Part shown: piece after piece, positions 1-64,000 of the stretch
Layout: the number at the start of each line of letters is the position of its first letter
Position numbering within the stretch: the stretch's first letter is position 1
NCBI GenBank assembly: GCA_032718475.1
Contig: JAUCBJ010000765.1
Span: forward strand, 1-64,000
DNA: 64,000 bases
From: Nemertoderma westbladi
Taxonomy: Eukaryota; Animalia; Xenacoelomorpha
Direction of reading: 5' to 3'
Position numbers and translations under genes: made by a program
The notes under the pieces: model-generated
Told to the model about the DNA's origin: nothing
Seen by the model: the letters and a program-made list of their open reading frames with translations, nothing else
Database searches by the model: none

Positions 1-21
1 AATGTTACTCAAATTAAGTTG

Positions 22-231
22 CTAATTGCTGACCAAATTGTCCAAAACGTCCGGCAACCTAGAGTAACTTATCATTCTTGTGAAAGTGCCATCCAGAGAT
101 TTGATATCCTCTGCAGTTAGAGCCCAGCATGGACTCCCATATAAGAGTGCTGGAGTGCTCATCCACATGCTCAAGCAAGCCATCCCTATAGCATATACCC
201 TTACGATCAGACAATTATTGAGGGCTGTCAA
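22..231 (-). pseudogene. Degenerate non-LTR retrotransposon (LINE) RT C-terminal fragment
   Basis: Translation LLYGSPCWALTAEDIKSLDGTFTRMI resembles the LLYGxExW..L....LD..Y.RMLR thumb-region motif of LINE ORF2 proteins; short and without intact context. Confidence 0.45.
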
Positions 232-880
232 GGTTAACTCATAATTTTGGTCTTCTTGGAGTTTACAAAATGACCAACACTAGAAGCAACCTGCTCCAAT
301 GAAAAGCGGAGCCTTGCAGAAGAGCGCCGCAAACTTCAATACCTTGGGTCATGGATAGAGAGCAGCAGAACAGAGGTAGAAGTTAGAGGAAAGTAAAGGT
401 ATGGGTAGCTCTATCAAAATTAGAGCAATTCTCGTTACCTAAAGACCAATTTCATTCGAATCACAGAAAGTGTACTTCTATACGGGGGCGGGGTGTTGAG
501 ACACTGATGAAATGCGAACTCGCTAGACCTAGTACAAGTAGTAATTAACTCGTTTGAATGTATTACTTTATAAAGTTGAGGTACTTAGACTACAACTTTA
601 TAAACTAATACTTTATATATTAATTTAGTAATTATTAGGTAATTATTAATTAATTAGTAATTATTAATTATTATTAGTAATGATAAATATATAAAACAAT
701 AATTATTATTATATATTGGTTATATTATATATTATATGTTTGTTAAAATGCTACCGTATCTATAAAATCATAATGATGTAAACTCTATTTTACAATAATT
801 ATTATAAAGAAATAAATTGATTATTCGCATTAGGGTAATTCATTAGAATGCACCATTTGCAAAGAACTCGTTACCCACCC

Positions 881-2995
881 TGATAAACAACCGCGACCTC
901 TATACTAACAGCAGAACTGTTGAACAGACCAATACCCGTTAATATTCTTCTGCCAACCTAATGAGCTCTCGCCTAACCAATAAGACACAAAGACTGCTCT
1001 ACTGTTAAGTAAAGGGGCTCAGGAGCGTGATATTACTAAATTGTAAGGGTTGCTAAATACAAAACCGCTACTTACCGTTAGATGGCGCTAATCTGCCGTC
1101 CGCTAATATATTTTACTAATTTTACACAACTCCTGCAAAATCGCTTGTTCCTTTCTCTACCGATTGCTCAATAGAGAGCTAACTGTTCGAATCTATGAGC
1201 CACGCGGGAATAACCAAAACAATAAACCCGAGTCGGCTCCCTAAGCTTACTTGAGACGAGTGCGAGAGGCTTTGCACTCAGAGTATTCTTACGCCTAATT
1301 CTATCACTTATTAAAGCACGCTATTACCTACGTCTTTTCTAATCGCGAATACTGGGGGTTCTCTAACGTAATGTGTGAATGCGAGAATATTTAAATATCA
1401 AAATGGTACAGTATTTGTCTCTCGTGGATAGTACCGCTCTGGGTCTAAACTTGCCTGCAGCTGGCTTTAGGCCAGCAAATCACTAGCGTTTCGTGCGTAC
1501 CGAATAGTGCGTTCTAGCTGATTGCCCGCTAATGCAAATAACCGCTCAGCGTGAATAGTTTACAGTACTCTAATTATTACTTTAGCTACTCTCCGCTATG
1601 CTGCGTACTAATTCTTAATTTTTACTAATCAATTACAGTCACAAATATTGAACAGCGTACTAATTACTAAGAGTTCCAGAATACGTAATTCTAATTTATC
1701 ACGCAACAGGTTTCGCTAGTAATAGCCTAAATTGCCGTATTACTTTGACCTAATCAGTAACTAATTGTTGTAACTAAGAAATAGAAATCAATCAAAGAGA
1801 AAAGAGCGCCTACCTAAACATTCACAATCATAGGCACACTTCAGTAACACACCAATCAGCGTCAGCAATCACAGTTCGCAATTATGCAGTTAACTACTGT
1901 ATAACCCACAATTATGCGATTCACTACTCGTACTCTACACTCAACGTTCGAAACGTTGTGATACGTGCAGGCCTCTCCCGGGTACATATAGGACTCCTAA
2001 CTAACCTGATTCCTGCCCCCCTAATACTAAATAGAGACGAAACCTGGATCATCAGCCCCCTAATTACTGTACCAGCGATAGGTCTGCATACCACATCGTT
2101 AACTTCCCGACCGCAACGGTGGCCCCCGCCAGCGTTGCTCGCCCTTGAATCCTCCGCTCTCCCTTCGTCGCTAACCCCCCGATGTGCCCACTGCCCACTG
2201 GCGCCTTAGCCCTCCATTACGCTAATAGCTACCGTAGCGGCGCATGCAAATCACAAAGTCTGACAGTCTCAGAAATCCCTTAGGATTATTGCGCAGAAAA
2301 GGATCACATAGAACCATTAATCAAAAGGTAGAAATCATAGTTCAGTTGTAATCAGCAGTAATCGAAGGAATTAATTGAGAAACACAAGCAAGAGTAATCG
2401 CACTAGCAAATCATTTCAAGAAAATTAATCAAATTGCAGAAATACACTAAAATATCCGTCAAAAAAATGAATAGAGACAGCTCAGCAAGTACAACAGCAG
2501 TGCAGGTCATGTGAGGTGTAACAGGGGTTGATTAAGGCTCTACCGGCACACCGCCAATTTATAGGTGATCCGGATGGGGTGATGCAATAGGGTGACTCAA
2601 TCGCTCTCCTATTGGCTCTCCAGTCCGCGCTAGCATTAGACCAACCTGGAAGCAGTTAATCCAATAAGGAGGCCGGATTGTAGCCCTATTGCCTGCCCAA
2701 ACCTCAAATTATTACCATATATGGTAATGGTTCACGTCCCTGGCTGCTGAATGGCCATAGGACAGCGTCCCTATATGCTAGCCCTATTGATGCTAATATC
2801 AGCAAGCACAAAATCCAGGGTCCGAATAAACTCGCTACCCTGGAACTATCTACATATATCCTAATACAAAATTACGTAGGTAGGGCTACATACTATACAA
2901 AATGGATGGATTCAAATATATGGGTGTTTCGATTTCCCTATCTAAATACTACTGCGTTATTATGCCTTATCTAAAATATCATGCTGCACAATGGA
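881..2995 (-). repeat. Element A 3' LTR, main part (continues at 14955-15063 after nested element B)
   Basis: Near-identical to 29682-31794; I counted about 5 substitutions and one 2-bp indel by eye. Confidence 0.97.
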
Positions 2996-4267
2996 TGTAA
3001 AAGCTTCTGTGGGATATAACTGGCCCCTTTGCTTCGCAATCCAGTTTCCCCCCAGGCGCTGGAATACTCTAAAAAAGGTTCTCTAACTGTATATATATTC
3101 CCCTCGCCCGCAAGGTACCGTTACAGGTGTTTTAACGGACATAAAAGTCATTCTGCTATATACGTGTTTTAGCGGACATGGTAAGGCAAAAAACCCGCAA
3201 TACGGCAAATACTTTTACACAGCTTAGCCGTGATGATTCAGATTACGACATCTAACAGCTGGTTGCTTAAATGGAAACAGCCATTGGACGCATGGTTCTT
3301 TGTTTGGCTTCAGCCAATCAGAGCGATTCTCTCTGTCGATGTGGAGCTTTGAGCCGATCATACTGGGATTGTTCAGTCTTACAGTTTTTTACTGATACTT
3401 TGTTGTTATTGCTGTCTAAGCCAGAAACAACGGCTCTAGAAAGAAACATTAGTAGGCTTAAGATTATAGAGCGTATGACTGTTATCGGTTCATAACAACT
3501 CACATATCGGTCCATATCAGTGCATATCGCTGTACATATCTGTTCATATCATATCTTAACCTACCGTCTTAATGTTTTACTGTTGTCATATCTTATATCA
3601 GTGGATTGAATATTATTTGGAGAACATTTATAAAGAACCCAAATTTCCCAATTTTCTTGATACACTACAGGTTAGAGAGGCGGGTTATATATATAGCGAT
3701 TGCGACTTATATTATTGTGGTGTGTATTGAATTTAATGCTATTTGATAAACCCTACATGAGTCCGTTGCTATTCTCTTTATATATGATAAAATTCATTGA
3801 CGGTCGGCAAATTAGTGAGCAGTATTGTACGTTACCGGTAGTGTGCATGATTGTGGCTGATAACTAAGCATTTCCTAAAGAATGCGCCTCATACGTGAAT
3901 CATAAGCCTTACCGACTTACCGTTGTGATTAGTATAAGTCATATCTCTGTTTACTTAGATAGAGCGCCACGTCCTAAAAGGAACTGTTAATATTTCCCGA
4001 AAGTGAATAATATTAGTCAGAAATTAATTATTAACGATCAATCAAATAATACAATACCGTAAGCTTCACTGCAATAATAATCTAAGCCGACAGAATCCAG
4101 CCTCCCGGGATTATCCAGCGGGTGAATGGACGCGCACTAGGCTGGCTTCTGCTAATGTTGTGTTTATTGGTATTAAATATTTGTCATCTTCTAAAGTATA
4201 TTTATAAATCAAAAGACATATAAATTTTGGCAGGTTAAACTGCTAAAGGTCTTCAAAAGCGCGTACA
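2996..4267 (+). repeat. Element B 5' LTR (1272 bp)
   Basis: Direct repeat of 13678-14949; about 3 substitutions seen by eye. Confidence 0.97.
3475..3485 (+). promoter_or_regulatory. Putative self-primer 11-mer in B LTR (ATGACTGTTAT)
   Basis: Exact reverse complement of 4268-4278 (ATAACAGTCAT), the first 11 nt after the 5' LTR. Confidence 0.75.
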
Positions 4268-4278
4268 ATAACAGTCAT
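4268..4278 (+). promoter_or_regulatory. Non-tRNA primer-binding site of element B
   Basis: Abuts LTR end; lacks TGG; complementary to 3475-3485; followed by hairpin ACTTTATTGC-agtaa-GCAATAAAGT (4281-4305). Confidence 0.75.
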
Positions 4279-4333
4279 TGACTTTATTGCAGTAAGCAAT
4301 AAAGTTGAAAGTACCGGTCAACCGGTAAACCTG

Positions 4334-4460
4334 AACCGGTACTTCTGTAGGTCAGTAGGCCCAACTGCCAGAACCGGTACTGCTGTAGGTCCGTAGGTCC
4401 AACTGTCAGAACCGGTACTTCTGTAGGTCCGTAGGCCCAACTGTCCTAACCGGTACTTCC
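4334..4460 (+). repeat. About 38-bp tandem repeat (about 3.3 copies) in B leader
   Basis: AACCGGTACTTCTGTAGGTCCGTAGGCCCAACTGTCAG-like units. Confidence 0.85.
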
Positions 4461-4639
4461 AGTATAAGTACATTAGTATTATTCGATTTTGATTATTGTA
4501 TACCGGTAGGTATCGATATTAAATCGGGGACGCCTGGTTTTTATTGGGATTTTACTTAGGTCTATTTCTGTCAGTTTTATTTCCTAGTAAGTTAATATTG
4601 AGCTGAAGACGTGTAAGTCTGCTCAGATTGTTCAGATAA

Positions 4640-5215
4640 TTGTAGGCCGGACTGTTGTTAGATTGTTGTTGAGTTTGGAGAGATTATGGCGTATGTAGAG
4701 TTTGTCTGATAGAGTGCCAGTTAGTAAGTTGGGGCAGCCATAGCTGTAGGGTCAATCCCCTCTTAAAGAATAAGTCGTACTACCGTGTTAGAACGCATAC
4801 TAACTAACTATTTCAGAATCTGCATATACTGTAGTTTATTTAGGCTTGATCGTAGTCTGCCAGCGTTTTAGCCTGTGTTTGTTTGTGTGGTCTGTTCAGG
4901 TACCGTAATAGTTATTACTCAGATATTTTGTAGGCTGGATTGTTGTCTAGCTATTATTAGGTCTGAAGAGATTGCTGCTTGTGTAGAGTTTGTCTGATAA
5001 AGTGCCAGTTAGTAAGTTGGGGTAGTCATAACTGTAAGGTCAATCCCCTCTTAAAGAATAAGTCGTACTACCGTGTTAGAACGCATACTAACTAACCGTT
5101 TTGGAATCTGCACATACAGTAGTTTATTTAGGCTTGGTGGTAGTCTGCCAGCGTTTGGTTTGTATTTTGTTTGAGTATTCTGTACGGGTAGCGTAATATT
5201 TATTATTCAGAGTTT
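4640..5215 (+). repeat. About 290-bp tandem duplication in B 5' leader
   Basis: GTAGAGTTTGTCTGAT...GTCAATCCCCTCTTAAAGAATAAGTCGTACTACC occurs twice (about 4695 and 4983); single copy in element C (about 55360-55590). Confidence 0.85.
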
Positions 5216-6539
5216 ATGCGATTATTCGCAACATTCATGTCCCCAAGTTTATTCCTACAGTAATTGTGTTTGTTATACATACCGTTATAGTTAAATTAAC
5301 CCCGGTACTACACGGGCTGCTTGGCGTAGGACAAGACTGGTGACTTTGTGCTCTGGTCACTCCAGCAGATGCCGTGGTTCTTTTAACTGTTCAAGTATAT
5401 TTAACTACTGATTATTTGTTGTACCAGTACTTGTACCTAATTTAGGGTTTAGTGTACAGTGCTTTCCGAGGTAATTAGTGTGTAGGCAGTATATTTGTGT
5501 TGTAAAGTGGTTAATAGGCACGCTGGATCTGGTAGTCCGCGGTAATTAACTTCTAGGTAGGAACACTCCGTAATACATAACGTAGTACCTATAGCGATAC
5601 GGTTATAGGTCGTCAGGCGGTGGTATTTTCCTATCTGGACAACGCAGTGTATTTACTACTACTTATTATTTTCAAATACCGTAGTACCCTGTCCGTTGTA
5701 ATAACCAGAATTCTAACCCTTTGTTAGGCTGGTTTGTAGACTTCCTGTAAAATTACCCTAAAATTTCGTACGTAATATTTTTGTGGTGTTTAATTAGAGA
5801 TTTAATCTCAACCATATCGTAAGTAATTTGTAGTATTAAGTAACTTAGGTAAATTAGAATTATCAGTTTTAGTGTCAAATAAATAGCACTTCACGGAGAG
5901 CGCACAGCTTCTGTGTAGTGACTCCCCCAGAAATAATAACACCTATTTCAATATTGTAACAAAAACCCCTTTTTAACGGGTATATATCTATTATAAATCA
6001 ACTCAAACGATTTATAAATAGTAGGCCTGCCATACAACAACTAGGTCTCAATATCAGTTGGACTACTGCTTGAATAACGGTAATAAAGTAAGTTAAAGTA
6101 ACCAAGTAACCCTAAAATATTCAGAAATTCAATTATTCTAAAATAATTGACATACCGGTATTTACCATAGGCTTATTATATTTATTTCTATAAATTTGTG
6201 CTGAAATCATACCGGTATTCTGTAATTAATTCTAGTCTGTAATAATTATACTTATATATACTATAAGTGTCAGCTGTATACCGGTATTCACGATAGGCCT
6301 ATTATATATTTATATATATTTGTGCTAAAATTATATACCGGTACTCTGTGACAAATCTAGTCTGTAATAATACTTATATATATACTATAAGCATACCGGT
6401 ATTCTAATATATTATATATATATCACGCTACACTGAGTAGCAGTATCGGTAATTAATTTTTAGGCTAACGGTGATACTGAATTACTAGACTTACTTTGAC
6501 TGTATTTATAGCCGTAGGCATTCAACTGTGTAAACAAAC

Positions 6540-9500
6540 ATGTCAGATGCAACCCAATCACTGTCAGATAGTCTCTTAGAAAGTGTTAGAATGAGTATTA
6601 GACTTAGACAGCGTATTAAAAGGATCTGTGACCAAGATCAAAGTATAGAACATCCCAGATCCAAGTCTAAGTCACCTACTATTGTAAGAAAGGCCACCCC
6701 TACAGTAGTAGTGTCAGACCCTAGGCTAGTAGAACAGCGTAGGTCTATCATCGGCACTTGGGCCCAAGTCAAGCGGGATCAAGAAGCAGCTGTCAAACCG
6801 CAGCAACATCCTAGCCAAGAACCTAGTTCTCAGCGGCCCGATAGCTCCAGTAGTTCGGATACTGCTGAGCGGACACCCGAACGCGGAGCGAAGATGGCGG
6901 ATACGGTTTATGATGAGCGGCCAACCTATGAAGAATCAGCCGACGCCACTTCTTCTCAGGTGGAAAGCAAAGTGGAAAGCGAATTAACAGCAGCAGAGAA
7001 GCCGCGAACTAGAGACGCCATTGACATCTATCTGTCAGACTATCAGCGATTCATAGGAGATGAAGAGTTGAGGAGACGACTGTCTGGACTTCGCCCTAAT
7101 AGTGAAGGAACCAAGCTTGTGTTGGACGCAATCGATGCGGAAATGTTAGCTGCAGAACAAGCTAAATTTGATGAAAAACTCCGCCTCGTTAGATTTCAAG
7201 AAGAACAAATAAAGAAAAAACAGATAGAGAACCGAAAGGCAGCAGCAGTAAAGGCGGCAGAAGCAGAAGCAGCAAAGGCGGCGGCAGAAGTAGAAGCCGA
7301 AAGAAAGGCAGCAGAAGTAGAAGCAAAAAGAAAGGCAGCGGTAGCAGAAGCAGAAAGAAAGGCGGCAGCGGCAATGGCAAAGGCAGTGGCAGAAGCAGAA
7401 CGGAGAGCGTCTGAGGAGATTGCCCAACTGGAGTTGGAAAATCTGCAAGAGACGCAGGACGGCATAAATAGACGGTTAACTGCTAATCAAATGCGGATGA
7501 TGAGTCGATCTACTCCCAAGCGCCAAGGATACACATCATCGGAGGAAGGCGAGACCACCGATCCTGAGGGCGGAGGAAATAGATCTCGTCTAAGCAGGCG
7601 TAGAAAAACATCTCACCGTCATAAACTGCCTGATTTGCCCCCAGCTGTCAGAAGACAACTAGCTAGCACAGACTTAGGTAGTACAGAACCCACAGAACAA
7701 ATTATTCAGGTCACAAGACTCCCTACAATAGTTGATGAGCCTGAAATAATTAGGCCTGTCGTTCCCAAAGCCACTCCTGTGCTAGAGACCCCTGTACTTC
7801 CAGAGCTTAACTCTAAATTCCCTCTACACAGTACTACACTGCCTGTACCCGGTGGAACAGTCCAAGAGAATATCCCTGTCCAGATAGCAGAGAGAGAAAT
7901 CAAAAATTTGTCTCCCGTCGTCCCGCGTCAGCCCGCTACTATGTTGGCGACTCCCGCTTCGGCGGTTGAGTGGGTGGAAGAGGGATGGCGGGGGATGAAT
8001 CTCCTGCTAGGACAGATGCAGGAGACTGTCCACCAACTTAAGGGAACAGTGAGGGAAGGTAGAGCAGAGTTGCAAGAAGTGCAGCAAAGTATCGCGCTAG
8101 AACGCGACAAATTAGTCAATATACAAAAGGGCATACCAATACCCCCTGTAACATTGTGTCAACCTGTTAGGTCTGAAGTATTACATGCGCAAGGTGTGGA
8201 GCCTACACGCATCTATACTGCTAGTGAAGTTGAAACTCCTATAGCAAACCCTATTAAGGGTGATTATAGACCTGTTATTAATGATATTCCCTATAGACCT
8301 GATAATGATCCGAGAAATTTATATACCGATAATTTGATATTAAATAACACGATGGCCCAAGAAAGCTTTACGCGTCAGATGGCTAGAACAGAAGCCCGCC
8401 AAGCGGTCAAAGTGGGAGAGATCGTCAAATTCAATGGAGATGAGATGAAATGGTTACCTTTCAACGAATATTACAAAGATAGCATACAGAACTCTGTACT
8501 ATCTAACGGAGAGAAACTTAGATTCCTCATCAAGTGCTTGGAAGGACCTCCCAAGTTAATGGCGTTAAAGTTTATTGGACATCCAGATGGATTAAGACAA
8601 GTTTGGGATACACTAAACATCAGGTATGGTAACAAGGATAACATAGCTAAGTATTTGTATGCAAAATTAGTAGCCCCCCGACACTTCCTTAGTAGCGGGA
8701 TTATAGAGTTTTCCGATGAAATTCAAGAGATCTGTAGACAACTGGACTGGTTAGGTAAGTCGCATGAATATCAGAGTTCCATGGTTATTGGAGCCGTAGT
8801 CTCTACTTTACCAAAGGGTGGAGTATGTACACGTTGGGACAAGAAAGTGTTGTACATGAATGAACAACAACGACGAAGCCCTACCATGACTGATCTCATG
8901 TCCTTCTTAGATGGTGAAGTAAAACTACAACTCATCAAGCAGTCCAGAGAGAAAACATCGGAAAATAAGGTAAGTGAGAAACCTGCTTCTAGGAGAAGAG
9001 TAACACCGGTGTGTTACACTGACGACGGCGAAGGCCAAGCTTCTCAAGAAGAGGACAGCGGGAAAGACACAGCAAAATCTTACTATGACAACAAGACCTA
9101 TAAAGACGTAAGTAAATACAAGTCTCGAATCAGTGACAGGAGAGAACAGGTAACAACAACTCCTCCTACGTCTCCTAAGAGAATTCACGGAAGAAAGCCC
9201 GAGGAGGGAACGAGGGTGCATAACGTTACCCAAGGTAAGGTGAGTGGCATCAGGCCAAAATGTGCGCTGTGCGACGGGCCCCACCGTTTGAGTGCGTGTG
9301 CTGAATTTCTAAAGAAATCCCCTGTAGACAGACGTACAGTCCTGTGGAATAAGCGGTTATGCTATAATTGCCTCAGATCAGGACACCAACGGCGAACCTG
9401 TTACTCCGACGTAAAGTGTGCAAAGTGTGGCGCGAAACATCACATCTTGTTACACAGTGAGTTCGAACGAGACAACCCGAGTCAGGTAAGTGAGCCCGAA

Positions 9501-10694
9501 CTACATGTCCAATTCAGTGATGTAAATGACACTGATCAAGAGTCTGAGATGGAAGGATTCTATACTGACGAATTCTCCGACGCCAACGAATCCTGTTACC
9601 TAATAAATACCTCAGTGTATCGAGCACTTACTTATGAAAAGGACACCAACAATGAGTTTCCCCCAACTACTTTTGCCAAACAACCATCTTGGAAAGCTCC
9701 AACTTCCAACGTAGGAATCAGAGAATTTCCTGTAGTGCAGGTAAGAGTTCACGGTCCCAACAAAAGTTACATAGTGAACGCCCTCCTTGACTCCGGCAGC
9801 ACAGGAACATTCATCGATCAAGAACTAGCCGAAGATATCTTTGCTGGACAACTCAAATTCCAAACTAAGTTGAATATGTCCGGAATTATGCAGGTTTGGA
9901 AATCTACCATAACGGCAGATTACTATGTAGGTGCGTTGTCCACCCCCCAGGATAAATTAGGAGCACAAAGTATAAGGTCAGTAAAAATGGTGGCTATAAA
10001 GAACTTCGCTACTACCCAAGCAGACCTTTATAATTGGGACGAGGATGAGAGCATCCAACATCTTAAGATACCTCGATTCCAGACAGATTATCCTGGAGTG
10101 CAAATACTCATCGGCCAAAACGCGCATGAGGCGCTCGAGACATTGGAGAAACGGCCTGCTCAACCGCAGCCATTACAAACCTATGCGGTAAGAACTAGAG
10201 TAGGTTGGTACTTCACTGGCCCTTCCCGTAGAACTCTCAAAGAGAGATTACCTCAACAACAGGTATACCAAGTAAAGGAATGGGAAGTGGAGAGCAGTGA
10301 TGTGGGCGATCCAACTGAGGGAACACCATACTCCTCAGATAATGACGATATTAACTCCAATGTAGATCAATGGAGACATTGCCTTGGGACGATTAATCCA
10401 GCCGACATCGCTTCCAGAGGAGCAACTCCTCAAGAACGGATAGATACTCCAGGCTGGTTAGGTGGATCCGACTTCTTAAGTAAAGAAGAAGAAGAATGGC
10501 CTCCTCATCTTACCACGGCGGAGGTTAGACAGGCCAAGGGAGCGGAGAAAGTAACACAACAACTCAATCGCCCAGCTAGTCGTTTATGTTTACTGGAAAG
10601 AGACCAAAAACTGTCCGGAAACTATGGAAGGCAAGATACTCTTCCTACAACCACTTCCCTAATCCGACAAATATCTAGGGACTCCATAACGTAA
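6540..10694 (+). CDS. gag: BEL/Pao Gag-protease polyprotein (1384 aa) with RT, RNase H core and integrase core deleted
   Basis: Ala/Glu coiled coil; capsid-like KFNGDEMKWLPF (DUF1759-type); knuckles CALCDGPHRLSAC, CYNCLRSGHQRRTC, CAKCGAKHHILLH; protease ALLDSGS; only remnants QWRHCLGTINPADIASRG and LNRPASRLCLLE of pol. Confidence 0.93.
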   Translation: MSDATQSLSDSLLESVRMSIRLRQRIKRICDQDQSIEHPRSKSKSPTIVRKATPTVVVSDPRLVEQRRSIIGTWAQVKRDQEAAVKPQQHPSQEPSSQRPDSSSSSDTAERTPERGAKMADTVYDERPTYEESADATSSQVESKVESELTAAEKPRTRDAIDIYLSDYQRFIGDEELRRRLSGLRPNSEGTKLVLDAIDAEMLAAEQAKFDEKLRLVRFQEEQIKKKQIENRKAAAVKAAEAEAAKAAAEVEAERKAAEVEAKRKAAVAEAERKAAAAMAKAVAEAERRASEEIAQLELENLQETQDGINRRLTANQMRMMSRSTPKRQGYTSSEEGETTDPEGGGNRSRLSRRRKTSHRHKLPDLPPAVRRQLASTDLGSTEPTEQIIQVTRLPTIVDEPEIIRPVVPKATPVLETPVLPELNSKFPLHSTTLPVPGGTVQENIPVQIAEREIKNLSPVVPRQPATMLATPASAVEWVEEGWRGMNLLLGQMQETVHQLKGTVREGRAELQEVQQSIALERDKLVNIQKGIPIPPVTLCQPVRSEVLHAQGVEPTRIYTASEVETPIANPIKGDYRPVINDIPYRPDNDPRNLYTDNLILNNTMAQESFTRQMARTEARQAVKVGEIVKFNGDEMKWLPFNEYYKDSIQNSVLSNGEKLRFLIKCLEGPPKLMALKFIGHPDGLRQVWDTLNIRYGNKDNIAKYLYAKLVAPRHFLSSGIIEFSDEIQEICRQLDWLGKSHEYQSSMVIGAVVSTLPKGGVCTRWDKKVLYMNEQQRRSPTMTDLMSFLDGEVKLQLIKQSREKTSENKVSEKPASRRRVTPVCYTDDGEGQASQEEDSGKDTAKSYYDNKTYKDVSKYKSRISDRREQVTTTPPTSPKRIHGRKPEEGTRVHNVTQGKVSGIRPKCALCDGPHRLSACAEFLKKSPVDRRTVLWNKRLCYNCLRSGHQRRTCYSDVKCAKCGAKHHILLHSEFERDNPSQVSEPELHVQFSDVNDTDQESEMEGFYTDEFSDANESCYLINTSVYRALTYEKDTNNEFPPTTFAKQPSWKAPTSNVGIREFPVVQVRVHGPNKSYIVNALLDSGSTGTFIDQELAEDIFAGQLKFQTKLNMSGIMQVWKSTITADYYVGALSTPQDKLGAQSIRSVKMVAIKNFATTQADLYNWDEDESIQHLKIPRFQTDYPGVQILIGQNAHEALETLEKRPAQPQPLQTYAVRTRVGWYFTGPSRRTLKERLPQQQVYQVKEWEVESSDVGDPTEGTPYSSDNDDINSNVDQWRHCLGTINPADIASRGATPQERIDTPGWLGGSDFLSKEEEEWPPHLTTAEVRQAKGAEKVTQQLNRPASRLCLLERDQKLSGNYGRQDTLPTTTSLIRQISRDSIT

Positions 10695-12320
10695 TAACAT
10701 ATGGAGTGGGCGTGTGGCTATATCATTTTATATTTGTTTTTATTTTATATTTATGTATGTATTATTATGTAATTTTATTATAATCGTTTTCTTTAATTTT
10801 ATTTAGTAGAATGTTCTTTTAGTGATTATTTAGTAGATTAGTGCAATATATTAGTGTTTATTACGTACGTAATTACTTATAATATATTTAGTGCGACGGC
10901 GAGAAATAATTATTTTTTCTCTTTCCTTACTGTCCGTATCATATTATAAATACGTGACTACAGTAAGATGAAATGTCCGTACTTATTAAAGTACAATAAA
11001 GCCACTACTATATTCAAGTATTATTGGTAGGCAGAGTATTAGGAATGCAAAGTTCAGATCCTCGTGTCTCGGCTAAACCAAGCTCTGGGTAGACCTTGGA
11101 AACGACTTGCCTCTTCACACTGACATTGCTTCGTGCGATATTGCTCTTCTACCTTATAACAAATAATACATATAGTAGCGTGATGTCCCTCTAACAGTAG
11201 CGTAAAACGCAAATAAATCTGTTAAACCTTTTGACCATCTGTAATTCTAGTCGATTAAGATATCGCGGCACCCACCGATATACTTGAAAGACAAATTCTA
11301 GAATCAGTGGTTAACGTCCCCAGACAAGTTCTGGAATAAATCGGTGCCCATCTTAAATATTAATTTAATATTTATTAAAATCTGTAAAATTCAGATCTCT
11401 TAAATTTCTAGTCAATTAAGATATCGCAGCACTTACCGATACTCTTAAAAGACAATTTTCATAGAATTAAGGATCCTATGTCCCCAGACCTGCTCTGGAA
11501 TCAAATTGTGTCAATTTTAACATCAAATAATAAAATTCATGGGAATAAATTTAAATTCATATTTTAAATGAATTTCATAAATTGTCGTTTTATGCAATTT
11601 ATAACATTCCCAAAATTCCATTAATTAATAGATCATGGGAGCGGAGATTCATCCTATTGAGTGTATTGGCGTGCGAGAATCTCCGACATATAGTCAATAG
11701 CCGATAAAATTAATAAAATCATGCATAAAGAGGATATTGACAATTCAAGAATTATTATTAAATAGCATCCCAGATCTGTATGCATGAGAATTACCCTAAT
11801 TCTACCGCTAGCTTTCCATAATGTCACCATAGCAACACCCACGCTAGAATTAGAAGCAAGTTAAAAGAACAATAGAAAGCTTGTCCCATTGCATGGCATA
11901 GAGAATATAGCACACTGTTAGTATCCAAGGATACACAGTAATAACGTGACATTCTGGAAGGCACTGACTAACGGACAAATGGCCTGTATGTGTACAATTG
12001 GTGACAGTTGTGTGGAATTTGTGCGTTTGTAGGTGAATGTTACTGCTAAGGTGTGTTTACAGTAGCTAGTCGCAATTGTGAAAGTAACCCAACTCTCCTA
12101 TAGAAAGAACCTAAAGTGGATTCAAGCCTTTGGGACGGACAGTGGAGTGACTTGTGCCGGTTATCGTTGTCGTACTGTTGCTACATGTTGGCGTAAACAC
12201 CGCGACAACGGTACATCGGCGCTGAGGATCCCACTGTCCGGGGGCAAAGAGAGGTAGGCAGCGACGTCCGCTCGCCTAAACATAAACTCATTTCGATATT
12301 AACAAACTCAGATAGCAGAT

Positions 12321-13599
12321 ATGACGGAGTTGATAGAAGATGATCTTGGTATCAGGGAGCGATATACTCTACCTTTACAAGCATTTGTGGATAGCTTGAT
12401 ACGCGGTGAAACCGATCCAACCATTACGGAGGACGATGGTCGTTATATCGAACCGCCGACGTCCCAAGAGCAACTTACGCGTGAATTGGACTATCGAAAA
12501 TTCACCACTCGCTATACGAATCGTAATGGTACGTATATGGACTTCCTAACTACCAGCCATCCTATCGATTTACATGATACGGACGATGTAGACACCGAAA
12601 GGGACATGGTTCTATTTAAATATCATACCCAGCGGCGTCGTAACGATAAACCGAGAATAGATCACGAAAATTCTATTCGTAACAGACTGGGAAGACGAAC
12701 CAATATGCCTAGAATCTGAGGAGATTCAGCCTATCGCACTCGGAACAGCGACAACGATTACATCCTGGAATGGTATCAAGGTCCACTGCGTACGATTATC
12801 GCCATGCCAACTATGTTTCTCGGTAACGTTGTCGGTTATGCGCATCGAGAGACCATGTTACGCCCATGGACACAAACGTCCGCTGTTCCTATTTCCACGA
12901 ACAACTGGCGATGGAAATTTATTGCGCGTATTGCAGATTTAATAATTTGCATATTTTTGCGGTTTGCCCTCAATTTATGACTCAATGTCACCATTGTCAA
13001 CTAAAGGGACACGCCAGTTTCGATTGCCCTTTTAATCGCGATTTGGAAAGCGTAGATGAAATGATCACACTACGTTACATTAGAGCTTGGGAAGCGAAGG
13101 CTGATTTACATCGTGATTCGCGCCATCGCTATTATCCTGGACGCGCTTACGAAGGAATTTATGCGTTCCATCCTTATCTATTCGCTTCTGTCGAACAGAA
13201 ATCACGCATATCGAGTTACAGGAAGTATATCGACGGCCTTACGAATACCGAGCCCGTGAACGCGAGTTGGAAAGGACCATTAAACCCCGGAGGTTTCTAG
13301 CTGCCTATAGTCCACCCACGGCCCTCGTTCAGACCACTCGTAAAGGACCCATAAGAGCGGCTGTCTTAAAACGCGCTCTCAAAGCCGTTAGACCCCTCTC
13401 CCCCGACGTTGATATCAATCAACCCGGCACTTCGACTGGTGGATACACCGACCATAATTCTACACCCTCTGATGCAATCATATTGCACCCTTCACCCAGG
13501 AGTTATAACCCTCCTTGTAAAGTGGCTCGCCCCAAAGAGAAAAGGACTCTGGCTAGCTTTAAAAAACTGCGTAAACGCCGTCCGCGCAAGAAAGACTAA
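12321..13599 (+). pseudogene. Truncated/disrupted ORF3 homolog of element B (CCHC knuckles plus conserved C-terminal domain, no exonuclease)
   Basis: RCRLCASRDH (after in-frame TAA 12824-12826), CAYCRFNNLHIFAVC, CHHCQLKGHASFDC and AWEAKADLH..RYYPGRAYEGIYAFHP align to A ORF3 RCKLCGSTRH...CGYCGVKGHRSARC...KWEGVADYH..RWLPFKAGYGFWAVDP; split over three ORFs. Confidence 0.8.
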
Positions 13600-13667
13600 C
13601 CGTTTAGAGTATTTACGTATATTAGAAACTGTGATTTTGTATATTTCATAGACTCAAATCCCATTTT

Positions 13668-13677
13668 CTGGGAGCGG
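13668..13677 (+). promoter_or_regulatory. Short PPT-like site of B (CTGGGAGCGG)
   Basis: Directly precedes 3' LTR TGT; shares GGAGCGG with A's PPT. Confidence 0.7.
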
Positions 13678-14949
13678 TGTAAAAGCTTCTGTGGGATATA
13701 ACTGGCCCCTTTGCTTCGCAATCCAGTTTCCCCCCAGGCGCTGGAATACTCTAAAAAAGGTTCTCTAACTGTATATATATTCCCCTCGCCCGCAAGGTAC
13801 CATTACAGGTGTTTTAACGGACATAAAAGTCATTCTGCTATATACGTGTTTTAGCGGACATGGTAAGGCAAAAAACCCGCAATACGGCAAATACTTTTAC
13901 ACAGCTTAGCCGTGATGATTCAGATTACGACATCTAACAGCTGGTTGCTTAAATGGAAACAGCCATTGGACGCATGGTTCTTTGTTTGGCTTCAGCCAAT
14001 CAGAGCGATTCTCTCTGTCGATGTGGAGCTTTGAGCCGATCATACTGGGATTGTTCAGTCTTACAGTTTTTTACTGATACTTTGTTGTTATTGCTGTCTA
14101 AGCCAGAAACAACGGCTCTAGAAAGAAACATTAGTAGGCTTAAGATTATAGAGCGTATGACTGTTATCGGTTCATAACAACTCACATATCGGTCAATATC
14201 AGTGCATATCGCTGTACATATCTGTTCATATCATATCTTAACCTACCGTCTTAATGTTTTACTGTTGTCATATCTTATATCAGTGGATTGAATATTATTT
14301 GGAGAACATTTATAAAGAACCCAAATTTCCCAATTTTCTTGATACACTACAGGTTAGAGAGGCGGGTTATATATATAGCGATTGCGACTTATATTATTGT
14401 GGTGTGTATTGAATTTAATGCTATTTGATAAACCCTACATGAGTCCGTTGCTATTCTCTTTATATATGATAAAATTCATTGACGGTCGGCAAATTAGTGA
14501 GCAGTATTGTACGTTACCGGTAGTGTGCATGATTGTGGCTGATAACTAAGCATTTCCTAAAGAATGCGCCTCATACGTGAATCATAAGCCTTACCGACTT
14601 ACCGTTGTGATTAGTATAAGTCATATCTCTGTTTACTTAGATAGAGCGCCACGTCCTAAAAGGAACTGTTAATATTTCCCGAAAGTGAATAATATTAGTC
14701 AGAAATTAATTATTAACGATCAATCGAATAATACAATACCGTAAGCTTCACTGCAATAATAATCTAAGCCGACAGAATCCAGCCTCCCGGGATTATCCAG
14801 CGGGTGAATGGACGCGCACTAGGCTGGCTTCTGCTAATGTTGTGTTTATTGGTATTAAATATTTGTCATCTTCTAAAGTATATTTATAAATCAAAAGACA
14901 TATAAATTTTGGCAGGTTAAACTGCTAAAGGTCTTCAAAAGCGCGTACA
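13678..14949 (+). repeat. Element B 3' LTR
   Basis: Direct repeat of 2996-4267. Confidence 0.97.
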
Positions 14950-14954
14950 ATGGA

Positions 14955-15063
14955 CTAATATTACGTACAGTATAACGGACTAATATTGCATACTGCATAA
15001 CGGACTAATATTGCATACTGCATGATGACTAATAATATGGATACAGCGCCATATACCGTAACA
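14955..15063 (-). repeat. Element A 3' LTR, U3-start segment
   Basis: Matches 31795-31903; includes 25-bp subrepeats GGACTAATATTGCATACTGCATAAC. Confidence 0.95.
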
Positions 15064-15072
15064 CCGCTCCAA
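15064..15072 (-). promoter_or_regulatory. Short PPT-like site of A (TTGGAGCGG on minus strand)
   Basis: Directly precedes the minus-strand 3' LTR start TGTTACGG. Confidence 0.7.
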
Positions 15073-15556
15073 GGGAAATCATACAATGTTTCCCTCCAAT
15101 TGTAGAAGAGTATAAGGTGATGTATACAAAACAAAATAAATTTCTTCCAACCAATCTAAATACTTGATACTATAAGTCCTACTATTTACAAATATTGCTA
15201 TAGATATTGCATAATGAATTACATACAAATTAAATTTACAAAATATTATCTCTCTCATTGTTTAACGATTATTACATACAAATTAAATTTACAAAATATT
15301 GTTTCTCGTTCATTCTTACTACATAATGATTACTACATACAAATCAAATATAAAATTTTTGCTAGGGCAAGTGAAAGGAGTAAGCCAAACCCGCAGGTTT
15401 GTCTCCCCAATCACTTCCTTCGCCTCTTTCATAATATAAATTCAAATAGCTCAACTAGTGTATATGAGTCTAGTCGAAGATTTCCAAATGCTACAATATA
15501 CATCAGAGCGACGATGATGTATATATCTAGAGTCTGTCGCCCTGTGCTATAATGTA

Positions 15557-18500
15557 TTATCGACCCGCTCCTGGGTTCTTTGGGCTCGCTCCTCTCTTCC
15601 GCCCCCTTCCCAGATACACTAATCTACCTCCAGTCGACTCCGTTGATGGCGTCCGTGAGGCGTCACTCCCCGGAACCGGCGACGACGTTCCCTGAGCCCC
15701 GACAGACTCCCGGCTTGTACTTCTTCCTCGGCCTCGTCCCAATTGTCGCGCTCCCGTGGTCGCTTCCGCCAACTCTTCCTTATGCAGTTGCGCTCGCGCC
15801 TTCTCCGACGCTCCCTGCGCCTTACGCTGCAACCGTTGTGCTTCTATAATCGAATGATAGTGATCGTCCTTGACTTGACGCTTGTCTTGGACCCCTCCTC
15901 CTGGTTCTTTCCGCGAGCCTTGAGCTCCAGCGGTCGTCGCTGTGGTCGCTGCGATCCTTTGCTCCTGTATCCTCTCAGCGGTCAATGAACCCACTGGCAC
16001 ATGAGTCAACAAGAATTCGTTGCGGTATTGTATAGCCGCCATCCTCCAATCACCTCGCGCGCGTACCACTTTTCTAGTCTCCGTAAATACACCCTTCGTG
16101 ATGCGATCGCAAATAGCAACGAAGTTCCATGTGTACTTATTGTCCATGTTCAATTGTCTGAAGTACTCTCGAACTACGATAACTCCAGTGTTCTGTGGAA
16201 GGTCTTGAGCAGTTAGGATGAGCTCCTGATATTGTGGTAGCGATTGTAGATATGGCTCGTACGCAACATGCGATGGGTCTACCGCCCAAAACCCATATCC
16301 CGCTTTAAATGGTAACCAACGCATCTGCGCTTGAATATGGTAATCGGCCACACCCTCCCACTTATCTAACATCTCCCGAAGTAGGTTAGCGCTATGGTTT
16401 TGAAAGGAATCATCTCGCAGCTGACATCTCGCGCTACGATGTCCCTTTACCCCACAATATCCACATTGAGAAATGAAGACGGTGCACGTGTGAAACGAAT
16501 GGTCGGTCTCATTACACCAACGACAGACCTTATGCGCCGCCTCTACTACCGCGTCGCACGACTTTAGATTGTGCCTTGTGCTGCCGCACAATTTGCACCT
16601 ATGCGCTTGTGGAAACCAGGCCCTCTCGTATATGAGGTCTCCAATCGGTTTCGCACTTCCTTCCTTCCCAATGTCTAATACGATGTCGTCCTCTCCGGTC
16701 AACGGTTGTCGATCCGGAACAAAGTAAACATCCTCGCCCTTGTCCTCTATCTCCAATATTTCCTCCCGCGTTCGTTTCGGATATGTCTTCTCCACCGGAA
16801 GATCTACTCCGAACACCTCTACTAACGTCTCCGGCCAGCCCTCCTTAACAGGTCTATCAGCCTCCGAGTGGAAGGGAGTACCAAACCCGCGGGTTTGATT
16901 CCCGAACCACTTCTCCAAAGCTTCTGGCGTCGGATACTCCATCGACGGTCGGTCTCCCAAATCTCCGATGTTCTGTCGATATACTCCTTGGAATATCGCT
17001 AATCCTCTCCTAACCATCGACGTATTCTCTAACGATTGGTTGAAGAACGGGGTTAAGAAACGCTTCATCACGTCGGATTGGATTCCCCCTTTCGAGCGAA
17101 CGTATTGATCTCCTCCGAATACCAATGGATGACGCTTCAAAACTCGCGCAACGATATCCGCTAATAAACAAGTCACCGTGTTTGACTCAAGCACCAAATA
17201 ATATTGTAGCGACGCACGGGGTGGCGCGCAAATGTTCCAATACACTAACGCTTGCCGCTTGAAGTGGGATTTGAACTCCGCTCCCGGTGGCGTGTTGTAT
17301 TCACCATACACCTCCTCGTACTTCTTCTGCGTCTTTAACTTAAAGTCCCAATTATACAACAAGTGTGCTATAAAGCCCATACCAGTCTTGGCAGAGTTGG
17401 GATACTCCCTATAAATTCCAATATCCTGTGCCCATAGCAACAATAGCTTGGTGTCGACAAACGGTCTCGGCAATCTATCTTCCAGATCAGTCATGGCGTT
17501 GAAGTCGCTCTCCAAATCGCTCTGGACTCCCGATCCCACCTTGACGTAATCTTGGTTGAGAATAGCCTCTCTAACTTTCTTGGGTAACATCCTGGCGTCG
17601 ATACGCTCCGCTCCGTGCATACCTCCTCGCCTGCATACCTCCAAAATCTGTTCCCTAGGATCCTTCCCCTTCCGATATTGTGTCGTTATGATGGGCTCCG
17701 GTCTCTCTCGATCCGCCCTCACACGCATAAACACATGAGTCACACCATCGGCCGCACGAATTTGAATACACTTGCTGGTCAAACATTCCTGATGGGACCC
17801 TCCTTCATTGTCGTAGAACATCACCCTCCAATCCTGCAGTGATTCCTCCGTTTTCCTCCACTGACGCTGAATCTCGTCTGATGGGGTCCACATGCGCTCG
17901 ATAGCCTTGTGGTCATCATATCGGGTATAAGAACCCTTCCTCCTCAGCCACGTCTGGTCTACCTCCTCGTCGTCTGGGAATGTAGCCACCGCGACCCATA
18001 CCTTGATGTACTTATCCAACCATCCGAATAGCTTACTCTCCTTCCCCGGAGCTCCAATCTTATCCAATGTGTCGTAATCTGTGATCTGCATTGGGACATC
18101 ACGCAAGAACTTCGCGCATAAAACTTCCCGTAGACAGTCAACGTTCCAATGGTCCGCCATTCTTACCATCGGCAAGAATCGTATCGCTTCTCGCGACTCC
18201 GGATGATCTACTAATATCACAGGTTCGGTGCCGTCGGAATAATACACCGGTCCGGGTTGAGATACGACCTGTGGAACAAATCCGGTCACTCTCCTCGTCT
18301 CCTCTTGATGTCTATCCGCGGTCTTATTATACTCCGGTATCCTGTTCTCAAATAACTCTTTCGCCTTCGCCGCTCGCTCCTCTTGCCGCAACGAGTCTAT
18401 GTCGTCCTGATGCTCAGGCGTGAGGCTTCTCGCTCGGTGAGGTGAAGTAAACGTAGTCCAGGGACTCGAGAGCTCCAAACCCGCGGGTTTGGTACCCGAG

Positions 18501-19297
18501 TCCCGCGCCGCTTCGCGCCGCGCCTCTAGATCCTTGTAGGCTCGGTACAGCGAAATGGCCGCTGCCGTCTCTATCAAACTGGGTGTCAAACAGGGTTTAA
18601 TCTCCGTATACGGATCTAATGTCGTAACGGTCGGCGTAATAGGTCTCGGAGGTCGCTTTCCGCTGAAGTCGATACTGATCATCGGGTTGCTCATCGGGTA
18701 ACCTCCCTCGTTGTATCTAAGGAATTGGTGAGCTGGACATCGCGTTAATATCGGTTCTGGATGTTGCTCGTCTAATCGGTCGGGAATCGCTACGTCCTGT
18801 TTATTCATGCATTCACCACACTTGTAGAAGAGCTTGTATACGCTGAAGACTTTCGGCGTCTCCTGATCCTCGCCTCGAGTCCTCCGGTACAGATGCATTC
18901 CGTCGAACTGGTCTCGGACTGCAGGTAGAGGCTCCTCATGTCGTAAATACATATTCATATGGTATAGTCGTGCGATTTCCTCGTCCGGATCTGCGCTAAT
19001 GTCGCACACGTCCAAAGCGAAGTCGTAGGGATACCGCGTGCGATACTCTCTCCGCAAAACTTCCATCCGGTCCCCCAACGCTCTCATTCTTTCCCTCCGT
19101 AATTCTTTATCATAACTTGGCTTGTATTTCCCGTTTAGCTCCATCACGGACCGCCCATGGTAGTAAACGTTAGAGTCTTTATATCCCGGTCGCGCGAATG
19201 GTAACTCCGCCTCCTCTCTGGCATTAAATCCTCTGCGCGGTTGCGCTCTAATATCCCTCTTCATTATGCCTCGCGTATATACATATATATATCCCAA
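15557..19297 (-). CDS. Element A ORF3 (1246 aa): DEDDy/WRN-EXD-like 3'-5' exonuclease domain plus three CCHC zinc knuckles
   Basis: ExoI MFYDNE; ExoII LPKKVREAILNQDYVKVGSGVQSD; FVDT; GMGFIAHLL; ExoIII-like QYYLVLE (about 17170-17830); knuckles CKLCGSTRHNLKSC, CRWCNETDHSFHTC, CGYCGVKGHRSARC (about 16420-16600); no signal peptide or TM segment. Confidence 0.8.
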   Translation of the reverse strand: MGYIYVYTRGIMKRDIRAQPRRGFNAREEAELPFARPGYKDSNVYYHGRSVMELNGKYKPSYDKELRRERMRALGDRMEVLRREYRTRYPYDFALDVCDISADPDEEIARLYHMNMYLRHEEPLPAVRDQFDGMHLYRRTRGEDQETPKVFSVYKLFYKCGECMNKQDVAIPDRLDEQHPEPILTRCPAHQFLRYNEGGYPMSNPMISIDFSGKRPPRPITPTVTTLDPYTEIKPCLTPSLIETAAAISLYRAYKDLEARREAARDSGTKPAGLELSSPWTTFTSPHRARSLTPEHQDDIDSLRQEERAAKAKELFENRIPEYNKTADRHQEETRRVTGFVPQVVSQPGPVYYSDGTEPVILVDHPESREAIRFLPMVRMADHWNVDCLREVLCAKFLRDVPMQITDYDTLDKIGAPGKESKLFGWLDKYIKVWVAVATFPDDEEVDQTWLRRKGSYTRYDDHKAIERMWTPSDEIQRQWRKTEESLQDWRVMFYDNEGGSHQECLTSKCIQIRAADGVTHVFMRVRADRERPEPIITTQYRKGKDPREQILEVCRRGGMHGAERIDARMLPKKVREAILNQDYVKVGSGVQSDLESDFNAMTDLEDRLPRPFVDTKLLLLWAQDIGIYREYPNSAKTGMGFIAHLLYNWDFKLKTQKKYEEVYGEYNTPPGAEFKSHFKRQALVYWNICAPPRASLQYYLVLESNTVTCLLADIVARVLKRHPLVFGGDQYVRSKGGIQSDVMKRFLTPFFNQSLENTSMVRRGLAIFQGVYRQNIGDLGDRPSMEYPTPEALEKWFGNQTRGFGTPFHSEADRPVKEGWPETLVEVFGVDLPVEKTYPKRTREEILEIEDKGEDVYFVPDRQPLTGEDDIVLDIGKEGSAKPIGDLIYERAWFPQAHRCKLCGSTRHNLKSCDAVVEAAHKVCRWCNETDHSFHTCTVFISQCGYCGVKGHRSARCQLRDDSFQNHSANLLREMLDKWEGVADYHIQAQMRWLPFKAGYGFWAVDPSHVAYEPYLQSLPQYQELILTAQDLPQNTGVIVVREYFRQLNMDNKYTWNFVAICDRITKGVFTETRKVVRARGDWRMAAIQYRNEFLLTHVPVGSLTAERIQEQRIAATTATTAGAQGSRKEPGGGVQDKRQVKDDHYHSIIEAQRLQRKAQGASEKARAQLHKEELAEATTGARQLGRGRGRSTSRESVGAQGTSSPVPGSDASRTPSTESTGGRLVYLGRGRKRGASPKNPGAGR

Positions 19298-20036
19298 TAA
19301 GTGCCGTTACGTAACCAATTACACTGTGGGTGAATCAGTTAGATGTCGCCGAAGGACAGACCTCCCGAACCCCCCCCCCCCCCCCCCCCCCCGCCTTCCA
19401 GCAGTTCAGGTTCGACTCTCTAGATCCCGTCTCTTCCTAACTAACTATCCTCTAACCTATTCCCATGCATAGCGCAAAAACTTTGGAGATAAACTGGCCA
19501 TGACCAACTCACTTTTTGATGCCCAAACTACTCCCATTACTCGTACTAAACTACAGTAGTTAGAAAGGACCATAGCCACAATACTCGACTATACCAAACC
19601 CACAGGTTTGATAATCGAACATCACACATCCTGCAAACTACTGAGTGGGGTCCATGTACGCCTCTGGTGCTACTAACCTTTAGCACCTTAGTTGCACTGT
19701 TGGCACCAATCTGTGGAAGTTGCTAAACTCAATTTACACTCCTACGTAATATAGCCGTCACCATGGTTTCTAAATGCTATTTTCCAGGCTTCACGACTTT
19801 TCAAATTACTGTTTATCTATAGACAAATTCTAAAACGCGTCTATACACAGCGTCTGGAATTGTCTTGGGTTCACTTTTCTAATTTTAAAATTTTAAATTT
19901 TCCAAAATTTTAAAAATAAAATTTTGTTTTGATACCCACCAGACAAAACTCAACGCAAATCACCACAACCCCGCTCCTATGCATTTCCTTGTAATTTGCA
20001 TACGAGGAATGCATACAAAGTGAGTTGCGTCCAACA

Positions 20037-22130
20037 CTAACTCTGTTTTGAGGCAGGAGACAAATCATAATCTCCCGTCTCGATACGTGTCTCCTCTAAT
20101 AACACAATATCTTGGACCGGTCGGTCCAAGGTGTGTAAACCATTAGTTTTACACTTTTTTGGGTGTGGACACTTGCACCTAATTATCACAGTGACTGTGC
20201 GCACTATGTTTTGCACGTCTGGGTGTGTGTGCAAGATCACTCCCGTCTCCCAATACTTTCTCTTGACAATGGGTTCGGTTATCAAGACGTAATCTCCCCT
20301 TTGGAGACTCCGAACCGTTTTGTACCACTTTGTTCTGGTAGATATGGTGGGAAGATAGTATTCCCGCCAATATTCCCAGAATGTGTACGCCACAAACTGT
20401 GTCACTTTCCAGCTTTTACGACTATATAGGTCGGCACTAATGGGTTCTGATGCCGGCACAAGAAATGCTGGACTCTGCATTAGCAAATGATTCGGCGTTA
20501 ATGCAACACCGTCTGGCAACATAGCTATCGGCCTCGAGTTTAGGGTATGCTCGATTTCAATGAAAGCTGTGACCAGTTCGTCGTCGGTAAGTTGTTTGTT
20601 TACAGGCAACGTCTTGGCAATGGCCTGCTTTACAGAGCGAACTAAACGCTCCCAACTTCCTCCTCTCCAAGGACTTTCTGGAGTATTGAATCTCCACTCT
20701 ACTCTTTGCGGCAAAAGTGCTGCAGAAATTTCCTTATTCTGTGCCGCTTTATGAGCCGCGTTCAACTCGCTATTCCCTCCGACAAAGTTTGTACCCTTAT
20801 CAGAGTAGAACGCCTTTACTAGTCCTCTCCTGGCCATAAATCTCTTTAAGGCCAGGAGCAGAGATTTGGTCGACATGTCTGCCACACGCTCGATATGTAT
20901 GGCTCTACTCGCCATGCATGTCAGTAGCAGGCCCCATCGCTTGTGGGTCAGCCGTCCACTCTTTGCTTCAATCGGACCAAAACAATCCACCCCTGTGTTC
21001 GTAAAGGGTGGGTCATATGCCTGCACTCTCGCTTCCGGGAGTTCAGCCATCTCCTGTTCCAATACTCTAGCGTTCACTCTCTTGCAAACCAGACAGGCGT
21101 CGTACATAGTGCCGACTGCCCTGCTTGGCTGCAATAGAATGAATCGTTGTCTCGCTGCCGACAAACAGTGTAACTTTCCCGCGTGATGCAACCTCTTGTG
21201 TATATCCCATAGAATCGCTCTTTGCAATTCTATCGGGTGACTAGGGATTATCACTGGGAACCGAAACTGTGAATTTATGTCGACAGTCTGGATTCTCGAT
21301 CTATGACAAATCAAACCCTTATGGATTAATGGACTCCATTTTCTAAGGGGTTTATAGAGAACTGGTCGTTGAGCCGATAATAGATGGAATTCTTTGGGGA
21401 AGGCACACATTTGATAATGTTTCAAATGCTTTAATTCCGCTTGATCAATCTCATCCTCTGTCAGAGGTTGTTTCAATTTCCGAATTCGCTCACTATTGGT
21501 GCTCAATGGTTCTCTCAAATGTTTCGAATGTTTTAAACAAAGGTACGAAATGTATCGGCTTAGCCACGCAGTTCTTTTACAAATTGTCAGCCAAGAGGCA
21601 GACGAATTTAGTAATTTGTCATAAACACTGCATGACTCTAATGCCAGCGACGGTTGTCCGCTAACTAATGGAAGTTTCGAATCCAAACCCGCAGGTTTGG
21701 AAACCAAAGACTCCATTGTGTCGGTCATTTTCTGTCCGTCACTTACCAATTGTGACTCCGGTTTAGTCTGTAAGGGTGGTTTTATGTCATAACTTACCCT
21801 TCCGGACCTAGTAGTCACGTAAGTCTGTTGGTCTGACAGGTCTCCGGGCCGCTCCAATGACTCTTCAGGCCGCTCCAGTGACTCTTCAGGCCGCTCCAAT
21901 GACTTAAGTTTGGCTTTAGACTTTGACTTAGAGACTTTCTCCACCTTGACTTCTGCATCTTCAGGCATCGGATTGGTCACAATCTTTAGTCGCTCTGGCC
22001 AATGTTCCTGTGTCCTCGTTAGAAAATCAGGCCCATGCAACCAAAACTCCTGCGACTCTTCCTGACAGAATTCCGCCGGCATTGCACCTCTCGAAGTTAT
22101 GTCGGCCGGGTTCAACACTCCCGGACAATG
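20037..22130 (-). CDS. pol: Element A pol C-terminal part: RNase H tail/connection and integrase
   Basis: NPADITSRG; HHCC (HKRLHHAG...CLVC); DDE core GVDCFGP...SDKGTNF...WERLV; separated from RT by in-frame stops. Confidence 0.93.
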   Translation of the reverse strand, partial: HCPGVLNPADITSRGAMPAEFCQEESQEFWLHGPDFLTRTQEHWPERLKIVTNPMPEDAEVKVEKVSKSKSKAKLKSLERPEESLERPEESLERPGDLSDQQTYVTTRSGRVSYDIKPPLQTKPESQLVSDGQKMTDTMESLVSKPAGLDSKLPLVSGQPSLALESCSVYDKLLNSSASWLTICKRTAWLSRYISYLCLKHSKHLREPLSTNSERIRKLKQPLTEDEIDQAELKHLKHYQMCAFPKEFHLLSAQRPVLYKPLRKWSPLIHKGLICHRSRIQTVDINSQFRFPVIIPSHPIELQRAILWDIHKRLHHAGKLHCLSAARQRFILLQPSRAVGTMYDACLVCKRVNARVLEQEMAELPEARVQAYDPPFTNTGVDCFGPIEAKSGRLTHKRWGLLLTCMASRAIHIERVADMSTKSLLLALKRFMARRGLVKAFYSDKGTNFVGGNSELNAAHKAAQNKEISAALLPQRVEWRFNTPESPWRGGSWERLVRSVKQAIAKTLPVNKQLTDDELVTAFIEIEHTLNSRPIAMLPDGVALTPNHLLMQSPAFLVPASEPISADLYSRKSWKVTQFVAYTFWEYWREYYLPTISTRTKWYKTVRSLQRGDYVLITEPIVKRKYWETGVILHTHPDVQNIVRTVTVIIRCKCPHPKKCKTNGLHTLDRPVQDIVLLEETRIETGDYDLSPASKQS

Positions 22131-24251
22131 TCACCATTGTTCCTTCGTCGAAAAGTCAACGATCTGAGCGCGTCTATTGGCCACAAATGTCTTTAGTGCA
22201 ATATTGTCGGCCGCAATGTATACTAACACTAAGGATGCGTCCGTCCAATAGAATAAGGTCAATGTCGTGTCTAACTCCTCAGTTATTTACTTACTTACCT
22301 CGACTGAGACTACAGCCGCCTGTAACTCTGCACGAGGGACAGTCATGTATTTGACCGGCATTGTCTTTGATCTAGAAGTCACAAAGGCCGTCTCAAATTT
22401 GTCCTGACTTACCTCTCGGCGTAGGTAGGCTACCATACCAAAGCCGGTGTCACTTGCGTCACTGAATAGATGGAGTTCGAGATCAGCTGGAAATACCAGC
22501 TGATTCGGAAAGTAGGAACGGGGTACGTCTATGTTTTTCAATAGATGTAACTCGGCTTCCCACTCCCTCCACTGCTTTGCATGTATAGGAGATATTGGTT
22601 CGTCCCACTCTACGTCGGACAACCAAATTTTCCTCATGCACGCTCGTGCCTGTAATATAACCGGACTGATAAAGTTCATCGGGTCAAATAGTCTACTTAA
22701 TGTCGATAAGCAAATCCTCTTTGTCAAAATTTTGTCTGGGCTACTGGGCTCAAATCTAACTCTTACCTGGAACTTATCTGAGTTCGGGTTCCAAGCTAGT
22801 CCCAGTACTCGCGCCATGGGGATTGGTTCTACCCCCAATTCAATGTCTCCGCTCCCACGATCTTTCACCGGGAACGACTCTAATAGGGCCTCCGAGTTAG
22901 TAGTGAACTTGGTCAGAGGAAAACCCCCTGTAGCCAAGCACTCTTGCAGGCCGTGAGCCACTTCTATGGCTTGTTCCGCCGTGTCCTTGGACACCAATCC
23001 GTCGTCCATGTAGAAGTTTCTCAAGATGGACTCGATAACCTCTACTGGGTACTTACCAATCTGGGCTGTTGCCGTTTTCTTTAAAACGAACAGCGTGCCA
23101 TTCGGACTATCGCGGGCGCCAAATATCCTAACGTACATTTGGTATGTAACCACTGGGCCGGATAAGTCTTCATTCTCGTACCAGAGAAATCGAAGGCTAT
23201 CCTGGTCTGCCTTACAGGCTCTTACCTGGTGGAACATCGCCTCGATGTCACAAGTAAATGCGAATCGCCGCTGTCTAAAACGCAACAGTATTCCTATCAA
23301 ATAATTATTCAGGTTGGGACCATCCATCAACTCTGAATTCAGGGACATACCTCTATAGACTGCTGCGCAGTCGTTGACTACTCGGACCTTGTCTGGCTTG
23401 TCAGGGTGAGTCACATAGTGGTGTGGGAGGTAATAAGTCTGGTCTGTCACTAAGTCAGGATCCTCTACCTTCCCAGCAAATCCCTTGGCGAAATAGTTGT
23501 TGATCTGGGCGCAATACTTCTCCCTAATGCCTGGATTCTTCAACAACCGAGCCCTTACTCCGTTCAATCTTTTCAAGGCTAAGTTGTAGTTGTTCTCCAA
23601 CTTAGGTGGTTGTCGACGCCACAACATTCCAACTTCAAAATGTCCAGTTGGTAGTAGACGTATAGTGTCTTCCATCATCTCCAGCGACCGTTTCTCATCA
23701 GTAGACATGGCTAGGTCATATCCACCGGGTTCCATTGCGTCCCTATCCAGCCATTCGACGGTTCTGGCTCCTGTCTCGAGGTCCTGGCGTATCAATTCCT
23801 TCTGTAGCTCCTCCTCACTGTACTGGAAAATGTCTAGGTCTCGATATTTAGCCACTTGACCCTCCACTATGTCAGTATAAGTCAAAACGTTAGTCAGATA
23901 AGTAGCGTGGGCCGCTGAACCAGACCCACGGGTCTGATAACAGTAGTCCTCGGGTTCACTATCTGTCCGGTCATTGTGAAGTGGTTCCGACAACCTAACA
24001 TTATCGGGAATCAACTCCTCGTCCGACTCGCTAAAGTCACTATAGTGGTCAATACAGGTTCTCCTAAACTCGTCTATGTCTGGTGGTTCTACTAACGGTG
24101 GTTGAATTATAGACTGTAATTCGTCGTATCTGTTTATTGGCTTGTCGCCACCTGTAAACTCATAAGACATGGGTACTCGTGTATACCAACCTAGTATGGT
24201 CCTATGGGCATGTGGTCCATTGACATGCGGCTCAGCTGGTCTCGATCCCAT
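22131..24251 (-). pseudogene. pol: Element A RT/RNase H region with two in-frame stops (TAA 22287-22289, TGA 22131-22133)
   Basis: YLPHH, KVRVVND, DIEAMFHQV, FGARDSP, FYMDD, LHLFSDAS; reads EVSK*ITEELD...YWTDAS...EQW*HCPG in a single frame. Confidence 0.92.
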
Positions 24252-27200
24252 ATTTGGTGTGCGATCAGCTGTTCTGCACCAATCAACATAGAAACATTCC
24301 TATAACCTACCTGGTGTCTGGGTATCCTGAGCTTGTCAAAATACTCCTGTGCTATGGGACTCAACGGCGGCACCTTACCTAACTGCCTGCCGAATCCCTT
24401 CATAGCTAGACACTTAAATCCGTCCAATGGCAAAGCTTTCCGTTCTTGTCGAGTATGCTGGTCTCTCGGAAGTAGGGAATCTAGTTCTACCGAAATTCTG
24501 TGTCCCTTGAGGTCTCCTACTCCATGCATAGACTTCAACTCTATTTGGATCTCCTCAGCGTCCTGGAAGCTAGAAACGGCTCTCGCCACTTCCTCGTCGA
24601 TATAAGATAATGTGGACGCAGTGTCCAACATCACATATATTCGCTTCGATCCCTTATCGCCAGTGAGTTTCACCGGAATCACGCTAAATATTTCCGACGT
24701 GGCCGATGATAAATACGTCCGCGCGCTGGTCGATGAACTATCCGCGGTGAAACCTTGGCAGGTCACTTCTCTCGCGCTCGACTCGCCATCCTCGTCCGAC
24801 GAACCTGGTTGGTAACCATCGTCCTGGATGCCAGTGTACGTATTCCTCCTTATCGATACGGGTTCTTTGCTCCCCTTCCTGTGAGGATTTCGCTGTAAGT
24901 AACGGTCCGTTGGGGTGTGGAAATCCGCATGTAGCAACTTGTGATGTAGTCTGACGCATTCCATGCATCCGTCCTTGCTGTTCGGGCACTGCCGCCGTAC
25001 ATGACCTGGCGCAAGACATGCCCAACAGGTGTCCAACGTCCGCACTTGAACTCTTCTCTGTTCCGAATTTAATTCTTTGAACCGTCTGCAACTATCTAAC
25101 TTATGATCGTCAGATCTTACCTCCTTTAGTAAACAGTATTGGCAACCTACAAATCCATCCGGCAACTCCTGTTGCTTTAACCTAGGTCTATCTAACCGCT
25201 CACCTGACCATACTCGCGAGTCTGATCTAAAGGCTGGGGTACTCGAATTATATCTGTCTACTGAGTTAAATGTCACAGTGGTCCTGTCATCGTCAAAACT
25301 TACCATAGACTTACCAGTAACAGGTTTAGACTCCCTCATATTCTCTTCTGAGAAGTTTGATTTCATCTCTGCTACTGCGTCTGTGGCTATCATGTCATGA
25401 ATATGCTGAAGTGTCAATACTTTACCTTGGCCCTCCAACTTATTCTCTAATTTGCGCCATTTCTGTCGATAACGCATGTTTAGACGTCTTATTACGCTCT
25501 TTAAAACTTCGGCGTGATCACCATGATGAGGTAGATTCACCGTCCTCAAGATGTCCAATGCGTTCGAAATAGCGTTCGCTAAGTTCAAAAGCTCTAACGG
25601 AGTTGTAATCCGTCCGCCCTTACCCAAGTCTTCTACTATCGACTGCGCCATCTTGGTTTTATTCCCGTAGATGTCGCTAAGCGTCTTCATTGCTAACTCG
25701 AATGCCCGTTCATTGCCGACGAAGTTATCAGCAATGGCTCTAGGTTCTCGATGGAGCATCTGAAGCAAATAGTTGAACTTCTCGTTGGGAGTAAAGGTGC
25801 TGTTGGTTAGCTGCTCGTCGACATAGGTTTTAAAGGTCCTCCAGTGCTTATGGTTGCCCATAAACTTCTGGGGTTGTTGCGTCGGCAGTCCTTGCCTAGC
25901 AGCAAACTTACCTATGTCTCTAAGGGTTGCGTCGTTCCGGGTTAACAAATGGTTTAGTTCCGCAGGGTTGTTAAGTCTGGTCCTTTCCCGGTGGTTCCAA
26001 CTTACCTGCTCCGCGTCGGTCCTTCTTTCCTTATAGTTTCGGGACTTCTGACGTCTCATTTCTTCCTCTTCATCGCTTGACTCAGTGTCAGTCCTTAGCG
26101 CTCGCGATGGTTTGCGCGCCGAGGCCCTGACCCAAGCTTCCTCAATAAATCTTTCCGCCGAATTTTCGAAATTGGGATTATGAATATTCGTGACAGGCGT
26201 CCTTACCTGAGGTCTATGTGGTATAGTCTCCTCCGATATACGTACTCGTTGACTAGGCTGGACTTTATCTAATTCAGGCCTGCTAGGATTTGAATTACTT
26301 CTTACCTGGGCTGCTTCCTTTAACCGTAGGTTGCTAAGCATGTCCGTTATAGGTTGGATGTGTGGCGACATAGCTTGCGCTAAACTAGCACTTAACTCAT
26401 CCCTCGTAATAAATTCCTGGCTAGGGTTCTGTTGTATAGTCGGCTCTATCTGAGTAATCCGCTGTCTCTCATATGATCCCTCTTCCGGTTTAACCCGGAA
26501 GTTCTCCGTCGAACTGGGTCGGCGCTCCGTCCGCGTATTCCAAACCCGCGGGTTCGGTTCGCCAAGTACTCGTCCCGTTGGAGTTTCTTCTCTAAACTCT
26601 CCGTTGTCGCGTTCGGTGTATAGTGGTGCGGTGTTCCGATGACGTAGATCCTGGGCGATAGGTGAAGCACTAATACCAACTGGCGTGCGATATGTAGAGA
26701 ACGGTTTAACGATCCGTGTACTCGTAATAGCTGGACCGGGTATAGGAATTCTGGTGGTCGTCGACTCGCGTATGGTCGGAGTTCTCGCTTCCTGTTCGGC
26801 CTTCTGCAGTGCGAACAGTTCTCGCAACTCAGTCCCTACACTCGCCCCACATTCTTCGATCATTCGCATCCCCTTCTCGGCGATTTCATTCGCCTTCCTA
26901 GTCCGTTCTTCGCTCTCTAAACTTAATCTCGCACTTTCCAACTGCGCCAGTTTACGTTCTTCTTCTTCCCTCGCTCGTCTCGCTGCGCCCTCTTCTTCCA
27001 CACGCGCCCTTTCTTCATACAACGCTTGTCGCTCTTTCTCGATCTCGAGTTCGCGTTCCTTGCGTTCGCGTTCAAGTTCGAGTTCACGTTTCTTTTGTTC
27101 GCGTTCGAGCTGGAGTTCGCGTTCCTTGCGTTCGCGTTCAAGCTGGAGTTCGCGTTCTTTCTGCTCGCGTTCAAGTTCGAGTTCGCGTTCCTTGCGTTTG

Positions 27201-28399
27201 CGTTCAAGTTGAAGTTCACGTTCCTTCTGCTCGCGTTCCGCTCGCTCACGCTTACCTTTATCTTCCAATTCGCGCAACTTCGCGTCTAACTTACGTGTTC
27301 GCTCCCGTTCCCGCTCGGCTTCCTTCCGTGCTTCCGATGCACGCAAAACTTCCGCCTGCTGTTCGTCTAGTCGGCGTCTTCTCTCCTCCGCCGAGTTGTG
27401 CGAAACAAGGGATCTAGCACATATTACCTTACCTCGCGCGTGACTAACCTGGGAATCGCCGCTGTCTCTAGATGCATCATCGGGTGGAGTCAACGTCCTC
27501 TGTTGGATGTTCTCCGTCGTCGGTAGCACCTGGCCCGGCACCACCACTCCATTCTGCATCAGCCAGCTAGTAACTTCCCTCTGATACCTGCGCTCCTCCT
27601 TGTCTTGGATCTCTTCTTGCTCCACTAACTCTCTCAACTCTGCGTCACTCACTTGAGTCGCCTGCGCTTGTGATGCCCATAGCAGCCAGTTCTCCGTCCT
27701 AACTCGTCGGAATCGCTCCGATAACTCGCGGTGCTCCAACAAGGCTGCTAAAACCCTGTCGTAAATCCTCGTCGCTACGTCGCTCGACTGAGACTCTACT
27801 GCCTTCTTCGCTAGGACTGCAAGCTCCTCCGTTTGTTTGAATAACGCTGAGTTGTATCCTCTTCTAATCTCTACTAACTCTACCCTCCCGATGCTCGCTG
27901 AGTCAGCTAACATCTTCCTTACCTTGTCCGTTGTCCGAGTTATATGTCCGGCATGCGCGCGAAGTTTCTTCTTTATCGCAATGTCAAGTTCTCTATCACT
28001 TACCTGACTCACACTCGGTGGACTTGAAGGGTTATTTCGGGAACTACGGGTACTCCTTACAGCCGTCGGGACCACGGCACTTACCATACCCACAGGTCTG
28101 GAAACCGGGCTCCGGGCTCTCGCTTCTGCTACACTACCCTCCCTATCACTCACCTCTGTCCGGGCTGCCGTACAGTCCTTCCTATCAGTAGCGGTAGGGG
28201 ATCCTAATACTATTACTTGAGGTTGCTGTTCTTCCTCACTAGTCACTGTCTCGTCCTCCTGTTCACTTACGTCAGCGTCGCTCGCTGCGTCGTCATAGTC
28301 GGCATTGTCATCAACAGTAATGTTTACGCTATCGTCAGTCGGCGGTCCGGCCGCCGTCTCATAGCTGTCCTCTAGTGCCTCCTTGTCTGAGACACTCAT
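24191..28399 (-). CDS. gag: Element A Gag-protease (1402 aa); 1-nt frameshift near 24245 uncouples it from RT
   Basis: Coiled-coil ERELQLERERK repeats; KFMGNHKHWRTF capsid-like region; knuckles CQYC..HKLDSC, CWACLAPGHVRRQC, CMECVRLHHKLLH; protease VMLDTAS; GPHAHRTILGW continues in the other frame. Confidence 0.93.
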   Translation of the reverse strand: MSVSDKEALEDSYETAAGPPTDDSVNITVDDNADYDDAASDADVSEQEDETVTSEEEQQPQVIVLGSPTATDRKDCTAARTEVSDREGSVAEARARSPVSRPVGMVSAVVPTAVRSTRSSRNNPSSPPSVSQVSDRELDIAIKKKLRAHAGHITRTTDKVRKMLADSASIGRVELVEIRRGYNSALFKQTEELAVLAKKAVESQSSDVATRIYDRVLAALLEHRELSERFRRVRTENWLLWASQAQATQVSDAELRELVEQEEIQDKEERRYQREVTSWLMQNGVVVPGQVLPTTENIQQRTLTPPDDASRDSGDSQVSHARGKVICARSLVSHNSAEERRRRLDEQQAEVLRASEARKEAERERERTRKLDAKLRELEDKGKRERAEREQKERELQLERKRKERELELEREQKERELQLERERKERELQLEREQKKRELELERERKERELEIEKERQALYEERARVEEEGAARRAREEEERKLAQLESARLSLESEERTRKANEIAEKGMRMIEECGASVGTELRELFALQKAEQEARTPTIRESTTTRIPIPGPAITSTRIVKPFSTYRTPVGISASPIAQDLRHRNTAPLYTERDNGEFREETPTGRVLGEPNPRVWNTRTERRPSSTENFRVKPEEGSYERQRITQIEPTIQQNPSQEFITRDELSASLAQAMSPHIQPITDMLSNLRLKEAAQVRSNSNPSRPELDKVQPSQRVRISEETIPHRPQVRTPVTNIHNPNFENSAERFIEEAWVRASARKPSRALRTDTESSDEEEEMRRQKSRNYKERRTDAEQVSWNHRERTRLNNPAELNHLLTRNDATLRDIGKFAARQGLPTQQPQKFMGNHKHWRTFKTYVDEQLTNSTFTPNEKFNYLLQMLHREPRAIADNFVGNERAFELAMKTLSDIYGNKTKMAQSIVEDLGKGGRITTPLELLNLANAISNALDILRTVNLPHHGDHAEVLKSVIRRLNMRYRQKWRKLENKLEGQGKVLTLQHIHDMIATDAVAEMKSNFSEENMRESKPVTGKSMVSFDDDRTTVTFNSVDRYNSSTPAFRSDSRVWSGERLDRPRLKQQELPDGFVGCQYCLLKEVRSDDHKLDSCRRFKELNSEQRRVQVRTLDTCWACLAPGHVRRQCPNSKDGCMECVRLHHKLLHADFHTPTDRYLQRNPHRKGSKEPVSIRRNTYTGIQDDGYQPGSSDEDGESSAREVTCQGFTADSSSTSARTYLSSATSEIFSVIPVKLTGDKGSKRIYVMLDTASTLSYIDEEVARAVSSFQDAEEIQIELKSMHGVGDLKGHRISVELDSLLPRDQHTRQERKALPLDGFKCLAMKGFGRQLGKVPPLSPIAQEYFDKLRIPRHQVGYRNVSMLIGAEQLIAHQIWDRDQLSRMSMDHMPIGPY
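27035..27235 (-). repeat. 33-bp coding tandem repeat (11-aa ERELQLEREQK-type units) in A gag
   Basis: About 6 visible units. Confidence 0.85.
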
Positions 28400-29670
28400 A
28401 GTCTAAATAATGTTTGCCTTCCGGCAAAATATCTCGCAAAGGTTCGAGATATAATTATAATTTAACCGAAATACGGTCAAATTATTTGTCAAATAATCAG
28501 TTGGTCCAAATGTCAAAATAAATTCGCAATGCAATATTGTGAATTTAATGGGGTATATAGTTATAGCAAATACTAGCACAATATTTAAACAAAAATATTA
28601 TTATATAGCTACTATATAGCATTAAATACCAGTATAGCACAAAATAACTTTGAATCTAATACAAAATATTCAAAATAAACTTGCCGCCCGAATATTTCTA
28701 ATTTTATATATATATATAGCTCCAATTAACGTAATTTTAGTTTCAAATATTATATGTATCCACTAGCGCGTGGCTACATCTTCGGGTTGTGACTCTCTCT
28801 AACTCTCTCTCTAACTTGAGCAATTCAAAAAACCATGGCCGGCTAAACCTAAATATCCTAACTAATAAATTGAGTTCAGCTTCGCAGTTAAACAACCGAT
28901 AATTTTTTACTGCTTCCACAAACACACTGGTGCCAACAGAACAACTAACCTTGTTTGCTGTGAGATTCCACGTCCGCGTCCAAAGATTCAGGCCCTTCGC
29001 TGATTGCAAACCGAACCCGCAGACCCACACGAACCCCAAACTCAGAAGTTCCGTCTTGCCATGTATCTCCAGATGGTATAAAATAACTAAGCGGTTACCT
29101 AACATACCGGTACAAAACTCTAGAATTTTACAAAATAATTTTGACCGAAACTGAATTCTCGCAAACCTAGCTAAAATTTTCAAAAAACTTACTAATTACA
29201 ATTTGCCCTAAGGCCTAAGGAACTGCTGTATTCGCAATTAGCAAAAACGCACTACCGTACATCCACTGTATGCAGTACAGTAAGTAAAACAGTACACCAA
29301 CCTAACAGCCTAATAATACTGTGTGTGGTACGGCAAACAAATGTCCTTCTACCGTCCGCAGTAACAACAATCAGCCTAATGTACTACTGTACTATTGTAC
29401 GCAGCCAGTGAATACAGTAATCTAAACTAACAGCCTAAAAGAATATACTCAATGTTCTACCGTACGCTAGCCTATAGCCTACAGCAGACGATCACGTGCT
29501 CCAATTTATTACTTAATACTGTGATACTACTATCAGCCTAAGAATACACTATTGACCGCTGCAAGCAACAGCCAATAATCACGTATCACTGATACAAAGT
29601 ATCAGTGATCTAAACTAATCAGCCTAAGAATACTCACTGCCTTACTGTACGCGGTACAGCAAAGCAACCA

Positions 29671-29681
29671 ACACGTATCAC
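29671..29681 (-). promoter_or_regulatory. Non-tRNA primer-binding site of element A (GTGATACGTGT on minus strand)
   Basis: Abuts 5' LTR; complementary to minus-strand GCACGTATCAC at 30769-30759 (10 WC pairs plus one G-U). Confidence 0.75.
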
Positions 29682-31903
29682 TGATAAACAACCGCGACCT
29701 CTATACTAACAGCAGAACTGTTGAACAGACCAATACCCGTTAATATTCTTCTGCCAACCTAATGAGCTCTCGCCTAACCAATAAGACACAAAGACTGCTC
29801 TACTGTTAAGTAAAGGGGCTCAGGAGCGTGATATTACTAAATTGTAAGGGTTGCTAAATACAAAACCGCTACTTACCGTTAGATGGCGCTAATCTGCCGT
29901 CCGCTAATATATTTTACTAATTTTACACAACTCCTGCAAAATCGCTTGTTCCTTTCTCTACCGATTGCTCAATAGAGAGCTAACTGTTCGAATCTATGAG
30001 CCACGCGGGAATAACCAAAACAATAAACCCGAGTCGGCTCCCTAAGCTTACTTAAGACGAGTGCGAGAGGCTTTGCACTCAGAGTATTCTTACGCCTAAT
30101 TCTATCACTTATTAAAGCACGCTATTACCTACGTCTTTTCTAATCGCGAATACTGGGGGTTCTCTAACGTAATGTGTGAATGCGAGAATATTTAAATATC
30201 AAAATGGTACAGTATTTGTCTCTCGTGGATAGTACCGCTCTGGGTCTAAACTTGCCTGCAGCTGGCTTTAGGCCAGCAAATCACTAGCGTTTCGTGCGTA
30301 CCGAATAGTGCGTTCTAGCTGATTGCCCGCTAATGCAAATAACCGCTCAGCGTGAATAGTTTACAGTACTCTAATTATTACTTTAGCTACTCTCCGCTAT
30401 GCTGCGTACTAATTCTTAATTTTTACTAATCAATTACAGTCACAAATATTGAACAGCGTACTAATTACTAAGAGTTCCAGAATACGTAATTCTAATTTAT
30501 CACGCAACAGGTTTCGCTAGTAATAGCCTAAATTGCCGTATTACTTTGACCTAATCAGTAACTAATTGTTGTAACTAAGAAATAGAAATTAATCAAAGAG
30601 AAAAGAGCGCCTACCTAAACATTCACAATCATAGGCACACTTCAGTAACACACCAATCAGCGTCAGCAATCACAGTTCGCAATTATGCAGTTAACTACTG
30701 TATAACCCACAATTATGCAATTCACTACTCGTACTCTACACTCAATGTTCGAAACGTTGTGATACGTGCAGGCCTCTCCCGGGTACATATAGGACTCCTA
30801 ACTAACCTGATTCCTGCCCCCCTAATACTAAATAGAGACGAAACCTGGATCATCAGCCCCCTAATTACTGTACCAGCGATAGGTCTGCATACCACATCGT
30901 TAACTTCCCGACCGCAACGGTGGCCCCCGCCAGCGTTGCTCGCCCTTGAATCCTCCGCTCTCCCTTCGTCGCTAACCCCCCGATGTGCCCACCGCCCACT
31001 GGCGCCTTAGCCCTCCATTACGCTAATAGCTACCGTAGCGGCGCATGCAAATCACAAAGTCTGACAGTCTCAGAAATCCCTTAGGATTATTGCGCAGAAA
31101 AGGATCACATAGAACCATTAATCAAAAGGTAGAAATCATAGTTCAGTTGTAATCAGCAGTAATCGAAGGAATTAATTGAGAAACACAAGCAAGAGTAATC
31201 GCACTAGCAAATCATTTCAAGAAAATTAATCAAATTGCAGAAATACACTAAAATATCCGTCAAAAAAATGAATAGAGACAGCTCAGCAAGTACAACAGCA
31301 GTGCAGGTCATGTGAGGTGTAACAGGGGTTGATTAAGGCTCTACCGGCACACCGCCAATTTATAGGTGATCCGGATGGGGTGATGCAATAGGGTGACTCA
31401 ATCGCTCTCCTATTGGCTCTCCAGTCCGCGCTAGCATTAGACCAACCTGGAAGCAGTTAATCCAATAAGGAGGCCGGATTGTAGCCCTATTGCCTGCCCA
31501 AACCTCAAATTATTACCATATATGGTAATGGTTCACGTCCCTGGCTGCTGAATGGCCAGGACAGCGTCCCTATATGCTAGCCCTATTGATGCTAATATCA
31601 GCAAGCACAAAATCCAGGGTCCGAATAAACTCGCTACCCTGGAACTATCTACATATATCCTAATACAAAATTACGTAGGTAGGGCTACATACTATACAAA
31701 ATGGATGGATTCAAATATATGGGTGTTTCGATTTCCCTATCTAAATACTACTGCGTTATTATGCCTTATCTAAAATATCATGCTGCACAATGGACTAATA
31801 TTACGTACAGTATAACGGACTAATATTGCATACTGCATAACGGACTAATATTGCATACTGCATGATGACTAATAATATGGATACAGCGCCATATACCGTA
31901 ACA
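29682..31903 (-). repeat. Element A 5' LTR (2222 bp)
   Basis: TGTTACGG...GTTTATCA on minus strand; repeat of 881-2995 plus 14955-15063. Confidence 0.97.
31328..31416 (-). promoter_or_regulatory. Probable Pol II promoter in A LTR
   Basis: Minus strand CCAAT (31416-31412), AP-1 site TGAGTCA (31400-31394), TATAAAT (31364-31358), TCA initiator-like site near 31330. Confidence 0.55.
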
Positions 31904-31908
31904 CACCC

Positions 31909-33855
31909 GCTAAAGGACTTCTGGATAACAACGCTAGTCGGGAAGCGATATAGCATCTATTAGACAAAATACTGTACGTGTTGCTATCTGTAAATATGTG
32001 TGGGCTGATGATCCTGCAATCACAAAGGAATGCAAGGCAATCGTCGATGACGTCATTAATATATTGGGAAAAGACGCTGAGTATTGTTCTTTGCGAAATG
32101 TAACGACGTTTGACAATGACAGATAATTGTGGGACATGCTACAAAGTATGTAGATACTCTACAAACTACATATATTGCGAGGATTGTTATCGGTGGTTTC
32201 ATGCAAAATGCCAAGAGTTGACTGGGGACTTTTTTCACAGACTGGGAGAGATGGAAGGTGGCTACGTTTGCCTCGATTGCTGTTATGCAAACAACAATAA
32301 TTATAATTACGATATGGCTCTGAAGAGACTATCTAAAGCGAGTTTGAGTGGAGTGGATGATTTAAAAGCTGCTGTTCTATTGGAAATGCTCTTAATGAGA
32401 AGGCTTTCAAATCATATGGCATATTTAAGGGGGGGGTACACCATTTTGGTCCAAAATATGTCGAAACTTTTTTTATGGTATATTATAATGCACCATTGAA
32501 TGGTGTTTCCAAATCTGAAAACCGCTATTTAATAGCTTTTTTACTTTTCAAGTTATGTAAATTTCCATTTAGGGAATCCTATTGAAATTACTATTACTAC
32601 GTATGTATAATGAAAGGTCGATTATCTCCAAATATTTTTTTCATGAAATTGTCAACTTCAAAACCCTACTACTTCTACAATTTTTGAGTAATTAGTCTGA
32701 AACTTCCTGTGGGTGTCTAGATAGCCACCCTGCATAAAAGTATCAGGCAACTTTTCGAAGTTTTTTGTTAATAAAATTTAATACTATTTATAAAAAACCT
32801 AAAAATTAGCATAAATTTGCAGCGCCACCTAGCGGTGCAGAATTATTTTAACAAAATTTCGCCTGATAGTTATGTTGCCCCATCTTTGATCTATCATATA
32901 AAAAAACTTTCATGTGATTAGGTTCAAAACTGTAAAAGCCTTAGGGTTTTAAGCGCAACCAAGTTTTTTTTATTGTTAACTAGTATTAACTAATATTAAA
33001 TAGCGGAAAAAATTTTTTTTTTGACCTGTCATGTAGAATAGCATCTTAGGCACCTATATGCCAAATTTTAGCCAAAACCAAACAATTTTGAAACGCTGAG
33101 AGTGATAAATCGAAGAGTTGTCCGAAAATGGTGTACCCCCCCCCCCTTAACTATAGATCGTGAAGCAATTTTAACATTAGACATTATATCGATACCGAAG
33201 CTAATGATTTATTTAAAAATGTAGGTTGTTGTGATCGGGTTCCTATAGCAGTCCTTGCCGATGGAAACTGTTTATTTAATGCTCTCTCCGTAACTTTATG
33301 TGGTGATGAATCTCAGAGTAAAAAAATCTGGTTTAATGTTTTGCTAGAAATGGTCAATTTTGAAACATATTATAGTAAAGAAAACGAAAAGAAAGCGATG
33401 GAGCTACACTTAGTGGCTGACATTAAAGAAAGTATTGTAGATTGCGCTCGTTTAGCGGCATGGTCCAGTCCATGGACTGTTTGCTGCTGCATCAGTGATG
33501 GGTATCAATATTCGATCTATGTATCCGCCTGTTAATGGTCTTATGGATAATGTTTCCCGCATTTTGAATTTGAAATTTGTCCCTCGAAACTTTGAAGATG
33601 GCAATAAGTCATATGAAACAGTCTATATAATGTGGTGTGGAGGAAACGAAACTGACATCGCTAACGTTAGTTGGAGACCTACCCACTTTGTACCTCTTTT
33701 GAAGAGTGAAGAAGTAGGCCTACCAATACTGTGTTGACCACAGTGCCGACATGTTTCTTGAATCAACCCCTCTCAAGCAATCATACAAAGAGAGTCTTTC
33801 AGATATTAATGTTTCTGCTATTAACATCGATGAGCCAACACCAATACTGCCACGT
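31909..33855 (+). pseudogene. Decayed transposon gene, N-terminal part: PHD finger and OTU/vertnin-like cysteine protease domain
   Basis: CGTC...CEDCYRWFHAKC...YVCLDC PHD; ADGNCLFNALSVTLCGDE and HFVPLL OTU-like motifs; removing element A joins 842-880 to give LECTICKELVTHPLKDFW. Confidence 0.7.
32429..33146. mobile_element. Non-autonomous DNA transposon with TTAA TSD (Kolobok-type MITE)
   Basis: TIR GGGGGGGGTACACCATTTT / AAAATGGTGTACCCCCCCC; TTAA at 32425-32428 and 33147-33150; purine-purine termini rather than piggyBac CCC. Confidence 0.85.
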
Positions 33856-36800
33856 ATGTGGGGCGAGCCACGAAGTGAGTGAGCCTTAGCGTAGTGGTAC
33901 CATTAATCAACCTGTCGTTCTGTCGTTCTGTGGGGCGAGCCACGAAGTGAGTGAGCCTTAGCGTAGTGGTACCATTAATCAACCTGTCGTTCTGTCGTTC
34001 TGTCGCGTTTTTTTTCAGTATTTTATTTTAAACGTTAATAACTCGGCCAATCCTTGATGAAATCTATCCAAACTTGGTACACATGTTGTTTGGCAAAAGT
34101 TTGAAAATTTTCCAAGTAGAATTTGCGTGGGGGCCTTCGTGCAGCATCAGTGTAACTGTTATTGTAGTTATAATATATTTATTTATCCAAAATTAACATG
34201 CGTTAAATTATTATTACTGTAGGATAAATCAGCTGGTTTTCTGACAAATTTTGCAAAACATAGGGGCTGTCTGCCAATCTGCATGTACCATGCATGTACC
34301 GGTATTGTCAGGCTGTACTCAATTCCTGAATCGAGAATTCTGCAATCAGTCAATACTGCAATACAGGTCAGCCGGTACCATTCACTGCAGACATGCCATA
34401 TCATGTAATCTAATCATTGCGAAACCCTTGCGGTGATTATAGTTTAGGCCTAATTAGCCTAGTACCGGTAATAATAATATAATAGTTTAGATAGTTCACC
34501 GTATTGCTGTACTGCCGTTGTAGTGCGCACCGTAGGTACCACCCATGCGTAGGCTGACTGTGCTGATTATCAGATTATGGTACTGTGGTACAAGCTATAT
34601 ACTGTTAGGTATACTGCTGTATTGGGGTGGGGTTAGGAATAATCCATTTGTTTTAGCATTTAATCCCCTTATTTATTATAAAACCATTGGAAATATTCGC
34701 AAATGCCGCTCCATTACTGTCTGAAACGCTCCCGACAGTCCGATGTATCTGGACCCGAGCAGCCGAGTTGCTTCAAGAGGTGATTAACGGGGGAATACTA
34801 CGGAATTGCTTGTTTGTCAGTACGATTCTATTTGGGTATTTACTACACTCAGACACTGGGAATACGGCGGTCGGTCAGATCGTAATGCGGGCCACTGCCA
34901 AGTTCCTCATGCCTCACTCCGGTCACCCACCTTGGAGTGCGGTGGGAAGAGTCCCACTTACTGACTTACGTCGACGACTGGACGAATCGACGAGGATTGC
35001 GATCTGGGTTTAGCGGCGGCCCGGATCCTGGTATCGCCTGGGGGAAATGGTTGAACGTCGGGCATACTTGTATCGCACTGGATTACGTTCTCTGCGACGT
35101 GAAAGTGTGAAGCGAATTCGTTGTCGAATTGGGTCGAAAGCTGCGGGAATTCTACTGTTCTACGGGAGTAAACCGCAGCGGTCCGGTGACTACGGACGGA
35201 TACTACTGGGATAAGCAGGTATTTCGATCGAGTTTCTCGTATTCTCGATGCTCGACAGCTCGAGGCGGATAGAGAGTTGGTTGTGTTGGGCGGTGTTGTT
35301 CAATTCTATCAAACGTATTAAATAATTGGTAAAATAATAAAAACACACCAGATAAAGATACTGAGCTTATGGTAAAGAGATAGGCCGAACTTACAATTTC
35401 CAAATAGATTGTTCATATAATAAATATATTTTTGGTATTTGATTTCAAGATAGGGGGGGGGGGGGGGGGACTGGACGCAATAAAAATTCATCCCTCTCCA
35501 GGGGAAATTGGACGCAAATAACAACAGCTGATTACTCTCAAAAATAAAACTGTAACCTGTTCTATTGTGTTTACTTTATTGTTTTGGTTAAAATAACGTG
35601 CCACTGTAACCTGCTCCTTTCCCAAAATTGAGAAATTAATATTGAGGCGGGATATTAATTCGCCAAGATGGGATTTGCGTCCAGTCCCACCCCCCTCCTG
35701 TCTCTTGATTTTACTAAAAAATAGAATACATTGCATTTTACTGTTATAATTACTGTATTGAATAAAATAATTAATTTATTGTTTATTAAACCGTGCTAAG
35801 CACGTTGAACTGGAGCTCTAACAATTCCCCACTAGCGGCAGACAGGAACTGTAAAAGTCTCTGTAGAATTTCTAATTAAGCAATGCTCTTAGGTAACTAC
35901 TACTAAATTTCAGATGAATCTGATCGTTGGTTCTATAATTACAGCTATTTTTACGTTTCTGTTAATTCGCCCCCTAGCGGCAGACAGGGGAACTGTAGAA
36001 GTCTGTCTGTGTGTAGAATTTCAAAATTTTTTATAGACTACATGTGTACCAAGTTTGGTTCCATTTCATCCTTGATTGACTGACTTATAAGCGTTCAAAC
36101 ATTCCTGCCACAAACATAGCCAGAGGCAGCCACAAACAAATAAAAGCTGCAGGAACTCTAGCGATAATTAATTAATTAATTATTAAATACTGTTTCAATT
36201 AAATTACTTACGAAAATCTAGTCATCTTCTTTTAAATATGGACCCTGCATTCGTGGAAAATATAATATTTGATAATTCAGCAGTCAGCCTACGCTAATTT
36301 CACAGCAAAGTCCTTGTCATGGCCTGTGTGTAGTAGGCCATGGTACCACCCTACTACCGGTACCGGCTGACCGGTGGCAACTAGCACTTCAGCACTTGCA
36401 CAGCAACAGCACTACCGGCGATACACAGGTTGGAATTTATGTAGAGTTTGCTCAACAGTACAGATATAAAATAGTTATCTAAATTATATATATTACTATT
36501 GACAAGTATTGAAATATATACCGTTATTCGTGTTATCAGTATTTGCAACATCTGACATTGAAGAGGTGAGAGAAGATGAATACCGGCACTCAACAAAACC
36601 AACGCTTATCACAGGTCGGTATGGTTACCTCGAAACCGGCGCGACTGTCCACTCGAATACAACTTCAAAACACAAACGCCAACAATAAACTGAAAGCGAA
36701 TCGAACGTCTTCAGAAGAATCTGTCATTGGGACGAAGAAAAGGAAGCCGAAACCACGGGAATGGACCACAGCTAAGATTGAATGCTCCCATTGTCAGAGT

Positions 36801-37305
36801 TCCTGGACCGAAATTGAAACACCAATTGCCGATGGGCTTGATCTCTCAAACCAAAACTTCCTCTGCGGGGTTTGCGCGGCAGTAAAGATTGAAAGTCTGG
36901 AAGCTGGCATCCCTAGGTATTATTATTATAAAGAGCGTCAGCCTGCGTTTAATAAATATATTTTAATACAAAACAGGTCGAACGCAAAGAGGCTTATAAT
37001 GAAGACGAGTACTGCATTGATTATATTCCTATAAACCACCTGGCTTTGCATATTGAACGTGCGTTTGGAAATAAGTTCGTGCTACCCTTCCGTGGGTGGT
37101 AGATGTCGCGGTTATGTATTGGTGGGTGGGGGGAGGGGGGGGGGGGGGTGCAGATTAAAAGGGGTGAACACGTACTGTCCCCCTTTCTTTGATTAATTGG
37201 TGGTGTGGGTTAATCTCTCATAACCTGATTTTGTGATACAGTCGCACAATTTTAATTTGTATCTCATAACTGGGCCTCGTGCTGCGCGAAGGCCCCACGA
37301 ACGTG
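33856..37305 (+). mobile_element. Putative non-autonomous Helentron-like (HINE) insertion
   Basis: Inserted between T and T without TSD; removal restores frame PTPILPR|LFTENKP; GTGGGGC/GCCCCAC subterminal repeats, CTGTCGTT microsatellite, 3' hairpin; duplicated 5' end; related 5' end at about 39575. Confidence 0.55.
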
Positions 37306-39220
37306 TTATTTACTGAAAACAAACCTGTTTATCGCAATGAAACTGAAATTCCAATTGATAGTTCGAATAAAAAGTTTAATGTTCTTCCGAGTTCCAGGAA
37401 GCACCTTGCAATGGAAGAAATAGTAAAGATACTTAATGTTAAATCTGATATTCACATTTTTGATAAAATACCCCGTGGTAAAAAGGAAAATGTTTATATT
37501 TTGTTACGAGATGTTCCACCGGGTCCTGACAAGAAACGTAATTTTGTTGATGATTGTGGTGTTTGGGACTGGAAGAGTTCCACAACTTGCAACAAAATAT
37601 TTTCTATGACAAATTTAAATATGGTATCTGGTATTCAGTTAATTAATTGATTAATTATCAAACAAACAAGGCTGCACAATGAATTAATCTACAACCAAGC
37701 TCATTGTCAATCCTAAATATACACCGTTACTATACCAAGCTGAAGCGCAAACCCGATTATGTGAGGCGTATATCTTGCATTCAGCACAACTCACCTGAAT
37801 TGTTACAAGACGTCTGCATTGTGGAGTATGTTGTGCAGTTACCCGATGACTTGACTCCTCGTGGTAATTGTAAGAAAGATTACCATTATATTCGATCGGA
37901 TTCTGATGTTTTACCAGCAATTAGTGAAAGAGTAAATAAGCGGAAATATCCAAAAGTTGTATATTCTAAAATGGTGAAAGAATGTACCGATAGAGATGAG
38001 TCAATATTGGCTCCAAGAGACATAAAACAAATTTTCAACAAAAAGTACAACGAGAATAAGAAAGCATGAATAAACTCCCCAACAAAAAATGTTGCTGATG
38101 AGGTTTTGGCGGTCTTAGGAGAATTGCATACGAATCAAAATATGCAATCAATTATTCATAGAAAAGACATGGCTCCCTGTATTATATTATATACAAAACA
38201 ACAAAGTAACGAAATGATACAAAATGTGAGTCGTGACAATGAACAAGTTATCGTCATAGACAGAACATTCAATGTTGGAACAGCGTATTTGACGCTATTG
38301 GTTTACAAGAACACTTCTGTTGTGTTTAAAAAGGATTCAAAGCACCCAGTGTTTATTGGGGCTGCATACCTTCACTGGGACGGGGAATTCTCGACTTATC
38401 ATTCATTTCTGTCTGAAATAGCCTGCCAATTTATTGATTGTAAAGTTAACTTTTGAAATTAAAGTGAATATTGGTTCAGATCAAGAGAAAGCGTTGGTAA
38501 AAGCAATTCGCGCTGTCTTCCCAAATGCAACGCAGATTCTTTGTGCAAAGCACATGCAAGACAATATTAGAGATTACTTAACAAATAAAATTGGTGTGCG
38601 AATTTCAGTTCGTAATTCTGTCATTGACCAGATATTTGGTGATCAAGGGATAGTTAGATGCCGTGACGAATATAGTTACGAAACTACAGTAGTGGATACA
38701 TTATCAGAGGTGTTTGAACAACATCAAGTATTCAAAAAATACTTCTATGAACATATTTATGACAAACTCTATGAGTACATATGTGTACCCAATCGGAGAG
38801 CAGATGGAGAATATTGTATCCTTATGGTTAAACAATGAGTGTGAGTCGTTAAACAACATCGTGAAGTTGTTTATTGATTGGAAACCCCAACAGCTTTTGG
38901 AGTTAATTAGAAAAGTTGGAAATATTACTGGAATTCAAATGCTCGATCTTCGCCGTGCTATATATGATGGAGTGAATTATCGCCTTGTATCTTCTCTTAG
39001 AAATAAGTATCGAGTTCAGCGCACTGTCTGGGATAATAAATCTAAAGACGAGAAGGATGCGCTGTTTGCCGCATTTATAAGTCGTGATACAAAATCTTCT
39101 AAAATGCTTAAGGCATCATCGTGCAAATTCCAAATACCCAAACTACCAACTGTAGCCCGCAAGCCAGGGCAAAGGGCGCGCGTAAAAGCGAAAAGAACGA
39201 AGAAGATTTTAAAGAAGTGA
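37306..39220 (+). pseudogene. Decayed Mutator/MULE transposase (continuation of the PHD-OTU gene)
   Basis: VIVIDRTFNV, HPVFIGAAYLH, IGSDQEKALVKAIRAVFPNATQILCAKHMQDNI (MULE DDE with CxxH), NNECESLN; several stops and frameshifts. Confidence 0.85.
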
Positions 39221-40739
39221 CAGCCATACTGTAATTAATAATCATATAGAACTACAGTATCCTTTGAACTGATATAAAAAACTGAACTTATTCTTACAAG
39301 GAACTAGAACAAGTCTTGTTTGGAAAGGCGAATTTTATAGTAAGTAAAAAAAACAATTAAAATTGAAGATATCTAGATTACATTTTGGTTCATATCTATG
39401 CGGTTCTATAATCTATCATAACATATTGCTACAGAAGCAATTTAAGTATTATTTTTTTAAGAAAAATGTTTTAAGAAAAAAAAGTATCGAGACATAAATA
39501 TTGAGTTATTCAGGCACTTTGTCTAACATTCCTCGTTCCACCTATATGGTTGTACCTGTCCCTACAATAAATATTTGTGGGGCGAGTCACGAAAAGAGCG
39601 AAGCCTTAGCATAGGGGTACCATTGACGAGTTGTCTTTCGTTATCGTCTGACTTCGTAAGATTTTTGATAGCTATTAACTTGGGCATTCCTTGATGAATT
39701 TAAACGTATTGAAAGTGCATCCATGTAGAAAGGTTTGAAAGTAATTTAAGCGAAATCCATTCACACACTCAAAAGTTATTGAAACTTATATATATAAATG
39801 TTATACAATTTTAGTACTTTGTATTTTCTTACCTTTAATATCAGGCAGTGGCGCAGCCACAGGGGGACACGTCCCTCCCACTTTTAAGGTAGGGGGGGGG
39901 GGGGGGGGGACACCAAATCATATGTACCCGGCACTTTTTATACTTTGTATATACAATTTAGTAATTTAATAATAATTTAATAATCGTAATAAACTCTGAT
40001 CGAGTATTACAGTATAACTAATAACTCCTACGTATTTACATTTCAATCCCTCCCATCCCTGTCGCATATTTCCAAACACCATGAACTGTTTTTGCACTGA
40101 CAATATAAGCCACTTGATATGGTAATGTAAGGCGTATTTCCATATCCCCAAAATTTCGTCATATATTGATTTGGTTAGAATAACTAAAACAAATTTATTG
40201 ATAATTAAATTTTTTGTGAATTCCCCGTGTCGAGATATCAACCCGCCTTCGCTTTCAATCCATACCTAATTAAATAGGTATCTCAGTCGACATTTTAATC
40301 TTATAGAGGGTTCGTTGGTAACGAATGGAAGATGACGTTGTTGCAGGGAAACTAAATAATGTAATAAATGCAGAATTTGTCAAAAGGAATATCTGAGATA
40401 TGGCAGTATAATGGCCGTTGAAAGTTACATATTTTGCGTGAGCTGTGATGGAGTCCATTTATTCTACATTCTAATATGTAATTTATCAGTAGCTGGGCAA
40501 CAATACAGTACAATTACCTATTATATATTATATATAATAATAATAGTACGCAGCCATTCATGCATAAACAACTGTTACAGAATATTGTGTCTTTATTAAG
40601 TAGAATAAATTGCCCGCAGCGGAACCGAAGCAAATACATGCAACATTCAAATGCTCATAAATCAGCTTTTTCAAACAAAATTCAAATGTTTTTACATACA
40701 TTTGGAATCCATCATCGAGATCTTTCGTTCTCCACCAAC

Positions 40740-42614
40740 CAGTGCCGGATTAACCTTAAGGCATATAAGGCACGTGCCTTAGGGCCAGCCGAAAATACGG
40801 GCCATTTTTTCTCAGCGAGTCATTCTTGTGAGGAAAATATTTTTATCTGAAAGTCCACATTTTTTCTCACTAAAATTTATAGAAAACAGAGCAAGAAAGT
40901 GCATCTTTCGACTACTTTCTATCTCTAAATTTCTGATAGATAGTGCTGCAAAATTCTAGCTCAGTCGACCGACAGGTGCTGTGTTATTAGTTCGAGACCT
41001 GATGGCAGGGAAATAATAAAACATGGGCAGTAAAACTTTAAAGTGCTAATTATGAACAATGGAGAATTTAATTTTATTTATTTGTGGGGAATTATTTGTA
41101 GTTATGCTCTTAAACTTTCTGGAACAACCAAATAATGACGTGGTGACATACTGGAAATACTGTTCATAGTAAATGTATGGCGTGGAGATATGGTAGTGCG
41201 AAATTAATTTTTTTTACCGGAAACGAGTTTTATAAATATAGACCCTAATAGATAAAAAAAAGGATAAATTAGTTGTAGATAAAATAGTTGTTGATAAAAA
41301 AAAACGTGTCAGAAATAACTTCTTGTCACTACTGTAATTTAATTTAACCGAAATTCAGATGTTCTGCCCTCGTGTATTGAATTTTGCATTCGATGGCCTT
41401 TTAGGTGCAATTCCTGCAAAACCTAAAAGCATAATTAGGCAGCATAATTGAATTTGGTAAATTAAAATTAGTGACAAAAAGTACTTATTTCCGAGACTGT
41501 TCTCTATCGGAGAACATTTATTTCTCAGCAAGTCCAAATCTAGATCAAAAATATTATATATTTGCACAAAACCCACACTTTTGGTGTGTTATATTTCTCA
41601 GCAATTCCTGTAAAGATAAGTACCGTGCAAAAGCTACCCTACAGAAAATAAATAACACATTCCCACGATCCGATCAAAATTACTAAATACCTACAGGAGC
41701 CAGTCAGCCTTAAGGGGGCCAACTATAACCACCACAGAAATGACATTTTCGAAAATTTGCACAAATTTTTGTAGTTTGATAGATGGGCTTTCATAAGGTG
41801 ATATCGGTTTTCAACAATGAATTATTTTTTGACCTCAAAACTGCTCTTTTCAACAACATAATATATTGCTGATATTTATGATTCTCTGTATAAAACAACC
41901 TTTTTATCAGTTTGTCGATTTTTACTTTTTTTATCACTAAATCCCCTACTACTATTTTATTTTTTACTCAATTCCCATCAAACATATACCAAAATGTTCA
42001 GCAGCGTTAGGACTACTATCGTTGGTTTTGTAAAACATTGCCATTTGGATCTTCTAGAGCCGATTTTGTAACAATATTTTTTTTCACCTAATTTTGAAAA
42101 AACCGACCAGCTCAAAAAGTGCCATATTTTTCGAACAAACGGTTTATGAATCTACCTATACTCAGTTTTCATACTGTAGTATATAAAAGGTCACAGATCA
42201 TTGTGTTAAAGTTTCAGAATAGTAGCTTTATAAATAAAACAAATAGATTTTGGGTAATGCAGTTATGGTCCCATAAATATATTAAAAAATTAAAGCTTGA
42301 GAAATTCTACCAAAACCATTACACTTTTTATAGCAAAGGTTTTATAGGCATGATATGCCGTTTAGTAATGTTACAATTCTTGATGAAAACTATTTTTGCA
42401 AAGTAGGCCTATTATTAAAGTACTTAGTAGTTATTTGCACGCAGTCATCCAACAAAAATACTTTATATATTTCCTTCGTAACATTTTCACAATTTCAGTT
42501 GTTTTTAGCAGCTTTTTGTTTTGAAAGGGTTTGCGGAAAAATATCAATTTTCGGGCCATTTTTGGAAATTACTAAAATGTGCCTTAGGGCCACCAGAGGC
42601 TTAATCCGGCACTG
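40740..42614. mobile_element. hAT-type non-autonomous DNA transposon
   Basis: TIR CAGTGCCGGATTAA / TTAATCCGGCACTG; 8-bp TSD CCACCAAC at 40732-40739 and 42615-42622. Confidence 0.92.
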
Positions 42615-43651
42615 CCACCAACGAATCACTTTAAGGTTGAAGAATGAAGTTTTTCTTAATAATTGGTTCAAACGCCCATATGAATAATACCAGGTTTTCA
42701 CTTTTCGGACGAAATTTTATTGTAATTGTATATCTGAAGAATTTTAATTTTTTTAATTTCTCAATACAATATTAAGTATTATATACTATATAGCACCAAG
42801 GACAAGTTAACTAAAGGACTGGCACAGCCAGAGTCCAGGCCCGCTTGAGGGACCATTGATTACAGTAGTAACTGTAATCAACTATAGAGTTGTTTGTAGA
42901 ACTATAGAGTTGTCCTTGTATCGTATTTCTATCTTTTAAACACCTTTATCAAACGCGTGTAGCTAAAGAATGGAAGCGAAAATACAATTTCTGACTCACC
43001 CAGTAAGGAGGAGGGAGGTGAAACTATCCAACATGTTTCAAATTTCATACCTTTCATACCACACCTTCGCCTTCGCGGCTGAACTATTTCTTCCCAACCC
43101 AACCCCGACCATCCCTTTGTGGCCGAACCATTCCAAACCACCCCACCACCGAACCATATGCCATACGCGGGCGATGACTGACTAATTCAAGACATTTCTT
43201 AGTTCAGATCTTTAGTTTTAGATAATTTTTATTTGATTATTATAATGATAAATTCAAAGCGCAATATTTTGGCAAAATAATGATACTGGTATACTTTCGA
43301 CTAATTTACCTATATGGTACTGTGTACTGTGGTACTCAATGCAACAAAAATAATACAATAATTACTAAATTAAGTTTTTTAGTTAAAATGCCCCCCCCCC
43401 CCCCCCCCCCCCTCCCCTGGATACTCCCATGCTGTAAAACATTACATTCAATTGTACAAACCTTTCTTATCTGTACGTAAATCCTTTACTTAATTGATGA
43501 TTCCCTATGTAAAACCAAGACAATAGATTAGCCGTAACGCGACTTTTTGAGTAGACGTACCGCGACTTTCAAAGTCGCGTTACGGCTACTCAGAAAATTA
43601 GCCGTAACGCGACTTTCCGTGACGCGACATTAGCCGTACCGCCACTGCGCC

Positions 43652-44302
43652 AATCATTGTGTTAAAGTTTCAGAATAGTAACTTTATAAATAAAATAAAT
43701 ACTGTAGATTTGTGATAAGGGTCCCATTAATATATTAAAAATTAAAGCTTGAGAAATTCTACCAAAACCATTACACTTTTTATAGCAAAGGTTTTATAGG
43801 CATAGCATAATATGCCGTTTAGTAATTATTATTATTCATTTATTCCAGACATACTATGTCCATAGTAAAAATAGGTAATTAATAAATTATACATACACAA
43901 TACACGGTAACAGCACAAAACCATAAAATTATTAAGATAAGTATGTAATGTAGGCCTACCTTACTTGTATAGTATTTCCGACAATAAGTAAGTATAATAT
44001 TGTATAATTATTTAAATTCACAAAAGTATTCGACAAAAGTAATGTTACAATTCTTGATGAAAACTATTTTTGCAAAGTACTTATTATTAAAGTAGGCCTA
44101 CTTAGTACTAATTTCAGTATTTGCACGCAGTCATCCAACAAAAATACTTTATACTTCCTTAGCAACATTTTCACAATTTCAGTTGTTTGTAGCAGCGTTT
44201 TCTTTTGAAAGGGTTTGCGGAAAAATATCGATTTTCGAACAATTTTAGAAAATTACTAAAATGTGCCTTATGGCCACCCACCATTGGCTTAATCCGGCAC
44301 TG
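43652..44302. mobile_element. Partial second copy (right end) of the same hAT element
   Basis: Homologous to about 42198-42614, ends in TTAATCCGGCACTG; contains an AT-rich insert. Confidence 0.8.
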
Positions 44303-45229
44303 ATTTTTAATTCATTTTGTCGATAGGCCTATCGCATCAAGGCACTAATGTTGACTTGTGCCGGACTTCACATTTTCTGCAATATCTCAAAAACTATTCG
44401 CTCTATGCTTGTTTTGATGGTGTCTACACCAGTCAGCCAGTACACCAACTAAATCGTTCATTGCAGTTCTAATCAGCATAATATCAATGCAGTAGGAAAA
44501 CTAGAAGTTGATCATCACAAAAATTGGGAATATGACTCACTTGCGCCAAATGGCCTGATGGCGGGAACTGGCCATGTGCTTAGTGTGAGTGTGGGTGGAC
44601 CCTCCAGACATTGTTCAATTTTCATAAAATCTGGCATGGAACACTGTTTTGGAGAGTGTAACAAAATAAAGACATGAAGAAACTGTAGACCTACCATTTA
44701 TTGGGGGAAAAATCACATTCACCTGAATGGGGTCAAAAACGACCCCAGGTGGTGGAAGTGGCACTTTTACCACTGTTGACTGTGTACATAGGCTGATAGG
44801 TCAGTAGGTGGGTTAAAAAACCTAAAAAAAACCTGTGCTAAAAAACCTAACAGTCAGACAGTACTTTGCCAGCCATGGTTCTGTCGTCTCGTAGTTACCT
44901 TCTTTTTTTTGTCTGTATTGCAGTATTGTCTGATTGTGTATTTACAGTATTACCGACCGGTACTGCATACTGCGTAGGCCTACTGCTGTACTGTCTGACT
45001 GTATTACAGTATTCAGGTATTACAGTATTAGCAATTCGTACGGTAGGGTCAGAGGGTAGGGTACCACTACTGCACTAGGCAGCTAGGTCTGTTCTGTAGG
45101 TAGGCGTAGGGCCTAGCCTATTGAATATTTATTGCAAACATTACAGCATTAGGCAGTTAGCAGGTTAGGCCTACCTACACCAAAAAAATTGCTGAATTGT
45201 ACCGTGAAATTAGCTTCCCCTACTGAATT

Positions 45230-47176
45230 ATGGGTTGTTGTGCAAGTCTATCTGACGATTCTAATGGCGATTCGCCTATCCGTCGAAGCGGGAGCAGCCG
45301 GGGTACGAGTTTAAAGCGAACCGCTTCCCGACGTAGTGAATCAGTTAAACTCGGTTGGATCCCCGTCGTTAAGCGCAGCTGCACCGACGTAATCGCCCTA
45401 GTTATATACATTCTCTTCGGGATTGGCATTCTCGCAATCACCTGCTACAGCTTCTGGTACGGTGACGCTTGGCGTCTCGCCTACGGTTACGATTCCTGGG
45501 GCAACGTCTGTGGTCGAACCAACAAACCAATCCCATTCGTAGAGCTCAGCGGTAGGGACATGACCAATTACAAGTACGTATTTTTTCTCAACACAGATAA
45601 CCCACTAAATTCCAAGGAGATCTGCGTTAGCAAATGCCCCACTGTTAATATTTCATCGTACGATGAGATGGAACAGTACGAGAAGAACGGTGGGGATAAC
45701 CTCTGCCGTTACGATAAATCCGCAGCCGATGCTAAAACCAACGGGGGAATTTGCGCGAAGATCCCTGTTCGTCCTACCCTGATGTTAATGAACCGATGCT
45801 TCCCTAAGTTCACTGATTTTATCTCCATTAGCAACGCCTCCGATGTGTTTCATCGTATTTTTAACACCCTCGCCACTCACCATTGGATAATATTCTCCCT
45901 GATGGGTATCGGGCTATTGCTGTCTCTCGTTATGGTATTCATTATTCGCTATCTCGCGTCCGTTATCATCTTCCTCGTTATGATTCTCGCGGGCGTTGCC
46001 AGCATTGGGGCCACCGCCGCTCTGTGGTACGCTTATTCGGTGTACAACCGGAAACTTGTAGACCTTCGTGCAGAAACAAACAGCAGTTATACAACCGCAT
46101 TCCTAGTGTTCGCCATCCTAGCGACTATATTTACCGTGGTTCTTCTCTTAGTAATGTTAGCGTCATGTAAACGAGTTAGATTCCTTAACGCTTTGTTCAC
46201 CGAGGCTGGAATTTGTTTGTCCCACATGCCATTCCTCGTGTTCCAACCAGTGTGGACCGCGATCTGTCTGATAGTTTATTTAGCCTTCTGGGTTATGGTT
46301 ATGCTGTACTTGGCTACTTCATCCAGGGCCACCTACGATGTGAACACAGATTCCGTGCATTACAACAGCTCGAAGTCCGTTCGCTACCTCTGGTGGTACA
46401 TGATATTCGGTCTTATCTGGGTCAGCGAATTCATTCTTGCATGTCAGAATATGGTGATAGCCGGCGCGGTAAATGTTTATTATTTTACAAGGAAGAAGCG
46501 ATCAATTTCCAATCCGATACTTAAATCGATAAGTCGATTACTCTTCTTCCATCTGGGCTCGGTCGCTTTGGGTTCGCTTATCATTACGCTGGTTAAAATC
46601 CCGCGATTGGTTCTCATGTGGATCAACGCGAAGCTTGAAGGGAAAGAAAGTTGCCCTGCTAAGTTCGTATTGAAGTGCCTCATATGTTGTCTGTATTGCC
46701 TAGAGAATTGTCTCAAGTACATAGCGAGTAACGCCTACGCTATTATCGCCATCGACGGTGTCAACTTCTTTCCGGCTTGTCAGCGCGCCTTCGAGATCAT
46801 CGTAGACAACGCGTTTCGCGTCGCTACGATTAATTGTGTTGGCGATTTTGTTCTGTTTTTAGCGAAATTAATTGTAACCGGTGTTGTCGGAATGGTTGGT
46901 GTGTTGTGGTTCTCTTACTACAGTGAACACCCTGCAGTAGTTCCGGTTGTCCTGTCGTGTGTATTCGCTTTCTTTATCGCGCATTGCTTTATCTCCCTTT
47001 ACGAAACCGTTATAGATACTCTGCTCATTTGCTTCTGCGAGGATTGTAACACGAACGACGGGTCGCCTTCCAGTCAGTATTTTATGTCGAATCGTCTCAA
47101 AGATTTCGTCGACCGAGTCAATAATAAGGCGATTCCGATCGAAGGACAGGCCGCAGTCGGTGCGACAACGGTTTAA
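45230..47176 (+). CDS. SLC44A1: Choline transporter-like protein 1 (SLC44/CTL family), single coding exon, 648 aa
   Basis: MGCC N-terminus, KRSCTD, YGYDSWGNVCG, ICVSKCP, about 10 hydrophobic helices, HLGSVALGSLII, NCVGDFVLFLAK, YETVIDTLLICFCED. Confidence 0.92.
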   Translation: MGCCASLSDDSNGDSPIRRSGSSRGTSLKRTASRRSESVKLGWIPVVKRSCTDVIALVIYILFGIGILAITCYSFWYGDAWRLAYGYDSWGNVCGRTNKPIPFVELSGRDMTNYKYVFFLNTDNPLNSKEICVSKCPTVNISSYDEMEQYEKNGGDNLCRYDKSAADAKTNGGICAKIPVRPTLMLMNRCFPKFTDFISISNASDVFHRIFNTLATHHWIIFSLMGIGLLLSLVMVFIIRYLASVIIFLVMILAGVASIGATAALWYAYSVYNRKLVDLRAETNSSYTTAFLVFAILATIFTVVLLLVMLASCKRVRFLNALFTEAGICLSHMPFLVFQPVWTAICLIVYLAFWVMVMLYLATSSRATYDVNTDSVHYNSSKSVRYLWWYMIFGLIWVSEFILACQNMVIAGAVNVYYFTRKKRSISNPILKSISRLLFFHLGSVALGSLIITLVKIPRLVLMWINAKLEGKESCPAKFVLKCLICCLYCLENCLKYIASNAYAIIAIDGVNFFPACQRAFEIIVDNAFRVATINCVGDFVLFLAKLIVTGVVGMVGVLWFSYYSEHPAVVPVVLSCVFAFFIAHCFISLYETVIDTLLICFCEDCNTNDGSPSSQYFMSNRLKDFVDRVNNKAIPIEGQAAVGATTV

Positions 47177-50100
47177 ACTTGTCGGCTCTTTCGCAACGCT
47201 GCAAAAAGCTTTTTTACTGGTGGCATTCTGCGTGATGCTTTATGCGAACATTAGCTAAATGGAAAATATTTTGCGCCAAAATGATTCTTTATTATCAACG
47301 TTATACTATTCGCAGACTTCACTCGTAAATGTATTAATTGACATGTAATTCCTGTATGTGATTGGCCAACCATAATTATTTTAGAAATTGGAACATGCTA
47401 CAAAGCCAATATAGCAATAGTGCCATCTAAATCCGATTGTTTTAAATTAGGCAGCAGATTATTTTTGGGCATAAAACAGCGAGTTTTCTTTTGTAACGTA
47501 TTAAATTGATTTTTATGGCATATATGTTTGTATTATGAGAATTATTTATATATTCAATTGCATTTTTCAAAATTTGCTCCAAACATTTCTGATTTCGCAT
47601 TAGTGAAGCAATTATATACATAATGCTGGTTTTTTAAATTTATGCGGATTCTGTTTTTTGTAATAGGATGCTTCTTTGCTCTATTCCTGTCTAAACTCAC
47701 ACATTTATTTCCTTTTTGGTATGTAAAATCCCGATATATATTATGAGATAATTCCAACGTTGTGCGCACTATTCTTATTATTCTTAAAAACGGTTTCAAA
47801 CTATTTATACAGTAACTGAAATCTGAACTCACAGAAAAACTGATCGGTCCGGCGACCTCAGCTGCCTTTTGTTACAAAATACAAATTATATAAAGTTTGT
47901 ACCAATATATAATAATGTATTACACAACACACATTGGTATTATATAATAATTATTACAGTATTTATTATTGTATCTTATATAATATTGAGCAATATAATT
48001 TTATATAAAGAAATATTTAATTAAAAATTGTAAATTATTTGTTAAAGTAAAATTATTATTAATGATCTTATTTATTTTGTAACATTACCATCATATACAA
48101 ATCATGTCGGCGAAATTGATCATCAAATACTATAATATCCTTAAACTCTATGTAAAGTAAATAAAGATCCTCCAATGATTTACCTGTTTATATTTACATA
48201 GTATATATATATGACTGTGTCTGCTAACTGGCTAACTGCTACCACATGAATATATATGCATTTAACACGACTTACTTTCTATAAAACGATTAGGATATTT
48301 TATAAGAATAATAACAGGGATTTGGATGCGCACAATGTAGCTAATTCGAACCAAACCGGCATTTATTATAATAACCATTTTTAAGTTAGGAAGAATTTGA
48401 CCTCTGCAATTTTTTGCAGAATTTTATAAAAATATTTATATTCCGAACAGAATGAGCCCAAAATTAACTCTGCACGTTGAAAACTCATGAGTTATGGCCG
48501 AAATTAAGCTGCAGTATAATTATAAACATGTATTTTATTTCTACTTTTTTTAATTACTATCTATACATTTACGCGTGGGGTCGAAGATACTACGCTTTTC
48601 TATTATTCGAAGTGGCATTTATTATAATACCATGATATCTATAGCTGCGTTTTAATTAATCCGTTTGTCGTTGGTTTATCTATTATTTCGTATGATGCAG
48701 ATGCTTTATAAAATTATATTCGTTATTCGCTGGTGTATTTGTAGTAACACGCAACAATGATGGACAATACGATCTTATCAGTAAACGGTGGCTTTCATTA
48801 ATGACGTCATGATTACGTAAAGAGTTTCACATTGTTAAATCGTTATAGTCAAAATTTAGTTATATATAATTGAAACGTGATTAGTTTATAGTTCTAGAAT
48901 AATTTAACGCATTTTTGTGACAGATTAATAATTGTGCTGCTAATTCTACCCCGTTTACATGTGGGATGGTTAGGTGGTATTTTAATATATATTTATTATA
49001 GAAACTTTTTATTGTATTTGTATTGCATTTTAATTTTAAAGCGCGATCTGATGGAGTCAGTGCCTTGGACTTACACTTACATCATGGTACCGGTACAAAT
49101 GTATTATTATTGATGTATTTACAAGTTTGTGTACTTATAACTCATGGTATATGCCTGCATGTAGTCTACCTTGGATTGTGAATTAATTATTTATTATATT
49201 ATAATACTTATATGTGTGTCATTTATAATGGAAATACCAAGTCAATATTTTAACTGTAATTCATGGTGTATAGCAATTTAATATTTTAATCGGTGCCAAT
49301 TTATTGTTCCTTTTGTATAGCCGGGTCAAAATCACTAAAAGTGGCCAACTAAAACATTAGACACACCGTAACCGTACAAGGTTGCGTTTTGCAACGCTAC
49401 CTTGTCTTGTATTAATTTTATAGAATATCTGCGCCGCGAATTAGAAAAAACATAGATTTTTTAGTACACATTTTTCAGTACACTCAATGTATACTGAGTT
49501 AAAGGCATAACTATGATGTACAGGTCAAATCATAGAAACCAGGTTACAATATGAAAGAACAGGCTATCCCATGTTCGCTGACCAAATTTTAGCCAATGAC
49601 ATGTGAGTATATTCATATAGTGGTCGTTTGAAGTTATAAAGGCGGGGTGGGGTATTTCGCTTGCTGTGTCCCCTCCCTCTAAAGTCTTATTGGTTCGTTT
49701 TGAAAATGAAATTTCGCGGGCTTTTCAACCTAAACATTATAAAATAAAATATGGAGAAAGTTTATTGAAATAAGAGATAAAAAAAAACAAGCAGGAAATG
49801 TCCCCCCCCCCCCCCCCCCTGTAATGCCCCCCCCCCCCCTGTAATGCCCAACCCCCCCCCCCCCCCCCCCCCCCCCCATTACAGACTCTATACTGTCCTA
49901 GGACATGTAGCCCCTGTAATGTACTGTGGTACCACATTTTTTTATAATGTGGTACGGAAAATGGGTATAATTAATACATTACGTTACAGAGTAGAAACCC
50001 TACGAAAAGTGGTGAAATTTTAGCTCTATTGCATCCCTAGATCCGTCCCCTCCAAAGTATACGACATTTTAATCTAAACTACAGTCTATCACTTCAGTTG

Positions 50101-50454
50101 TTATAATCGCTAATTCTTTATCGCAGAGGTTTCATATTGCGAGTTCACACGCAATATGCAAGTCTCTTCTATGCATGCAATAATATTTTGTTTTGTTTGT
50201 GAGATTGTTATTAATGCAATGCTTATAAGTTGTAAATTGTTTGGCCCAATCGTGTCGTTAATTTCTGCTCGATGTTATGTAGTTGACTTGTTGCCCGTTG
50301 TTGTATTTATCGTATTGTTGAACCGATGGTGATTTTCCTTATATTTTTTATTTTTTATAAAAAGTAAAACTCCTTGCTGTGGCCTTATACACAATAATTC
50401 TCACTACAATTTGCATCCCATACCCCAACATTATCCCATGAGTTTATATTCTCC

Positions 50455-50710
50455 TTGAGTTTCTCATCCCTTTGAATTTCCCATCCTTTGGAAGTTATCA
50501 TCCTATCTGAGTTTCCGATCCCCTTGAGTTTCTCATTTGAGTTTCTCATCACATTTGAGTTTCCGATCCCCTTGAGTTTCTCATTTGAGTTTCTCATCAC
50601 ATTTGAGTTTCCGATCCCCTTGAGTTTCTCATTTGAGTTTCTCATCACATTTGAGTTCCGATCCCCTTCAATATCTCATTCCATTAGGTTTCTAATCTCA
50701 TTGAGTTTCT
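50455..50710. repeat. 48-bp minisatellite (about 3 near-perfect copies with degenerate flanks)
   Basis: TGAGTTTCCGATCCCCTTGAGTTTCTCATTTGAGTTTCTCATCACATT units. Confidence 0.9.
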
Positions 50711-53493
50711 CTTTTCTTTGGGTTTCTTATCCCCTTGGATTATTGAGTTTCTCAAATAACTTTTAATTTTATAAAAATATGTTCGAGGTATTTCTTGTTT
50801 GATTTTGTATCATTATTATGCATTTAATTTTATTCGGGTTTGATTAATAATGGTCGATGTTGATTGATTTGTTTCTTTGTTTGTAACTAATTTGTAGTAA
50901 GTAAACTGCTTTTTTCGCATTTATTTGTATTTTTGGCTGAAACAGATAGTTTGAAGCTTTTTGGCGCTCTAAGGAACTATTTTTTTTATTTGCTCCTATC
51001 AATTTGGTTTATCTATTAATATAAGTATCTATGTTGATATTTTTCCCAATCATGATAACTATTCTTTACATTTTTTAATGATTTGAATTTCTAGTGTTAA
51101 TTTTGATATTTTAATGATGTGTTACATAATTCGATGTAGAGCTGTAGCATATGTTTTACTTTGTTTGATTTTTTCAGTGCCAGCACATATAATGTTATTA
51201 CGAATATATGCTGAAATATTTATTACTTAAAAACAATTTAGCTACTGAGATCAATATATAGCAGATATGACATTAAATTATGCACCGTTGATGTGAAATA
51301 ATAAATTATGTTTACAAATATATATATATCAATAATATATACGTTGTATACAATCGGTAAAAAATATTTATTTTCTTTATTTCCACAAATATATGGAAGG
51401 GAAGCTGTGAAAGAAATGCAACTTATTTGATAAAAATGGCAGACGTTCTTCTACCGTAAAACTGAGACTCACTAGTATTGCTGTACACCTGCTATGTATT
51501 ATCAATTCTGCTGTTCTTGGAAATCCCTCGTACAGATAGTAAACTACTGGTAGGCACTTTGTTCAGTATTTCGTCTTTCTATATAGCGCAAAAGAGAATG
51601 AAACTTTAACCATTTGTCATGTCAATTAATTACATCGCTTATAAAGTCTTACGAGAAAACATAACGAAAAGGCTAATGTAATTTATCGGGATGGGCTTGC
51701 CATCTCTCGTATGGGTGTGACGAAAAAGTAACTTTTCCGTCATGACCCTTGGATGTATTCCCATGTAATAAATAGTTCCATTGATATACCCGAAATTTGG
51801 AGTTGTCTACTGGGTAGTATTCCGATATTTTTTCCTGAATAATTATGAGTTATTTTATTGACTCAACTATGCTAGTACAGTTTACAGTAGTGTCATAATC
51901 TTGTGAACTTTGCTATTTAAACCTGTTACCTTAACAACCTTTCGCCGTGCTTACTATGTACTCTCTGATGAATCTGTTTTTACAATGAATGACAGTTTGC
52001 GTTGTTATATGTGTTTAGCTTAATGTTATCTTGATTCAATCACTCAGATATTTGTTATCTGGGATGCCAGCGCCCATGCTATGTATTTCCATTAAGACCG
52101 TATATGGTCAAAGTCAAAATAAATGTTACATAAGCGAAACTTTTAAGTGAAATTTTAAATTTGACAAAATATAGGAACATTATATGCCATTCGAAAGATC
52201 TTGGCGAACTGAATTCGAATCTGGCAATGAAACATAAGACCATATAGGTAATAATATAAATTATAACATAACACTAAGTCCATATTGTCCAAAAACTGAT
52301 TTATGTAATTCACATCTACAGTTTTTATGGTATTACATGAAACACAGTTAGTACTCACAGACTACATTTAATGTAGACCATGAGCCATTATTTCTACAGA
52401 GTTTGTAGGTGGTTGCTCATGGTATTCATTAAATGTATATTTTTGTGAAGGATTTGTGTAGACCATGAACTAAATTGATTCAAAACAGCAGCAGTATATA
52501 TTAGATTAAAAATAAATTACTCAGTATTCATTTCGGAGCTCATTCTGAAGCATTATATTAGGTAAATACAAATTCAATTCATTAATTAATTTTAAACACA
52601 TTCATTAATGAATTATTACTGTATTTCCTAGGTTATTTTCACTTGGTTAAGTTCTTTAGTTTCTCATTCTAGTTATTAGGGCCTACTACCGGTACTTAAA
52701 TAGGTGTTTATTCGCATTTCGAAACCTAAAAATTTTTTATCGAAGACACTAACCTTCATAGGAAACTTATTACAAAATAGACCATTAATGCAGAAACGGC
52801 AGTGTAGGAGGATAGCTCGCGATATTGGAAAGCATACTGGTTCGCCTTTATATAATGTAGTTTAAAGTTAAACGTCCCTGCCTGTAATAACCAGTCATTT
52901 TCTCCGCAATTAACTGTTTAGTTGTTTTAGCGGACATAACAAACCATTTTCTCCGCAATGTACCCTGTAGGTGTTTTAGCGGACATAACAAGCCATTTTA
53001 TGCCGCAATACGCCAAATACTCTAAATAGAGTGTAGTTTCAGATGACGAAATCTGTCAGCTGATTTGCTGTTGATGTGGAACTTTCTTTGTTCAGGCTCG
53101 CTCGACCAATCAGAGCGATTTTCATTTTATTTGCACAGAGGCCTACGGGAAAACGCGCAATGCATTACTGTCTTTGTTTACCTTTCTGAGCCTCAGAACA
53201 TCGACTTAGAAATTATTCTGTTCTTCGGTAGAAGTTTCAGACTTTGGCCAACATTAGACAGCTTTGATTACAAGAACGTAAATCTATTATCTGGCCACCA
53301 ACTGCACCTGATGAAACATCTCTGGCCATCAACTGCAAACTAAACTCTGCACCTGGCTGCACCTACCAACTGCGGTACCGGTACTACCGATACTGCACCT
53401 GTCAACTTGTCAACCGATCACCTGCACTGTGCAACAAACTGGTCAACTGGCTGACTATCACCGCATTATTTTACTTCTGTTTACTGTCTGTTA

Positions 53494-54357
53494 GGGGCCG
53501 TCCAAGTATGACGTCAGCACTTTAGGGGGGGGAGGGGGGTTGCAGTTGGGAAAATCTGATGACGTGCTGATGAGGGGAGGGGGTCAGCCAAAATCTGACG
53601 TCAGCATGTTCATTTATAGGTGCTAGAAGAGATATAGCAGAAGAGTAAATAGTTTGCCTATTTTAATTGTTCGAAGCCCCCGAAGGCCCGTAGCACGACC
53701 TTTTGTTTCAGTTACCAGTCACCATGTTTCAGTGATTAGGACGCGTGCTACTGGGGGTACTGCGGTACTGGGGTTGGCCTGAAAATGAAACATTAAGCCT
53801 AAGCTAATGATTGTTAGAGACTGCAGTACCGGTACCTCTACCGGTTCATATAGCTTATTAATATATTATTTTTTATAAATTATATTATTATATAGCTTAT
53901 TATATAGCTTATATTATATATTAGCTTATGTTTGTTTATTATCATTCATAAACTGCTGTCGCATCAGGTACAATTATGTAAATGATAGGCTATCCTACTA
54001 CAACTCTATACCTTCCTATATAGATAAGCTATGTAACTACAGCCAGCCCCCGTGCCCGCCCCCTCCAATGCAATATAATACCTCCTTTATCCTGCTGAAT
54101 AGTTTTATTATTCTTTTGCAATATTTGATAATTTATTCTTTCTTGGCATACACTTGACTAATTTAATTCGTGATTCGACATATGATTATAAATAATCTTC
54201 ATAATATAATAGTAATAGTTTAATACAACATTTTTTTAAATCTGATTTAGGGGGGGGGGGGGGGGGGGGTCAACGCCTATCTGATGACATCTGATTTAGG
54301 GGAGGGAGGGGGTCAACATTTTGGGGAAAAGTGCAGACGTCATACTTGGACGGCCCC
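53494..54357. mobile_element. PIF/Harbinger-type MITE inside C LTR
   Basis: TIR GGGGCCGTCCAAGTATGACGTC(A/T)GCACTTTT; TTA TSD at 53491-53493 and 54358-54360; absent from B LTR. Confidence 0.92.
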
Positions 54358-55013
54358 TTATTAATGGTTATATGTTGATGGATATGTTGTTATATTTGGA
54401 GAATATCGATAAATAATCATAAAACCCCCCAATCTTCTTGATTACTAAAGGTTAGAGGGACCGGTTACCGGTAGCAATTGCGACTTACATTACAGTGGTT
54501 TTAGTGTGCATTAAATGCTATTTCATAATCCCTACATGTGTCAGTTGCTATCCTCCTTATATATGATCAAATTCAGTGACGGTCGGCAGATCAGTGTGAA
54601 ACAGTGTGAAGTCGTGTGTAGTAGTGTGACAGATAATAAAGCATCTCCTAAAGAATGCGCTATTTACGAAAATCAGTAGCCATCTCGTTGTGTTTAGTAT
54701 AAGTCATAACTCTGTTTATACTTAAAGCGCCACATCCTAAAGGAACTGTTAATATTTCCCCGAAAGTGAATAATATTGTCAGAGATTATATAGTAACGAT
54801 CAATCGAATAATACAGTAGGTCTGCAACGCAATAAGGTCAAAGCATCCGAATCCAGTCTCCCTTAACTGTGGGGGAATGATCGCGCATAGACTGGCTTCG
54901 GCTAATGTTACTTCATGTGCATTAAATAATTGTTATAGGCTAAAGTCGATTTATAAACAAGAGGACACCTAAAATTGGCAGGTTAAACTGCTAAAGGTCT
55001 GAAAGGGCGAACA

Positions 55014-55024
55014 ATAATAGATTT
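55014..55024 (+). promoter_or_regulatory. Non-tRNA primer-binding site of element C (ATAATAGATTT)
   Basis: Exact reverse complement of LTR site AAATCTATTAT at 53280-53290. Confidence 0.75.
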
Positions 55025-56885
55025 CAGATTCTTTATTGCACCGTAGGCAATAAAGTCGAAGGTACCGGTCGAACGGTAAGCTGTAGGCCTAACTGCCCAA
55101 CTAACTGCCCGAACCGGTACTTACAGGTATACATCAGTATTATTCGATTTTGATAATTATATACCGGTAGGTCTTGATATTTAATCAGGGACGGCCGCCC
55201 TGGTTTTTTATTGGGATTTTACTTATTTCTGTCAGTTTTATTTATTTGTAAGTGTAATATTGAGCAGAAGGCGTGTAAGCCTGCTCAGATTGCATAAATA
55301 ATTTGTAGGCTGGATTGTTGTCTGACTGTTGTTAAGTCTGAAGAGATTGCAGTGTGTGTAGAGTGTATGTCCGATAAAGTACTAGTTAGGAAGGTGGGGG
55401 CATCCAGTGCTGTAAGGTAAATCCCCCCCCCCCCGAAAGAATAAGTCGTACTACTCGGTTAGAACGCCTACTAACTAACCATTTCGGAGTCTGCATATAC
55501 TGTAGTTTATTTGGGCTTGATAGTAGTCTGCCAGCGTTTGGTCTGTATTTTGTTTGTGTAGTCTGCATGGGTAGCATATTTATTTATTATTCAGAGTCTA
55601 TGCGAGTATTCGCAACATACATAACTCCCTAAGTTTATTCCTACAGTAATTGTGCTTGTTATACATACCGTTATAGTTAAATTAACCCCGCTACTACATC
55701 AGGGCTGCTTGGCGTAGGTAAAGACTGGTGATTTTATGATCTAGTCACTCCAGCAGATACCGTGGTTCTTTTGGCTGTTCAAGTATTTTTAAGTGCTGGT
55801 TATTTGTAGTATAAGTATTTGTAGCTAATTTAGGGTTTAGTGTACAATACTTTCCGAAGGTAATTAGTGTGTAGGCAGTATATTTGTGTTGTAAAGTGGT
55901 TAATAGGCACGTTAGCTCTGGTTGGCTGCGGTAATTAACTTCTAGGTAAGAACACTCCGGGTACATAACGTAGTACTTATAGAGCTGTACAGCTAAAGAC
56001 TATAAGTCGTTAGACGGTGGTATTTTCTCCTATTTGTATCCTGTCCGTTGTAATAACCAGAAATTCTAACCCTTGTTAGGCTGGTTTGTAGATTTCCTGT
56101 AAAATTACCCTAAAATTTGTAAGTGTAATTTTTGTGTTTATTTAGAGATTGTAATCTCAAACTGTAATTGTAAGTAATTTGTAGTGATAAGTAACTTAGT
56201 AAAGTAGAATTATTTGTTTTAGTGTCCAACAAGTAGCACTTCACTGAGAGCGTACAGCTTCTGTGTAGTGACTCCTTACCAGAAATAATAACATTTATTT
56301 CAAATATTGTCAAAAAACCCATTATAAGGGTATATATATATTATAAATCAACTCAAACCGATTTATAAAATAGTAGACCTGTCATACATCAATTAGGTCT
56401 TAATATCAGTTAGACTACTGCTTAATAACAGTAACAAAGTAAAGAAAAGTAACCCTAAAATTCAGAAATTCAGTTATTATAAAATAATTGACATACCGGT
56501 ATTTACAATAGGGTTATTATATTTATTTCTATAAATTTAAGCTGAAATTATATACCGGTATTCTGTAATTAATTCTAGTCTATAATCATACTTATATATA
56601 CTATAAGTGTATGCTGTATACCGGTATTTATAGTAGGCTCATTATATATATTTATATAAATTTATGCTGAAATTATATATCGGTATTCTGTGACAAACCC
56701 TAGTCTGTAATAATACTTATATATATACTATAAGTGTATACCGGTATTCTAATATATTATATATATATCGCGTTATATTGACTAACGATATCGGTAATTA
56801 ATTACTAGGATTACAGTTGATACTGAATTACTAGACTTGCTTTAACTGTCGTTATAGTAGTAGGCATTCAACTGTACAATCAAAC

Positions 56886-59800
56886 ATGGCTGACACAAAG
56901 CAAACTCTGTCAGATAGTCTCCTAGAAAGAACAGTATGCGACTCCGACAGGAGTACCGAATGCTTGAGACCGAAGTTCAAGTCCCCTCCTACTGTAAGAA
57001 AGGTCATCCCTCCAGTAGTAGTATCAGATCCTAGGCTAGTAAAGCACCGTAGGTCTATCATAGGCACTCGGGCTCAAGTCAAGCGGGACCAAGAGGCAGC
57101 TGTTAAACAGCAGCAACACTCGAGCCGAGAACTTATTTCTCAGCGGCCCGATAGCTCCGGTAGTTCAGATACTGTAGAGTTGACACCCGAGCGCGGAGCA
57201 AAGATGGCAGAAGCAGTTTATTCGGATCCACTTCTCATTCTTCCTGAAGCCGTACTCACTAGAGTATTGATTGCGGTGGAGGAACATCAAATTGATTGGG
57301 CGAGAAGTAAGCGATCGACCAAGGACAGTTATGCGGGATACACAAAGGAGGAACTGAAGTCTATTGTCGAGATGCAATGGAACTTCCCCGGACCCGGACT
57401 CCCGTTTAACTTATCGGAAGCTGCCTGGGAGGACTTATACAGGATGGGAGTAGTAAAGGACACTAGAGATCCAGCTGTGTGGAAGAGGTCGGCAGCAGGA
57501 TATGTACAGGGATTCTTCAGCTCTTTGGAGCGATTAGAGGAACAACTGTTTCAACAACCCCAAGGACCTCAAGAGCAGGGAGAGCTGCTTTATCAAGTTC
57601 GAGAACGTATCCTAAGAATCAGACTAATCCTATCGGCATATGAGGAAGCCTCGAAAAGAAGCCAAGACACGTCGTTGCAAGTTGCCGTAAAGACTTGGTT
57701 CCAACGGGTGAGCCTTAAAGTTCAAGGAACATCCCAATGGAAAATTCAGCTAACTGAGCGCTCAACCCACGGAGAATCAACAGACGCTACCTTTTCTCAA
57801 GTGGAAAGCGAAGCAACATTGGAGAAGAAGAATGAAGTCTTCTCAGAAGAAGGACGCTATTGACATCTATCTGTCGGACTATCAACGATTTATAGGTGAC
57901 AAAGAGTTGAGCAGACAGCTGGCTGGACTTCACCCTACTAGTGAAGGAGCCAAATTTGTGTTAGACGCATTAGATGCGGAAATGTTAGTCGCAGAGCAGG
58001 CTAAATTTGATGAAAGCATCCTCCTCGCTAGGGAACAGGAAGAACAATTAAAGAAAAAACGGATAGAAGACAGAAAGGTAGCAGCAGCGGCAGCGGCAGA
58101 AGTTCAAAGAAAGGCGGCAGCTGCAGCGGCAGCGGCAGAAGCTGAAAGAAAAGCGGCAGCGGCAGAGGCAGAGGCTGAAAGAAAAGCGGCAGTGGCAGCG
58201 GCAGAGGCAGCGGCAGCGGCAGTGGCAGAAGCAGAAAGAAAAGCGTCAGCGGCAGAGACAGAAGCTGAAAGAAAGGTAGCAGCGGCAGAAGCGGAAAGAA
58301 AAGCGGCAGAGGCAGTGGCAGCAGCAGAACGGAGGGCATCTGAAGAGACAGTCCAACTAGAGTTGGAAAATCTTCAAGAGAAGCAAGATTACTTCAATAA
58401 ACAAAGAACAGCTAAGTATATGCAGATGATAAGTCGATCTACTCCCAAGAGACAGGGATTTACATCATCTGATGAAGGCGATACAACAGATCCTGAAGGC
58501 GGAGGAAATAGATCTCGTTCCAGCAGACGTAGAAGAACGCCTCACCATCATAAATTGCCTAATTTGCCCCCAGCTGTGAGAAGGCAACTAGCTAGTGCAG
58601 ACTTAGGTAGTACAGAACCCACAGACCAAATTATTAGAGTAGAAAGACTCCCTACTATAGTAGATGAGCCTGAAATAATTAGGCCTGTTCTCGAAGCCAC
58701 CCCTTCTGTGATAGAGACCCCTGTACTTCCAGAACCTAACTCTAAATTCCCTTTGCACAGTACTAAACTACCTGTACCCAGTAGGACTGTTCCAGAGTCA
58801 ATTCCAGTCCTGGACGCCAAGCGAGACATTAACGATTTATCGCCCGTCGTCCCTCGTCTACCCGCTACTATGTTGGTGGCTCCCGCTTCGGCGGTAGAGT
58901 GGGTGGATGAGGGACGGCGGGAGATGGGCCTCCTGCTCGGGCAGCTGACGGAACACCGTTTGTGTTCCTCTCAACAGGTCCGGGAGATGGAAGGGACTGT
59001 TCAACAGTTAAAGGGAACAGTCAGAGAGGGTAGGTTAGAGTTGCAAGAAGTGCAGCAGAGTATCGCGTTAGAACGCGATAAATTAGTAAATATACAAAGG
59101 GGTATAACACCACCCCCTGTAACAATGTGTCAACCTGTTAGGTCTGAAGTATTTCATGCGCAAGGTGTGGAGCCTACACGCATCTATACTGCTAGTGAAG
59201 TAGAAACTCCTATAGTAAACCCTATTAAGGGTAACGATAAACCTGTTGATAATGATATTCCATATAGACCTGATCATAATCCGAGAAATTTATATACCGA
59301 TAACTCGATATTGAATAATACGATGGCCCAAGAAAGTTTTACGCGTCAAATGGCTAGAACCGAAGCCCGTCAAGCGGTAAAGGTGGGAGAGATCGTCAAG
59401 TTCAATGGAGATGAGATGAAATGGTTACCTTTTAATGAATATTACAAAGATAACATACAGAACTCTGTGCTATCTAACGGAGAGAAACTTAGATTCCTCA
59501 TCGAGTGCTTGGAAGGATCTCCCAAGTTAATGGCGTTAAAGTTTATTGGACATCCAGATGGATTAAGACAAGTTTGGGATACACTAAACATCAGGTATGG
59601 TAATAGGAATAACATAGCTAGGTATTTGTATGCGAAATTGGTAGCGCCACGAAAGTTTCATAGCAGCGGGATTATAGAATTTTCCGATGAGATCCAAGAG
59701 ATTTGTAGACAATTAGATTGGCTAGGTAAGTCTCATGAGTATCAGAGTTCTATGGTTATTGGAGCTGTAGCATCTACCTTGCCAAAGGGTGGAGTAGGTA

Positions 59801-61410
59801 CTCGTTGGGACAAACGAGTTCTATATATGATGGAACAACAACGAAGAGACCCTACCATGGCTGATCTCATGTCATTCTTAGATGGAGAGGTAAAATTACA
59901 GCTCCTAAAGCAGTCCAGAGAGAAGACACTGGAAAATAAGGTAAGTGAAAAACCCGTTTCTAGGAGAAAGGTAACACCAGTGTGTTATACAGACGACGGC
60001 GAAAGCCAGACCTCTCAAGAGGATAACAATGGGAAAGACACCGAAAGATCTTACTATGTCAACAAAGCGCCTAAAGGCGTAAGTAAATTTAAGTCTCGAA
60101 CCAGTGATAGGAGAGAACAGGTAACAAAAACTCCTCCTACGTCTCCCAAGAGAGTTCATGGAAGAAAGCCCGAGGAAAGAACGAGTGTGCACAACATTAC
60201 CCAAGGTAAAGTAAGTAACATCAAACCAAAATGTGCATTGTGCGACGGGCACCACCGTTTAAGTGTGTGTGATGAATTCTTAAAGAAATCCCTAAAAGAT
60301 AGACGTGATGTCATGTGGGATAAGCGGTTATGTTATAATTGTCTCAGACAAGGACACCAATGGCGAACCTGTTATTCCGATGCGAGGTGTGCTAAGTGCG
60401 GCGCGAAACATCATATCTTGTTGCACACGAATTTGAAAGAAACAGCCCGAGTCAGGTAAGTGAGTCCGAACTATATGTCCAATTCAGTGATGTGAACGAC
60501 ACTGACCAAAGTTCTGAGATGGAAGGATTCTACACGGACGAATTCTCCGACGAAAACGAATCCTGTTATCTAATAAACACCGCGGTGTATCGAGCGCTTA
60601 CGTATGAGACTGAAACCGATAACGAAGCGCACCCGGCTATTCCTGACCGACAACCATCTTGGAAAGCACCAACTTCCAACGTCGGAATCCTGGAATTCCC
60701 TGTAGTTCAGCTAAGAGTCCATGGATTGAGTAAGAGTTTTATAGTCAACGCACTCCTGGACTCCGGCAGCACAGGAACGTTCATCGATAAAGAACTAGCC
60801 AGACATCTTCACAAGACATCTTTGCAGGACAACCCAAGTTCCGAACTAAGTTGAACCTTTCAGGAATTATGCAGGTTTGGAAATCTACAGTAGCTACAGA
60901 CTACTATTTAGGTGCGTTGTCCACTCCCCAAGACGAACTAGGAGAACACAGTATAAGGTCAGTAAAAATGGTGGCGATAAAGAACTTTGCTACCAGCCAA
61001 GTAGAACCTTACAACTGGGATGAAGACGATTTTACCCAGCAACATAATATCCCTAGATTCAACACAGACTACCCAGGGGTGCAAATTTTAATTGGCCAAA
61101 ATGCGCATGAGGCACTTGAGACACTAGAGAAACGACCTGCTCGACCGCAACCATTGCTAACTTATGCGGGAAGAACTAGAGTAGGTTGGTACTTCACTGG
61201 ACCTTCCCGTAGAACGCTCATGGAAAGATTACCCACTGAACAAGTGCACCATGGGAAGAAGAAATCAGTGAGGGAGAAATCACACCTGAGGGAACACCAT
61301 ACTCCTCAGATAACGACGATATTACTCAGCTATTTGACGACGAAAATACGGTAGACCTCCTCACTGAAAGTGAAGCTTGGAGAAACCAAGTGCACCTTTG
61401 CCATGCAAAT
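56886..61410 (+). pseudogene. gag: Element C Gag-protease, frameshifted into several ORFs
   Basis: High similarity to B Gag; ALLDSGSTG protease; frameshifts near 57840, 60425, 60800-60850 and 61250. Confidence 0.9.
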
Positions 61411-62162
61411 GCAAATTACCTGCAAATCGCAGGAGCACCTATGGGCGGTCACCACAGTAGTGATTATTCTATAATCAGTTCGTACAAAGTACTCAAGAGG
61501 GCGATAACTATTTCGCTACGGACTCCTTCATTCTTTCGTACTCTGGTGGATGATGTTTCGCCATTAACGATGAGCGACTAACTGATGAGCATTTCGAGTT
61601 CATGAAGATTGCATTCAACTCAACGTGCAGGAATTTATATAATAGTGATGCCATCCAATTTACAATGGAGTACTCCCATGCTAGTGTCGACTACCTCGAT
61701 CTAACGATAGCTGCTAATGCCTACACCCTTAGAACTCGTTTATTTAGAAAACCAATGGCTAATAAACTACCTATTATGTACTCTAGTTTCCACCATAAAC
61801 CTACGTTACGGGCAGTGGTGAAATCGGAAATTTTGCGTATTCGCCGTTTAACTGACTCAAACCATTTGTTCACATGTTATAAACACCAGTACCTCGAGTT
61901 GTGTGAGAACCGAGGCTATCCGCTGGATTTCCTCCTCTCCCTCCATGCATCAAACCCAACACCTCTTGGTCCAGTGCCGATCACGCAGCAGCCGTCTTTA
62001 CCAACAGAGGGGATAGTCCATCAGCACCCCAAAATTTGAATAAGACTACATCGAATGGGCCAAAATACACCTCTATATATCTCCCTACGACCCCACAGTT
62101 CCTGCCTGTCCTAGCGCCCGTTATCCGCAAATATAATGCTGACTTGCGTTCGCTAGGTATTA

Positions 62163-62711
62163 GTGTCCAAACGGTCCCGCGTAACCTCCCAGCCTTTAGG
62201 TATTAGTGTCCAAACGGTCCTGCGTAACCTCCCATCGTTAGGTAAACTGTTGATCACCAAGTCCGAGCCAACTCTGCCTCTTGGTAATCACTCTTGCAAT
62301 GGGCCTCGTTGCAAATGCTGCTCGGCCGTTCTAGACCAGCGCCGGACACCATGGGGTGACCCCATTCATGGGAGATTTAACTGCAAATCATTTAATGTGA
62401 TATATTTTATCAAATGTAAACTGCATCCACACTTGTGGTATCTCGGCCAGACAGAACAGCGTTTACATGAGCGCCTCCGAGGTCACCGTAGTGCCATAAA
62501 TGACGCAGCTGGCAAGGGGCTAGGAGTCGATTTATCGAGTCCTGAAGTCTTGCTACTGCAACACTTTGTTATTTGTGGGATCGGTGCGCTCAATATTACA
62601 TGTTCTAAAAGGTTTACTAACCACGAGCGTAGGATTCATTCTGAAGCGGTTCTAATTAACTTGCATCGCCCCCCACTTAATACTGTAGTTCCCCGTATTG
62701 GTCTGTACTAA
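62163..62711 (+). CDS. GIY-YIG endonuclease domain of the Penelope-like element
   Basis: VIY...YLGQT..RL..RL.GH...H...E...LN motif set. Confidence 0.85.
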   Translation: MSKRSRVTSQPLGISVQTVLRNLPSLGKLLITKSEPTLPLGNHSCNGPRCKCCSAVLDQRRTPWGDPIHGRFNCKSFNVIYFIKCKLHPHLWYLGQTEQRLHERLRGHRSAINDAAGKGLGVDLSSPEVLLLQHFVICGIGALNITCSKRFTNHERRIHSEAVLINLHRPPLNTVVPRIGLY

Positions 62712-63412
62712 AACATGTGGACTTTGTTTTGTATATTCTACTTAGGATTTTGTATTAATCAGTTTGGTTTATTTTATATCTTATTGTTTTGCTAACTATG
62801 TGGCTCGCCCCACATGCCCGTCTTTATGATAATTTCAACTCCAGTCATACAGCTGCTATTTGCTTTTTGCATAGCTGGCCCCTCTGGATATTTACCCTAT
62901 GGCGTAGTTAGTATTACTCAATCATTCTGTTTGTTTTATTTAATTAAATTTAAAGATTTTATTACTGCTTTTATTTCTGAGGTTTTTTTTACATGTTTTT
63001 TTTATATGTTTTTATACACATGTCATTCGTATACACTATATCACTGTTGTTTTATTATTTTATTAGCCTTTATTTGTTTTTATAGATATTCTACTTAATA
63101 GCAGGATAGGGTACACCATTGGTTTAGTTTTTATTTACTGTTAATTTTTAAAAGTTTTTAACATTTTAATACCTTTATTTTAAATTTTGATTTGAGTTAG
63201 TTTTGGTGCATTATGAATTTCCGATATAATTTCAAACCATGCTCAACTTCTTCTACCGGTCTGCCACTTTACACAGCTAATATCTTTATTAAAATAGTCA
63301 TAACTACTGTACACTATACAGTACCATAACGGTATCGGTTTTGTATATATCTTTGAAGGTTTTGAATTGGTTGTTTTAGTTAAATTATATTAATATTGTG
63401 TTTAAAATAATA

Positions 63413-63460
63413 TACCACTGAAGACGCGCGGGAAGCGTGAAATAGCTACTGTATATGGTA
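63413..63460 (+). ncRNA. Probable type I hammerhead ribozyme in PLE 3' region
   Basis: TACCA-CTGAAGA-C-GCGC(gggaa)GCGT-GAAA-TA(gctactg)TA-TA-TGGTA: stem I TACCA/TGGTA, core boxes CUGANGA and GAAA, short stem III, AUA cleavage triplet. Confidence 0.6.
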
Positions 63461-63576
63461 AACTAACAATATTTTATATAAGCCGTGGCTCAAGACCCTT
63501 ACTCGTCATTAATATTTATAATTTGAGTATGCTTACGCCACGAAAGGCATCGTTCCATTACATTAACTCACTTGAT

Positions 63577-63988
63577 ATTTTTACTAAGAGTTCCCTCTAT
63601 CCACTGCTATTTTTACTAAGAGTTCCCTCTATCCACTGCTATTTTTACTAAGAGTTCCCTCCATCCACTGCTATTTTTACTAAGAGTTCCCTCTATCCAC
63701 TGCTATTTTTACTAAGAGTTCCCTCTATCCAATGCTATTTTTACTAAGAGTCCCCTCTATGCACTGCCAATAAGAGTTCCCTTTATCCTCTGCTATTTTT
63801 ACTAAGAGTTCCCTCTATCCACTGCTATTTTTACTAAGAGTTCCCTCTATCCACAGCTATTTGTGCTAAGAGTTCCCTCTATCCAATGCTATTTTTACTA
63901 AGAGATCCCTCTATCCACTGCTATTTGTGCTAAGAGTTCCCTCCATCCACTGCTATTTTTACTAAGAGTTCGCTCTATCCACTGCTAT
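63577..63988. repeat. 32-bp minisatellite (about 13 copies)
   Basis: CTATTTTTACTAAGAGTTCCCTCTATCCACTG head-to-tail without unique spacers. Confidence 0.95.
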
Positions 63989-64000
63989 TGTAAGCGGATT

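Follow-up and report, generated by a model that had tools for sequence, protein, structure and literature searches.

The window, that is the whole 64,000-nt stretch of DNA analysed here, contains nested LTR elements in animal DNA. All three elements, designated A, B and C, were identified as BEL/Pao by Pfam domains, in agreement with the original prediction. B spans positions 2996-14949 and its two LTRs (2996-4267 and 13678-14949) show 3 differences in 1272; the element is flanked by a 5-bp target duplication (2991-2995/14950-14954) and is inserted within the 3' LTR of the minus-strand element A. The insertion breaks this LTR of A into two parts, 881-2995 and 14950-15063. The target duplication of A is located at 876-880/31904-31908, and A has a length of about 19 kb once B is excluded. 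C, at approximately 52789-61324, is related to B at 80%; its single LTR contains a MITE, and its 3' end is truncated. Because the window holds no 3' LTR of C, the end of the C LTR was fixed by homology with B. TG...CA LTRs with target duplication and polypurine tract were found in both A and B, and C is single-LTR.

2996..4267, plus strand: 5' LTR of B (TG...CA, 1272 nt), from the LTR pair
13678..14949, plus strand: 3' LTR of B, from the LTR pair; second copy of the candidate primer stretch (see below) at 14157-14167
13669..13677, plus strand: polypurine tract-like end of B, common to A, from sequence
29682..31903, minus strand: 5' LTR of A (2222 nt), from the LTR pair; TATAAA at ~31364, 596 nt upstream of the candidate primer stretch
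881..15063, minus strand: 3' LTR of A, divided by B, from the LTR pair
52789..55013, plus strand: 5' LTR of C, start approximate, end from homology with B, MITE at 53491-54360 inside

The MITE at 53491-54360 has terminal inverted repeats and TTA at both flanks, and we take it to be PIF/Harbinger-like. The sequence that follows the break of C (~61324) and runs to 62711, in which a GIY-YIG ORF accompanies decayed RT-like remains, is probably a Penelope-like element. Elsewhere in the window, a single open frame of 649 aa at 45227-47176 is choline transporter-like (PF04515) and intron-free over that stretch, and a tandem repeat with a unit of ~32 nt occupies the window end (63477-63989).

The coding regions of A and B are as follows.

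6534..10694, plus strand: Gag-protease ORF of B (DUF1759, CCHC knuckles)
24191..28402, minus strand: Gag-protease ORF of A (DUF1759)
20037..24299, minus strand: pol of A (RT, Peptidase_A17/RNase H region, integrase, DUF5641)
15557..19306, minus strand: extra ORF of A, 1249 aa with CCHC knuckles, downstream of pol

PF03564 was matched in A, B and C, with Cys-His knuckles visible in the translations. The pol of A, which two in-frame stops disrupt within 22290-22130, matched PF05380, PF17921 (under its curated cut-off) and PF18701, and retrieved 148 homologues at E<=1e-20, the majority carrying PF05380. Within the window pol is absent from B and C; the Gag-protease ORF of B terminates in a short piece resembling the distal pol of A, and B is without RT. 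The assignment of A, B and C to the family follows from these proteins and not from the PBS. The extra ORF of A had no Pfam or PDB match and one homologue only, with a predicted structure of pLDDT 33; a DEDDy-type 3'-5' exonuclease domain is possible from its sequence (Atlas 0.84), a result taken as a lead only. A decayed piece of an ORF of this type is retained in B at 12797-13174. The available text of one study reports extra ORFs of such kind in rotifer LTR elements (PMC5408684).

Self-complementary PBS of A, B and C

The 11 nt adjoining the 5' LTR of B (4268-4278, ATAACAGTCAT) form a perfect reverse complement of 3475-3485, a match that begins at the very first base after the LTR. Corresponding sites were located in C and A.

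3475..3485, plus strand: candidate self-primer of B, reverse complement of its PBS
4268..4278, plus strand: non-tRNA PBS of B, adjoining the LTR
53280..53290, plus strand: candidate self-primer of C, position homologous to B
55014..55024, plus strand: non-tRNA PBS of C, 11-nt match to 53280-53290
30759..30768, minus strand: candidate self-primer of A, 10 nt, present again at 1958-1967 in the other LTR
29672..29681, minus strand: non-tRNA PBS of A, 10-nt match of 29681-29672 to 30768-30759
4280..4306, plus strand: hairpin right after the PBS of B, 11 bp, z -3.9
29637..29667, minus strand: hairpin right after the PBS of A, 14 bp including G-U pairs, z -4.2
55031..55055: hairpin after the PBS of C, z -2.1

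BEL/Pao elements are described by the ICTV as tRNA-primed, with an 18-nt PBS for tRNA-Arg or tRNA-Gly and with replication that is poorly understood (PMC8742986). The TGG expected of such a tRNA PBS was absent from the first 8 post-LTR bases of A, B and C, and no tRNA gene was found within the 64,000-nt window. The stretches of B and C occupy the same aligned position in the LTR and differ in 4 of 11 bases, every one of which is mirrored in the PBS.

The possibility of chance complementarity in long AT-rich LTRs was evaluated with dinucleotide shuffles of the LTR. The observed length was reached in 4 of 5000 shuffles for B (P 0.0008), 2 of 5000 for A, and 20 or 11 of 5000 for C with or without the MITE. 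Consistent with chance, the same length was reached elsewhere in the interiors of B (3 more positions; 9410 nt, 11 nt match) and A (24 more; 14618 nt, 10 nt match). Among the first 270 internal bases, equally good alternative starts numbered 0 in B, 3 in C and 3 in A, and such positions in A and C occur within 125 nt of the LTR. Against chance, P is 0.0004-0.004 per element at a position fixed beforehand, and the position is homologous in B and C; the survey described below refutes this explanation, which we consider to have a negligible probability.

The original prediction had claimed for B an exact 11-nt complement without TGG, which was confirmed by sequence match, and a register starting at the first base outside the LTR, which was likewise confirmed. 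Its low chance expectation was borne out by the shuffles. The claim that the same geometry recurs in C and A held for the 11 nt of C and for a different sequence in A, although the match in A is of 10 nt and not 11.

Several further features were seen around these sites. The leader of A repeats the LTR end and PBS (15 nt) at 29580-29594 on the minus strand, ~90 nt further in. A donor-like splice motif lies in the hairpin loop of B and two lie at the 3' end of the hairpin of A, a placement resembling that of the retroviral major splice donor. In A, a perfect donor motif is present 195 nt upstream of the LTR end; its use would skip the PBS.

Related elements and predicted introns within the LTR

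Relatives were retrieved with an alignment of the RT of A and 20 homologues, yielding 108 loci (80 metagenome loci, the best 80 of 516, and 28 genome-bin loci) in 82 nucleotide families. These relatives are metagenome contigs, and individual loci may mix copies. The 28 prokaryote-bin contigs (L081-L108) encode BEL/Pao RT, several with both LTRs, and are animal DNA inside prokaryote genome bins. No relative was present among the viral contigs searched. The LTR end was obtained from the two-LTR repeat in 21 loci, four of which were dropped: L029 and L106 belong to the same families as L030 and L006, the end of L106 being also damaged and its site affected by a deletion, and no clean boundary could be drawn for L080 and L093. 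For L049, L052, L067 and L103 the end was adjusted visually by a small number of bases. One rule was applied uniformly, allowing a spacer of 0-4 nt and a match either unbroken or across a strict GT-AG pair.

A match of 10-15 nt was found in 18 of 20 fixed-end elements, A, B and C included, versus 8 of 376 cross-pairs. Nine of these matching elements owe the match to reading from one exon end into the next over a predicted GT-AG intron within the LTR, and have none otherwise. The two elements without a match were L086, with a single mismatch across its intron as judged by eye, and L103, with a TGG-type PBS. In a blind scan of all loci, unsplit matches were noisy, with any hit in 59/108 versus 31/108 in the reversed control, and split matches were cleaner, at 35 versus 6; the fixed-end test is preferred because the reversed control is an inexact mirror. 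A further 18 loci chosen by eye from the blind scan added 15 families. Overall, the trait was observed in 30 related families (22 split, 7 unsplit and 1 both) from the best 80 of 516 metagenome loci and the 28 bin loci; in the remaining 52 of 82 families the trait was not demonstrated, many of the contigs having no readable LTR end.

The 30 families contain 28 different PBS sequences. The match length is 11 in 18 of them, the first two letters of the PBS are GT in 25, AT in 3 and AG in 2, and the spacer is 0-4 nt. Conceivably the duplex is instead conserved for a structural or regulatory role, in packaging, in dimerisation or as a splice or translation switch, with some other primer being used. 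The hairpins after the PBS of A, B and C are in line with such a role, as is the hairpin that replaces the PBS in fungal GalEa elements, for which the available text gives no known mechanism (PMC5445492). We consider this explanation improbable, however, since the duplex has the register expected of a primer: the distance to the LTR end is always 0-4 nt, the AC/AT end is fixed, and the commonest length is 11. Moreover, no alternative primer site is visible, and the hairpin is not general, reaching z <= -2 in only 2 of 21 relatives.

Priming by host tRNA fragments (half-molecules), with the LTR match incidental or a relic of primer capture, would accord with the tRNA priming ascribed to the family by the ICTV (PMC8742986) and with L003, in which TGG occurs one base past the LTR. 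A search for TGG-type PBS in 39 loci produced a single credible case, L103. Each of the 28 PBS sequences fits its own LTR, in 23 families over an exon junction, and cross-pairs do not. A host tRNA does not account for this diversity over 30 related families or for the paired changes on both sides in B and C, and the explanation is rated as very improbable.

A quick maximum-likelihood tree built from 63 RT/RNase H rows grouped every trait-bearing element in a single clade of 48 rows (SH-aLRT 97), four of whose locus rows carry no state, with L103, the sole tRNA-primed control with a readable PBS, located outside. Split and unsplit forms are interleaved within the tree. The exact place of A is unsure because it is on a long branch, and the host range of the protein hits prompts a guess that the elements belong to the Sinbad/Suzu (Sailor) branch.

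The predicted introns that were scored (n = 22) are 75-536 nt long with near-consensus donors and pyrimidine-rich acceptors, scores that are partly built in because the introns were selected with a splice-site filter. Independent of that filter is the finding that the 536-nt intron of L061 is precisely absent, from GT to AG, from the 3' LTR of L059 of the same family, although the contig may mix copies. Such exact absence is as expected after reverse transcription of a spliced RNA. A comparison of L084 with L087 revealed that the exon end and the PBS are altered together across the intron. In L055:520-830 and L061:137-672, two acceptors are compatible with one donor and the same primer is produced.

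An intron around the stretch of A, B or C was also considered and rejected, no bracketing donor/acceptor pair being as strong as those of the relatives; the GT immediately upstream of the stretch in B and C scored low or not at all. In the sequences of A, B and C the stretch is unsplit, probably as a result of intron loss.

Probable position in the transcript and predicted pairing of the stretch

The location of the stretch relative to promoter and poly(A) signals was compared among 19 LTRs. A TATA-like box is present upstream of the stretch in 7 of 19, the nearest at -49 to -596, and none of the 19 has a TATA 20-40 nt upstream. Downstream, 17 of the 19 LTRs contain a poly(A) hexamer, in L084 and L087 directly after the stretch. 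For B the candidate is the following.

4172..4177, plus strand: ATTAAA, candidate poly(A) signal by inferred function, 96 nt upstream of the LTR end

In C a candidate hexamer is located 93 nt upstream of the LTR end, and no canonical poly(A) hexamer was found in A. The lack of a TATA at -20 to -40 in any LTR argues against the geometry of Tf1. The positions of TATA and poly(A) signals, combined with the need of split forms for a first exon, would place the stretch inside R, unlike Tf1, and suggest that the primer is probably inside the transcript and not at the 5' end of the mRNA. A CCAAT box followed by a common GAGCGATT motif was observed at 3313-3326 in B, 53106-53120 in C and approximately 31416-31400 on the minus strand in A; the LTR of A is otherwise unrelated, and CCAAT and GAGCGATT probably belong to the promoter. 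Contigs from the one sequencing run found contained many diverged copies, none of them over 3446-3544, and within the LTR they offered neither ends nor GT-AG joints that could be used.

The stretch and the PBS are 780-1080 nt apart in A and B, and long-range RNA folding is an unreliable predictor. In the minimum free energy fold of 3440-4330 the two sites of B are not paired with each other. The pairing probability of the B duplex was 0.91-0.92 in 2 of 8 windows of folding and <=0.12 in the other 6, and that of the A duplex was <=0.01 in 3 of 3; the folding models give no robust preference for the duplex in A or B. For short-LTR relatives the probability was 0.89-0.99 in at least one of two windows in 5 of 6.

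These results bear on whether the primer could instead act in trans or be trimmed. In that case the RNA annealed to the PBS would be either the 3' end of a genomic RNA or a short transcript confined to an LTR (5', 3' or solo), and cutting or trimming would bring it back to the duplex end. The 0.8-1.1 kb between the sites of A and B, over which an intramolecular duplex is poorly predicted, would favour this route, as would the hexamer directly after the stretch in L084 and L087 and the weak 3'-5' exonuclease lead in the extra ORF of A. That lead is unconfirmed, however, and the cis duplex is strongly predicted for the short-LTR relatives. In addition, a spliced 3' copy would lose the intron, yet 23 of 30 families retain it. 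A primer supplied in trans or by trimming is regarded as unlikely, though the least so of the alternatives.

Proposed priming mechanism and comparison with known systems

An LTR-derived primer in some form is very likely. The best explanation, and one we regard as probable from the sequence comparisons, is self-priming with an internal, often splice-built, LTR-derived RNA instead of a tRNA. Transcription would start upstream of the stretch, placing it within R. In intron-bearing relatives splicing of the 5' copy would create the stretch, and in A, B and C it would be ready-made. The stretch would base-pair with the PBS and the 3' end of the duplex would probably be cut, after AC or AU, by the RNase H of the element, by analogy with Tf1, leaving a capped 5' fragment whose 3'-OH could serve as primer of minus-strand DNA. 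The spacer of 0-4 nt would be trimmed upon integration. The strong-stop DNA (~780 nt in B, 1080 in A) would then jump to the 3' R; because it would end at the cut, the 3' LTR copy would be the template for the stretch and for any intron. The intron would be kept if that copy is unspliced and lost if it is spliced, offering a route for persistence of the LTR intron. For RT, B and C would depend on an autonomous partner.

The fuller proposal is that in a large clade of aquatic-animal BEL/Pao elements the tRNA primer was replaced by a self-primer assembled by the spliceosome across an LTR intron, that splicing marks the 5' copy only and the intron is kept via the unspliced 3' LTR copy, and that A, B and C are intron-less products of a reverse-transcribed spliced copy. 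We favour this proposal modestly. The prediction of self-priming in a BEL lineage stands in its core, a self-complementary, co-varying PBS of non-tRNA type, and is modified in that the trait belongs to a wide clade rather than three families, is often split by an LTR intron, and involves a primer that is probably internal, unlike that of Tf1. Priming itself and its independence from Tf1 we infer from the sequences.

Titles and the beginnings of abstracts contained no description of BEL/Pao self-priming or of a spliced primer, a coverage outside which subscription papers and Repbase Reports lie, and the main texts of the Sinbad paper (PMC554778) and a mollusc survey (PMC6238403), in the parts available, mention neither PBS nor tRNA; the novelty of BEL/Pao self-priming is not secure. 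If a self-primer is used in BEL/Pao, tRNA-free priming of LTR elements would either have arisen there a second time or have survived from an old state, and a splice-built primer would couple reverse transcription to host RNA processing, a kind of link absent from the papers searched. Self-priming predicts exact RNA ends and junctions, accounts for the failure of PBS-based annotation to detect such elements, and provides a simple rule for locating their LTR ends. Such elements would presumably be beyond competition by tRNA fragments at the PBS.

Cer7 of C. elegans reportedly encodes its own tRNA-like primer, and Tf1 reportedly has a U5-IR-like stem as a supporting RNA structure next to the duplex. 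The three elements resemble Belpaoviridae in their TG...CA LTRs, 5-bp target duplications, Gag with DUF1759 and CCHC, PR-RT-RH-IN order, Peptidase_A17 and DUF5641. They differ from the ICTV description, which gives 0.2-1.2 kb for the LTRs and 4.2-10 kb for the genome (PMC8742986), in having no tRNA PBS, in LTRs of 1.3-2.2 kb and in the ~19 kb of A. As in the fungal GalEa Copia elements with a Conserved Hairpin Site, in the account available, a tRNA PBS is absent and a hairpin lies near the LTR end (PMC5445492). Unlike GalEa, for which that account reports no LTR complement found by its authors (PMC5445492), A, B and C have an exact complement, with a hairpin that follows the PBS and is largely confined to these three elements. 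There is also a likeness to Tf1/Tf2 of Schizosaccharomyces pombe, Tj1 and Tf1/sushi elements, which, in the available texts, also have no tRNA PBS and have ~11 post-LTR nt complementary to RNA of their own LTR. In those descriptions of Tf1, an RNase H cut after base 11 makes the primer, and no intron is mentioned in the parts available (PMC7175516, PMC4600332, PMC5341516). Unlike the Tf1/sushi elements, which are Ty3/gypsy, the domains and homologues of A, B and C are BEL/Pao and not those of a Gypsy-type RT; and unlike in Tf1, the stretch is probably internal to the transcript and is split by a predicted intron in most relatives.
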